DNA of 63,978 nucleotides, the filler included, from Fonticula-like sp. SCN 57-25 (taxonomy: Eukaryota), in assembly GCA_001724245.1 (NCBI GenBank). It is 8 parts of 8 records of this genome, joined end to end, with 100 filler letters (N's around TTAATTAATTAA, not from the genome) between each part and the next. Parts side by side here need not be neighbours in the genome. Positions count along the whole stretch, not along the records: positions 48,332 to 56,213 come from MEDX01000325.1; 7 more parts are not named here. One strand, written 5' to 3'. The number at the start of each line of letters is the position of its first letter. Position 1 is the stretch's first letter. Shown piece by piece: positions 1 through 63,978 of this stretch. The notes below the pieces were generated by a model. The model was given only the letters and a program-made list of their open reading frames with translations, was not told where the DNA came from and ran no database searches. The translations under genes and the position numbers were made by a program.

Positions 1-1
1 A

Positions 2-133
2 ACTGTGATTGAGGGAGGCACCAACACTATCCGCTTGGAAGGGCAATTGTGGCTGTTCCAACAAGATCCAACCGGAGAGACAAAAGATTGGGAGCTCGCC
101 GAAGTAGTCTTTTCAAGTAACATTAGGCTTTGA
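2..133 (+). CDS. 3' end of an unidentified gene (partial, window edge)
   Basis: Open frame TVIEGGTNTIRLEGQLWLF...SSNIRL* ending TGA at 131-133, followed by AATAAA; no family recognised. Confidence 0.3.
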   Translation, partial: TVIEGGTNTIRLEGQLWLFQQDPTGETKDWELAEVVFSSNIRL

Positions 134-291
134 AATAAAAATAAGCGCTAATCGCAATTGCAAAACATTGGAGTGGCACCAATAACTCACACCCCAGTTT
201 GCCAAGAAGGGTAACAAAGAGCACAAAGATCACAGTTGCAATTTAATTCAGCATACCATCATCCTAATGGTTACATGCAGCATGCTTTCCA

Positions 292-446
292 ACAGTGGTG
301 ACACACTGCAATCCCCAGTTGTGACATACTGAAATTGCCAGTTGTGAAATATTGAAATCGCCAGTTGTGACATACTGTAAACCCAATTGTGATTGAAATC
401 CTCAGTTGTGACATTTAATGCAGCATACTGTAGTCCCAGTGGTGAC
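292..446. repeat. Degenerate ~23-bp minisatellite (CCAGTTGTGACATACTGAAAT-like)
   Basis: 5-6 imperfect tandem copies of CAGTTGTGA(C/A)ATA(C/T)TG at ~23-nt spacing, between two convergent 3' ends. Confidence 0.7.
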
Positions 447-471
447 TTAAAAAAATATGTTAGCTTCCTCT

Positions 472-1182
472 CTATTTCTGTGCAACATACAGTTCACCAC
501 TTTGTAAAAAGTGAGTTGTCCCATTCTGCACCAATTCCCAAGTTTTCCCCTTGTCATTGCTTTGCAGTTCCGCAACACTAGCCACACCGCACCGAGGTTT
601 GTAATGTTCCAATTGCTCAGGACTCAGAAATGCCTCTACCGCAGCAATCACACAGGCACCGTGAGACACAAGGATGAGATCCGAGTCCCCACCATATTGC
701 TCCACAATTGCACGTACAGTACCCTGCACACGCTTGTTCAGCATTTCCCGCGTCTCGTGGAACGGAAATCTGCTCACGAAATTTTCCAACGAGGTGGACG
801 GACTGTACTGCATGGAGATGTGCGGTTTGAACGAATCGTGCATCGCGACTATACTTTGCGGGAGTCTGAGTGTACTCCATTGCTCGTAATAGCCGTCCCA
901 CTCCATGATTCCGTGATCCATGCAGATCTTCTTCTCTGGGAAAACATCGCACAGGGGGAGTGCGGTCTGAAGGCAGCGGGTGTACGGAGAGGAGAAGATG
1001 CTCGCATTCTGTAGCTTGAGATGCGCAAAATATTGGGCCAGATTCTGCGCTTGTTGCAATCCGAGCTCAGAGAGCACTGAATCGGTGTGTCGTGTTTTGT
1101 CCACAAGATCTTGCTTATCCATCCACTCCTTATCCACAAAATCACCACGCTGGCCGTGTCTAACAAGAAACAGTCTCACCAT
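472..1182 (-). CDS. Histidine phosphatase / phosphoglycerate mutase-like protein
   Basis: LFLVRHGQR (RHG motif), SSPYTRCLQTA, ILVSHG; ATG at 1182; intronless. Confidence 0.9.
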   Translation of the reverse strand: MVRLFLVRHGQRGDFVDKEWMDKQDLVDKTRHTDSVLSELGLQQAQNLAQYFAHLKLQNASIFSSPYTRCLQTALPLCDVFPEKKICMDHGIMEWDGYYEQWSTLRLPQSIVAMHDSFKPHISMQYSPSTSLENFVSRFPFHETREMLNKRVQGTVRAIVEQYGGDSDLILVSHGACVIAAVEAFLSPEQLEHYKPRCGVASVAELQSNDKGKTWELVQNGTTHFLQSGELYVAQK

Positions 1183-1417
1183 TGCTTCTCTTGTGTAAAA
1201 TTTTGTGTGTTTTTTTTTGCACACAACAAATACCAGTTGACAAGCATTGTAATTGCAAAAAAAAATTCTTCAACAGTTTGGGAGAATTTGTTAAGCACTC
1301 TCATTCTCAGCGAAAATAGATTGTAATAATAAATACGTGTCTCAAAAACTTTATCGCACATCACCGGTTGAGTGAGCTACCGACAGAGTAATTGTTTTTT
1401 TTCTTCATTCACGCTAA

Positions 1418-2940
1418 ATGGCAGACGAACCTGCGGTCGTGCTGGATAGCGGCACGGGGTACACCAAAGTCGGTTTCGCAGGGGACGACGAGCCGAAGAC
1501 GATCTTCAAATCTCTGGTCTACAAGCAGCAAAACCAGGAGTACCTGGTAGGGGAAGAGGTGCCCGAAAAATCAGACACGCCAATGGAGTGTATGTGCCCC
1601 ATTGAATTTGGAATGATAAAAGATTGGGATCTCATGCACCACATTTGGAAGTACTGCTACTCTGGGTTAGTTTGAAGAAAAAAACAAAAAACAAAAAAAC
1701 AACTCACTACTTGCTTATTCACACACATTTCGCAATAATTACGATTACAACCAAAATTACAACCACATTACAATTACAACCAACATTACAACCACATTTC
1801 ATCCATGGTTACAATTCCAATTACAACCACATTTCTCCATGATTACAACACATTACAACCACATTTCATCCATGGTTACAATTCCAATTACAACCAAAAT
1901 TACAATTACACATTACGATGATCACAATTACACCCCCACACACATTCAGTCGCGTGCTAGATGTGAACTCACAAGACCACCCAATTTTGATCAGCGAAAC
2001 ACCGTTGCTCCCAAAGAGCCACCGGGAGCGCCTGTGCCAAGTTCTCTTCGAAACGTACAATGTGCCCGGCCTCTACATTGCGAGCAGCCCCGCGCTCTCG
2101 CTGTACAGCGGCGGACGAACGACGGGCGCCGTGCTCGATGTTGGCGAGCGCGTCACCACCGTTGCCCCCGTGGTCGACGGGTACCTCGCGACCCACGCGT
2201 GCGAGACGCTCCCGCTCGGCGGACACGACATCACCGTTCGCTTCGACACGCTCCTCGCTCCGCGCAACCAGGAGCTCTTCACGGGAATGGGAATGAACGA
2301 CGCGGTGCGTCTGGAGATTGTCCAGGAGGCAAAGGAGAGGCACGCCCTCGTGGTCGCCAATCCGGAGCAGCAGCTTGCCGTTCTTCACAAGATGGTATCC
2401 AAGAAGCAGCAGATGCAGCAGCAACAGGTGCAGCAACAAGTGCAGCAACAGAAGAAGGGTGCTTCTGGTTCGCAGCAACAATCACAGCAACAGCAACAGT
2501 CGCTCGCGGATAAGATTTACGAGTTGCCGGATGGAAACCGATTGGTGATCGGTCCGCAGGAGAGATTCATGTGCACAGAGGTGCTCTTCTCGCCATTCGA
2601 GACACTCGGGCTTGAACTCGACGGGATCCACAAGCAGTTGTTCCACTCAGTCTTTCGTTGTAGCATAGAGCAGCGCAAGGAGCTGTTCAACAATATCGTG
2701 ATCACTGGTGGAACCTCGTTGCTCCCCGGGTTCCAGTCCAGGGTGCAGCAGGAGATTGAACAAATGGTGCCCACTCAGTTCCAGCCCGCAAATGTGATTG
2801 CCTCAAAGGAGAGAAGATTTGGTGCCTGGATGGGTGGTTCCATTGTTGCACAGCTCCCCTCAATGCAACAAATGTGGATTAGAAAAAGGGATTATAATGA
2901 ACATGGCCCGCAAATTATTAATCGAAAAACGTTTGCATAA
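1418..2940 (+). CDS. Divergent actin-related protein (2 exons; intron 1666-1949)
   Basis: VVLDSGTGYTKVGFAGDDEP, HPILISE, GAVLDVG, YELPDG, VITGGTSLLPG, AWMGGSI; the phase-2 GT..AG intron joins YCYSG/RVLD in frame. Confidence 0.9.
1735..1932. repeat. Intronic low-complexity (ATTACA)n-type repeat with a ~65-nt duplicated block
   Basis: Repeated ATTACAACC/ATTACAATT; ACATTACAACCACATTTCATCCATGGTTACAATTCCAATTACAACC occurs twice (~1783 and ~1849). Confidence 0.75.
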
Positions 2941-3142
2941 AAATACCAAAGATTCTATTTTGTTACACAGATCTCATTACTGGTTTCACGTTTTTTTACT
3001 CAAATGGTTACTGGTTATGATTTCAATGGATTTTTATAGTTAGAACTCCAATGGATTTCGAGTCAACATTCCACTGGTTTCGAGTCAACACTCGACTGGT
3101 TTCCACTGGTTTCCACTGGTTTCTGGTTATTACAGACGTGTC

Positions 3143-5092
3143 TCATTCCAATAGTTTCCATTGTCTCTGTTTGGCTAATTGTTGCAATGCGGGTGTCATT
3201 GGTGCACCATGTTTGAGTAAAAGTTTCGCAATACTTTGCTCTCCTTGGCGTAGTTCATCACTTCCGTCGTTACAGGTTGCCAGATCGACAAGTAATTGGA
3301 TAGGTGTGACAGATGCTGCAACATCATCGCCAGAACCTGTTGTTGATTGCATCTCTTGGTCCACTTTAGCGTTTCGCTCCAATAAGCCTTGTACTAGTGC
3401 AACATCTCGCATGGAAATTGCATGATGCAGTGGGTAAGTGTGGCTCAGAAAATCTTGATTCAATGGATCATTGATACCAATCGCATTCACTATCTTATTG
3501 CAATTCAGAAACAGTAGCATCACCTCCGTAGACACATTGTAAAGCAGTGCAACGTGGAACGCGGTAGAGCCTTGGCTGTTCTTGGTGATTAACGAGACAC
3601 CAACTTCCTCCAACAAAAATTTCACCAACTGTGCATTGTCACTTCGTGCAGCATAATGCAATGAGTTACATAATTCGGCATCAGTAACGTGTGGGTCGAC
3701 CCCTCTCTCCATGAGAATCTTCACAGCTTCAAATGCACCTTGTTCGCTCGCCATATGGATAATACGGGTGCCTGTCTCATTTACTTGTGCTTCAATCGGT
3801 GCATTACGGTCAACCAAGTATTTGAAAACTTGCACTTGATGGAACGAATTGCAAAGCATGTAGGCACCATCCTCCCCTTGGAAATCAATCTTACACTTGA
3901 ACTCCTCATACAATATTTTAAATACTGTAAAATGTTGGACACTATAGTGAATTGCACGCAATGATTGATCATCTTCTTGCTCCAATAATGAGGGATAGTG
4001 TGTTGCAAGGAGACGCACCAAATCCACATTTCCAGATTTTGTTGCCGCATGTAACGGGGTAAACTGGCCCTTTGGTGGGACAAAATTGAGCTTATATTGC
4101 TGTAACAGTTGCACCAATTGCATCCTCTTCTTGTGCTCCTGTTTCGTGACTGGAGCTGAGCCTGTCAATTGCTTGATCAAATCACTGAGTTGTTCATTCA
4201 AATCTGAACAGGCCCACACACTTGGTAGTTGACCTTGGAAAAGTGCCTCATGCTCCTTACTTTTGTCAAATCTTGGTACCTTTCCATGATACAGCTCCAA
4301 GAGATATTGCGCTAACTGCACTCGTGCTCCTTGACATGCAGCGCTAAGCATACAGGGGATATCTGCATGATCCAGCTGAAATATCTGCTCCAATATGAAG
4401 CGTACTGTATCCAGTTGACCACACAAATATGCGTAATAAATGGGCAACATGTTCAACCCGTCTCGTTTCGTGAGTAGGGAAATGTATTCATTGAGATTTG
4501 AACTACACTCTTGTTTCAAGCAAAACTGGATAACATCAACACGACCCTGTGCCGCACACTTTGATAGAACCGAAATATGTTGTAAACTTCCATCGCCCAA
4601 GTTGGCCAACTGAAATGGCGGGAGAGTTGTGTACAGCCGCATTACGAGATCGAAATGGTGGCGATCGCAAAAAGCATGGAGTATGGGCTTGTCAATCATA
4701 TCAAGAGTGAGCAAAATACCCTTGAGTTGTTTCCCCAGTAGTTGTAATTGTGATGCGTGGTGTTGAGATAACGAGTGTAGTTGAAAGAGGGCAAGTAAAT
4801 CCTGCAAAGGTTGTTGCTGCGCTCCCATTTCCGATCTCAATTTCAACAGTGCATCGTGGATTGACTTCACTTTCAAAACAAGTTGCAAGCGTGTGGTAAA
4901 CGCATAACGAAGCAAGGTGCAATCTGCGAGCAATTCTAGTAGCGTTTTGAAAAAGTGATCATTCACGCTCGCTATTTGCGAGTTGCATAGTTCTTTCAGG
5001 TCCTTGGGAACCTGCTGGGATTGCTCGTTGCTATACTCTTGCTCAGCACGCTCCAAGTCAATGATGTATTCGTCTGACTCGTACTGCAACAT
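3143..5092 (-). CDS. Ankyrin-repeat protein (649 aa)
   Basis: Multiple ankyrin motifs: TPLHAATKSGNVDLVRLL, IIHMASEQGAFEAVKILM, SLHYAARSDNAQLVKFLL, YPLHHAISMRDVALV. Confidence 0.9.
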   Translation of the reverse strand: MLQYESDEYIIDLERAEQEYSNEQSQQVPKDLKELCNSQIASVNDHFFKTLLELLADCTLLRYAFTTRLQLVLKVKSIHDALLKLRSEMGAQQQPLQDLLALFQLHSLSQHHASQLQLLGKQLKGILLTLDMIDKPILHAFCDRHHFDLVMRLYTTLPPFQLANLGDGSLQHISVLSKCAAQGRVDVIQFCLKQECSSNLNEYISLLTKRDGLNMLPIYYAYLCGQLDTVRFILEQIFQLDHADIPCMLSAACQGARVQLAQYLLELYHGKVPRFDKSKEHEALFQGQLPSVWACSDLNEQLSDLIKQLTGSAPVTKQEHKKRMQLVQLLQQYKLNFVPPKGQFTPLHAATKSGNVDLVRLLATHYPSLLEQEDDQSLRAIHYSVQHFTVFKILYEEFKCKIDFQGEDGAYMLCNSFHQVQVFKYLVDRNAPIEAQVNETGTRIIHMASEQGAFEAVKILMERGVDPHVTDAELCNSLHYAARSDNAQLVKFLLEEVGVSLITKNSQGSTAFHVALLYNVSTEVMLLFLNCNKIVNAIGINDPLNQDFLSHTYPLHHAISMRDVALVQGLLERNAKVDQEMQSTTGSGDDVAASVTPIQLLVDLATCNDGSDELRQGEQSIAKLLLKHGAPMTPALQQLAKQRQWKLLE

Positions 5093-5401
5093 GACAACTC
5101 GTTAGTTGACTGAGAATGAGAAACAAAAAATCTCTCTTCCCAAGGCTAACAGGTAACATTTCCAAAACGAATCCATTACAAATTTGCAGTTGAGTTGGGC
5201 ATTGTTACAACAAGAATGTGCTTGAAGGCTGATTTATTCTTTCACTACTCAAGATACTTCATGAAAAAAACAAAATAGAAATACAACACTGAAAATTTTC
5301 ACATCCTATTACAACACTCAGTGGACTGTAGAGTGCCGCGCAATCTTGTCAACCAAATAATTTTGTGTTTCAAAAGTCGAAAAAAACAACTTGTAGAGAC
5401 A

Positions 5402-7551
5402 ATGGAATTCAACTACCCTGTTGCCATTCCGTGGGTGATATTCGGTCTTTCAGTGTTCCTGCTGCTGCTTCTGGCAGTCGCTTTTGTGTTTGCGTTCAAG
5501 AGCAGCAAAAAGTGGGCGCTCTTCCCGTCGTTCATAACGATCAGCGGCCTCACTGTCGCGCTCCTCTACAGCTTCCTGATACCAGTCGATATTTTCTCAG
5601 TTTCTCAGATCCTCGATCCGTTGCCCTTTCAGCTGCCTATTCGCATCATCTACTACTCGGTCTTTCTGCTCCTCTTGATCTATGCGACCGCTGTTGTCCC
5701 GTTTGCGTACTTTTGGTACGAAGAGAGTGACGTACGTGCGAGAGTGATTCACACGAACACGAACACTCACTATAATTTTGTTCACACACCATTTTACATT
5801 GAATGTGCAAATGAAATTTAATCTCAAAATGCACACCACATGATGAATTTGTGATGCATGTGATAATATTTGTGATGATGATTAATTTGTGATGCATGTG
5901 ATAATATTTGTGATGACAACATTTCCAGGCTACTTGTGGTTGGCGTGTGATTGGTGCACTCAAGTACACAATTTTCACAATATTGTGTGCGGTACTCCTG
6001 ATTGTGCTTGCGCTCGTGTTGCGTCTCGCTGATCAACGTTTCGACAGCGGTGGAGAGTGGCTACGAGCAATAGTGGATTCCGAGAACTTTGGAGACCGCT
6101 CCCTCTCCTTTCTCGTTGCAGCACTGGTCACCCTTGGTCTCCTCCCGTGGCTGACCTACACCACCTACGGACTCGCAGCGCTGCCCTGGAGCTGTCTGAA
6201 GCGACGTCGTCGCGGCATCACGGGGATCACGGGGAGTGAGCTCACGGATGATAAGGGAGAGCTGCAGCGTCTGGTCCAGGAGGAGATTGGTGAGATCAAG
6301 GAGAACAAGCGGCAGATTCGTCGTGTTCACGAAATGAACAGGAAACCGTTGAGTGCCAAGGAGAGCAGCAGTATGCGTCAGTTCAATGCTCGCTTGCGCT
6401 TTCTACAACAGAAGCTTATGGAGCTCAAGGGAGATGACAGTTCCAGCACATCGACCACCACTGGTCTTATTGCGTGCTGTCGTGCACTGGGTAACTGTCT
6501 GGATAGCGCTCTGCTGTATCCGATTCGTATTATTGTCGGCATTGCTCTACTGATTGTGGTTGCAGTGCTCATGACCAGCATAATTATCTCTCAAATCGAT
6601 CGCACAATGCACAGTAAGTGTGGCTGGACATGTGGTTTTGCGATTGCCAATATTCGTCTTTGGAATCCATTGGACTTTTGTCTCACATTTGCCAGTCAGT
6701 GGTTCCCCCTGGACTATGCCCTGTACACGCTGATATTGTGGCTGGTTCTTGTGGCAACAATTGTAGGACTTGCAACACTGGGTATCAGATTCCTGTGCAT
6801 TCACTTGTACAAGATACGATTCAGAAGTACAGTACCACAGGGCATGCTCACAGCGAGTGTGCTTCTCATGAGCACAGTGCTGATCTTCTCATTTTGGAGT
6901 GTACCCTCCTGGGCACCACAGTACTCTGCATTTGGTGCTCAGCATTTTGTACCCAATATCACTAGTAATGCTACTGGAAATGGTACAAGAACAACAACAA
7001 TGATTGCTCTGAAGGCAACAACTTCATTGAGGACAATGTTCCTGCAACATCTTGCTATTGCCAGTAATGATGGTGACTCCATGGGTAATGCACAGAATGA
7101 AACACTAGTACCCATTTGGTGCAACTATGATGGGATAGTTGTGAATGATGGAACACCAAGCACTAATCGCACACGCAATGGGACAGCACAGCCACATTAT
7201 AATGTGATTGGTCGACCGTGCTATGCAAGCCAAGTCTCCACACTAATGGACAGAATCGCATTGAGAGCGCCCTATTTGTCATTTATCTTCTATGTTGCCA
7301 ACTGGGCATTTGTAGTACTGTTTGTTCTTTACAGCTTGATAGCAATATGCCGATCACCAGCTACCTGTGAAAAGGAGGCAGACTACGACAACGAGAATGG
7401 AGATCAGATGGATGAACATGATGAACAGGATGCAGAGGAAGAGGCCAATCGTATCTTGTCATCCAAACGCTCACGAAGAAATTACTCGTCCAGCAGCAGA
7501 TCACGAAGAAGAGTGGCATCGGAGGACGACTATGACGAAGAAAATCTGTAA
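5402..7551 (+). CDS. LMBRD1: LMBR1-family membrane protein, lysosomal cobalamin transporter LMBD1-like (intron 5732-5928)
   Basis: FLIPVDIF, VPFAYFWYEE, YTTYGLAALP, SQIDRTMHSKCGWTCGF, FPLDY, APQYSAFGAQ; the phase-0 GTACGT..CAG intron joins the two ORFs. Confidence 0.75.
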
Positions 7552-7930
7552 ACAACAACAATAATTTATGTTCCCCAATCAGCTTGGCCAATCAAACTCC
7601 TTGTAAATGCGTTTTTTTTTCATGGACCAGAGCAATTTCTTTGAAGTTATCAGTTAAATTTTTAATGTTGCCAAGTAATTTTGACAAATCCGTCTTCCAA
7701 TTGTTTGATGGTATTTGTTGCTAAATCTTTCGCAATAGGTGGAAGTGTTGCTTCTACTCAAGGGATATCTTTGGGAATCTGTTACTTTTTTTGAACATCT
7801 AAAATCTAAGCAAAAAATTCTGTGAAATTGCATCGTACTCACATGAGGTTGAGTGAGTAGTTGATCATTTCAGATTGCAAAGAGACACAGCTCGCTTTTC
7901 TGCACCACATGCTTATTTGAAGCAAAAGAA

Positions 7931-7979
7931 ATGGAAAACATTGTCTGCCAGCTCTGCTACCAGTTGTATGATGAACCTG
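7931..7979 (+). CDS. Start of a possible RING-finger protein (partial)
   Basis: MENIVCQLCYQLYDEP resembles the CxxC-x5-P start of a RING-HC domain; cut by the contig end. Confidence 0.45.
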
Positions 7980-8079
7980 NNNNNNNNNNNNNNNNNNNNN
8001 NNNNNNNNNNNNNNNNNNNNNNNTTAATTAATTAANNNNNNNNNNNNNNNNNNNNNNNNNNNNNNNNNNNNNNNNNNNN
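7980..8079. other. Artificial contig linker (also 16055-16154, 24131-24230, 32185-32284, 40234-40333, 48232-48331, 56214-56313)
   Basis: Identical 100-nt N44-TTAATTAATTAA-N44 spacers with stops in all frames; contig sizes fall roughly monotonically (~7.98 to ~7.88 kb). Confidence 0.99.
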
Positions 8080-8160
8080 ATAAGCCGTTGTACTAGTTCA
8101 ATATATTGTCTTTCCCCTCTTTGCTTTACACTCACTGCGAGTACCGGCGAACGCACGCTC
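8080..8160. repeat. Fragment of the dispersed repeat family also at 16475-16550
   Basis: CTTTACACTCACTGCGAGTACCGGCGAACGCA matches TTTAACACTCACTGCGAGTGATCGGCGAGCGCA at ~16515. Confidence 0.65.
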
Positions 8161-8334
8161 AGACAGAGAGCACAACAGTTGACACAGGCATAAAACGTTT
8201 TTCAGATTTGTACACCCAAAAACGTTTTTCAAACCGAACGTAGCCTACGAAACTATGGCCAACTGGCATATTATAAGCTATACTAAAGCTTTTAATACTC
8301 TTATATTTGGAACTTCCTAACTCGAGTGCTGGTT

Positions 8335-9789
8335 CTAGTTTGAGCATAGCTTCGCAGCAGCTGCTTCACATTTGGTGATAGCTAATTATCCGGTATCAGT
8401 ATGAGTGTATCGTCCAATTCATATTCGTACCACGGCAAGAGGTGCCCGAGCCAGTGTACCCTGCATTACACTCACAGGTACCGGTGCTCGGGTTGCAGGT
8501 CGCATTAGCATTGCATACAACAGAGAAGCAGTTATCGACTATGGACGTTGCGTTACTATTGAAATCTACTAATTCACGCGCGCACCCGTGCATGTGTCGC
8601 CTGAGCCTGTGTATCCCTCATTACACTCACAGGTACCGGTGCTCGGGTTGCAGGTCGCATTAGAATCGCATACAACAGAGGCACAGTTATCTATTTTGGA
8701 CGTGGCGTTACTATTGAAGTCTACTAATTCACGTGCGTACCCGTGCACGTGGCGCCTGAGCCGGAGTACCCAAAGTTACAGGTGCAGGATCCGCTCGTCT
8801 GGTCACAGGTCGCATTTGGGTCGCAAATGCGATAATTGAAAGAAAGGAAAGTCCCGTAATCCGGACCGGAGGCCCAGGTGATGAAGTATACGTCTCTTGA
8901 ATCACTGAAAGCGTGTCGGAAGCCGGTCTGAAACACGTACGAATTAGAACGCAATTCGGCAACGAACCGCTCGTACGTGGGTGTTGGAAAGGCGAACTGC
9001 AGCATTTAAGGTTTCTGGAGTGATCGGGATGTAGCCATGGCTATTTTGTTTGGGTGGTTTAGTGTATGAAGCCGGAAATATCCCTTGGCGTACCTACCTT
9101 CTCGAATGTACTGCGTCGCAATAGCCACTGTTCCCACTTGTGTACCGGTCGATGGTTGGTTGTTCCATGTAATCGCTTTGTTGGTCCTATACATGGGCGT
9201 GGTGCGGCTAAAGTAAGCGCTGGTCAAGTTGATATGCCATGGCATGCGCACCATGTTGTCGCCGGCGCGTCAACCCGAATCTCACTGAACGTGAGACCGA
9301 AAGTTGATTCCAAGGAGGGCATGATGTAAAATTTGGGAACACCAAAAGCGCAAAAACGCGTCGGCGATGGCTGTTCAGTTTTAGATGGCGCAAAGTTAGC
9401 TTGCTCAGACTACAGAAAGCGGAAAGGGATTCAACCAGGGTCGGGTTTCGTACCGCGAAAGGAAGGAAGTTGAACATGTGGTAACTGTAGCGCGTTGGCC
9501 CACTCCAATCTCCCGAAAGATGGTACGATGTGTCGTCTATATCATTTCTATGTCACTTCTGGATCAATAGAGTTTGATCGACATCGTACGCGGAGGGCCC
9601 CAATTGGCGTCGGGGAGATCACGGTATACGTAGTCCCCTGCAAACTCGTGCGCCACGTTGTACATGTCCCCCTCTGAAGCATCTGTATTTATGTGTTATA
9701 ATCAGATGGCAACATTAGGACGTACCGCAGGCGACGATCGCTGCCAGCAATGCCAGCAGCACTAGCTCCGCGCGCGGCGCTCTTGCCAT
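8335..9789 (-). CDS. Secreted DNRLRE/CBM96-like domain + 3 EGF-like repeats protein (10 exons, 9 short introns)
   Basis: Signal peptide MARAPRAELVLLALLAAIVAC; the spliced product contains DYVYRDLPDANWG, RYSYHMFNF, WTNKAITWNNQP, then CDPNATCDQTSGSCTCNFGYSGSGATC and two near-identical EGF units; all introns are GT(A/G)CG..AG and frame-consistent; TAG at 8335-8337. Confidence 0.75.
8430..8765 (-). repeat. 155-bp tandem duplication (EGF exon + intron unit)
   Basis: TTACACTCACAGGTACCGGTGCTCGGGTTGCAGGTCGCATTAG at 8466 and 8621; introns 8691-8740 and 8539-8585 are homologous. Confidence 0.9.
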
Positions 9790-9929
9790 CTTGCTGCCCA
9801 GCCTGCTCTTTTTCTTTGACCTTCGCTGATTGGTTGCTTTTAGCCAACCGGGTGATCTCATCCTTCCATTTATGGGAGCTCCTCGGAAGTCCTCCGCGCC
9901 GCCGGCCTCCGCGACTTCGCACGCCTTGT

Positions 9930-11033
9930 CGTGCCTTCGCACGGCGGCTGTGGCCCCCATCTACGTTGAGGTGGATCATTTGTGGTCGTTGACGTGGACA
10001 TTACCAGTAAGCTGTGCTCGTATGTTCTTCAAAACATCCCTACAGCCACTGATGTTCCCCGCATCGAACTCGTCGTTCGGTCGGAACCAGTGCGACCGGT
10101 TATTCTTGTTGAACCTGACTTGAGCCTGACGTGAACCTGACATGAACTTGACTTGAGCTACGGCGCTGGGCACTTTACCATTATTTGCGTTCGTTTCTTT
10201 GAATGGCCACACCGACGCACTCTCCGCGCTCCGCGCACCAGTGGCGGGGTGCGGCGCCGGCCCGCCGCGGCGCCATCGGTCGAGCATCGTGCACTCATAA
10301 CCGCGCTCTGTGTACTTTTCTGAGCGTTGTAGGTCGCTCGCTGGTGCCGCTGGGGCATATTTTGATTCCGGGCATGCCGCATCTGCGAGATCTTTTGCGC
10401 CGCTCGATTTGATCTTGCGCATCGCGCGGCGGTCAGCCACGCCGTTCGGGGCCGCGAAGGATCTGACAAGCGGAGCACCTTTTTATTGTTGCCTAGTGGT
10501 CGTGCAACTGCTAGAACCTTGAACGTAGGTTACGTTTATTGACTGAAACTTGCGCAGTCTTTTACCCGTCGGGGATCTTCGTATCCTCTTAACCTTCTTT
10601 TTCCGTGCACGCGGCATCTTTCACTCCTCGCGCAAGCTTGGAGATCTTCCGTGGACTAGTTTTACAACGTCCTCCGGGCTTCGGCTCGACATCTTTCGGC
10701 TGCGTGATTGAGTTTTGCATATCAGCATCTTCTGCTCGTCAGATCATCTTCCAACTTTCGTCGCATGATCTCTTTCGTAATGTGCGTCGATTGTGAGCTC
10801 TTTGTAAAGGTCATTGACCTTGGGATTAATAACAATTACCAACCCCAAGGCTGCCCGCCTTTTCAGAAGGACCGAGACGGACAGAAACGGTCGACTGCAA
10901 TCAGCTTGGCAGTTCCCGTACAGAAAATTGAAAAGCCTGCTTATTTATTCCGATAATTGAAAATTGGTGCCAAAATTGAAAATTGGTTTTGGATTTTGCA
11001 CGACGAAAATTAATTTTTAAAGTAAATGGACCC
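9930..11033 (-). mobile_element. Degenerate multicopy element, possibly a DNA-transposon (pogo/DDE-like) relic
   Basis: 10581-10848 is similar to 16155-16629, and 10936-11033 is similar to the reverse complement of 24032-24130. A long minus-strand frame has few stops, one of which (REE*KMP) is TGG in the contig-3 copy (REEWKMP). It ends in a frameshifted IHLNVDGGHS resembling the DDE_1 LxxDxxxxH motif (weak). Confidence 0.5.
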
Positions 11034-11096
11034 TTAGATATCATCATATAGTAACGAAGGGTAGTGTATTTGTACAACAATGAGCGTTATTGAATC

Positions 11097-12824
11097 TCAG
11101 ACCTTGCTATTGCCCATGGCGTAGTCCTCCACACTGCCATCGAACCTTTTGCAGTTTCCGCGTGCTACGAGATATAGGTCCTCCGCAACAGAGTCAACAA
11201 AATGTCTATCGTGGGACACGACAACAACTGCCCCAGTATAGCTCTGAAGGGCAACAATGAGCGCGTCGATGCTTTCAAAGTCAAAATGATTGGTTGGCTC
11301 ATCGAGAACCAAAACATGGGGCTCGTTCCAAGCCAAAAGAGCGAGTATTAGGCGAGCGCGCTGGCCACCCGAAAGAGTCTTTATCTTTTGTAATGCAGGA
11401 CGGCCGCCGAGTCCGAATGCGCCGAGGTGACCGCGCAGTGTTTGCTCGTTGTTGCCGGGAAACCGCTGATCAAGATATGCGAGCGTTGTCTCGTCGTCGT
11501 CCAACGTTTCGGTAGCGTGCTGCGAATAATACGCCACTTGCAGTCCGGGCGCCCAGTAAACTTCCCCGGATGATGGCTTCGTGACACGGCACAAAAGATC
11601 AAGCAGAGTGGTCTTGCCTGCGCCGTTCCGGCCGATGATACTGATGCGGGACGTCGGCTCAATATCAAGCGTGATGTCGGATAGTACTGGCTTGGCGGCG
11701 CCGGGAAAGGAAAACGACGCGCGCCGAAATTGAATGAGCGGGCCGGTCGAGCGCAGCGGTGGCGCATCGGGTAGACGAAAGCGGTACTCGGGATCCACCT
11801 GCTCGGGCGAAATGCAGATGGCTTCAAAACCCCACGCCCAGGCCATATCAAAAAGCTTCCAGTAGCCGCCGTCCATGAGTTGCGGTCCATTAAGCTTATC
11901 CAGAGCAATGCGTCGAGATCGAACGCCGCCCAGGGAAGCCCGCTGATCGCGCCCTCGCGCATTCTGCTTCATTTTTTCGATGGACGAGAGGAGCCGCTGC
12001 CGCTCCGCCTCGTTCTGCTTTTGACGCCGCTGCTGAGAAAGAAGCGTCTCATGCTGCCGATGCCGAAAAGACCGAAAGTCACCTGGGTAATACTTGAGAC
12101 GTTCATTTGTAAAGTGGATAATCTCGTGCGCGACGCTGTTTAGAAACTCGCGGTCGTGAGACACAACGACAACGGTTCGCTTGAACTGGGAGAGGAACTG
12201 CTGCAGCCACATAATCGCATGTATGTCAAGGTGGTTTGTCGGCTCGTCAAGCAGTAAAAGGTCCGGCTCGTTAAAGAGCGCGCAGGCGAGGGCTACACGC
12301 ATGCGCCATCCGCCCGAGAGCTGCCCCATCGGCGCGTCCTGCATCTTTTGCGTAAACAACAAACCCGAAAGAATACGCCGAGCGCGAGCTTCCGCGGGCT
12401 CCGAGTCCATCATATCCAACTGCTCGATGATGTCGGCCTCTTCTTCTCCGCCGTCGTCGTCGGTGCGCTCCATCAGCTCGGCCAGGCGATCCTCCAGCGA
12501 CGTTCGCGCAGTGTCCGACCTTACAACCGTTTCAAGCACCGACTGAGAGGCCTCGGCTTCGCGAAGTTGAAACTGGGCAACGTGCACAATGCGGAGATGA
12601 GCAGGGATGCCATCAATCCGACGCGCGGCTAGCTGGAGAAGCAGCGTGGATTTGCCGACGCCGTTCGGGCCAACAAGACCGTAGTGACGACCGTGTGAAA
12701 GGCGAACCTCGGCATCAACCAAAAGATCTTTTCCGCAGACTGACAAGTTGACCTTGCGCACAGAAATGTCCCTCGAGCCGCTCTTGGCCGCCGACACCGC
12801 CGACACTTCCACCGCGGCCGCCAT
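11097..12824 (-). CDS. ABC-F family ATPase (ABCF3/GCN20-like), intronless
   Basis: Two NBDs without TM domains: GPNGVGKS..LSGGWRMR..LLDEPTNHLD and GRNGAGKT..LSGGQRAR..LDEPTNHFD; first ATG at 12824. Confidence 0.92.
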   Translation of the reverse strand: MAAAVEVSAVSAAKSGSRDISVRKVNLSVCGKDLLVDAEVRLSHGRHYGLVGPNGVGKSTLLLQLAARRIDGIPAHLRIVHVAQFQLREAEASQSVLETVVRSDTARTSLEDRLAELMERTDDDGGEEEADIIEQLDMMDSEPAEARARRILSGLLFTQKMQDAPMGQLSGGWRMRVALACALFNEPDLLLLDEPTNHLDIHAIMWLQQFLSQFKRTVVVVSHDREFLNSVAHEIIHFTNERLKYYPGDFRSFRHRQHETLLSQQRRQKQNEAERQRLLSSIEKMKQNARGRDQRASLGGVRSRRIALDKLNGPQLMDGGYWKLFDMAWAWGFEAICISPEQVDPEYRFRLPDAPPLRSTGPLIQFRRASFSFPGAAKPVLSDITLDIEPTSRISIIGRNGAGKTTLLDLLCRVTKPSSGEVYWAPGLQVAYYSQHATETLDDDETTLAYLDQRFPGNNEQTLRGHLGAFGLGGRPALQKIKTLSGGQRARLILALLAWNEPHVLVLDEPTNHFDFESIDALIVALQSYTGAVVVVSHDRHFVDSVAEDLYLVARGNCKRFDGSVEDYAMGNSKV

Positions 12825-12953
12825 CAGACCATGTCGGGTTTGCGCGGAATTGCGCAACACGTCAAATCATCGGGCCCGTGGGGTGTCAATTTTGATCACC
12901 CGGAGCAACTTGAAGTGGGGTACTTTGATCCACCCTTGCCTTTCAGCAGTACC

Positions 12954-14561
12954 ATGCGCTGGGCTGGGGCTATCGTGCTGCTCGGCCTTGCTGCCGTAGC
13001 GGCCTCTGCGCCTCTTCTCCGTAACGCCACTCCCGCTGAGCAGCTGATTAATGCCGCTTTTGCTGGCAATGAAGCGTACTCTCGCCTTGCAGAGATGACG
13101 GACACGTTTGGCCCCCGCATCTCGGGGTCGGCCGCCCTCGAGGACTCGATTGACTGGGTCGTAGCCAAGATGCAAAGGGACGGCTTCCACAATGTTTACA
13201 CCGAGCCTGTCAACGTTCCTCTTTGGGTTCGCAACGAAGAGTACGCGTACATCACGACCCCTCGCCGTGCGGATATTGCCATGCTCGGCCTCGGAGCGTC
13301 CATCGGAACGAACGGCTCCGAGATCACCGCCGAAGTTTTGGTCGTCAGCAGCTTTGATGAGCTCGAGGAGCGGTCGGCTGAGGCGCGCGGAAAGATTGTT
13401 CTCTTCAACGCTCCCTTCGTCAGCTACGGCGCTTCGGTTGTCTACCGCTTCGAGTCGGCGTGGCGTGCTGCGGAGCACGGCGCCGTCGCGAGCCTCATCG
13501 TGCGTCCCTCTACGTGATGAGGGTCACTTATGTTTTTATTCTAGCGCTCCATTACGCCGTACTCGCTCAACACCCCGCACACCGGTGTCATGGATCCCGC
13601 GACGATTCCCGGCGCTGCCATCTCGACCGAGGGTGCGCTTTTTTGTTTATACCTGCCGGCGGCATCCACTAATGCCGAGATCGCCAGATGCCGACATGCT
13701 TCACCGCATGCAGGAGCGCGGCGACGTTATCACCATGACTCTTTTCATGGGAGCCGAGAATGTTGGCCGCGCCGAGTCGCGCAACATCATCGCCGAGCTC
13801 CTCGGTACCGAGTTCCCGAACGAGGTCGTCGTCATTGGCGGTCACATTGACTCTTGGTACGCTGCCATTTTAAAAGCATGGGTATTGATGAGTTTAATGC
13901 AGGGACGTTGGCACTGGTGTTGTCGATGATGCCGGAGGTGCCTTTGTGGCGTGGGAGGCGCTCCGCCTGATGGCCAAGCTGAACCTGCGCCCGCGCCGTA
14001 CTGTCCGCGTCGTCTTCTGGACCGACGAGGAGAACGAGAGCAGCGGCGCGGCCGTGTACTACCAGAACCGCCCGGAGGAGATCGCGACGACCTCCTGGGC
14101 CTTTGAGTCAGACGGTGGTGTCTTCAAGTGCGCCGCTTACTTTCTGATTTGTGTTTTCTTTTCTCACCTTGCTGATACAGCACGCGTGGTATTGGATTTA
14201 CCGGCAGCGCCGAGGCGTTTGCGATTATGGAGGCCATCGGTCAGGAGCATCTCTCTAGCATCTCGGCTGGCAACGTTACGACCGGCGGCGGCGGAGTGGA
14301 CATTGACCCGCTCTGCCAGCGCGGTGTGCCTTGCTCTTCGCTTAACGTTGTCGATGGCGAGCGCGACGACCGGACCGACTCTTACTTTTACTATCACCAT
14401 TCGTACGCCCCACTTTGGTCCCCCGCCGGTTACTAAGGGTGGGATCTAGGGCCGGAGACACGCTGTCGGCTGTGCGCGAGAGCGAGGTTACCCAATGTGT
14501 CGCTGCCATGGCCGTGTGGTCTTACTACGTGGCCGATCTCGAGGACCTTCTTCCGCGCTAA
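12954..14561 (+). CDS. CPQ: Carboxypeptidase Q (M28 peptidase with PA domain), 6 exons
   Basis: Signal peptide; DTFGPRISGS, LGLGASIGT, RSITPYSLNTPHTG, GGHIDSWDVG, DDAGG, WTDEE, ESDGG, YFYYHH; introns start at 13500, 13633, 13857, 14128, 14403. Confidence 0.9.
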
Positions 14562-15001
14562 GCGGCCATGCACCATTTAGCATTCACTACGATGTCATAC
14601 CCGAATAGACGATTAGAATTTTGATGGTCTCGTGCATCCGCCTCTCTCGCATCGCGCCAGAGTGGTCTAGTTTTAAAATATGTTTGCGGTGTGCCCATAT
14701 GCCTAAATTCTTGGGTAGTCGTCTATATCTGAGCAACATGCCTGCCTGCACACAGATGGGGGGGTGCACGATGAGCCACCAATCAAAGAGAGTCCAGCAG
14801 ACTCTGCCCCAGATTTCTACATGTGAATCTGCCACCGATTGATCCGCTGATCAGGTGAGCACTGATTGGCCCACTCCGCCCCGTGACGTAAACTCCGTCG
14901 GCAGATTTGACTTCCGGCGGCAGGGAGAACAGGTAATCGCTACTGCCGCTGAACACACACACACACACTTCACTTGGTTTTGCAGCACGTGTGTGGACGC
15001 C

Positions 15002-16054
15002 ATGGCCGACCCAGCTCCGCTATGGGAGACGATCGTCACCCTCGTCCTGATCGTGCTCATGTTCATCGTGCTGGCCGTGGACAAGTTCCCTCCTGATTTC
15101 GTCATGTACTTTACGGTCGTGATCCTCACCGCGTGCGGCATTATTAGCATGAAGGACGCGTTGTCGGTACGCATCCCACGACTCTGGGTTGTGGTTGTTA
15201 ACCGATGTTGATTGCAGGGCTTCTCCAACGAAGGCATGATTACGGTAATGGTGCTATTCATAGTGTCGGCCGGCGTTGAAGCATCGGGCGCAATCGAGTA
15301 CCTCAAGCGGTTCCTGTTCTTCCGCTACAAGAAGGGCGAGTCGCTCCCCCTCACGCTCCTCCGCATCAGCATCGTGCTCGGCATTGCCAGCGCGTTCCTC
15401 AACAACACTCCTCTTGTCGCGATCTTCATCCCTGTCCTGGACGACTTTTGCAAGGACAACGGCCTCGTCCCTTCAAAGATCATGATGCCGCTGTCGTACT
15501 CGGTGATTCTGGGCGGCACGCTCACCCTCATGGGCACGTCGACCAACCTCGTCGCGATCGGTCTTGCCGAGGCGACGATCCCCGGCTTTTCGATGGGCCT
15601 CTTTGACATGGCGCGCATCGGTCTGCCCGTGTTCATCGCCGGCTCGCTCTATATTGCCGTGTTCACCGACGTCCTGCTGCCTGAGCGCGTCAAGTCGAGC
15701 ACGCTCGACGTCCTGGACGACCCGCGCGAGTTTGTTGTGTCTGTCATGGTGCAGGAGGACTCTGTGATTGTCGGCCGCACCATTGAGCAGGCGGATCTCC
15801 GCAGCCTCCCGGGCCTCTTTATCGTCGACATTATCCGTGGCGAGCAGAGCATCCCCGCTCCCGCGCCCAACACGGTCATCTGCGCTGGCGACCAGATCGT
15901 GCTCGCCGGCGACGTCGACACGGTCGTCGCCATCACGCGCACGCGCGGCCTGGCCCTCGTTGAGGACCCGCAGCACCACGACCTCCGCAAGCTCCGCGGT
16001 GACCGCCTCCTCGTCGAAGCCGTCGTTGGCAACCACACGTCCCTCGTCGGCAAG
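15002..16054 (+). CDS. SLC13/CitMHS-type permease with TrkA-C domains (SLT-like Na+/sulfate transporter), 3'-partial; intron 15167-15217
   Basis: GFSNEG, SAFLNNTPLVA, MPLSYSVILGGTLTLMGTSTNL, then a TrkA-C domain (GRTIEQADLRSLPGLFIVDIIR). Confidence 0.88.
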
Positions 16055-16154
16055 NNNNNNNNNNNNNNNNNNNNNNNNNNNNNNNNNNNNNNNNNNNNTT
16101 AATTAATTAANNNNNNNNNNNNNNNNNNNNNNNNNNNNNNNNNNNNNNNNNNNN

Positions 16155-16629
16155 GTATCCTCACCAACCATTATCCGTGCACGCGGCATCTTCCACTCCT
16201 CGCGCAAGCGTGGAGATCCTCCGTGGACTAGTTTCACAACATCTTCCGAGCTTCGGCTCGACATCTTCCGGCTGCGCGATTCAGTTTCGCATATCACTGG
16301 TGGCTGTTGTCATTTCAGCATCTTCTGATCGTCAGATCATCATCCTACTTTCGTCGCATGATCTCTTTTGTAGTGTGTGTCGATTGTCAGCTCTTTTGTA
16401 GGTCATTGACCTTGGGCAAATAACAACGAAACCAACCCCTAAGATCCTTGAGTGCCTCGGCAATTCAACAAAAAGCAGTTTGTACCCCGTGAATACAGTG
16501 TCTTCTCCCCGTCTTTTAACACTCACTGCGAGTGATCGGCGAGCGCAGCTCAACATTTCGTAGTGTGTGTCGATTGTGAGCTCTTTGTAAAGGTCATTGA
16601 CCTTGGGATTAATAACAATTACCAACCCC
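16155..16629. repeat. Copy of the dispersed repeat family with an internal partial duplication
   Basis: Matches 10581-10848; GTAGTGTGTGTCGATTGT..GGTCATTGACCTTGGG..ACCAACCCC occurs twice (~16370 and ~16560). Confidence 0.85.
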
Positions 16630-16776
16630 GATTCTATTGCCGTCACTAACATATACGATATTCCGGGGTTGCCTGTATATGAAATCATGGAAAACAGAAC
16701 ATGTATTGATGCGAAGATCTGGATTGGAAGTGGAGACCACCCTCAAGAAAACAGGCAAAACGCATAGGCTATAATA

Positions 16777-18596
16777 TTACGCTTTGCTTACATAAGTAAC
16801 AATGACTGTGGGCTGCTCATTTGCACGATACATTGTGAAGGTCGAGAAGTCGTCCGCGTAAACAACGTACCAAACGTTATCGCAAAGTGTCGTTAAGTTC
16901 GGGGTGGTACGCCGAAAATCGATGACAACCCAGTTTTTGAGCCCAAAGGAAGCGTACCGCCCAGTAGTGAATCGAGAAACGTGCTCTTCCAATCGGGAAC
17001 CTTCACGGGTGAGTTCTACACCCCATTGAAGGTTGCCGTCGAGGTAAAAGTCCATGAAGGCATCCGCATGGCCAAACCGATACCCGGCCTCTGTAACGAC
17101 GATCCCATCACGGATGTTGATGGTGGATGTAGCGGCCACGTAAAACTGCTTTTGCCACGCGTCCTCCAAGGGATCGGGGCGTAGTTCGGCGTTCTGAGAA
17201 ATACGCCTCCCATCAATACGACGTAGAATTTCAGTCAGAACCGCCTCGAAGGAGGCCACCGTGGGTTCAGGATAAATGCCAGTTGTCATCAAAGCTCTAA
17301 GCATGACGTCAAAGATTATTGGGGATGAAAACTGAAGCGAAAACTTGTCCTCTTGAACAAGAATCCCATTGCGAACAAAGGTCTGGAAACGAAGGTCTCC
17401 AAGCCCAAGGGAAAGCCGAAGCTCCTTATTGCACTCCAAAATGGCCTGTCGTGTAAGACCACGAAGTTCGCTATTCGACTGCAGTGGCAAATCTGTCACC
17501 CAAAGGAACGGGCGAGAGTGAAAGAGTTGACGACGAAACGAGTGCGAGAGTAGATAGCCAGGCTGGCTACTCGTAATGAAGCGGTCCTTGCGAAGGACGT
17601 ATAGAGCATATCGAAAGATACCTGCGTAGCCGCCGCTCAAATTGTACAGCCCTTCGACAATGTCTTCCGTCAACGTCATCCCCCCATGCCAGTCGGCGTA
17701 CTTCTGAGCCAGAGACTTCGCCTCACTGGGACGCAGGCGAAGCGAGCGAAGACCAAACTCATAATCGAACGAGATAGGGGAGACCTGCAGAACTGCTTCT
17801 GCTCCATAGGTCGCAAGGAACAAGAAACAGACAGGCGAGTTCTTAGTAAGTAATTTCTTGACCATAATCCACAAGGAATGAAACTTGGCCATGTCGTATA
17901 AAGTCTGCGCCTCGTCAATAATGACGAGCGTAGGTTCATTGATTTGTGTCACAAGGTTCCAGTCATCACCACCAGTTACCGAATCCCAAATTTTTTCGAA
18001 GGAATCAAAAGTCTCCGTTCCGAAAATGTCGACAATTTTCATCCCTTGAGTAGCGGCATATTCACCGACAACTTCGCCGAATGTTGTCTTGCCCGATCCC
18101 GGAGGCGCCCGTAATAGAGTAGCGCGCTTTTCGATGATGGAGTCCAGGATCGTCCTAAGACGAGCTTCTTTGTTTTCCATAACAAAAAGTTTATGGTCAT
18201 AGCCCTCTTCGGGACTCCGCACAGGGCGACGGCGAGTGGGCACTGGAGGCGCGCTGTCGTCAATCATCACCCTCAGCCGAACATTAGGCACAACGTCATC
18301 GTCGTAGTTAACTTCAGCCTCATTGCCACCAATGTCACTCCGCAAAAGCTACGGCCGGGCAAAATGGGCGCAGGGGGCACCCCAAAAACGTTAGCAAAAA
18401 ACGGTCAAAAGTGCGCGCGAAAAGAAATGCGTACGTGGATGTTGTCAGGCCGAACTGTTTGTCCACTCCTGACACAAATGTCCCAAATGTACTTGCGGAC
18501 ATCATCCCAAATATACACTTGGTCGCGCTGAATGTCGCAGCTGCCGCTCGCGTCTCCCGCCCAATACACGCGCGGGCGCCTCGCTTGAGTCGCCAT
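16777..18596 (-). CDS. Crinkler (CRN/CR)-type effector: header + P-loop NTPase + PD-(D/E)xK nuclease (intron 18349-18434)
   Basis: N-terminal ~85-aa header (MATQARRPRVYW..DNIH/LL..LRVMIDDSAPP), Walker A RAPPGSGKTT, Walker B VIIDEAQ, C-terminal EDAWQKQFY..TE..MDFYLDGNLQWGVELTREG..EHVSRF..VIDF typical of CR-REase. Confidence 0.8.
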
Positions 18597-19129
18597 CGTC
18601 GACTGGGAAAGGAAAAAAAGGCTGAGGTGGGAATCCCCCAACTGATGACGTATATTTGCTGAGAAGTCTGCCCTCAAATCCACCCCTGCTTACTGTTCTT
18701 TTTTAGCGTAACGATAATCCGGGGTGGAATCTGGTAAAGTTACCAGCAAATCGCGCTGGACTGCTGCTGCTGGCGACATGGTGACCAGATGGTGGCTCTC
18801 CGGTGACTGAGCTCACAAGAGCCCAAGGAGAGCAACAACAAGAACGATTGCTGGCGCCAGGACGCAGCGGGATATTGCAGAAATGACTAAGAACCTTGTC
18901 GCTGATTCATTGAATGCCATCGCATCGTTTGATGTTTCATCGAGGAAGCTGCGGCCGAGGATGCCAAAGGCAGGCACAGAGAAGAACAAGACCAAGGGAA
19001 TGAAGGAAGCTCGCGTTGCAACGCCCGGTGCTGAGAAAGGCGCTTCAGTGGCGAAAGGTCACGAAGGAGGAAGACAGATGCTGAGCTTCAAGAGCAGGTC
19101 AAGCAAGCTGCGTTGGAGGCCAGGAGGCG

Positions 19130-20046
19130 AAAATTGTCGGCCACTGGACCATCGCCGACCTGCCCCTTATCGCACTAGGCAGTTCTGGAGTTGTTATTTG
19201 AGTGATTAAGGCCCCGTTTTGCAATGATCTGTTTGCGATGAAAGCAGAAGTGGACATGCCGACCTGCTTAATCGGCTATGAGGTGAACTTGCTGCGCCGC
19301 CTAATCTCGATCAACTGCCGTACGCAGCGTCCTCTTTTTTAGTGGCCACGCTGCTCACGGGTGTATATTTTAGCCAGTGTTCCCACTGTGGTTGATTTGA
19401 TTTCGACACCGTCTCGTTGGGCGGCTTGCTGGTGATGTTCCATGTGTGCTCGATGCTCGGCGATACACTGCACCGGCGCGTCAAAGACAACAACGGGATG
19501 CCCTTGAACGACGTCTATAAAGTCGGCCATGACATTGTACGCCCTTCCTTTTTATATATTGCGTTTGCTCATGTTGCTCAGCTGCAGACGCTAAAGGCCG
19601 TCCATTCGGATGACTTCTGCTACAACGATCTTGAACCGGCCAACATTCTATGGCATCCTTCCGCGCAAGCTTGGGGCTTGGTTGACTTTGACTGCTCGTC
19701 CGCCCCTTTCGAAAAGATTCACATGTTTGACGGAACGCCCATGTTTGCCAGCTCGCGCGCGCTCGAGCGTGGCGGGTGGAAGATGCTGGACGATTTCGAG
19801 GGGCTGTTGAGGGTGCTCGTGTGGTACGTTAAGGTCGAGCTGCCGTGGCAGTCATTGGTGTCATCTTCAGAAGCGTTCAAGAAAGACTCGCAAAGGTATC
19901 ATGATTACTATCGGCGCCGCCTGCCTTTTATCGCCGAGCTGGCGCTGCCCGACAAGCTGTACAAGTTTCGCGCGCGCATTGAAAAGGACCGCGGAGCTGA
20001 GCAACCCGATGCCGCTCTTTATGCTTTTTTTGCTCATTGTTGTTGA
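19130..20046 (+). pseudogene. Disrupted CK1/TTBK-like (fungal-type-like) protein kinase
   Basis: IALGSSGVVI* (TGA 19199), FAMKAE..YEVNLLRRL, 1-nt frameshift at ~19396, YNDLEPANIL, LVDFD, GTPMFAS, DDFEGL, LPWQ; introns at ~19320 and 19537-19581. Confidence 0.7.
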
Positions 20047-20307
20047 CGCTTTGTACTTTATCATTGCAATATGTATTGAAATATTCATATTGGTATTGCC
20101 TGTTGTGCCGCTCGAGTTATCAACTATAGGATTGAAATCGGCCTGCAGCCATCACTATTGTATACAGCGGTCATTCAATTTTCGGTAAAATTCATATTCA
20201 TTCCTTATCATTAGTGGTAGTCAACCTGTGACGAAACTCATACTCATAATATACAAGAGAGCGACAAATGCTTAAAGTGCTTGTGCTTGCGATGCAAATA
20301 ACAATGC

Positions 20308-20910
20308 TTAAAAGTTGGTCGTGACCATGAATAAGAGAACCAAAATATGACCCGTGAATACAATTATGCTGGTGGCCAGAACGAGCTGGTTTCGTACTCG
20401 AAACTTGCCAATCTCCAGGTCACCAAACGTCATCAGGAAACGCCCGACGGCGATCAGCGAAAAGGCGAGCCCGACCGCCAGGAAGAACATCGCATACACG
20501 GCCGTCGAAGCATTAAAATTCTCGCTCAGGATCGTCAGGCTGATGCCGATAAGCGTCAGCGAGCCACGTGTCCACGCCCAGTTGGTGCGCTGTGCAGCTA
20601 CGGGGCCGACGTTAGTCAAATGATACGTCAGCAGCGGCATGCGTGCTAGGTTGTCTAGTGTAAAATCTACATGAACGGGCGTTACTACCACCTTTGGGTC
20701 TTCGCCGAGGTGCTCCTCTTCCTCCCAGAGCAGGTCGCTCGGGTCGCCCTCGCGCTCGTGCGCGTAGCTCGCCGTCGACATCAACGGCACTCGGTCCATC
20801 TCGCCGTCGGCATCAACGAAATCTGGGGTGGAATCTGTGGATGATGCAAGCAAACGCTGTTGCCTGCAGCCTGCTCGCTGCTGCTCGCTGGCTGCTCGCT
20901 GGCTTTCCAT
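20308..20910 (-). CDS. DUF202/YidH (VTC1-like) small membrane protein
   Basis: AAQRTNWAWTRGSL resembles the DUF202 ANERTFLAWIR motif; three C-terminal hydrophobic helices. Confidence 0.7.
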   Translation of the reverse strand: MESQRAASEQQRAGCRQQRLLASSTDSTPDFVDADGEMDRVPLMSTASYAHEREGDPSDLLWEEEEHLGEDPKVVVTPVHVDFTLDNLARMPLLTYHLTNVGPVAAQRTNWAWTRGSLTLIGISLTILSENFNASTAVYAMFFLAVGLAFSLIAVGRFLMTFGDLEIGKFRVRNQLVLATSIIVFTGHILVLLFMVTTNF

Positions 20911-20970
20911 GCTTTCCTTGAGTGACTCGATGTTACGGGTGCTTTCCTTGAGTGACTCGATGTTACGGGT
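20911..20970. repeat. Perfect 30-bp tandem duplication abutting the start codon
   Basis: GCTTTCCTTGAGTGACTCGATGTTACGGGT x2. Confidence 0.95.
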
Positions 20971-21791
20971 ACTCGAGTACCCTAGAGGTTGTGGCGTCTG
21001 ATGGGATGAGCGCCATTGAAGTCATGTAATTGTGCGCTGTCTCTATTGTGATTCTCGCAGTTTCTAATCTGTGTCTAGAACTTCGTACCGTCGCAAGAGA
21101 TCCTGTGGCCCACTGCCGTGAGCGGGTGGCCATTCTCGTGCGTGTCAGCAGGATTTGCTTCAAGCCGTTTCTTTCTCAACTCATCATGCGGCGCGGTCAC
21201 TGTCGTATTTTGTAGCTGGAGCTGTCGCCCAATAATCCCGCCGTCGCCGCGCGACCTTTGCTGCCAGTGCTCGTCGCTGTCCTTCACGTGCCAGATGCCG
21301 CGAAGAGCGGCTTGAGTTTTTCCGACACTCACACAAGCATTTTTGTGACGCGCTTGCTTTGCTTCCTTTCATTTTGTATACGGCTTGTTTCTTGCTTGGC
21401 CGATGACGAGCACGGCGGCATTCTGACCTGCGTCGCTCGCCGGGGCTGTTGATCATTATGAGCGATCTGCCTCGTGTATACGTGTGGCGCACGTCGATCT
21501 GGTCGGGAGTTTAATCTCTGTGCAACTGCCACCCGCATGGACATAACTCTTGCGTCGCGCGCTGGCGCCGTTCTCGCGGAGCTCGACAGGTGTGACACGG
21601 CGTCTCCAGTTGAACGATGCAGAAAGTCAGCTGAGGCTGACACAATTTTATAGGCGCTGGTTGCTGCCAGTTTGTTCGGGATTAGCCGCCCGGTTGAAAA
21701 TGCGAGTGAGCTGCAGCAGGGAGGTGTGCCTGGGCTTTTTCTGTGTTACGCTACGTACAAATAGACAACTCCGAAATGTTTAGTTCAAACC

Positions 21792-22687
21792 TCAAAAGCG
21801 AATCCCATCCGAGTAGAGAAAAATTGGGGCGAATACACTAAAAGCAGCAAGAATACAGCTCACGCCAAGAAATCCTGCAGCAATACTTGCCAAGGCTGTG
21901 TGAACTGTGGACCCAAAGAGCAAACATCCCAGAGCAACACAGAGACACACCAAGGAAAAGGTTGTTAAGAAAAGAGCGGTTTTAACAGCTAATTCGACGT
22001 GGTCGCACTGCCTACGCACACTCGCCCATGTGACATCCTTCTCCCAGTCCGGGCGATCAAACACCAGGTCTCTCCAATCCCTTCGAAAATCAGGGAAGTG
22101 CGTAATCATATGGCCTTCCCAGACTTCGTTTGAAGCATCGGTGAGTCTTGGAAGATCGGTGAGTCTTGGAAGATTCTTATTCATATTATCGTAATAAAAG
22201 GTTTCCCAGTGACGGTGCCTCTCATTGTCCGTCATATCACTGTGTTGCTTCAGGAAGCTGCCGAAATTATCGGCGACATCCCAGGAGACACGCTCAGCAC
22301 TTGACAGCCAGGAAACACACAACAGCGATACGGAAAATGCGACGCAGCCAAGTGCAACGGAAAGGTCAGGCAAAACACTGGACCCATCATCGATCCCTGC
22401 TGCGGAGCCGCGGCTTGCTACAAGGCTGACGCCGATGAAGGCAGACGATAACAGAAAGCTATTCGTCTGGCGAAGGCTGTCACACCAAACAGGATGGCCT
22501 TTCATGTAGGATTCTCGATAACTTTCCAACTGACGGACGGTGGATATCCCGGGTTTTTTGACGAGGGGGACGCTTTCACTCCCGGTTCCGGTACTTGATA
22601 GGGGACGCCGGTAGTCTGCTCAATAGTCTGGGGTGATTTTTTGAAAGCGGACGCTACGGTTTGAAACCACCCCCGAATGAAGGACAT
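21792..22687 (-). CDS. Hypothetical 4-TM membrane protein (probable intron 22530-22594)
   Basis: 245-aa ORF with two pairs of hydrophobic helices around a Trp-rich loop; a GTACCG..CAG intron would join it in frame to upstream MSFIRGWF. Confidence 0.55.
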
Positions 22688-22986
22688 CCTGCTTGTCGCA
22701 AAACAACACGCAGACACAGCGAGCCTGCGGCATGGAGCACCAAGCGGGGTGACCTGAATAGCATTATTGAAACCGCTCGCACAGTTTTCGTGTAATCGAC
22801 TCAACAGGACGTCATTTCGACGTAGTTAAGGATTCAAGGAACGGCCCATGCACGGGTGGCGGGCTGGCGGCTCCCGAGCTCCGGACCAGACTCCCGAAAT
22901 AGTTGTTTAAAGGAAGCGTCTGAGTTCAAGCTTCTGGTCGCTTTCTGGGTCGTGTGCGTCATTGCAAGCGCAAGTTTGGATTGGCC

Positions 22987-23601
22987 ATGATGAATTGGGT
23001 CCCAAGTGCTGCGCCCGTTAACGGGTCGCAGGGGACCGGCTACCCAGTGTATCCTAACTATCCTTATGCCAACAATCAACCCGCGACGAACGCCCTGCCC
23101 GGCTCCTATCTTCAGGGACAGCCTCCTTACGCAGCGGTCCAGTCTACCAACCGGTCCCCAGTGGTCGATTTACGTTTTGGTGGAGCTACACATCCGAAGG
23201 GGCCTTTGGAGTTGTCGCCTCCTCGGCCTTCCCAAACCCCTACCGGGAATGTCAGAATTCAGGAGGGCCGTGTCGGGACTAGTGTTGTTCACGATTTCTT
23301 TGTCGACGGCGTTGCCGTTGCTCAAGTGCAATATTTTTTTGTGAATGGCGGATATTTCTTCGGTGCGCACTCCTGGGGTGTGCGGCAACCTGCTAACGTT
23401 CGTGCGCTTCTAAGATGTAGTGAAGCATGCCGCCTAAAGCGTGGCCACTCACCAACCTGGGGGCCTTTGCCCGCAATAGCTAGACTGATTCCCGCGATGA
23501 GGGTATCAGACGAGTGTCGCCACACTTTTAGTGTTATTTCTTGGCGGTTAGATTATAGGAAAAGGGATGTGAACTTGTATAGTCTGCCAAAAATGCATTG
23601 A
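22987..23601 (+). CDS. Hypothetical protein with Pro/Tyr/Gln-rich N-terminus
   Basis: ~204-aa intronless ORF, protein-like composition; no family recognised. Confidence 0.45.
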   Translation: MMNWVPSAAPVNGSQGTGYPVYPNYPYANNQPATNALPGSYLQGQPPYAAVQSTNRSPVVDLRFGGATHPKGPLELSPPRPSQTPTGNVRIQEGRVGTSVVHDFFVDGVAVAQVQYFFVNGGYFFGAHSWGVRQPANVRALLRCSEACRLKRGHSPTWGPLPAIARLIPAMRVSDECRHTFSVISWRLDYRKRDVNLYSLPKMH

Positions 23602-24031
23602 ATACAACGTATCGTTACATATAATGCTAGAAAAGCAGCTCAGCTGCCGTTTGATAGAAAAGTGGCACCCACACTATGTAGATGGGGCCTCTGATAGTCA
23701 GTGATAGGGCTGAACTTGCTGACTGAACCGTTCTGAACCGTTTCGACTGTCTAAAAGTCGCATGCGATTTTTGATGAATTCAAATTGGGCATGAAAGGCA
23801 AGCATAAAAAAGGGGGGAAATTTGAAATGGGAAAAAAAAATTCAAATTGGGTTTGGGCCACGTTTCCAAAATTTACGTACTTTCCTCGTCACTTTTTTCT
23901 TTCTTTCACACGTGCACTCGCGGGCATGATGATGGCAGTGGCGACCGCGCCGTGTCGATCACGAGGTTTTCTCTGAACGAAGCGTGAGCGTACATGACGG
24001 TACGTTTTGGCCACTGTTCTGTTGAGGATGT

Positions 24032-24130
24032 AGGGTCCATTTACTTCGAAAATCAATTTTCGTCGTGCAAAATCCAAAATCAATTTTCAATTTTGGCACC
24101 AATTTTCAATTTTCGAAGTAAATAAACAGG
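24032..24130. repeat. Inverted copy of the AT-rich end of the dispersed element
   Basis: Reverse complement matches 10936-11034 (AATTGAAAATTGGTGCCAAAATTGAAAATTG..GCACGACGAAAATT..AGTAAATGGACCCT). Confidence 0.88.
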
Positions 24131-24230
24131 NNNNNNNNNNNNNNNNNNNNNNNNNNNNNNNNNNNNNNNNNNNNTTAATTAATTAANNNNNNNNNNNNNN
24201 NNNNNNNNNNNNNNNNNNNNNNNNNNNNNN

Positions 24231-26070
24231 TGTCAAGCGGCGAGAGCACCTCGCGCAACAGCGACGGCTCTCGCATGGGCGTCGCCGTGCCGCTCCTCGG
24301 TGGCGTCGATGGTAGGCTCCCAGGCGGCGGCGTCGAGGCAGCGCTCCTTGGTGGCGTGCTAAAGGGCGTCGCGCCGGGCGTCGACGGCTGCGTCGCCGAG
24401 CGGGGCGGCAGCGCGTGGTGCACGTAGCGGATCACGACGAGCGCGATCTGGTTCGGGTAGTGCGTGCAGATGGACGCGTACAGCTCGGGGTCGCGCTCGC
24501 CGCTGTCGCCGATGAGGATGAACTTGCGCTCGGGGTTGTCGCGCAAGAGGCGAAAGATGGCGGCGCGCTTGGAGACTTCGGGCGGCTGCAGGAGAGCGCT
24601 GCGGGTCTGGTCGCTCAGGTTGAACGATTTGAGGTGGAAGGTGCCCATCGGGAAGCCGTGCTTGGTGATGAAGGTGGCGAGGGTGCCGTGAAGCTGCCAC
24701 GGAGTGTTTGAGACATAGTGGAAGCAAACGCCCTTGGACGCCTAAAGGGGGGGAGATGTCAGCAAATGAGCCAAAATATTCCTAAGAATGCTTGAATTTC
24801 GTACCAGAGAAGAGTAAAACTCTGCCATTTGCTCGACGGCGACGGCGTCGCGTAGGAAAATGTTTTCAAACACGCGCCGCTTACCTAGCGACACCTGGCT
24901 CTCCTTGATGGTGTCGTCAACGTCTGAGATGACCGACAGGCCGTTCGGGAGCAGCAGCGTCACTGGGGCAAACTCCTTGCGGCCGACGGTCGGCGCCTCC
25001 ACCTGGCAACGGATGGTCGACAAGCCAATCTCCTTGCGCGACGGCGAGACGTTGTGAAACGGCAGGTCGCAGTGGCCATGAAAATGACCGTTCCCGCCCG
25101 CGGTCAGCGTCACTTCGCGCAAGCGGGACTTGGCGTGGGAGGAGAAGGCGTCCTCCGAGCCGACGGTCACCGTCACAGTGTGGCCAATCAGGTTGTTGGT
25201 GATGAACAGGCGCAGGCGCTCGTTGAATTTCGCGCTGTGCGCAGTTAGCAAAGCGGCACAGCGAAGAAGCACACGTACGACTGCTCGGACGTAGAGTCGA
25301 GGCCAAATGCTTTGCGTAGTACGCCTGTACACCGACAAATGTTAGCAGGTGAGGGCAGTGCGCATGCGCGTACCGAGAATCATGCGGCGGCGCACCGATG
25401 TGACGCGCGGCGAATAGAGCCACCCCTGCGCCCGCGAATATTAGTACAAATGCAAAGAAAATGCCAATATACGTACGTGAAGGTAGACTCTCCAGTACAG
25501 ATCGTCCTCGCTCGACGACAGGAGCGCTGTTGTCGTAAAGTAACCCGAAATCACGACTGCCTTTGACGCAAAGTAGCTAAAGCTGTTGTCGAGCGTGATG
25601 CTAAACTGCCCAGCGCGCGTGATCGGAAACGAGTCTACACTCGCTGGTGAGTTAAGAATGTAGCAAAAGCGACATGCGCACCAGTGACAATACCCTCGGC
25701 TGCAGTCACGAGTGTTGGGTGGATCACTGTCTCGCGCCGGACAGATCCCAGCTCTATAAACTCGACCGAGTACAAAATATCGCGTTCGCTCAACTTCACC
25801 TCCCATTCAAAGTGACTATTCTGCGCATTTGGCGGTTCGACATCAAACGAAAACTCGAGCTTGACGCCCGCGGGCACGCGTGCGCTCTCAGTTCTGTGCC
25901 CCCGTATGAGGTCATGGGGCATGGGCACGAATCGCGTACCTAATGCAGTGCCGCACAGGATCTGCTGGATTGCGAGCACATAGGGCCGCATACGTGGGAA
26001 ACAGGTCCATTGTTTCCTCGCCCGGTGTAGTTGGTGGCTCGGCCGCTTGTGCCGCCGCGCCCGCTGACAT
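24231..26070 (-). CDS. APP1: App1-type phosphatidate phosphatase with inserted GOLD domain (3'-partial, 6 introns)
   Basis: SVISDVDDTIK (DxDxT), FHYVSNTPWQL, FILIGDSGERDPELY; upstream GOLD motifs WEVKLSERDILYSV and TLDNSFSYFASKAV are joined in frame by GT(A/G)CG..AG introns. Confidence 0.8.
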
Positions 26071-26406
26071 TCTCTGACGCGCAGGCAGCCCACCAGCCTC
26101 TTGGCCGCGCAATCTGAGACGCAGTTTGCAGATGAATCCCGTTTCCTTTCGAAACGCGCAGGCCGCGTACATAGCCACTCGCTCTGCGCTGTTGCTAGGC
26201 AAATACCCATTCTTATACTTTAACGATGTGCAAAGAAGCATGAGAATACACTGGGTACATCGTGTGGACTGAGAGAGATGTGCGCCGCCGCGTCAGCCAT
26301 GTATCGGCCCCACCCAGGCATCAGCCCCACCCAAATGTCGCATAGGTAAAGAAATAGAGCACAAAAAGGGTACATTTTTACAATGAACAGAACAAGAGAA
26401 CGGTTG

Positions 26407-26843
26407 CTACTTCATGCCCTTGCGGATCATGCGCTGTAACGTGCGGGTCTGGACCTTGTTTGTGTACGCGGTCTTACCGAGCTCGCGGATATGCTTCCGT
26501 GACTTGCCGGTGGCAAGATGGCGACGGCCCGCCAGGGCAAACTTGAACACGCCTTTGAATGGATTGGTTAGGTAACAAAAAGAAAATGCAGTGCAAAACG
26601 CACCCGAGGCCATCTCTGTGAAACGCTTCTTGGCGCCAGAGTGTCCCTTGAACGCCGCACGTGCGTAGCCCATCGAGCCGCCAACGAGGCCCGATGCAAG
26701 CACTGAAACAAAAAGAAACGCACGATCAGCATTCAAATTCAATATACCAAGGAAACTGTGTGCTTCTCTGCACAATAATAAAGGCAAAACGTACCGCTCG
26801 AGGCCTGCAAAGTGGAGCTCGCCACACGCTGGAACCACGACAT
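26407..26843 (-). CDS. Mitochondrial ribosomal protein bL35m (3 exons)
   Basis: FKGHSGAKKRF..AGRRHLATGKSRKHIREL is the bL35 signature; N-terminal MSWFQRVASSTLQASS looks like a presequence. Confidence 0.75.
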
Positions 26844-26939
26844 GACGGGAGGCACGATTCCAAATCTACAATGTTGTCACAGGCGTGTTGGCCCCTCTAG
26901 ATCAAAGTTGCTTTGTGCGAGGGCACATCAGCTGGCAGG

Positions 26940-29900
26940 ATGGGTAACGTCGTGTCTGGCGCCACGCCCGCGACGGCCACAACGAGTGCGCTGGAGGCGC
27001 AGGTGGCCGAGTTACAGTATTACACACATAGCACTCTGATTAGCAACACAAGGTACCGCGTCTCCTTTGTGCCGCGCCGGATCTAACGTAATCACGCGAA
27101 GGTTTCTCAAGACGCTGCAGGTTCAGCTGGGCGGCATCTCAGTAATAGTAAAGATATTCGCGACGCCACCAAACTTAAGTATAGACGCGTATATCAAACG
27201 GCTGGATGCACTGTATGCGCAGCTGGCGTGGAGCAACGCGGTGCTTCTGCCGCTCAAGTGCGACGTGCTGAGGAACGGCTGGGGCATCATGGTGCGCCAG
27301 CACATGTACACATCGCTGTACGACCGCATCAGTACGCGGCCCTTTTTGAGCATCATCGAGAAGAAGTGGATCACGTATCAGCTGCTGGCGGCCGCCGCCG
27401 AATGGTGCGCCAACTAACTCTTTGATTGCGATCCGCTCACCGCCCGCGTAGCCACTCGAACGATGTCTGCCACGGCGATATCAAGGCAGAGAACGTGCTG
27501 CTCACGTCGTGGAACTGGCTCTACCTGAGCGACTTTGCCTGCGAGTACAAGCCGACGCGGCTCCCTGACGATTACCCTGCCCAGTTTTCTTTTTACTTTG
27601 ACACCTCTGGCCGGCGATCGTGCTACGTCGCCCCTGAGCGGTTCGTCTCGTCCGAGTCCATCGGCGTCATGGATGACCCGCCGGTACGCCGACACTGCTT
27701 TGGTTCTTTGTGAGCTCATATGGTTAATGTTAGGGCGCGACAAAGCTTGAGCCGTCGATGGACATTTTCTCGATCGGCTGCGTCATCGCCGAGCTGTTCT
27801 TGGAAGGATCGGCGCTGTTTGATTTGCCGCGACTTTTGGCGTACCGCGTGAAAGAATATGACCCGGCCCCGCTTTTGGCAAAGTACGTATTGCGTTTTCT
27901 ATGTTTTGGTTGCTCAGCGCTGCTGCAGGATTGAAGACAAGGCGATCCGTGACCTTGTCACGAGCATGATCCAGCTCGACCCGTCGGCCCGCCTGCAGGC
28001 GTCCGAGTACCTTTCAAAGTACCGTGGGAGCGCTTTCCCGCTGAGTTTTTCGACATTTTTGCATCAGTACACGCTTTCGCTCACTGATCCAAACAACCCG
28101 TCCATGGATCCCGACACGCGCGTCGACAAAATCTACCAAGAGTTTGACAAGATTTCCCACCTGATGGGGCTGCGCTTCCTGGACGACACGCCGCATATCG
28201 GTGCGATCCGCGCTATGTTTGGTGCGTGTACTGACGTAATTAATAGACGCGTCGCCCGAGCAGCGGACGCTTGCGGACATGCGTATTGTCCCGCCGGTCA
28301 CTGTGAAGAACATTGCCGCCGTCACCGACATGCTGTCCCTCGACCCGGCCCTGTGCATCCCCAACATGTCGTATGTTTTATATCTCTTTTTACGCACTAT
28401 GCTCACGCAGCCGCAGCGCCACGCTAAATACGGACATTGTGGGCGACAATGACGAGGACGGCAAGGACAGCATCCTCGTGATCGTGAGCATCATCTGCTC
28501 GAGTCTTCGCTACCTCTCCTTCCCTGTCTCCAAGCTGCGCGCCATGGACATGCTGCTCGCGCTCGGCGCCATCCTGCCCGACCGGTACAAGCTCGACCGC
28601 GTGCTGCCGTACCTCTCGTGTCTGTTTTCGGACGCGAACGCGGTCGTGCGCGCCGCCGCGCTGCGGACGACGACGCAGCTCGTGCAGCTCGTGTCCACCG
28701 TGGCGATCGCCGACACGAACCTGTTTAGCGAGTACTTGCTGCCCATGTTTGCAAAGTTCTCCGAGGACACGGACGTGGTCGTGAGCATCATGTACGCGCG
28801 CTGCATCGGCGCGCTGGCAGTGTACGTGGCTACTTTTTTGGAAATTATGTTTCTGACGTGTTTCGGCAGGACGGCGGTGCGCTACATTGAGCACGTCGAT
28901 ACGGTCCGCAGCGAACGCCGCGCCAATGGGACAATCAGCGAGACGGACATTGAAGCTGAGCTTTTCTCGTTCGAGGCGGAGCGCGACATTTTGCAGACGC
29001 TGATTGGAGAAGAGGTTAGCAAGCTGAGCGCCCATAGCGACCCCAATGTGAGCCGCGCGCTCTTCTCGGGCCTCGTGTCGCTCTGTCGCTTCTTTGGCCA
29101 GCAGCATGTCTACATGATCCAGCAGCTGCTTGCGACGCACATGAACAGCCTCGATTGGCAGTTGCGCTGTGCGTTCTTTGAGAGTACTGTCAACGTCGTG
29201 AACTACGTTGGCCATTCGTCGTTCGACCACTTTATGCGCCCGTTCCTCATGGACGGCCTCGGCGATGAAGAGCAATACGTCGTCGCCAAGGTGCGCTTCT
29301 TTTTGTGTTTGTTTGCCCGCTGACATTAGCATAGACAATTGCGACGTGCGAGCGACTCGCTCGGCTTGGTCTGCTGTCGCGCAGTGATTTCCGTCAGCAA
29401 GCCGACACAATCGCGCCCTTTTTGTGCCACCCGAGCATCAGTACGTATTCCTACTTTGTTTATTTGGATGTCCTAACGATAACCGCGTAGGCATTCGGTA
29501 CAGCGCCGTTGGCTTTTTGGCGTGCGCCTCGTCGCTGTTCCAGCTGAGCGACGTTCACTGCCTTATTGTACCGCTTCTCAAGCCGTACCTTATGCACCCG
29601 CTGCTTAATGTCACCGAGGCGAACCTGCTCGCCGCCGTGCGTCCCCCCGTGCAGCGCCTTGTGCTCGATCAGGCCTTTGTCTGGGGCCGCCGTTACCTCC
29701 AAAAGCAGGAAAAGGACAAGCTCGAGCTGCTCAAGCAGGCCGATGCACCTGCGCGTGCAGGCGAGGCGTCTAGGCTGACGCGCACCCGCACGGCGCTCAA
29801 CATCCCGCCGTCGCCGCAGGTCCCGGCGCTCAACGCGTCTGAACACGTGGATGCGGCGGTCGATTCGGATCGGCTCGCGGCGCTGTCGTCGAGCCCGCCG

Positions 29901-32184
29901 GCGGACGCGCTCTCTGGCTCGGGGACGCCGTCGCTGACTGGACTTGGCGGCGCGGCCGCGGCCGACGAAGAGTTTCACAGACTTGTGTCGACGATTGACA
30001 GACCGGCGCTTATGGGAATGCTGCGGCCGCAGTTGTCGCGCGCGCGTGCAAAGGAGGATGACAAGGATAGGAATGTCCGCAGCAGGTCGGGAGGAGCGGC
30101 GGCGTCGGCAGCGTCTGAGTCCGTAGATGCAGTCGTTTCGCTGCCGAGCTCGAACACAAAGATGGTCCGAGGACTTCTCGAACGCGTACGTCTTTTGTTA
30201 TTTTGTTTGTTTTTGTGGTTAATTATGGCTTTCTGGCGCTGTGTGTCTTAATTTGTGACTTTTGTGTGGCTTTTTTTGGTGCATTTTCTTACATTTTTTC
30301 ACTTTACAGAAGGATTCCGTTGCGACAACAATGCGTCGCTCGACAATGTACGCATTTCCTTTTCTTTCCTTTGCTTTTTCTCACCCATTGTGATTGTGCA
30401 GCCGCCGCGACGAGCGCCCCTACGCCACCTCGAGCATGGAAGACCTCGCCGACGAGTTTTCCGGCCGCGCCCGCACGAGCAGCTCTCCCCGCTTCAACTC
30501 ATTTGGCGAGGATGCCACCTCTGGTACCGGCAAGCTCTCCCCTGCCGCCTCCTTCCAGCACGCCGTCATCGCCGGCGACGGCTCGCCCTCGCGCGCGCAC
30601 CTCGACCCGCGCCAGACTGCCCCCGGCGTCCACGTGACCTCCGGCTATGCGTCGAGCGGCTTTACGAGCCCTTCTTCGACCGACGGCGGCGACGCGTCAA
30701 GGACCATCTATTCGCTTGACATGCTGGCCGACCGCCGCGTGTCGGTGCTTCGCGCGGTGCACTCGGACGCGCGCCGCATGACGCGCATGGACACGCGGCC
30801 GTTGTACCCGTCGTGGAAGCCCGAGGGCGTTCTTGTGGCGCACATTACAGAGGACACGGCGGCGATTAATGTTATTGCGGTTGCGCCGGATAAGAGCTTT
30901 TTTGTTACGGGGTCGCAGGATGGAATGCTGCACGTGTTTGACCCGGCGACGTTTGACAAGTTTGATAGGAATACGATGAATACGAGGCCGCGTGTCAGCT
31001 GCCGCATCATCTGTGCGTAGCATTGTTATCGTGATGATTGTGCTTTGTGTTTGCTGTGATATGCAATGTTTAAGGTGTATTTTGTCTTTTGGCGTCTTCG
31101 TCCTTTTTGTGCACTCTTTCCGACATTTTGCGACCTTTTTTCTGACCTTTTTTCGCAGCCTCCGAGCCCGCGATCCGCTGCATTACTTTCCTTGAGCGCT
31201 CGCACGTCTTTGCCGTCGGTTCGCAGGACGGCTGCATCCGCTTCTACCACGTCGAGTGCCCCCAGCCGGCGCAGCAGAGCAGCAACGTGCCCGCCACGGG
31301 CTTTGCCATCGGACTTTTGGCCACGTGGAAGCCCTACGGCGGCGGTTTCCCGCTCGCGATGGAGCAGTACACGGTGGGCGGCAAGGTGCTGCTCGCGTAC
31401 GTGCTGTCGTCGGGCGTCATTTCGTGCGCCGACGTGCGCCAGTGGCGCGAAGAGTGGACATTCGAGCTCGATCGCCCTCATGGTGCGCATTTGTTTTATT
31501 GTTTGGTTCTTATTTTGCGTTGTCTTGCCTGTTTTTGCCAATTGTTTTGTTTTACTGACCACCCTTTTTCAGACCCAGTTGTGGCGTTTGTGATTGACCG
31601 CCGCCGTCAGTGGATGCTTGCCGGCACCGCTCGCGGCCAGCTCATCCTTTACGACCTTCGCTTCCTCATCAAGGTGCGCGTCAGCAGCCTGCCGCCGTCA
31701 TGCACCATCGAGCGCCTCGTGCTTCACCCGGTACGCACTACTTTTTCTTGTTTGCCGCCACTCATAGGTTTGTTTTAGACGACGAACCGCGTGCTGATTG
31801 CAACGAGCTTTAATGAAGTGATTGTCTGGTCGGTCGAGACTGGCGAGCCGACACAAGTGTACGGCGCAGTCGTCATGAACATGTCGCGCTACACTACCGT
31901 ACGCAGCAGCAAACATACATGTTTTTGTTGCTAATGCTGTGCAATTAGGGCGACTGGTCAAAGGTTGGCAGTGATGTTTTGCCGGCGCCGATCCCGACGC
32001 CGTCCGAGCCTCGCCAGGCGACGCGCGCGCTGCTCGTGCCGTCCGACATGCCGTTCTTTTTCAGCGCAGGCACGGACCGCCTGCTGCTGTGCTGGGACAC
32101 GACCGACCCCGACAAGTGCCACGTGATCTCGGGCGTCAAGCCGGGCCACGTCGCAGTGTTTAAGAAGACGGCCGTCAGCGGAGT
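26940..32184 (+). CDS. VPS15: Vps15/PIK3R4 (kinase-HEAT-WD40), ~15 introns, 3'-partial
   Basis: MGN myristoylation start, RFLKT, SLYDRISTRPFL, HGDIKAENV, LSDFA, DTSGRRSCYVAPERF, LDRVLPY, WKPEGVLVAH, WD40 repeats. Confidence 0.93.
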
Positions 32185-32284
32185 NNNNNNNNNNNNNNNN
32201 NNNNNNNNNNNNNNNNNNNNNNNNNNNNTTAATTAATTAANNNNNNNNNNNNNNNNNNNNNNNNNNNNNNNNNNNNNNNNNNNN

Positions 32285-35200
32285 GAATGTGTTTGACACG
32301 CCCGTCGTGAAGGTGCCTCCCAAGAAGACGGCCCCGCCGCCGACGCTTGTGCCCGCGGAAGCGGCTCCGAGCGAGTCGAGCGCCGCGCCCGTGGCCGAGA
32401 AGGCTCCCCGCGCCGCAAAGGAAGCGACGGCGTCGGACAAGCCCAAGAAGGAAAAGTCCTCCAAGGAAGACAAGCCCAAGGAAGACAAGCCCAAGAAGGA
32501 AAAGTCCTCCAAGACCGACAAGGCTGACAAGGCTGACAAGGCCGACAAGACCGACAGGACTGCGGCGACGCCTACCGTCGTGACCAAGACGGGCGTCAAG
32601 CTGCCCGAGCTGTCGGAGCCTGAGAAGCCGCTTTCGCCGGTGGCCCCCAAGGCGCCGGCTGTCAAGGAAGTTGTCAATATGCCGACGTCGCCGAGCGCTG
32701 CCAAGGCCGCTGCCGCCGCCGAGTCGTCCTCGTCCAAGGAGAAGCTTGCAGAGGCCGCTCCGGCGTCTCCCGCGTCTCCCGCGTCTCCCGCCGAGCCCAA
32801 GAAGGAAGCCAAGAAGGACAAGAAGGAAGAGAAGAAGGAGAAGGAGGCCAAGGAAAAGGAGGCCAAGGAGAAGAAGGAGCGCGAAGAGAAGGAGGCCAAG
32901 GAGAAGAAGGAGCGCGAAGAGAAGGAGAAGAAGGAGCGCGAAGAAAAGGAGAAGAAGGAGAAGAAGGAGAAGGAGAAGGAAGAGAAGGAGAAGAAGAAGA
33001 CGCTCAAGTCGGGCGGCACGCTGCGCAAGCTTATGGGCACTCTTCGCGGCAGCAAGAAGGATGCGCCTGCCTCTGTTGCTGGTCTCTTTGACGAATCCTC
33101 TGCAACTGCGTCTGCTCCTGCTGCTCCTCCGGCTCCCCCGGCCCCTGCCGCAGGTGGCCCGCCGCCGCCTCCCCCGCCTCCCGCTGCTCCTGCCGCTCCT
33201 GCTGCGCCGCCGCCGCCGCCGGCCCCCGCTGCGCCTGCTGCCCCGCCGGCACCTCCGGCCCCTGCTGCCCCGCCGGCACCTCCGGCCCCTGCTGCCCCTC
33301 CGGCTCCCCCGGCCCCTGCCGCTGGTGGTCCGCCGCCGCCTCCCCCGCCGCCGCCGGCTGGCGCTGGTGGTCCTCCCCCGCCGCCTCCGCCGCCGGCTGC
33401 TGCTGGTGGTCCTCCGCCGCCGCCTCCCCCGCCGCCGGCTAAGGCCGGTGGTCCTCCGCCGCCCCCGCCGCCGCCGCCAGGAGGCCGTGCTGGTGGCCCC
33501 CCGCCGCCGCCCCCGCCGCCGCCGGGTCCTCCGGCTCCCGGCGTTCCGGCTGCCCCCGGAGCGGCCACGCTTGCCGCGCCGGTCGCTCCCGCTCCTTCGC
33601 TGTACCCCTTCCGCTTCGAGCTCCGCAAGCAGTACCTCAAGCCGCAGGTTCGCTTCGACGACTCGGACAATGCGCTTGTTTCGCTGCAGGTTGTTCAGTC
33701 GGACGCTGCTCAGAAGCAGGACGGCCCGATCAAGTCGCTTCTGTCGGCTGCGTACGAGGCGCGCGATTTCCACAAGGTTATCGAGATTGCCAACAACTGG
33801 CCGCTCTACTTTGTGCGCTTCTTCAATGCCAAGGAGCCGATCTCCAAGGCGTTTGGTGTCGGTGTGACGCACCGCAGCTTCCACCTGCTCACCTCGACCG
33901 GCTTGAATGCCAAGTCGCTCTACGACTGCTACCTCACCGAGCTTTACATTATTAGCGCGTCGACGACCGAGTTCAAGGCCGTGCTCAAGAAGCAGACCGT
34001 GACGATCCAGACGAACGGCATTGAGCTCCAAGACTACATTGTGCGGTTGATCAAGGAGGTGAAGAACATTTCGACACGCGCCATGGCCATCCGCGACCAC
34101 ATTGTGGACGACTACAATCTGCTGTCCTTCCGCATCGGCGACCATATCAACATTCGCGAGCGCGAGGGCGAAGACGGCTGGTTCCGCGGCGAGTGCGGCG
34201 ATCGCGCGGGCTGGTTCCCGTGCGAGTCGGTCGAGATTCTGTACGGCCCGGTGCCGAGCTCGGATGTCATCAAGGCGCACGCTGCTGCGGCCATGATCGA
34301 CCTGGAAGGCGCCATTTCAAAGGCTGAGGAACCGTTCGAGAAGACGGAGGCCGAGAAGGCGCCCGAGAAGAAGTCTGAGAAGAAGTCTTCCAAGAAGGCC
34401 GCTGCCGCCGCCGCTGCCGCTGCCCCCGGCGAGGTCAACACTGCCTTTGGCTCGATGCGCGGCAGCAAGAAGCTCAACGCCAACTTTGTCGCCGCCATTG
34501 AGGCTGCGCACGCGGGCGATGAGCCGCCGCCGGCCGAGGTGGAGGAGCCGTCCACCGTTCCGTCGCTGCAGGCTGCGATTGCCCAGAAGGCGATCGTGGA
34601 CGAGGCCAAGGAGAGCGAGAAGGAGGATCGCGAGCTGCTCGGCGAGACCGCTGCCAAGAAGTTCACGATGATGGAGTATGCCAAGAACCACTACCGCATC
34701 GAGACGCAGCCCGAGACGTCGCTCGGCGACGACCTCCGCCGCGGCACTCTTCGCGGCTCTCTGCGCCGCGGGTCGGTCGCCTCTGTCAAGCTGCAGCGCC
34801 GCGAGTCCGCCGACGCTGCGTGGGGCTGGCGCGACCTTGCTTCCAAGATCAAGTACAGCAAGGACCCGCTCAAGACGTCGCTCCACAAGACGCTCGACAA
34901 TACCGACAACAAGGTTGCGACCGACTGCTTCATGGCCGTCATGTCGTTCATGGGCGACTTCCCGTCCAAGAACACGGACACGCAGATTGTCCAGCACATT
35001 GTCGGCATCGGAATCAAGAAGGAGGGCCTGCGCGACGAGCTTTACTGCCAGATCGTCAAGCAGGTGACCAACAACAAGAGCTTCAAGGAGGACTCTGCCC
35101 GCCGCGGCTGGGACCTCTTTGCGCTCTGCGCCTCGTCGTTCCCGTGCTCTGAGACGCTCGCCCCGTACCTGACTTCGTTCCTCAACAGCCACGCCGAGGA

Positions 35201-36335
35201 CACGAGTCGCGAGTTCCACGAGGAGGCTGCCACGTGCCTGCGCTACCTGCAGCGCGTGCGCCGCATTGGCCCGCGCAAGCTGCCGCCGAATGCGCCCGAG
35301 ATCATGGCCGTCAAGACGGGCACGCCGATGAGCATGCGCGTGCACTTCCCGGGCGATATTTCGCGCATGATCATGGTCGACAGCGTGTGCACCGCCAGTG
35401 ACGTGCTCTCGCGCGCCTGCGCCAAGATCCAGCTCACCAGCGGTGAGGACGAGTTTGGCCTCTTCATCCTCGCGTCGAACGGCAGCATGGCGCCGATCCT
35501 CGCCGACGACTTTATCCTCGACGTGCTGAGCGTTGCCGACCGCATGGCGACCGTCGCCGCTGGCGCCGCCACCATCCGCCGCCAGTCGGAGCCCAAGGAA
35601 CGCCAGCAGCCGGGCTTTGTCGTCGCCTGCCGCCGCAAGCTGTTCACCAAGGCTAACGCCATCGGCAGCTCGGACCTTGCCACGACGCTCATCTACCACC
35701 AGGTGCTTGCCGACTTTAACAACGGCACGATCCTGAGCGCGCGCGAGATTGAAAACTCGTCGCTCAACGAGTTCAGCGAGCTTGTCGGCCTTCAGCTTGT
35801 CGCCCAGAGCGGCTTCAACCGCCAGCTCCTCGCCGATGAGGCGTTTATTACGACGGTTGTCCCGCAGGCGGTGCTCCTTCGCCAGTCGCCCTCGCAGTGG
35901 CAGCAGCAGATTCAAAAGTACGTCATGCAGCTGGCGAGCCAGGGCATGGACGAGATGGCTGCGCGCAAGCAGTTCCTGTCGCGTGTCTCGATGTGGACGC
36001 TCTACGGCAGCGCGTCGTACGAGTTCACCTCGGCGTCGGACAAGCGCTTCAACAACGGCGGCATCCTCAACATCAACGAGTCGGGCATCCGCGTCCTTGA
36101 CGCGACGACTCACGTCGAGCTCATGCAGACGCCGTACGACTCGATCGTCAACTTCCGCTATGACGAGAGCGAGTTCATCCTCAAGACGGGCGACCTCATG
36201 AGCAAGTCCATGGTCCGCTTCTACACCAAGGACGGCTTTGCCCTCGCCGACCTGGTCCAGGGATACATCAGGTACCACGTCAACAAGCGCCAAAAGGCCC
36301 AGCCCAAGAGTCCCAGGAAGTACACGGACATGTAA
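32285..36335 (+). CDS. MyTH4-FERM myosin tail, myosin-XV-like (Lys/Glu-rich, polyproline, divergent FERM, SH3, MyTH4, FERM); 5'-partial
   Basis: SH3 (LLSFRIGDHI..GWFRG..GWFP), MyTH4 (FMAVMSFMGD..LRDELYCQIVKQVTNN..RGW..GPRKLPP), FERM (LSRVSMWTLYGS). NNWPLYFVRFF before the SH3 resembles the first FERM of myosin XV. The motor domain is not in the contig. Confidence 0.75.
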
Positions 36336-37109
36336 GAATTTGAGCCTATTTTTTGATATCGGGTTTGGATGTTGATCCGTGTTGGGTTTTTGCGACGGTG
36401 AGTGAAATCATAGCCGTTTTTGTTCACTCTTTCCCTTCGCATCATCAATGCCCGATACCCCTTTTGCTTTTTCCTCGTCATTATCGTTGTATTTTGCACA
36501 GTATATGCAGCTTTTTTTCCTTTCTTTGAGACTTTTTGAATACATGGCTGCGGCGCTATAAAAAAAAACAATAGTACAAGTCCAATCACATAGGCGAAAC
36601 ACATTGCACAAAGTCTTTATCTGCGATGGAAACATGAAACATGTCTCACATTCCTAATACAATCTCTATTGGTCGATTCAAAATGGCAAATTTGCAATCC
36701 AACTTTACCAACTTTTCCATAACTTTTCCGTAACGTTACGGTAACGTTTCGTTCTGCTGAATTCCCGCTCGTTCGTTGGTGGCGGGGGTGGTCGACCGGT
36801 CGCCGTTGGTTACAGGCCCTTGCAAAGAGCGAGTCGCCGCGTGGCCCCTTTCGTTTAACTCGGTGCTCCGTGGTGTTTCGGCTCGCTTCCTTGCGTGGCC
36901 CGCGGTGGTCAGCCGCTTTCGTCGGAGTTGCCCGAAAGTCGTCAAAGTCAATCCGGTCGCGTCGCTCGTCGTCGTTTGGCGGGCAGGTGTCGCTTGGCGC
37001 GTGTCGGCTTGACTTTCCGCTAGCTCGTTCATATTTCCCCTTTCTCTTCTCCTCTTTGCTTCTGAGGTCCTGTACAAGACGCGAGTTGTCTCTTTTCGGC
37101 TAGTTTTCC

Positions 37110-39097
37110 ATGGCTTCGCCTCAGACGCGCTCGTCCAAGCGCCGCGCAGATGTCGAACTTGAAGGCCCGGCCCGCGTGGGCTTTTCGCCATCAGCGTCGC
37201 TCGGTGAGTGCGACGATGCGCCGCCTGCAACGTTACGTGGGCGTGCGCGCGACGTGTACCGCGTAGCGCGCAGCCAGCGGGACCGTTTACTCCTTAACGG
37301 CATTGCGTCGGCGCAGACCTCGCCCGTTAAGTCGCTTCAGAGCCCGCTTCACACGCCCGACTCGAGCAGGCACGAGCTGCCGCGCGCTCATGAGACGACG
37401 TCTTCTGGTGATGCTGATGCCGCGGACGATGCGGCGGCACCTGCTTCGCCCATGTCGCCGTCGGCGTTTAGCGAGAACGGCGAAAAGGAGCAGGCTACGT
37501 CGGTGGCGCCCGTTCTGCTGGCGCCTCCGCTTCGTGCCCTCCGCGGCGACTCTGCCGCCGTGCAAATTACGCACCTTTTCCAGCACATCAGCGACAATAA
37601 GGAGCGCGAAGAGGTGCTGCGGCAGCTTTTGCTACAGTGCGCGCCGCAAAACATCCTTTTTGTGGCCAACTACATTCAGCCCGCCCTCAAGGTACGCAGC
37701 CGCCCGCGCATTGGCTGAACTTCCTCCGCCCTTCTAACTTTTTTTTGTCATTACAGCGCGACTTTATTGCGTCGATGCCCGTCGAGATCCGCACGCGTAT
37801 TCTTATGCACCTGGACCCTTTGAGCCTAGTTCGCGCGGCCCGTGTGTGCCGCTCGTGGCGCGCTGCCGTAATGGACGAGTCAATGTGGCGGTCTCTTTTG
37901 CAGCGCTTCCAGTTCCCTTTCCCGCTCTCGTCGCGCTCTGTCGGCGCGAGCAATTCGAATCGGCAGCAATTCCGGGACTGCTACGAGCTTGACCGGAATT
38001 GGCGGACGGGGCGGTGCACGACGCACACGCTTGACCACGACACGCAGGGGACGATTACGTGTCTCGCGCTCGACCGCGACTACATTTTTACCGCTGGTGA
38101 GGACAAGGTTGTCAAGGTGTGGTCGGCGACGAGCCACAAGGTGCTGCACCGGATGGAAGGCCACGCTGGCGGCGTGTGGGCGCTTCAGTACGAAAACAAT
38201 TGGCTGGTGAGCGGCTCGACGGACCGGACGCTGCGCGTGTGGGACGTGCGGACGGGCAAGTGCCTCAATGAGCTTCTCGGCCACAGCTCGACAGTGCGCT
38301 GCCTGCAAATTCAGGGTGACCTTGTCGTGAGCGGCTCGCGCGACTCGACGCTGCGCGTGTGGAATCTGAAGACGGGGCGCTGCGAGCGGACGCTGCGCGG
38401 GCACACCGACTCGGTGCGCTGCGTCGAGGTGCACAGCGGCGTCATCGTGTCGGGCTCGTACGACGCGACGCTCAGGTCGTGGGACCTGAAAACGGGCGAG
38501 CTCATTGCGCAGATGAACGGGCACAAGGATAGGATCTACTGCCTCGCGTACGACGGGAGACGCGCCGCGTCGGGCAGCCAGGACCATACCGTTCGCGTGT
38601 GGAACCCGATCAGCGGAGAGTGCATACACGTCCTGGAGGGGCAGAGCAGCAACCTCGTTGCGCTCGTGCAGCTCCGAGGCGACATTCTCGTGTCGGGCAA
38701 CGCCGACTCGAGCATCCTCGTGTGGGACATTGCGACGGGCAAGCTAAAGTATGACTTTGAGTATGACAGAATCCACAAGAATACGCACGCGGGTGCCGTC
38801 ACTTGCCTCCAGTTTGACGAGTACAAGATGTTTTCCGGCAGCGACGACGGGTGCCTCAAGATGTGGGACATGAAGACTGGGAGGTTCATCAGAAACGTCT
38901 TATCCAAGCGGGCCGGCGAAGTCGTTAATGACATTGTCTGGAGGTTACAGTTTGACGCGACCAAGCTCGTCGCTGCCTACCAATCGAACCAGAGCTCGGA
39001 CAGCAGCGTCATTGTCATGGACTTTGATGTGGACGGCCGGTGGACCGCCGACGCCAGCGCGCAGACGCCGCAGGCAACAATTTCAGATACAGTGTAA
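37110..39097 (+). CDS. F-box/WD40 protein (FBXW7/Cdc4-like), intron 37692-37756
   Basis: RDFIASMPVEIRTRILMHLD F-box; GH..SGS.D.T...W WD40 repeats; VWRLQF near the C-terminus. Confidence 0.9.
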
Positions 39098-39773
39098 AAC
39101 AAAAAGTGTGTGTGTTTAATATAGTAATCGTTCCTATTTGGCTTTATTGTCCACTATCCGATGGGCGGGAAGGCGCGTGCATGGATTCCGCCCATGTGCT
39201 CCGTTGCATGCAAGTGCGTATTCCGCTGTTCCGGCGGGTTCCGGGAAGGCGCCGAGGTCGCGTCGGAGCCAAGCTCATACGATCGGGATCCAGATTAAAG
39301 CGATCGTGGATCGCGATCATTTGCATTTTTCGTTCGCTTTTTTTCTCTTTTTGGGTGACCGACCGTCTTTGACTTTGGGTGTCGCTGCCCGTCGCCAAGG
39401 GATCCGAACCGCGGAACATTTTTAAGACTAGCCGCGAAGCGCGTGGCCCTGGTGTCGCTCGCTCCCGCTGTGCTGCGAAAGGAGCTCAAAAGAAGTCGCG
39501 CAGACCGATCGTTTGAAACGTAGATCTGCCTCCGTTCTTTTGTTTCTCTTTTGCGTCGCCTGATTTCCCTTTTTTTTGTTGGGTGCCGCGTTGTTTGGCG
39601 GCCGAGTGCTATCTTTGAGGCGAGCTGCCTTGCTCGCGCCGGGGAAGCGGACCTGAGGACGTGGCGGGAGATCCCTCTGCTCTACAGCTGGATCGAGATC
39701 CATTTTATTGAATCTGTAGTATTGGCGCAGTGTTGCATGCACTGTTGAAGGGCGGTGGAAAGAGTAGCGCAGA

Positions 39774-40233
39774 ATGCAAAAGCTAAAGGACAAGGTACGC
39801 GTGCCTGCCGCGGCTGCCATTGACCGGGTGTCTAACGTATGTGTTTTTGCAGCTTTCAATAGGCAAGAAGGCCGGTGGCAAGGTGGCCAAGGAGCAGCAG
39901 GATGTCGAAGATGCTGCCCCGCCGTCGCAGCCGCCGCCTCAGCCACAACAATCGTCGCCGCCATCGGCGGCCGCGACACCCGGCCAGCCTCGCTTGATTG
40001 TGGTGACCGACGCGACTTCTCCGTCGGCGGCGGCTGGTCAGCCGCTGTCGCCCACGAGCCTCGTCCACGGCCAGACATCGCCGCCGCGGTTGGCCAAGGA
40101 TAAGGGCACGCGGTTGAGCAAGCTCACGCGCGACTCGAGCGTGCCCGTGATGGACAAGCCCAGGCGGCAGACGTCGTCGCGCTTCCACGTCAACCAGCGC
40201 GTCGAATTGGAGGTTTTGCCGTCGCTTAATGGT
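39774..40233 (+). CDS. PP2A B56/B' regulatory subunit N-terminus (partial; intron 39795-39852)
   Basis: RRQTSSRFHVNQRVELEVLPSLN matches the B56/Rts1 RRQSSSRF..EL..LP.L motif. Confidence 0.7.
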
Positions 40234-40333
40234 NNNNNNNNNNNNNNNNNNNNNNNNNNNNNNNNNNNNNNNNNNNNTTAATTAATTAANNNNNNNNNNN
40301 NNNNNNNNNNNNNNNNNNNNNNNNNNNNNNNNN

Positions 40334-41417
40334 CCCGCCTGCCTCAGCATCGCCACAAGCTGCCCCTCAAGTTCATGCAGTGTCCCAGCGAGCCCCGCGC
40401 ACGATGCCGTCTGCGATGCCGCCTCGGCCATGCGCGCCTGCACCGCCACGAGCGCAGCGCGCGTCTGACGGTCCGCCTCGGCAGCAGACACAATTGGCTC
40501 TGCCACGTGAACATTCTTTAGCTGATTCTCCTGCTGATCATCTTGATCTTTTTCCCGCTCTTCTTGAGCTTCCTTGTCGTGCTCCTCCTGCTCCTTGGCG
40601 AGCTGCCGCTCAATGTCTTCTGCGAGCTGCTCGAGCCGCAGCACGTCGGCGTCCATCTGCTCGAGCGTGCGCTCCAGAAAGGCGGTCTGGCGGAGATCGT
40701 CGAGCAGCTGCGTCTCGGCCTGGCGGGCAAGCTGGAAAAGCTTGGTGCGATCTTCGGGGCCGACGGCGATCATTGCAGGTGCGGGCATCTGCGCAAGGCG
40801 GCCGTCCATCCTGAAAAGAAGAAGAAAAGGAAAAAAGGAAAGGAAAAAGGAAGGAAATAAGGTTAGAAACATGATGGGACATGACGTGCAGTACACTGCA
40901 AACAAAGAGATATCCAGAGATCCCGACACCGATCCCATGCAGCCATCATCAGAACGTACAGTGCCACGCAGCGGTTCAGGTGTTCCAGGACGAGCGGCTG
41001 GCGCGCCTCTCTTGTGTTTGCAACGACGATGGCCGCGGCATCCCTCAGCAGGCTGACGGTGAACCGCCTTAGATTGTTGGAGAGCGGCCGCCACATGCGC
41101 TGCGCCTTTTCCGACACCGAGTGCGTCCGCTGCATGACGCCGCTCTTTGTGCCCGACACGCGGCGCGGCTTGCGCACGGGCGCAGCCTTCTCCTTTGGCG
41201 GCGCCTTGGGCTTCTTCTCCTTGGGCACCTTCTCCTTTGGCGGTGCCTTCTCCTTGGGCGGCGCCTTCTCCTTGGGCGACTTCTTGGGCGACTTCTTGGG
41301 CGACTTTTTGGGCGAGCTCTCAGCGGGCGCCGCCTTCTCCTTGGGCTTCTTGGCAACGCCCTTGCCGACGCGCGCGGGCGACTTTGACCCCGACGGGGCG
41401 GCCTTGCGGGGCGCCAT
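40334..41417 (-). CDS. CENPQ: CENP-Q/Okp1-like kinetochore protein with SPKK/PKEK N-terminal repeats (intron 40811-40959; 3'-partial)
   Basis: WRPLS..V..L......V..HLN...L...L......P followed by a long coiled coil, resembling CENP-Q WQPLS..HLN..L.VP. Confidence 0.6.
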
Positions 41418-41729
41418 CACGATCACCGCCGCGCAGGGATGCGACCGTTGCTCGCTGGTTGCTCGCGCCAAAAACGGTGCAAACTGGAATTAGTTTGCAC
41501 GGTGATTAGCGATTTGAGTGGTTAGCTGATGTACATCAAAATCACTTGAGTGTCCAGTTGGCCAGCGTCGTCGGTGGCGTCGGGCATCGCTTGCGAGGCG
41601 CACAGAAGCAAAGGAGAGGCCGTCAAGCGAAGGTTGGGGCGCGAATAGCAAGTGTTAGCGACAGCGGAGGCGCTTTTTGAGAGAAAGTGAGCGTGTCGAG
41701 GTGCGGCAGATCAAGTTTATAAAGGGACA

Positions 41730-42699
<970 letters not shown>

Positions 42700-43377
42700 G
42701 ATGGCGGCTGAGATGGCGGATCGGATCGGGCCAATATGTAAACCCGTTGCGATATATTGGAGAAGGGAATCTTGGTGGATTCATAGACTGGAAGGCGCCT
42801 TATTTCTTTGTTGATATTGTTTGTGCTCAAGTTTCTGCGTATGTCGCAAAATAAATGAAAATCGATAAATGCTAAAGGAGGAACATGATTGGTCGAAATT
42901 GGGGAAACTGATCGCTGATTGGAGGATAAATCATTTATTACAGAATTCATCGATCATTACAGAACTTTATATCGCGGGCACTTGAAGAAGTGCGCACTGG
43001 ACCCCGTAATATAGTCATGGAGATGCATATTTGTATCATATTGGCATAGCAAACGGAGCACTTTGCGCGAGGACTCCTCAAATATATGAGTTTTTGAAAC
43101 ATCACCTAGGTTGGCATTCATATGTTGCAGGTCTTTACCTTCACTTTGTAAAATTTCATAGTCAAAAAATTTCTTTGAACAGCTTTACAAAACTGCTTCG
43201 GACAAAAGTGCGAGGCTTTTCATTTCATTATTGCACGCCGAATATCAAAGCGAATACACGACATTGTCCTCTTTCGTCCCCTCGTTCAAAGAACGGACCA
43301 ATAAGCTCTCTTGACGGCCGATATCCACCAATCACAATCGCTATAAAGTTTGCAGTTTGCATACATGCATCGCTGCA

Positions 43378-44432
43378 ATGTCACTCTTTGACCGGCCGCC
43401 GCCATTACCCGGGGCGCCCGCTCCCCTTCCCGCCCGCTCTGCCACACCACCTCTTCCGTCGCCGGTCGACGACAAAGAAGATGGCGAGCTTGAAGACGGC
43501 GAGCTCGAAGAAGGCGAGATCGAAGACAATGTCAAGGACATGACGTCGGACAGCGATTACGATGATGCTGACGGCGACATGGTGCTGGACGCGCCGAGCG
43601 TATCGAGCCTCCCATTGCGGCCCTCGGCCCCAGTCGTATTCGAAATGCCTCTCAAACGTCCACTTTCACCTCCCCCTCCCTCATCAAAGTCGCACTCGAG
43701 TCGCTCGGACTCGAAAAAGCAGCGCGCCTCTAAGACAGGCCCGCAGAGCAAGAAGCGCCGCGGTGATGCGGCTCAGCCTGGCCGGGATGAGCGGATAGAG
43801 AAGCGCGAACCCGTCAAGCGCGAGCCAATAGCGTGCAAGTTTTATCTGGAAGGGAAATGCCGACGCGTACGTTTCCTTTGTTAAAGATGCTTTGCATGCT
43901 GATGCACTGGTTGCAGGGTGACGACTGTGAGTTTTCGCACAACGTCGAGCGGCCAAAAAAGACCGAGCTGTGCAAGTTTTACCTCGGCCACGCGTGCTTT
44001 CGCGGCGACGCATGCCTCTTTTCTCACGGTATGTCCTTTTTGTCTTCTTTCTATCGTTTTCTTTTTGCTCATCTTCATGCAGACACAAAGTCGGTACCGT
44101 GCTTCTTTCTGCAGACACGCAACCGCTGCGCGCAGGGCGACCAGTGCCGCTTCTCGCACTCTTTCCCGCCCGACGCGCCGCTCTCGCGCCCCCCATTGCG
44201 CGACGCGCCGCACAAAAAGGACGCCGAGGAGATCGACGCGCCGCAGCCACAGCCGCCGTCGCCGTCGCCCTCGCCGCCACCGACCAAGCCCGTCGACCAC
44301 GTGGCGGCATTCGAGTTTACCATGCCCGCGAGCGACGTGTCGTGGGCGGCGGACGGCGGCGAAGGGGACTCGCCGGTGTATCGTCCGCCGCCGGCTGCGC
44401 TGGCCGAGGCGATGCGGCTCAATAGACATTGA
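43378..44432 (+). CDS. Triple CCCH zinc-finger protein (ZC3H4/6/8-like); introns 43867-43916, 44029-44082
   Basis: EDGELEDGELEEGEI acidic motif; CKFYLEGKC..C.FSH, CKFYLGHAC..CLFSH, CFF..C..C.FSH. Confidence 0.82.
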
Positions 44433-44604
44433 TGAATCATGAATGAATTTGTACACTTTTGGCATGGACCAGCAATAACATTAAACGATTTTGACCGATT
44501 TATCTCAGTATTGAGCATTAAAGGCGAGAACAAAGCAGCAAAAGAGAAAGAAAAGAGAGGGGAAAAGAGAGGTACAGCGACACTTTTAAGGGTTCATCCA
44601 ATGA

Positions 44605-45546
44605 TCAGAGGGTCAATGTGAGGATCCCGAGAACGACAATGACGATTACCAAAAACACGATGCACATCATCGACTTTCCATCTAGAGACACGTCAAATGG
44701 TTAGCAACGCTTTGTCAAAAGAGCGGCGAAAGAGATCAATAGTACGACGCACCTTTGCTGTTCTTGTAGATGGACGCCATCTTTTGCATGGCGCCCTTGA
44801 GCCGCGATGATGTGTTCTCGACCCCCGTGTCGAGCTCGTCGAGCATCCTATTCTGGCTTTCCACCTCATTGTTAATGTCAATGGCCACGTGCTTGAGCCG
44901 CGTGACGGCCGCGGCGGTCTGATCGAGGCGCGCATCCTGCTGCTCGAGCAAAAGCTGCCCATTATTCTGATCGAGGAAGCGCTGATTGTCAGCCTCATGC
45001 TCGCGCTTGAGCGCAGAAAACTTTTCCTCCTGCACGGCGCGCTGCTTGCTCCGCGTCAGGTCCTCGCGGCGGTCGCGCTCAAGCTTGCCCTTCACCGTCG
45101 GGCTCGTCATCTCTACGCGCACATCCTGGATAAAGATGCGCGTGTCGCCGATAAATGTCTTGCGCGCCTTGAGCTCGACGGCATCAACCTTGAACTTTGT
45201 CGGGTTCTTTTCAACAATGGCTGAAAGAAAGGCAAATAAGCAACACAAAGAGCGGGCCACGCGGGCGTACTGATCGTCTCCTCCAAGTCCTGCAGATCAT
45301 CCTCAATGTCCTTGAGATTGTTCCGGAGCTGCTCGCTCGTCCACGAAAACTCTTCATTGTTCGCAGTGTTTGTGTTATTCAAAAGCTGGCGAAAGCTGTC
45401 GCGCAGCACTCGCGTCTCTCCAAGCGCTTGCTCAATCTCACTATTCAAGGGCAGATCGGCAAAAGGGGACAACGTGAGTCAGAGAGCGGGAAATCGAGCA
45501 TTGTTCCGTACGTCTTGACGACATAAAAGGGATCCGAAAGCGCCAT
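44605..45546 (-). CDS. STX6: Syntaxin-6/Tlg1 Qc-SNARE (introns 45441-45511, 45221-45270, 44682-44752)
   Basis: SDPFYVVK, DLQDLEETI.IVEKNP.KF, SNARE motif EQQDARLD..EVESQNRMLDEL, C-terminal TM helix. Confidence 0.9.
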
Positions 45547-45994
45547 GGCCACCGTCTAAGCAGAAAACAGAAAACGACAAAAAATATATAGTCAAAGTAG
45601 AAAGGGGATTCGCGAAAAAAGGCCACTCGGTGGCGCCCAAGCCGGGATCACTTGAAAACACTAAACGTCATCAGGCCACGTGGATGGATCCAGATTGACT
45701 GGGCATTGCCCTGTCACCATGCACTTCGACGACTAAATTGGACAAATGTGATAGTGTATACCGTTCGGTTGCTGTTTGTTATTCATAAAGGGCGTACGTC
45801 TACGAAATATGTCCTTTCTATGGCAATCAAGTTTTTTTTTGACATGTCATCTGACATCAGACATCGGTACTGTCGGCCATTCATTGTGCACGCCAAGGGA
45901 TACATAATAAACGGATAGAAATAAACGCAAAAGTCAATCACTAGATACAAAACGGTATACTGCAACAAATTATTCGTTACTGCGTCAAAAGCAC

Positions 45995-48010
45995 TCACTC
46001 CTCCAACACATAAGTGGACGGGAAATATCCCTGCTTCCCATTTAGCTCGCCAAAGTACCACTCGCCCTCGATCCTGAGCAGCGAGATCACGTCGCCTTCC
46101 TCGAGCGACAGCTCCTCATCATTCTGCGCCTCGTACGCGTACGCCGCCGACACTTTACGAATGACCTTGTCGCGCTTCTTGGGCACCGACGGCTTGGGCT
46201 TTGGCGTCGGCGCCGCGGGGGCCTCGGGGGCGGCGGCAGGGGCGGGGGCAGCAGCGGCAGCGGCGGCGGCGCGGGAAGCCTCGAGCTCCTCGGCCGCCTT
46301 GACGAGAAAGTCCGGCTTGCTCTTTGTCACGCCCGTCGGACCGGAAATCTGCGCCACATGGCGTGAGTTTTCCATCCAAAAATGGCCTTGAAAGGCCTCA
46401 AAAGTAAAATTTTGCGTACTTCCATGGCGCTTTCGCTGTCGAGCTGCTCCATTGGCGCGTCGACTTTGCCCCTCTTTGCCTTGCGCGAGTACGGCAGCGG
46501 CGACGCGCGCGAGCGCGGCTGCAAAAATGACCAGTCGCCCGTGCGGCGGTACATGACAAACAGTGCAATGCCGACGACGACGACCAGGACGGCGATGGTC
46601 ACACCCACGGCAATGCCCGCCACTGCGCCGCATCAGCAAAATATTATATATAAAAACTGCGTACCGTTGGCTTCTCCTTGATTCTGCGGCACCTGCTCGC
46701 ACAAAAAGCACTCATTGATCTTGAATGCGGTGGTGTTTCCAAAGACGGCGCAGGGGCCGTTGGCGGTGCAGTACGGCGTCCACCACTCGGCAGTGTCGCT
46801 GTCGGCCCACGCGACCTGCACGACGTACGTGCCGACGGCGAGGTCGCACGGGACCGCCCACGTGTACGAGCTCTGACGGGGAATGGCTGAGGCAATGTCG
46901 CTCAGGACGACGCCGCTGGTGGACAACAGGCGGATATTGACGCGCGAAACGAGACCGACAACAGAATAGGGAAGGTGCACGTTGGTGCAGCGCTGCTGCG
47001 CAGAGTTCGGCGTCGTCACAGAGATGGTCGGCCGGTTGTACGCAGTGTAGTCAATGGAAAAGCCGGCGCCGGACGTCCAGTCAAAGGTAGGCGCAAGGCT
47101 CCGGAAATGGATGTGCATCGACGTCCCAGAGCTCGTGAGGGCCGCGGGAAGCGCCGTGGACGATCCGCACCCGCTGCGAATGCGGCCGTGAGCAACTTTA
47201 AATATGGATTTATACAAAAGCGTACGTGAAAAGGACGGGGCCGGAGGACGACGTGTCGCGGACGACGAGCGATGCCGGGGAGCTTGTGCTGCACGTGGTG
47301 GGATCGGCGCCGAGCTGCACGCTGCGCACCGTCATGCGCACAAACGTGTTGGCGGGGGACGTCACAGTCCACTGGCAGTTCTGGCCGGCAACATAGTTTT
47401 GCGAGCCAGAGCCGTCTGTGAGATTGCCGACGGATGGGCGGTTCAGCTGGCTCGACGTGATCGTCACCGTTTGCGAGCCGCTGCAGGCGCTCGCCGCGGC
47501 GATCGAAAACATGTCCGCCGCGTCCTCTACTGGAGACGAGACAGTCCCATTGACCGACTCGTACTGCACGTCAATTCCATAGAAAGAGCTCACCGACACA
47601 CTGTGGAGCGGGTCAGCGCGCGGGATCACAAGGGATGTTCAGGCGCACTTGGTGGGGATGGTCCAGATGTAGGACCCGTTGTTGAGCTGCGACGCCGCAA
47701 TCGTGACAGCCTGGCCCGTCGGCGTGAACGTAATGTTCCCGTCGCTCCCGTACGGGTTCAAGTACTGAAGCAACACGAGCCGGACATAGTCCGCCACGGC
47801 ATCTGGGTCCGTCGTGTTCGCGGGAATCGACGCGTTTCGGGGTGGCGTCCAGGATACGGTCGTGGTGCCGCCGCGCCGAAGGACTGCGTTGTTGTACCCG
47901 CGAGGCGCCAGCACCTGGAAATCGGCGGCGGAGACAAGAGAAGAGACGGTAAGGGCAACGGCGACCAGCGCCAGTAGCCGCGCCCCTAGGCTGGTTCGTA
48001 GCGTCGGCAT
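45995..48010 (-). CDS. Single-pass receptor-like protein: signal peptide, Kre9/Ig-like, CUB, Kre9/Ig-like, TM, SH3 (introns 47601-47648, 47174-47225, 46623-46664, 46349-46419)
   Basis: CUB: LTDGSGSQNYVAGQNCQWTV..MHIHFRS..GFSIDY; NNGSYIWTIP and SSYTWAVP Ig-like motifs; TM GIAVGVTIAVLVVVVGIALF; SH3 AYEAQNDEELSL..EW..GYFPSTYV. Confidence 0.8.
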
Positions 48011-48331
48011 CGTGCGTGCTGGCCCACTGCGACCGTGCTCCACTACCTAAATAGGAAAAAGTATGTTTATCCGACCAATAGGGATTTTAGTGCTGACACA
48101 CACCTTCCTAATCGGACGGTGGGCATCAACACAATGGCCATTCGTAAATGAAATGACACAATGCAGCAGATATGGTTCATGCCCAGCACCTTGGATAGCT
48201 TCACTGACAATAGCTATATGATATTTAGGAANNNNNNNNNNNNNNNNNNNNNNNNNNNNNNNNNNNNNNNNNNNNTTAATTAATTAANNNNNNNNNNNNN
48301 NNNNNNNNNNNNNNNNNNNNNNNNNNNNNNN

Positions 48332-49120
48332 CGCACGTCAAACATCTTCAAGAGTTCCTCCTTTGTCATCTCGAGACGCTCAAACACCTGCTTCTCACCC
48401 GCGATCTTGTGGGTCAGCTTGTCGAGGTTTCCATAGTCGGCCTCGGTGACGTGCTCGCCGCCCGGGATGCGCATGTCGTAGAAGAAGCCGTCGTCCGTCG
48501 GCGGGCCGTGCTCGAGGAAGCAGCCAAAGTGGCGCTCGCACGCCTCGCCGAGCATGTGCGCCGATGAGTGCCAAAAGACTTTTTGGGCCTCTTCGTCGGA
48601 AAAGTCGAGCAGCTCGAGGCGGCAGCTCTTTTCGAGGACGCGGAAGAGATCCCAGAGCTGGCCGTCGACGCGCGCGACGATCGTCTTGTTGGCGAGCGAC
48701 TTGCTGATGGCCTCGGCGATGGCGAAGGGGGTGGTCTTCCAGGATGTGCCAGGGCGCACGGTGCCGTCGCGCAGCGTCACCTGGATGTCGACCTGCTCGC
48801 GGGCTGCCACGTGCGAGGGTTAGAAATGGATAAATAACCACCAAGAAAAGCGTACCGGCAAGCTCGGCATCGCGGAGCGCCTTGCACTCTTCGTAGATCT
48901 TGATGCGGTGGGCGATAAAGGCCGGCTGCTCGGCAAGCTAAAAGCCAGGTGGTGAGCATGGGCATGCCACATGCCACGATGCGCGTGAATGTACCTCGAG
49001 GGGGCGCGAGCTCGTGGACTCGTTCGCCTGCTTCTTCACGGGCTTCACCTTCTTGGCGGTGCCATGGGGCTTGGCGGGCGAGGCATCAGCCGGCGCGGCG
49101 GCCGGGATCGCGTCAGCCAT
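48332..49120 (-). CDS. TARS1: Threonyl-tRNA synthetase, cytosolic type, N-terminal part (partial, with introns)
   Basis: TGS domain TTPFAIAEAISKSLA..LWDLFR.LE, VFWHSSAHMLGEACE, GPPTDDGFFYD. Confidence 0.93.
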
Positions 49121-49282
49121 CGTTCCGACGTGAAAACTGGAAAAAAAATCGCCGCCTTTGGCCTGGCACGTTGCGTCAGTGGGTGCGATTCCGCATGCGG
49201 GTTTATGTCAGCAAAAGTCACGTGAAGAAGGTACTTTGACACGTGGCCGTCGTTGCGCTGACGACACGACGCGCGGGGCATC
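49121..49282. promoter_or_regulatory. Short bidirectional promoter region (TARS1/XRN2) with CACGTG E-boxes
   Basis: 162 bp between divergent ATGs; GTCACGTGA at ~49217 and GACACGTGG at ~49238; a similar TCACGTGAC lies at ~56411, upstream of another gene. Confidence 0.4.
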
Positions 49283-52200
49283 ATGGGAGTTCCGGCGCTG
49301 TTCCGGTGGCTCACCAACAAGAACCGCCAGCTCACGTCCCAGGTGATTGAAGAGGTGCCGCGCGTTATCAACGGCGTCGAGATCCCGGTGGACAACACGC
49401 AGGAGAATCCCAACGGCATCGAGTATGACAATCTCTATCTCGACATGAACGGCATCATCCACCCGTGCTGCCATCCCGAAGACAAGGCACGCGAAAATAG
49501 GAACATTTTCATGCACATTAACTAACATTGACAATATTGACGTTTTATTTTGTTGCAGCCTGCCCCCGCGACCGAGGATGAAATGTACGTCGAGATCTTC
49601 AAGTACATTGACCGCATTTTCGGCATGGTCCGCCCCCGCAAGGTCCTCTTCATGGCCATCGGTGCGCCATCTTTCTCCGCATCCGCATCTCTTTTCCCTT
49701 TACTCAACACTTTTTTCTCCTCACAGATGGCGTCGCACCGCGCGCCAAGATGAACCAGCAGCGCTCCCGCCGCTTCCGCGCCGCGCAAGAAGCCACGCTC
49801 GTCAAGGAAGCCGAGGATGACATCCGCGCCCGGCTCATCGCCGAAGGCCGCGACGTCCCCGTCAAGGGCGAGGCGCACTTTGACTCGAACTGTATTACGC
49901 CAGGAACGCCTTTTATGGACAGGCTCGCCACGTGCCTGCACTACTACATGAACAAGAGACTCAGCGAGGATCCCGCATGGGCCAACGTGCGTTTTCAAAA
50001 GTTAATTTCTATATTGGTTTTTGTGTGTATTTTTGTGTATTTTTATGAGTGTTTATGTGTGTTTATTTTTGTTATTTACAACAAAATTGCGCCTTTTTCC
50101 TGTTTTATAAATTCCCGCGCACTTTCCCTTTCCTTTTCCCTTATGACATTCATGTAATATTTTCGTGTTTTTCTCCCTATTTGTTCCAATATTCTTGTGA
50201 CATTCCTGCATTTTCTTTGATATTTCCTTTGTTACATTCATGTTATATTCATATTATATTCATTTTATCCCTCTTTTCCCACTTTCCGCCCCTCACCCCC
50301 CTTATAGGTTAATGTAATTCTTTCCGACGCCACTGTCCCCGGCGAAGGCGAACACAAAATCATGGACTTTATCCGCCGCCAACGCGCCTCCCCCGGCTAC
50401 GACCCCAACACAAAGCACGTGATGTACGGCCTCGACGCTGATCTGATCATGCTCGCGATCGCCACGCACGAGGCACACTTTACTCTCCTTCGCGAAGACG
50501 TCTTTTTCAATGTCAACAAAGAAAGCAAGTGCGCAATTTGTGGTCAGATTGGTCACGTGATGGAGAGGTGTACTGGAGAGGCAAAGGTGAAAGAGGGGAT
50601 GTTTGATGAGAAGAGAAGTAAAGTGGAGGCGAGGAGGCCGTTTGTGTGGTTTTATGTGTACAAGTTGAGGGAGACATTGTTGAACGAACTTGTGGTACGA
50701 AAGAGAGTGGGAAAGAGTGAGGGTTTTTGAGGGTTTTAGAGGGTTGTAGAGGGTTTTTGAGGGTTTTTGGTGCATTTTAGTGCATTTTGATGCTTGTTAG
50801 AGTGTTGATGATTGTTGATACATGTTGTCATGTATTGATGATTGTTGATGATTGTTGACATGTGTTGATGTATGTTGATGATTGTTGATGCATGTTGATA
50901 CATGTTACAGTGTTGATACATGTTGTTGATGCATGTTAAGTGTTACAGTGTTGATACATGATATTGATACATGATATTGATACAGTGTTGATACATGATA
51001 TTGATACATGTTCTATTGATACATGTTCTATTGATACATGTTCTATTGATACATGTACTATTGTTAATACATGTATATTATTTACTTGTATTTTTCTCAT
51101 CTTTTCTTCATTTTTCTTCTCTTTTCTTCTCTTTTCTTCTCTTTTCCCTTCTTCTCACCCACTCTTCTCTTCCACAGGTCAAGTCCCTCCCCTTCCCAGT
51201 CGACCCCGAACGCTTCCTCGACGACTGGGTCTTCCTCTGCTTCTTCGTCGGCAACGACTTTCTCCCCCACATTCCCTCACTCGAAATCCGCGAAAACGCT
51301 GTGGACATGCTTGTGGAGATTTATAGGAACAAGTTGCCTGAATTGGGCGGGTATTTGACAGAAGGGGGGGAAGTGAATGTGGGGAGAGTGGAGAGGGTGA
51401 TGGTGGAGGTGGGGAGGTGTGAGGAGGGCATTTTTCAGAAGAGGAGGGCACTGGGTACGGCGAAAAGATGGGAAGGGAAGGGGGAAGTAGGGAAGAAGGG
51501 GGAAAAAGTGTCATTTTAGGGTGTTTAGGGTGAAATTGTGGTAATTTCATGTCACTTTTTATGGCATTTTAGTGTATTGTATTTGTTGTGTATTGTGTAT
51601 TGTAGAGTGTGTTGGTATGTGTAGTGTGGTAATGTGAATGTTTTTGTGTGGTTTTTTGTTGTTTATTAGACTGTTTTTGTGTGTTTTATAGTATCATTTT
51701 TAATGTCATTTTTGTTGTTGTTTTGACTGTTTTGGTGTCATTTGTGTCACATTTTATTCATTTTTACCTCTTTTTCTTTTCTTTTCTCACTCATTTCCCT
51801 TCACTCCTTTCATAGAGGAACGCCGCAATCGAAATGCTAGGCGTAATTCTGACCACAACAACAAGCGACAGCGCACCGACACTCCCGATGCAGTCAACAA
51901 GGCAGATGACGATGAAGTGCCAGACAATGTTCGTCTGTGGGAGAGTGGATATCGCGAAAGGTGCGAATTTGATTAAGTTATGTTGAATTATATGATGAAA
52001 AAGAGTGTTTTTATTGTATTATATTGTATTATATTGAGATATATTGTAATTTATGATGTTTATCTGTTGTTTTATGATTACTTTATGTTTTATGTATATG
52101 ATGTTTTATGATGAATAATGTTACTTTTATGATATTTTATGATGTTTTATTATGATTTCTATTATTTTATGTTTACTTTTTCTTCTTTTTCCATCTTTTT

Positions 52201-54849
52201 ACCCCTTTTCCCTATTTCTTATCTAATATTCCCTTAGATATTACATGTCCAAGTTTGGCTTTTCCGAATCGGACACTTTTGAAATCAAAAAAGTGGTCCG
52301 TTCATATGTCGAGGGCATTTCGTGGGTGTTAAAGTATTACTATCAAGATGTGCCGTCGTGGAAGTGGTACTTTCCTTATCACTATGCGCCATTTGCGGCG
52401 GATTTCGAGGTACTTTAATGAAAGAGAATAGGGGATTATGGGATGAAGTGATGTAATGTGTATTGTGGTATAAAGTAAAGTATTGTTATGTATTGTGATA
52501 TAAAGTAAAATATTGTTATGTATATTGTGATACATAAAGTATTGTTATGTATTGATGATATAAAGTAAAGTATTGTTATGTATATTATTATCATTGTAAA
52601 GTATTGTTATATATATTATTATATTATTTTACCCTCTTTCATACTTTTTTACTCAACTCTTTCCTTTCTCTTTTCTAGGGCATTTCTGACATGCCCCCCG
52701 TCGAATTCGACCGCGGCACTCCCTTCAAACCATTCGAACAACTCATGAGTGTCTTTCCCGCGTCTTCTGGAAGACATATTCCGAAAGAGTATAGAAAGTT
52801 GATGAGTGCAGAGGATTCGCCAATTTTGGATTTTTATCCGGTGGATTTCCAGAGTGATTTGAACGGGAAAAAGGTATGAGTAAATTTGTAGAGTGTTTAT
52901 AGAGTGTTTATGATGTTTTTTGATGTATTTTGATGTATTTTGATGTTTTATGGTTACTTTTATGGTCACATTTTACTTTTTTATGGTTCAAATTTGGTCA
53001 TTTTTCTCTCGTTTTTGTCCATTTTCATCCATTATTTGTCCATTTTCTCTCATTTTTCATCCATTTTTTGTCCATTTTTCTCTCTTTTTTCATCCATTTT
53101 TCTCACTTTTCACCCTCTTTTTCACTCCCCTCTTCCCCTTTACTCACTCTCCTCTCAGCATTCCTGGCAAGCAGTCGTTCTTCTCCCCTTCATCGACGAA
53201 GCCCGCCTCAAAGCCGCCCTCGCCCCTCTCACACACACACTCACCCCCGACGAGCGACGCATGAACGCACTCGGTGATGACGTCATCGGTGTGAGTCATT
53301 TAAATCCGCTCTTTTCCGACATTTGCGCTCTCTATTCAAGCAACAACGACGGAAAAGAGGGCGAAAATGAGGGAGAAAAACAAGAAAAAGAAGGAGAAGA
53401 GGACGAAAACGACGAAAAAGAAAAAGATTCATCACGTGACTCATCACGTGACACATCAAAGGTGAAACGCACAGTCATCAATCCAGAGCATAGTAATGGT
53501 CTGTTTGGTCTTATTTCGCCCGACAAAAAGGCCGTAATGCCTGGCCAAATTTACCCCTCGCCTATGCCCGATTTGGTCAGTGATATTGAGAGTAGTAATG
53601 CGATGACGGCGGTGTATGAAAGGCCGAGGTTTGAGGAGGGGTTTGTGTTCAAGTGTGCGAGATTGGAAGGCGCAAAGACGCCCAATCTGAGGGTATGCGA
53701 AGGGGGAGTGGGAGAAATATTATTGGAGTTAGTGTTGATTTTATTGGTTTTTTGTTGTTTTAGTGTTATTTTAGTGTTGTTTATGTGTTATTTTGATGTT
53801 ATTCAGTGTCATTTTTGAATGGGTACATTTTTGGTTTGATGTCATTTTAGTGCCATTTTGTGCCATTTTAGTGTTATTTTGTGTCTTTATAGTGCCATTT
53901 TAGGGTCATTTTAGTGACTTTTGTCCCGTTCTCCCTTTCTCCTTTTCTATTCCATTATCTTCCTTATTAATGCCCCTTTCAGCCCAATACTGGACACCGC
54001 CAGCAAGACATTGACAATCGCTGGAACCAACGCCGCCCACGTGGCCCCGACCGCTCCGACTCTGCCCCGCCGCGCTTTGACGACCGCCGCCGCGGCCACG
54101 ACGACGCCGACAGTGACGGCCGCCAATCAAAACGCGGCCGCGGCGACGACGGCCAATCATATGGCCGCGATCATGGGCCACGTGGTCAGAACTATGGTCC
54201 TCCTCAGGGCTATGCCCCTAGGTACGGCCCTCAAGCTGGCTATGGTCAAGGACAAGCATATGGAGCATATGGACAAGGACAAGGACAAGGGTATGGTCAA
54301 GGACCACATGGCCATGATTCACGCTATGGGCCACGTGACCATGGACCACGTGATCACGGACCACGTGACCAAGGTCAGCCTTCCTATGCGCCCCCTCAAG
54401 GCTATGGCCCTCCCCAAGGCTACGCCCCACCTCAAGGCTATGGCCCGCCACATGGCTATGCCCCTCAAGTAGGCTACGGCCCGCCACATGGCCACGCACC
54501 TCAACATGGCTATAACCAACCACGTGGCCATGATTCGTACCCTCCCCGTCCTCAATACCCGCCGTCATCCTCCCCCTATGGCCAGCCCGACTATTACCGC
54601 GGAAATCAGCCGCCGCCCCAGCAAGCCTACTATGCGCCTGCACCGCACGGCGCGGCGGACCCGTATAACAGGGCGGCGAGTGCGCGGCCTGCGCAGGGCG
54701 GGGCGTACACGCCGTATGGGCCGGCGCAGGGGCCGTCGTATGCTGCGGGTGGGCAGCAGCAGGGGTTTGCGCCGATAGGGAGGCCGTTGGGGGGTGGGCC
54801 GCAGGGGCCGCAGGGGCCGCAGCAGCCGCTGTACAGACCGTCGTATTAG
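49283..54849 (+). CDS. XRN2: 5'-3' exoribonuclease 2 (Xrn2/Rat1), 10 exons
   Basis: [55 protein letters not shown], zinc knuckle [26 protein letters not shown]. Introns: 49487-49558 (GC-AG), 49662-49726, 49987-50307, 50695-51177, 51455-51815, 51961-52237, 52410-52678, 52874-53158, 53693-53982. G/Y/P/Q-rich tail. Confidence 0.95.
50800..51075. repeat. Intronic TTGATACATG-based tandem repeats
   Basis: Many TTGATACATG units, including (ATTGATACATGTTCT) x3-4 near 51000-51056. Confidence 0.8.
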
Positions 54850-55201
54850 GATACGCGAAAAAAGAATATTTAAAATATAGTGTCAATTGTGAAGAAGAAA
54901 GTGTCACAAAAGAGGGTATTATGGATACAATATGGTATGCAGCAGCAGGAAGATGATGAATGGCCATACGGAGAAAAATGATGTCCTTTTGTGACATGTA
55001 GTATAGTATTGGTGCGTGGAATGGTGACATTAAAGTACAATAGACAGTGCTACAGTAGTAGTTCACAAAACATCATTTTTGCCCTTTACATTGTGATATA
55101 TATATCATATTAGAGTTACGACAAAGTGCCGAAAAGTGCCAAAAAGTGCCACGTCTGTTCAGTGTGTCACGATTTGTCTGTTTCCCGCGCAATCGGAGGC
55201 G

Positions 55202-55920
55202 ATGCGGTCGACACGCGCGCTTCTTGTGAAAGGAGCAGAGAGCTTTTTAAAGGGCAAGGCGCTGATAGAGCACCAGCCGAGGTTTTGCAAGGCGTCGCCC
55301 GAGGCACTTAATGATGTGCTGAGCGGGGACCTTTTGTTCTGTCCCGATTTTGCCGACGAAGCCGAGGCGGCCGGGATGATGCCCGAGATCGACCAGCGGC
55401 TACGCAAGTTCCGCTACGAGGACGTTCACGTGGACGGCGTCATTGACGGCTACAGAGAAGTGATATTTACGCGCGCTGCTTCGTACCCGTCTTTTGCGGC
55501 GGTGGAGGCGGGCACGGTCAAGGTGGTTCGGGAGCTGATGGCCGCGCCCGACATGGCCATCCTGCCGGCGCACGTGCTCGACCTCTCTGCAAAGGGGTCA
55601 ATAAGGCCGCATGTGGACGGAAAGCATCTTTCGGGCGTGTTTGTTGCGGGGCTGAGTTTGCTGAGCACGCGAATTGTGCGCTTTCGGCACACGCAAAACC
55701 CCAACGCGACAGTCGATTTGATCCTGCCGCCTCGATCTTTTTACATGCAGAGGTACGCTAATTGTTTGTCTTTTATTTGATACTGACGCAATGTGGCAGG
55801 AATGTGTTTAGGTTTGACTATACGCACGAGATTCTGCCGGGCGACACCGCGTTTGATGGTGGTGATCCAATGATCGCCGCAAGGCGAGTATCAGTCATGT
55901 TTAGAGATGCGCTCAATTAA
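55202..55920 (+). CDS. ALKBH7: AlkB homolog 7-like 2OG-Fe(II) dioxygenase (intron 55753-55799)
   Basis: HVDGVIDGYRE, HVLDLSAKGSIRPHVD, AGLSLLS, YTHEIL, RRVSVMFR. Confidence 0.88.
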
Positions 55921-55979
55921 ATGCTATGTACAAAGACACAATAATACATATTTCACGTATATGCCAGAAACACACTTGT

Positions 55980-56213
55980 TTAGACGTTGCGCTGCAGAGC
56001 TATGGCGGCCACGAGCGTCGTGAGCTGACGCATGATCTCGGCCGCCGTCTCATCGGACGACGCCTTCGGGTGGGCCTTGACCCACTGTGCCACTCCGGTA
56101 ATAAAAGCGGCCTAAAATATATTAGCAAAAAGATAAAAAGAAGCATAAACACGTACCTTTGCCTGCTCCACCTTGGCATCAGCGCTATTGTTGCGCATGC
56201 TCTGCACAATCAT
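55980..56213 (-). CDS. 3' end of an unidentified gene (partial, one intron)
   Basis: Spliced ..EQAK/AAFITGVAQWVKAHPKASSDETAAEIMRQL..RNV* with a GTACGT..CTAAT..TAG intron. Confidence 0.5.
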
Positions 56214-56425
56214 NNNNNNNNNNNNNNNNNNNNNNNNNNNNNNNNNNNNNNNNNNNNTTAATTAATTAANNNNNNNNNNNNNNNNNNNNNNNNNNNNNNN
56301 NNNNNNNNNNNNNTGTATTATGTCCTGTAATATATTGTACTTTCTCGCCGGTGCTTTACTGCGCTTCCTTAATGTCCACCCTGTTGATGTTTCCCGCCAT
56401 TACATCGAGATCACGTGACTCCGTG

Positions 56426-58479
56426 ATGTCGGCGGCGGTCTTTGAGCGGTTCCGGCGGCATGACTGGGCGCAGGATGTCAATTTCCTCATGGGCCTCGCC
56501 AACATTCAGCAGAAATGGGCGCCCGAAGGCCTTTCTCCCGCCCAGCTAAAGGAGCGCGTGCAGCAAGTCCAGGCGTTTTACTTTGACAAGTGCGCATGCC
56601 TTATCACATCATTGTTGTCTGACACCACTTTAATCAGGTACGTCGAGCGGCTTGATTATGCCGCCTTTCTCGCGGACGAAGCAAAGCGCCAAGAGGACCT
56701 TTTATTCGAGCGCTTTCTCTCGCACGACTTTGCGGGCGATGCGCGGTACCAGTCGCTGGTCGGCGATCTCGTGTCGAAGCTGCGCGATGGCGGGCAGCAC
56801 GCCGCCGACCAGATCGACAAGGAGATCACCCTCTTCAAGTGCACCTACTTTTCCGAGTGCGTCTCTTTTCTTTGGTGTTCATGGCCGCTCATTGTTATGA
56901 TATCGTTAGAAATGTGGCGCCGATCAATGTCGCATCGCTTCAGACCCGCGCCCTGGCCAACGCCGCCGCGTCGCCCGCCGCCACCGCCGACAAGCTGACA
57001 TGCCCCTTTGGCTTCAAGTCGTCCAACCGCGGCCCCTCAACCGGCCAATTCACTGCTCCCATTGGCCAGGTCCCCGCTGGCATGCCCGCACACGTGGCCA
57101 AAATGCTCGCCATGTCCTCGTCCACCCCGTCTGCACCGCCACCTCAGCCCTCTGACGCTCCCTTCCACCTCTCGCGCACCGCCTCTGGCATGCTCACAGT
57201 CGCCTTTCCTCCGCCGCCCGCCGCCTTTCTTGACTCCCCCCTGGCCACGTGTCGCTTTGGCAACGCTTTCCTGGACGAGTCCAAAACCGCGTCGGCAGCG
57301 CTGCTCGTCATCCCCGGCCCACCCCGCACCGACCCCGCCGACCTCGACCACCTCGAAACAGGTCTCAATCTTATCGGCCACGTGGGCACTTCATCCCTCC
57401 CCATTGTCACGTGCATTGACGGCCACGTGAGCGGCCTGGCCGCGTCCCTTTTCCTTTCCGGCGCCATCCGCATCGTGACGCCATTGGCCGCTGTCGTTCT
57501 TCCGCCGTCTCTGATTGGCTGCCTTGCCGCACTTTGCAATTTGCGCCGCGGCGTCGCAGTTTGCCTGGGCCTTTCTGGTCGGCCGCTCTTTGCAGCTGAC
57601 CTCGTGGCGAGTGGCCTGGCGACGCACTGTGTGGCGGCGGAGCGACTAAGGGAAGTGTGCAAGGCGGCGGCGGCGGCGGCGGGATGTCCTTTTCCGCACA
57701 CTGCTATGGGTATGATAGAGGTAATAATGACGTGTGTATATGCTAATAGGATGATGATGTAGCGATTGAAAAGACGGTTGATGATATGGCGCAGCAGGCG
57801 GGGCCGTCGCGGTTGCGTACATTCGCCAAAGAGATTGACGAGATATTTGGTGTACGTTCATGAGTATTACTTGCTCTATTGGGGATTGCTGGTAATTTAT
57901 GGGTGTCTGTTATGTCTATTGATTGTTCTATTGTGCATATTGTGCTATCATATTGCAGTTTGCAACATGTATTATAGTTTGTTTTGTCTCTTGTCCCTGT
58001 CCCTCATTCGACTCTTCTGCCCATTTTCTGCCTTTCCTCACTTTTCTCCTTAGGCCGATGACGTCACCTTTGCCTCGCTGACCGCCGCCCTTTCCGACCG
58101 CCCCGCGCCCTTCTTCGCCGACGCCCTCTACGCCATCACATCTGCCGGCCAACCCCGCGTCGACCAACTCATCCAGCACATCCACCGCATCCACGTGGAC
58201 AAAAATAACGCCCACGTGGTCGAGCGCGAACTTGCCAAACTTTCCGCTCCGCTTTGCGCGCGCTTTGACGAAAATTCTGTTTCTTCATTGGTGCATCAGC
58301 GCGCGCCGACGTCATCGATGGACGTTGCACTGCAAAAGTTTCGTCGTCCTTTGACTGCCGAGCAGGAGCTTCATATTGTGCGCGTGGCGGGCGAGGCGCC
58401 GTGCACGCCGCTGGAGCGCCCGCTGTACCCGTACTATGCGCTGGCGGGCGTCGACTTTGTCGCGGATGTAAGATGGTAG
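56426..58479 (+). CDS. Tandem DUF5572/PEX39-like repeats fused to a degenerate crotonase (HIBCH-like) domain (introns 56590-56637, 56857-56909, 57710-57762, 57852-58053)
   Basis: Repeats FERFRRHDWAQDVNF..FYF and FERFLSHDFAGDARY..TYF; crotonase PIVTCIDGHVSG..RIVT..LGLSGRPL.AADLVASGLATH. Confidence 0.7.
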
Positions 58480-58806
58480 AGCAGCGAACAAAGTAAAAGT
58501 AATGTTATAATATGTGTATTGATTCATTGACGTGCGCGCCAATGGTGCGGCACAACAAGGTAAATAAACAAACCCAAAGTTGGCAATAGTGTATATCGAG
58601 AAAACCCAAAGTAATAAAAAGCCAAATAATAAAGAGCCAAACAGAGAGCAAGAGAAGCAAAGACACTCGTAAACCGGCATTTTTCTGTCTATCGAGACGC
58701 GCTAAGAAACAATACAACTGTGTGTGGGCACGGCACACGATTTAATTCCACACGCCCTCCTCTTCCAGAGCACTCTTTTAAACAGCACACACTGCGATAT
58801 ATCTAC

Positions 58807-60011
58807 CTACGGAAAGTGTTTGTACTTGATGAGGATTGTCGTGAGCCTTCCGATCCTCGCCTGGATGTCGTCGACAATGATTGAGCTTGTCGCCTCGAGC
58901 GACGAGTGGTGCTTGTACACCTGGTTGAGCATCCTGAGCTCGTGCAGCACGTCGTTCAGCACGCGCGCCTTGTCGCTCTCGACCTTGACGGTGAGGCTCT
59001 TTGCGTCGAGCGCGCTGAGCGGGTACCGTAACCCGTCAAACACTGGCCGCTCGTCGCTGCTGCTGTTGCTGTCGGACGACTCGACGCGCTCCCACGGCGA
59101 CGGCGGCAGCATCGAGACCGGCGGCGTCGGCGGCGGGCGCACGCCGGGCATCTGCGCAACGGGGCGCGCAATACTGGAAGAGGGGCTGGAGGACGTCCAC
59201 GTCGGGGTAGACGTGGCGCGCGAGCGGTAGGCGTCGTGGACGGTCCACCAGTAGGCGCGCAGGTTGCGGCCTTCGCCCTCGCTGCCGCTGTCGCCAGAGC
59301 CGGGGCGGCCAACGCGCCACGGCTTGTCGGGGCCGATAAAGTGCACAGCCTTGATGTCGTTGCCAAAGTGGCGGAAGGCGGGCGAGTACGAGTAAAAGGC
59401 GCCGGGGACGACGTTGTAGAGGAAGGAAAGGCGGTTCCAGTTCTTAAAGTGCTGATTCAGGAGGCCCTGATCGCCGCCGTCAAAGCTGCCGTCGAGCTGC
59501 GCGCGGCGGAGGAGCGCGTCGTAGGTGGAGAGGTTGGGCGTGCACACAAAGAGGCCAGAGTTGAAGCAGTCGGGCCATCCGACATCGGGGGCGCCGGAAA
59601 GCTCGGGCTGATCAAAAAGATCATCGAGATTCTTGAGGGCGAGCATGTCGGCATCCATGAAAACGATCTTGTCGTACGTCGTCAGCGTCCAGACGCACAC
59701 CTTGGTGAAGGTCACGCCGAGATCGGGGCGGCCGAGGAGATGAAGACGCTCGGCATCATTGCTGTTCAGCAGCTCGACCTCGTGCGTCGTGTCAAAGGCG
59801 GCCTCAAGCTGGAAAAGGCAAAGAGGGTTAAACACACAGGAAAGAGCAAAAATGTACGCACCTCGGCACGCGCTTCGGCGCCCACGTTGGAAGTTACCAT
59901 GACAGAGATCTCGCGCGTGGCGCCGGTCATGCGCAGCGAATGCGCGAGGACGACAGCGCCCGTGGCATAAGAGTCCGACGCCACGAGTGTGACGTACGCT
60001 TGCCGGGACAT
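58807..60011 (-). CDS. GYG: Glycogenin (GT8), intron 59809-59861
   Basis: AYVTL...DSY, LLGRPDLGVTFTK, VFMDAD, APDVGWPDCFNSG, SFDGGDQGLLN, YSYSPAF (acceptor Tyr), VHFIG..KPW. Confidence 0.93.
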
Positions 60012-60954
60012 TGTGGCACAGCAAGCGAATAAATAAGTCCTTTGAAGCGGCAGAGGAACCGAAAGTGGGATTCAAAGCGGTCGGTAAGGGATCCGCAATG
60101 TCGTGGGCTGACTAATCTCTGCCCGACCAACTCTAAGGAATTCGAGGGGTAAGCCTCTGATGATCCAGCGGCGCGCGCGGCGTCAAAAGGAAAGACAAAA
60201 AATTTGCAAGCAAAAAGTCGCCAGGGAACGGCGAAAATGAGGTACAAGCAAGGCAGAGAAAGGAAAAGAGACCGCCACGGGACCTGGCGCTTAACTGGTT
60301 TTTTTTCCCTCCTGCCGTGGGAAGGGTTGTTTTACATGCAGATCAACCCTCGACTCAACCCTTCCGCCCCAACTTCCCGACACCATTCCGTACCGTTACT
60401 AGTGTCACCAGCTCTACGTCGTGCTCGGTGATGCCTCCTCGCTCTGCCTGCTGCTGCTGTGTCGCGCGCGGCTGCGGTGCCAGGTCCAAAAGGTAGCACC
60501 TGCCGTCGAGGCCCTCGGAGGAACAGGCCACGATGACGTTTGGTTTTAGGCACTTTACCATAAATGGTTAAAATGCCCTTTTTTGGGCGATTACGGAGCT
60601 GATAAGCGAATCCACCTTGGCAACGTGCGCAGCCCATTGGACAGCGGGCCTATTTGCCATAAACAGTTGGCCAAGATGAAGGCCGATTAGTCGGGATCAG
60701 CGTATACAAATCAGAAATAGACCAAATCAGGCAAAATCAGCGGGAAAATTGGGATCGACTGATTTTTGGTTGCTACTGCATGCGTGCGTGGGCACTTCGA
60801 TCGGCAGATAAGGGCAGGATAAGAGGGTCTATCCATACAGTCTAAATATTCAGTCTAAAATTGACTTGATATACAAAAATCAATAGAAATACAGCGCGAC
60901 AACATTATGACATTACACAAAAGTAGTATTGAACGAAAGAGAAAGGAGCTAATG

Positions 60955-61878
60955 TCATGAAAGTGCGTTGTCAGTCGCGCCGGAAAAGAGACGAAGGCAG
61001 AATTCATAGGTGCCGAAAATGACCGCGTTGGCAGGGACCGCGCGGCAGAGCGTGACGCCAAAGCCGCGGTACAGGCCGCGAACACCCTCACCGCGATAGA
61101 GGTGAGCGAGGCGCTTCATGTAGGACGGCTTGGAGGAGCCGACGGCCTCGGCCTGGATCTGGGACTTGACCACGTCGGCCGGGAACATGATGGCGTTGTA
61201 GGCAACGCCGCCAAGGGCGCCGGCGCCGAGCAGGGCCCAGGGGCTGAGCTTGTCCTTGTTGCCGTCGGGGCTCATGCGCTGGCAAATGAACTCGTAGCAG
61301 CCGAACCAGGCGGCGCCGCCAAAGGACTCGCGCATGAAGGTGGCGGCGTGGCCCTTGTACATGCCAGTGATACCGGCGGTGCGCACAGTGTGCAAAAAGC
61401 AATCGGCCGCGCCCTTAAACATGGCGCGGTTCATCTGCATCTTGCACTTGAGCAGCTCGACGGGCGTCAGCACGAGCGACACGACGCTGCCAGCCATAAA
61501 GCCGGCGGTCGAGAGCTGGGCAATGCTCAGGGGCTCGTCGCTGCCGTTCTTCATGAGCTTCTGGAGCTGGCCGTAGATGGTGAACAGGACGGCGTTCTCA
61601 ATGATGCTGCCGTAGAGCGGCGCAGTGAAGCCGCGGTAAAAGCCCATGGCGCCCTCACCGCGAAGCGTCTTGACAAAGCAGTCCCATGATCCAGAGTACT
61701 GCTGCTTGCCGACGGTCTGGCACTGAAGCAGCACCTTGACCGTGTCGAACGGGTACTCGACGATCTTGCCAGTGACACCAGCGGCGCATCCCGCGAGCAG
61801 ATCAGCGGCGCGCGCGTTCAGCACAAAGGTCGGGCTGGTGGTGGTCGGAAGAGCAACGCGAGGCTGCTCAGCGACCAT
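60955..61878 (-). CDS. Mitochondrial carrier, ornithine/basic amino acid transporter (ORT1/SLC25A15-like)
   Basis: Three PxDxxK repeats (YPFDTVK, TPVELLK, FPADVVK); KIVEYP, ENAVLF and RE..G.A.WF..YE typical of Ort1. The start is uncertain because the frame stays open upstream. Confidence 0.85.
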   Translation of the reverse strand: MVAEQPRVALPTTTSPTFVLNARAADLLAGCAAGVTGKIVEYPFDTVKVLLQCQTVGKQQYSGSWDCFVKTLRGEGAMGFYRGFTAPLYGSIIENAVLFTIYGQLQKLMKNGSDEPLSIAQLSTAGFMAGSVVSLVLTPVELLKCKMQMNRAMFKGAADCFLHTVRTAGITGMYKGHAATFMRESFGGAAWFGCYEFICQRMSPDGNKDKLSPWALLGAGALGGVAYNAIMFPADVVKSQIQAEAVGSSKPSYMKRLAHLYRGEGVRGLYRGFGVTLCRAVPANAVIFGTYEFCLRLFSGATDNALS

Positions 61879-62710
61879 GGCGGACTCGGCGTCCGCCTGG
61901 CTGGTCAAAGAGTTGAGCAGCAACGTGCTTACAGCCGAAACGGCTCCCAGCTGCTGTGCCGGAGCGGCATGGTCGATAAAATCGTTCTTCTTCAGCTCGG
62001 CGGCGGGGATCGGAACCTGCTGGGCGACGGCGATGCGGTCAGAGGCGGTCGACGAGCCGACTGCAGGCGTGCCTCGAGAGAGCGAGGAACGGCCGAGAAA
62101 AAGACCGAAAAAAAGAAAGAACGACCGAAAGGGGCTAAGCGAAAAAACGCGCCCTAACGATCGACTGCGACGAAAGTGAAGAACGCGACGAAGGGAAACG
62201 CTAGCCGAGTGTCGACTAGGTTTCTGCCCCTCTTTTCGTCGGTTGCTCACAAAGTCAAAAACTCGCCCCGCTTGTCTCCGATCAACGGGCAGACAAAGAA
62301 AAACGGGGAAGAGTGGTTTCTCGAACCGGGCTAACCCGGGTAGGCAAGAAAGGGCCGATAAACGGTACCCGGACGGCCGCTGAGAGGAGAGCGGGGGGGG
62401 GGCGGTGAGCGCGAAAAACGAGGTCTTTTTCTCCTCCCAAGTCTTTTTGGCGCATTGCGACAAATTTGTCCCAAAAAGGAAACCGGTGTCGCATGGTCCG
62501 CTGACGTCAACGGATTTTTTGCCGCATGCAAACTGCAAACCGGTCTATCGGCTGTCAAACGGTTGACTAGGCCCAGCGATACGATTGGCTAATATTAGCC
62601 AGTAAATGGGATTGTAGCCAACCAAAAGCGTAGGAACGCGCTGAGATTTAGCCCACTACTTTCGAACTGGGGCTCCGCCCTGCACCGCGGCGCGTTGGCT
62701 CGTACGCCAC

Positions 62711-63978
62711 ATGGCCGGCCTTTCCGAGATTTCGGTGAAGCAGACCGATGATGCGTTGCTGGAGCTTGGTGCGGCGAACTCGCCCGTTCTTCCGAGGGCG
62801 ACCATCGGAGCCGCCGATGCGGTCGTGACCATGATCGTGTGCGTTATTGGCGGCGGTCTCATGTCGATGCCAAATTTCTACCTCGAGACGGGCTTGATAG
62901 CGTCGTCGCTCTTCACCGTCTCCCTTCTCATTGCCCTTCACTTTTCCGTTGATCTCTTGGCCGTGGCGTCGATAGAGACTGGCCGCCGGAGCTACGAGAG
63001 CATTGCCTTTGCGCTCTTTGGCTGGCCTGGCCTTTGGAGCGTCGAGCTGTGCCTCTTTGTGCTCCAGTTTGGTACCGTTTGCGGTTACCTGGTCACGATG
63101 GGCGAGCTTTTGGAGCCGCTCTGCGGGAGCCGCGCCTTTGCGCTCATCCTTGCGGCGTGCGTGCTGGGCGTGGCGCGGGACGATAACACGCTGCACGGGT
63201 TCGTGTCGTGGGGCCGCGCGTGCGTCGCGCTCTACGTGCTCGCCGTGGTGATCCTCATTGGCGGGTCGATATGGCTGCCGCTGCCGAGCGCGCCGATGCC
63301 GCTGTCGAGCACCAACGGTACGCTGGCGGGCGAGATCCCCCCGTCGGTCATCATTCTGGGTGTCGGATCGCCCTTGAGCGTCCTCCGCTCTCTTCCCGTC
63401 ATGTTTCAAGCCTACACATTCCAAAGGTTCGCCTCATACTATTATGTTTATTATTAACGTACGAGATAGTTCATTCTTTACCATGCTGGACGAGGTGCAG
63501 GAGCCGAGCATGACTGTGAGCGTGGGCGCCACCAAGAACGCACTCGTCATCTCGAGTGTCATGTACACCACTGTACGCCGACTTCTTTTTGTTTCATGAA
63601 CACTTTCTAATATGTACTTTAGGTGGGCGTGCTTGGCGTGATTGCTTTGGGGACGCAGCCGGACGCCGACATTCTTCGCGCGCACACGGGCGACTATATT
63701 ATTTACGACGTGCTGCGCGCAATGGTCGCGCTCATGGTGGCGCTCTCCTTCTCCCTCGTGTACGTCCCCTGCCGGCGGACACTTGACCGCCTCTTGTTCC
63801 TCGGCTACGGCGGCCTCGGCGAGACATCGGGCCCCGCGCCGACGTCGTCCACGCTCATCCCGCGCAACCGCGTCTTTGTAAACAGTCTTCTCGTGCTCCT
63901 CGTCGCCATCCTCATGACACTTCGCGTGACGTCACTGGCGCGCGTGCTGACCGTGACGGGGTCGTCGGCGGGCATCAT
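62711..63978 (+). CDS. Amino acid transporter (AAAP/SLC38-like), 3'-partial with introns near 63426 and 63562
   Basis: VIGGGLMSMP, SYESIA..LFG, FGTVCGYLV, FQAYTFQ, many TM helices. Confidence 0.85.

Follow-up and report, generated by a model that had tools for sequence, protein, structure and literature searches.

In the window (the whole stretch of DNA analyzed here, 63,978 nt), the gene of XRN2, the 5′-3′ exoribonuclease 2, has its coding sequence at 49283..54849 on the + strand, in 10 exons that were assigned from the reading frame, Pfam and an orthologue alignment. The model gives a clean frame of 1047 codons. Its product matches XRN_N and XRN_M in Pfam, and residues 1–431 and 441–646 align with named fungal 5′-3′ exoribonuclease 2 proteins, crossing eight of the nine exon junctions. 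Introns 1 and 2 belong to the short kind, at 72 and 65 nt, and the seven others, introns 3–9, are long (269–483 nt). Intron 3 begins at 49987 and intron 9 ends at 53982, the two limits given in the earlier note.

The seven long introns share a characteristic layout. Intron 3 (49987..50307; 321 nt, donor GTGCGT) is weakly G/T-rich in its 5′ part and strongly C/T-rich in its 3′ part, and contains an AG-free zone of 256 nt. Intron 4 (50695..51177; 483 nt) is composed of 10-nt tandem units (TGAGGGTTTT, TTGATGATTG and TTTTCTTCTC), and its C-free run behind the donor hexamer measures 72 nt, its G-free run before the terminal AG 87 nt. In intron 5 (51455..51815; 361 nt), the 5′ half has 64 G and 7 C, and the G-free run before AG is 67 nt. 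Introns 6 (51961..52237; 277 nt, 21% GC) and 7 (52410..52678; 269 nt, 23% GC) have C-free runs of 97 and 117 nt and G-free runs of 64 and 70 nt, respectively, the former also having an AG-free zone of 197 nt; their 5′ halves are only about 17% G, yet contain 1–3 C. Intron 8 (52874..53158; 285 nt) has a C-free run of 77 nt, a G-free run of 86 nt and an AG-free zone of 252 nt, and intron 9 (53693..53982; 290 nt) has a C-free run of 105 nt and 21 G and 31 C in its 3′ half. C-free runs of 72–117 nt occur in five of the seven introns, and so do G-free runs of 64–87 nt. The frequency of C is about 1% at + 20 to + 80 from the donor, and that of G is 0–1% at − 60 to − 20 from the acceptor. When the seven introns are summed, the 5′ halves have G288:C61 and the 3′ halves G111:C227, which bears out the mirror image of the exons described in the earlier note. 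These introns are tandem-repeat arrays of few independent units, with a private unit in each. Clusters of G runs lie at + 27 in intron 4 and + 16 in intron 5, and XRN2 contains, on its sense strand, all three G4-type motifs of the window's + strand. The acceptor zones of the long introns are long pyrimidine tracts, which the short introns do not have, and are predicted to be unpaired (0.82 vs. 0.52).

A sawtooth is seen in exons 4–9, which span 50308..53692 (50308–50694, 51178–51454, 51816–51960, 52238–52409, 52679–52873 and 53159–53692, all on the + strand): the synonymous sites are C-rich and G-poor at the start of each exon, and G-rich and C-poor at its end. The trend is stronger than first stated, and the counts on which it had been based are exact (C27 G11 at 51181–51240; C0 G37 at 51361–51420). 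Four-fold degenerate sites change from C63 G4 A10 T15 in the first third of these exons to C10 G43 A11 T7 in the last third. The codon switching reported for Arg (CGC 9 to AGG 11) and Val (GTC 8 to GTG 16) was confirmed, and Asp changes from GAC 16/GAT 1 in the first third to GAT 9/GAC 2 in the last third. C-to-T and G-to-A switches (GAT, TTT, GAA and AAA) were also found, and along the whole sense strand T is more frequent than A. The correlation between the position in the exon and G3 − C3 was 0.456, as compared with 0.043 ± 0.037 in synonymous shuffles, none of which (0/5000) reached the observed value.

The last exon (53983..54849, + strand) has C38 G4 at third positions in its first 180 nt and G38 C3 in the last 150 nt of the coding sequence. 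No annotated donor follows this G-rich end, and a donor-like GTGCGT is located at 55012–55017 in the 3′ flank. The tail of the protein shifts from Pro/Gln/Tyr-rich to Gly/Ala-rich, tracking the base skew where the protein is unconstrained. No comparable skew was seen at 11 other gene ends.

The long introns of the window, defined as those of at least 120 nt, number 13 on five separate contigs and fall into three composition types. The G-to-C polarity is alike in 10 of the 13, across the five contigs, and the exonic effect is absent at four (1666–1949, 5732–5928, 30186–30309 and 40811–40959). An intron of 202 nt at 57852..58053 (+), in another gene and on another contig than XRN2, has the G/T-then-C/T layout; the G zone on its upstream side begins at about 57630 and takes in a 53-nt intron, and in the downstream exon third positions have C30 G3 in 120 nt. 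In the Vps15-like gene (+), the 146-nt intron 31013..31158 changes from G17 C5 at the 5′ end to G8 C17 at the 3′ end, and the third positions of its exons have G4 C12 downstream and G7 C7 upstream. In the other Vps15-like intron (30186..30309; 124 nt), the skew is confined to the 5′ half (G14 C6), and the whole length (122 nt) is AG-free. The further examples cited in the earlier note, Vps15 (30400–31160) and 57600–58150, are thus borne out in part. On the − strand, the 149-nt intron 40811..40959 has, in gene orientation, G20 C10 at the 5′ end and G1 C17 at the 3′ end, with unskewed exon flanks. Two introns have other compositions. The intron 5732..5928 (+; 197 nt) of an LMBR1-like gene reverses the polarity, its 5′ end being rich in CA and its 3′ end in TG, and is AG-free for 182 nt. 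The intron 1666..1949 (+; 284 nt, donor GTTAGT) of a divergent actin-like gene consists of (ATTACAACCAC)n repeats, is A/C-rich and G-poor throughout, is AG-free for 270 nt, and has unskewed exon flanks.

The skew depends on intron length. An ad hoc prediction that used the donor motif as a filter yielded 67 introns, of which 66 entered the length analysis; 51 of the 67 are no longer than 72 nt and form a short class of 38–72 nt (median, 51). No skew was seen on either side for the introns below 60 nt (n = 42), and those of 60–85 nt (n = 9) are C-rich in both halves. The skew is + 0.20 and − 0.27 in the 5′ and 3′ intron parts at 86–202 nt (n = 8), with exons near zero, and + 0.94 and − 0.95 above 202 nt (n = 7, every one of which belongs to the single gene XRN2), with + 0.46 and − 0.59 at the exonic third positions. 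Across the called introns, the skew grows with length and is anchored at the splice sites. Because it is splice-site-anchored, length-dependent and present at synonymous sites, an extended, length-dependent constraint related to splicing is a fair reading. The extended splicing code suggested earlier is supported in this respect, but its G:C bridging mechanism is not, as discussed below.

Standard introns have a rigid donor, GTRCGY. From the 51 predicted short introns, the putative branch motif CTNAY was derived, which occurs in 36 of them (YTNAY in 43), with the branch A at a median of 16 nt from the 3′ end. In the long XRN2 introns, the first CTNAY is found at 305 of 321 nt (intron 3), 401 of 483, 331 of 361, 262 of 277 and 175 of 285 nt, and is absent in two. 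We counted the AGs between the first CTNAY lying at least 20 nt from the donor and the true acceptor. There were none in all 13 introns of at least 120 nt, while interior shuffles gave 55.6 ± 11.8 (minimum, 23; 0/500 reached zero); with the looser YTNAY, 26 AGs were found against 87.0 ± 8.3 (0/500). In the 11 sawtooth introns, this rule is not independent evidence, because it is a direct consequence of the segregation of C and G. The independent tests are only two, namely the introns 1666–1949 and 5732–5928, which break the G-to-C polarity: both obey the rule, their AG-free zones of 270 and 182 nt were each reached in none of 300 shuffles, and for YTNAY the fractions of shuffles at or below the observed values were 0.014 and 0.012. 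GT is likewise scarce, with GT-free zones of 53–88 nt in 10 of the 13 introns and 51 GTs in the last 90 nt of the long introns, as compared with 90.5 ± 7.6 (0/500 shuffles). At the exon starts that follow, AG occurs 19 times against 35.2 ± 3.7 expected (0/2000) and GT 23 times as compared with 33.1 ± 3.2 (as few or fewer in a fraction of 0.001), and codons avoiding AG prevail there (GAA 9/GAG 2, CAA 3/CAG 0, CGC 9/AGG 1 and TCC 7/AGT 1). The upstream exon ends are, by contrast, enriched in GT (50 vs. 39.6 expected) and AG (64 vs. 41.4), and no avoidance of decoy donors was seen in them (GTRYG, 5 vs. 2.8 expected). Consensus donors inside the introns, a very rare motif, number one against 2.2 expected. 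A count of cryptic donor–acceptor pairs 38–90 nt apart by position weight matrices gave 20 vs. 27.5 ± 5.8, which is not significantly low (20/200 shuffles at or below).

The long introns and the adjoining coding sequence avoid C near the intron start and G near the intron end, overriding codon choice. The best explanation, which we hold tentatively, is that the sawtooth is the footprint of nucleotide-exclusion zones, by which decoy 3′ splice sites are kept out of the rare long introns. The first 70–120 nt or so after the donor are C-free, so that no branch motif is possible there, and the last 65–90 nt or so are G-free and therefore without AG and GT. With AG missing for up to 270 nt ahead of the acceptor, the authentic 3′ splice site is consequently the first branch motif followed by AG downstream of the donor. 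The zone lengths match the short-intron size class; a decoy within this range would make for an ideal short intron, short-circuiting the splicing of the long one. The long introns consist of private tandem repeats of about 10 nt, from which they would have grown, and at each end only certain repeat compositions occur. The exclusion of G carries on for about 100 nt of the downstream exon, in which AG and GT are depleted by the choice of NAA, CGN and TCN codons. The C-poor, purine-/G-rich upstream exon ends are more suggestive of an enhancer-type widening of the donor context than of decoy avoidance, and the complementarity of the intron ends would be a by-product. The zones, their dependence on intron length, the overriding of synonymous choice and the lack of AG between branch motif and acceptor are observed, and we infer selection for correct splice-site pairing as their cause. 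Depletion is sharp and enrichment is not (introns 6 and 7), which was counted in favor of exclusion, as was the lack of skew around the 42 introns below 60 nt. The count of cryptic donor–acceptor pairs, the G-rich end of the last XRN2 exon and the missing exonic effect at four of the 13 long introns were counted against it, and the avoidance of C in the upstream exon ends is left unexplained.

The mechanism of the earlier note, in which the G-rich zone straddling the donor would pair with the C-rich zone straddling the acceptor, loop out the long intron and join the splice sites, seems rather unlikely to us. In the predicted minimum free energy (MFE) structures of the XRN2 introns alone, the first and last 100 nt are paired by 29–62 bp in six of the seven long introns, while whole-intron shuffles give 9–17 bp (at most 2/25 reach the native value), and the native MFEs lie below those of such shuffles (z about − 1.3 to − 9). 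In introns 4, 5 and 8, imperfect inverted repeats of 16–20 nt (75–81% complementary) lie directly beside the two splice sites, keeping C out of one zone and G out of the other would also prevent self-folding of each zone, and the intron 5732–5928 of reversed polarity still has complementary ends, like those described in zebrafish (Lin et al. 2016; PMC4691745). These predicted end-to-end folds weakly support pairing at the level of composition. However, when 60-nt exon flanks were included, the native MFE did not fall below that of global or zone-preserving shuffles for 14 of the 15 introns of at least 86 nt. By the comparison with composition-matched shuffles that the earlier note had named as decisive, bridging thus gains no support. 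The duplex energy of donor and acceptor zones was − 59.2 for cognate and − 55.8 for non-cognate combinations (donor with donor, − 54; random coding 160-mers, − 70), and the cognate acceptor ranked 1, 9, 3, 6, 5, 2, 10, 11, 5, 8, 1 and 1 among 12. Both zones are about 50% U, so that many U-opposite-U positions would arise in a helix. Lin et al. (2016; PMC4691745) ask, in the part available, whether pairing occurs across the intron or across the exon; here, the summed predicted pairing, in values not normalized, is 238 across exons and 205 across introns. Five of the 13 long introns (those starting at 49987, 1666, 40811, 30186 and 31013) have no excess of end-to-end pairs, that at 5732 is borderline (4/25 shuffles reach it), and that at 1666 has an MFE of − 12 kcal/mol over 284 nt. 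The long pyrimidine tracts are also unlike the U2AF2-independent fish class, and no annotated donor follows the G-rich end of the last XRN2 exon.

Another reading, to which we give still less credence, is that the G/U-rich, C-free donor zones and the C/U-rich, G-free acceptor zones are platforms for hnRNP-, TIA-, PTB- or U2AF-like proteins, i.e., extended enhancers, intronic as well as exonic, through which the long introns would be defined or looped out, the purine-rich exon ends serving as ESEs. Available parts of earlier reports offer precedents: G-rich and C-rich intronic splicing enhancers acting additively without requiring a stem (Murray et al. 2008; PMC2481429), hnRNP sites at both ends stimulating the splicing of enlarged introns via looping (Martinez-Contreras et al. 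2006; PMC1326234), and more exonic enhancer signal beside long introns (PMC1713244, PMC4476162). The AG enrichment of the purine-/G-rich upstream exon ends, the G-run clusters and G4-type motifs of XRN2, and the predicted unpaired pyrimidine tracts peculiar to long introns fit this. Nevertheless, no common motif was found, each intron having its own repeat unit; 7 of the 13 long introns have fewer than two GGG in their first 40 nt (none at all in introns 3, 6 and 8), C is missing from the AT-rich introns 6 and 7 but G is not enriched in them, and the A/C-rich intron 1666–1949 has neither type of zone. The C-to-T and G-to-A codon switches also suit base exclusion better than motif gain. It is more improbable again that the skew has no function and arose from strand-asymmetric mutation (transcription- or R-loop-associated) with repeat slippage, the synonymous sites drifting along. 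Transcription-coupled asymmetry gives an excess of T over A on the sense strand, as seen here throughout, the long introns are tandem arrays, the XRN2 tail follows the skew, and the last exon of this gene has a G-rich end that no annotated donor follows. Against this, the sign flips twice per exon–intron unit at the splice sites; a single process would have to eliminate C from one zone and G from the adjacent one; the effect varies with intron length and was not seen around the 42 short introns; 10 of the 13 long introns on five contigs share the polarity; 11 other gene ends are without such skew; and introns of unrelated composition keep the AG-free rule.

The sawtooth, read as exclusion zones, is a variant on known splicing-coupled composition. 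The earlier note knew of no description of such a pattern at this strength, but zebrafish introns of the form (AC)m...(GT)n and human introns of the form GGG...CCC have been described (Lin et al. 2016, Genome Res; PMC4691745). To judge from the available part of that paper, the likenesses are simple-repeat expansions with opposite, complementary composition at the two intron ends, G-rich after the 5′ splice site and C-rich before the 3′ splice site, the intron 5732–5928 showing the fish arrangement. The differences are repeat units of about 10 nt instead of dinucleotides, G/U-rich and C/U-rich ends that make poor helices without stability beyond zone-preserving shuffles, long pyrimidine tracts, and zones reaching about 100 nt into coding exons. 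None of the 13 long introns here has the 3×GGG/3×CCC pattern. The AG-dinucleotide exclusion zones with distant branch points of Gooding et al. (2006, Genome Biol; PMC1431707), as far as that text was available, are similar in the long AG-free stretches before the acceptor and the use of the first AG past the branch point. Here, however, these zones (66–270 nt) are linked with the length of the intron in a genome of tiny introns, arise mostly by total exclusion of G, with branch points predicted by motif, and are paired with a C-free zone lacking the branch motif after the donor. Near exon ends, splicing is known to constrain synonymous sites and amino acids, more strongly beside long introns, from the available portions of three papers (Dewey et al. 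2006, PMC1713244; Wu and Hurst 2015, PMC4476162; Warnecke et al. 2008, PMC2374712); codon choice at the boundaries here likewise departs from the gene norm and scales with flanking intron size. As compared with them, the amplitude is C63:G4 to C10:G43 at four-fold sites within single exons, the signs are opposite at the two exon ends, and a whole base is excluded instead of hexamers being enriched. The G- and C-rich elements in the accessible parts of PMC2481429 and PMC1326234 similarly aid recognition within one intron, and those at both ends aid long introns; they are short vertebrate intron motifs, while the zones here have no common motif and consist in the absence of a base.

One protein of the window has a Physarum transcript as its best named relative (51% identity), the source organism here not being Physarum. 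Trzcinska-Danielewicz and Fronk in 2000 reportedly described repeat-built, pyrimidine-rich introns of Physarum polycephalum. The portion available of Schaap et al. (2015; PMC4758236) also presents the introns of this species as repeat-built and pyrimidine-rich and describes neither a G/T-to-C/T switch nor an exonic skew. The long introns here resemble them in being made of long simple repeats between splice signals, and the coding strand is likewise pyrimidine/T-rich throughout.

The gene for 5′-3′ exoribonuclease 2 (XRN2/Rat1; 49283–54849, + strand) was built as a model of ten exons (49283–49486, 49559–49661, 49727–49986, 50308–50694, 51178–51454, 51816–51960, 52238–52409, 52679–52873, 53159–53692 and 53983–54849), with an unbroken frame of 1047 codons. 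By Pfam, exon 4 carries XRN_N and exon 9 carries XRN_M. Against named fungal 5′-3′ exoribonuclease 2 proteins, the spliced product is 52–58% identical over aa 1–431 and 441–646, an alignment in which 8 of the 9 exon junctions are crossed. The first two introns measure 72 and 65 nt, and introns 3–9 are 321, 483, 361, 277, 269, 285 and 290 nt, with a GC content of 21–34% and a sense-strand T content of 45–55%. The tract 49987–53982, in which the earlier note had described a sawtooth (exons starting C-rich and ending G-rich, introns G/T-rich and then C/T-rich), coincides to the base with the span from the start of intron 3 to the end of intron 9. Intron 1 (49487–49558) is a GC-AG intron with the donor GCACGC.

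The exonic counts reported for this tract proved exact: 51181–51240 contains 27 C and 11 G, and 51361–51420 contains 0 C and 37 G. The introns mirror the exons, as had been claimed: summed over the seven long XRN2 introns, the 5′ halves contain 288 G and 61 C, and the 3′ halves 111 G and 227 C. In the aggregate profile of these introns, T stays at about 50% all along, C is about 1% at +20 to +80 from the donor, and G is 0–1% at −60 to −20 from the acceptor. A C-free run of 72–117 nt follows the donor hexamer in five of the seven introns, and a G-free run of 64–87 nt precedes the AG in five of the seven.

The same swing is found at the synonymous sites. The four-fold degenerate sites of exons 4–9 have 63 C, 4 G, 10 A and 15 T in the first third of the exons, and 10 C, 43 G, 11 A and 7 T in the last third; in XRN2, these sites go from nearly G-less to nearly C-less over 150–400 nt. 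Along exons 4–9, the switches already noticed for Arg (CGC to AGG) and Val (GTC to GTG) were confirmed, and further ones were found for Leu (CTC to TTG), Ser (TCC to AGT), Asp (GAC to GAT) and Glu (GAA to GAG). The correlation between exon position and G3–C3 is 0.456, versus 0.043 ± 0.037 in synonymous shuffles within the same exons, and none of 5000 shuffles reached the observed value. For all positions the correlation is 0.365, and the amino-acid sequence alone gives just about 0.07 (exons 4–9). By the synonymous shuffles, codon usage near the exon ends thus departs from that in the rest of XRN2 beyond the level dictated by the protein.

The last exon of XRN2 also ends G-rich: its final 150 nt have 38 G and 3 C at third positions, with no annotated donor after it. 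Such a G-rich end was found at none of the 11 other gene ends checked. A donor-like GTGCGT lies at 55012, 163 nt 3′ of the stop codon, and about 100 nt past it (55012–55112) there is a TTAG, with branch-like TTCAC/TTTAC before it. This GTGCGT could mark a predicted, unannotated 3′-UTR intron of XRN2; if present, the intron would mean that the last exon's G-rich end does precede a donor.

The relation of the skew to intron length was examined with the introns of the window. These were obtained with an ad hoc gene finder, of whose predictions only those with a GTRYG donor were kept (66), together with 1666–1949 from the Pfam actin alignment. The gene finder was noisy: its strand choice was unreliable in GC-rich coding sequence, it predicted genes through the fillers, and its self-training diverged (755–1007 'introns'). 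The fillers (7980–8079, 16055–16154, 24131–24230, 32185–32284, 40234–40333, 48232–48331 and 56214–56313), each composed of 44 N, the 12-nt word TTAATTAATTAA with stops in all frames and 44 N, separate at least eight parts of about 7.7–8.0 kb in roughly descending length, and XRN2 lies on the part 48332–56213. Genes on either side of a filler are therefore not neighbours, and ORFs or 'introns' crossing it are artefacts; the N-run 'introns' at 16039–16208, 24019–24238, 32174–32312, 40182–40342, 48204–48343 and 56195–56409 were dropped as such.

The 67 called introns consist of 51 of 38–72 nt, 6 of 86–149 nt and 10 of 197–483 nt, with a median of 53 nt. Their donors are overwhelmingly GTACGC, GTACGT or GTGCGC, and 59 of the 67 start with GTRCG (for example, at 27684, 31731, 42072 and, on the − strand, 46414). 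GTRCGY is over-represented window-wide (227 versus 167 ± 14 expected). Among the 51 short introns, the branch-like motif CTNAY occurs in 36 and its looser form YTNAY in 43, the branch A being a median of 16 nt from the 3′ end; a pyrimidine tract is mostly missing.

The skew was larger at longer introns, in length classes that cover 66 introns, are small in number and, in the longest class, represent one gene, XRN2. Introns shorter than 60 nt (n = 42) have no swing in the intron or in the flanking exons, where third positions have a skew of about −0.1 on either side; the weakness of the effect at introns of about 50 nt had been noted before. In introns of 60–85 nt (n = 9) both halves are C-rich. 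Those of 86–202 nt (n = 8) have skews of +0.20 in the 5′ half and −0.27 in the 3′ half, with exons near zero overall, and those longer than 202 nt (n = 7, all XRN2) have +0.94/−0.95 in the intron and +0.46/−0.59 at exon third positions.

The sawtooth had also been extended to two other loci, and this extension held in part. In the region 57600–58150 (+), the exon downstream of the intron 57852–58053 has 30 C and 3 G at third positions in 120 nt, and the upstream exon has 15 G and 3 C. In the Vps15-like gene, the exonic effect is one-sided at one intron (31013–31158, +) and absent at the other (30186–30309, +). These two loci are on parts other than that of XRN2, so they are separate loci and constitute more independent evidence. 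Altogether, the exonic effect is absent at 4 of the 13 long introns: 30186–30309, 40811–40959, 5732–5928 and 1666–1949.

Tandem Repeats Finder (TRF) resolved the long introns into tandem arrays, whose units are private and recur about every 10–11 nt (TGAGGGTTTT, TTGATGATTG, TGTTGATACA, TTTTCTTCTC, TTTATGATGT, CATTTTTCTC and TTAGTGTTATT). The long introns evidently grew through local duplication. As to introners (transposon-derived introns), for which shared sequence is the criterion, TRF gives a different repeat unit for each intron. No Rfam family was found in the window, so the long introns are not explained by hosted snoRNAs or similar RNAs. Every 10–11-nt unit contains a run of T4–5, which results in phased T-tracts at 50718–51146, 52050–52158, 52907–53104 and 53729–53916; T-tracts phased at 10–11 nt are known to cause DNA bending or nucleosome positioning. 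At 24000 lies a consensus donor GTACGT, after which T-rich repeats of the CAATTTTC type continue into the right end of the third part (24000–24130). This suggests that the assembly breaks at long repetitive introns, which may therefore be under-represented in it.

Two of the long introns do not follow the G-to-C polarity. The intron 5732–5928 of an LMBR1-like gene is CA-rich and then TG-rich, and the intron 1666–1949 is A/C-rich and G-poor throughout. The latter, a 284-nt intron with the nearly G-free make-up (ATTACAACCAC)n and the non-consensus donor GTTAGT, belongs to a divergent actin-related gene (1419–2940, +), whose nearest database relative besides itself is 51% identical. The region before the acceptor is AG-free for 182 nt in 5732–5928 and for 270 nt in 1666–1949 (0 of 300 shuffles each), and the first CTNAY lies at +34 and +37, respectively. 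In the long XRN2 introns the AG-free zone is 66–256 nt, and the first CTNAY lies at 305/321, 401/483, 331/361, 262/277 and 175/285 (position/intron length), with none in two.

A simple rule was found for the introns of at least 120 nt: in 13 of 13, the true acceptor is the only AG after the first CTNAY that lies 20 nt or more past the donor. The extra AGs number 0, versus 55.6 ± 11.8 in interior shuffles (minimum 23; 0 of 500 at or below); with YTNAY they number 26, versus 87.0 ± 8.3 (0 of 500). Because the segregation of C and G itself brings about this rule, it is not independent of the skew in the 11 segregated introns. Long AG-exclusion zones upstream of the acceptor, bounded at their upstream edge by a distant branch point, are described in the available part of Gooding et al. 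(2006; PMC1431707). By that criterion as given there, the ten introns of at least 197 nt have zones of 66–270 nt, versus shuffle means of 15–60 nt. In eight of these ten introns, a fraction of at most 0.017 of the shuffles reach the observed length, and the median AG-free zone of the short introns is 38 nt. Candidate branch motifs of the CTNAY type lie 13–30 nt from the AG in XRN2 introns.

GT is likewise depleted in the last 90 nt of the long introns (51 versus 90.5 ± 7.6 in shuffles), and GT-free zones of 53–88 nt occur in 10 of 13. A C-free stretch can contain no branch motif, and a G-free stretch excludes both AG and GT. At about 70–120 nt (C-free) and 65–90 nt (G-free), the strict zones span the normal sizes of short introns, 38–72 nt. 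In the exons, where AG, GT and CTNAY were counted, the depletion extends into those that follow long introns: their first 100 nt have 19 AG, versus 35.2 ± 3.7 (0 of 2000), and 23 GT, versus 33.1, a result of the use of NAA, CGN and TCN codons. At the exon ends preceding long introns, GT, AG and GTRYG are enriched, not depleted; these ends look like purine-/G-rich enhancer-type sequence. Decoy avoidance does not fit them, nor does it account for the C-avoidance there. A count of cryptic donor-acceptor pairs by PWM was not significant, the 30-nt acceptor matrix being low in information.

The earlier note had proposed that the G-rich donor zone (the flank of the 5′ splice site) pairs with the C-rich acceptor zone (that of the 3′ splice site) to bridge long introns. 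Support for this model was weak. With 60-nt exon flanks included, the MFE of 14 of the 15 introns of at least 86 nt is no lower than in global shuffles or in zone-preserving ones, which keep the local composition; the exception is intron 4 (z about −8). The global shuffles with flanks are uninformative, since they spread G and C from the exons through the intron. In RNAduplex comparisons of 160-nt zones, whose energies are governed by length and GC and are non-discriminating, cognate (−59.2) and non-cognate (−55.8) donor-acceptor duplexes are alike; donor × donor gives −54, acceptor × acceptor −28 and random coding 160-mers −70. Relative to zone shuffles, the Z-scores lie between −2.6 and +1.5.

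When the introns were folded alone, the first and last 100 nt paired by 29–62 bp in six of the seven long XRN2 introns (9–17 bp in whole-intron shuffles), and the folds of six of the seven were somewhat more stable than those of whole-intron shuffles. Imperfect inverted repeats adjoin both splice sites in introns 4, 5 and 8. The end-to-end pairing is as expected from G's at one end and C's at the other, rather than a sign of specific complementarity. An excess of such pairs is absent in intron 3 and in the introns at 1666, 40811, 30186 and 31013, and borderline at 5732. In consecutive long introns, every G zone has a C zone on both sides, and the predicted pairing of donor zones sums to 238 across the exon and 205 across their own intron, unnormalised values from a windowed partition function that give only a rough ratio (per-base sums exceed 1). 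An 'open splice site' model was rejected because it explains one side: predicted local accessibility is raised at acceptor zones (0.82 versus 0.52) and barely at donors (0.46 versus 0.38). G-quadruplexes were rejected as a general explanation, there being just three motifs. All three + strand motifs of this type in the window lie in XRN2, two of them shortly after the 5′ splice sites of introns 4 and 5 (50721–50753 and 51470–51502), and the third where the last exon ends G-rich (54789–54816).

The earlier note knew of no description of this pattern at such strength. Related phenomena are in print: zebrafish (AC)m-(GT)n bridging introns and human GGG…CCC introns are treated by Lin et al. (2016; PMC4691745). 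According to the accessible text of that paper, the fish class has AC and GT dinucleotide repeats, complementary to each other, at the two boundaries of the intron, forming a structure far more stable than shuffles; the elements are found together across introns rather than across exons, and splicing is U2AF2-independent. In contrast to that class, the introns here have long pyrimidine tracts. The first 100 nt of the long XRN2 introns contain no ACAC/CACA in six and one in intron 8, and the last 100 nt contain no GTGT/TGTG in six and three in intron 5; both elements occur in only 1 of the 13 long introns, 5732–5928 (8 and 6). The human criterion as stated there, a minimum of three GGG within the first 40 nt and of three CCC within the last 40 nt, applies to 0 of 13 (GGG/CCC in XRN2: intron 4, 3/2; intron 5, 4/1; intron 3, 0/5; intron 6, 0/3). 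By these sequence criteria the XRN2 introns fall outside both structured classes, and the length of their AG-free zones places them with the introns that have long AG-exclusion zones. Enhancer-related codon bias rising with intron size, as presented in the portions available of PMC1713244, PMC4476162 and PMC2374712, shares with XRN2 the growth of an exon-end synonymous effect with the length of the flanking intron. An exon-spanning C-to-G sawtooth was not found, nor was any description of paired C-free and G-free zones reaching about 100 nt into exons and flipping four-fold sites so far, in the literature searched, which lacked most subscription journals.

What could give rise to the sawtooth? 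It may plausibly be the footprint of nucleotide-exclusion zones, the complementarity of the intron ends being a by-product. Such zones would enable a spliceosome that is adapted to introns of about 50 nt to cope with rare long ones: a decoy within the short-intron size range would make an 'ideal' short intron, and the zones would cover that range. It is also possible, and put forward more tentatively, that lengthening is tolerated only with about 100 nt C-free around the donor and about 100 nt G-free around the acceptor, overriding codon usage and, where the protein allows, amino acids, with loose G:C/G:U end pairing perhaps adding to the effect. The AG rule and the AG and GT depletion after long introns are consistent with exclusion; the enriched GT and AG at upstream exon ends are not. 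The reading is also weakened by the non-significant PWM count and by the dependence of the rule on the skew in the 11 segregated introns.

Bridging of the intron ends by compositional RNA pairing seems unlikely: the intron-only folds and the inverted repeats of introns 4, 5 and 8 speak for it, and the likeness of cognate and non-cognate duplexes speaks against it. Zones acting as platforms for binding proteins are quite unlikely. G-rich and C-rich intronic enhancers (PMC2481429) and hnRNP looping of enlarged introns (PMC1326234) are reported in the parts of those papers at hand, and the upstream exon ends have an enhancer-like composition; the A/C-rich intron 1666–1949 has neither kind of zone. 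Mutational asymmetry combined with repeat growth is very unlikely: the repeat arrays accord with growth by duplication, the synonymous shift in exons occurs at long introns and not at those shorter than 60 nt, and the AG rule also covers 5732–5928 and 1666–1949, which break the polarity.

If the exclusion code is true, splicing fidelity, not translation, would dominate synonymous-site evolution in a natural system, and what it costs to lengthen an intron could be directly legible in the sequence. The question bears on how intron-definition spliceosomes handle occasional long introns, and on how far splicing accuracy constrains coding sequence, here visible in a single gene. Should the AG rule hold genome-wide, it would provide a sequence-only predictor of the introns able to lengthen and a natural test bed for decoy avoidance versus RNA bridging. 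It would also call for caution in codon-usage and selection analyses of such genomes, and may account for the breaking-up of such genes by predictors that were trained on tiny introns.

XRN2 itself may be broken at its long introns in public gene predictions. A search with exon 4 (50308–50694) gave, among proteins longer than the query, no identical match in the database, the best being 74% over half of the query; unlike this exon, other proteins of the window are present in the database letter for letter. In size, the introns are similar to the ones given for Protostelium genomes in the available text of PMC5804921, and pyrimidine-rich introns built of repeats are described for Physarum in what could be consulted of PMC4758236. 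The best named relative of one protein of the window is a Physarum transcript (51%). Finally, a myosin-tail gene (32800–33600, +) has an extreme low-complexity coding sequence: a Lys/Glu-rich run of purines (GC skew +0.70) comes first and a Pro/Ala-rich stretch with 84–87% GC next, upstream of SH3, MyTH4, RA-like and FERM domains.
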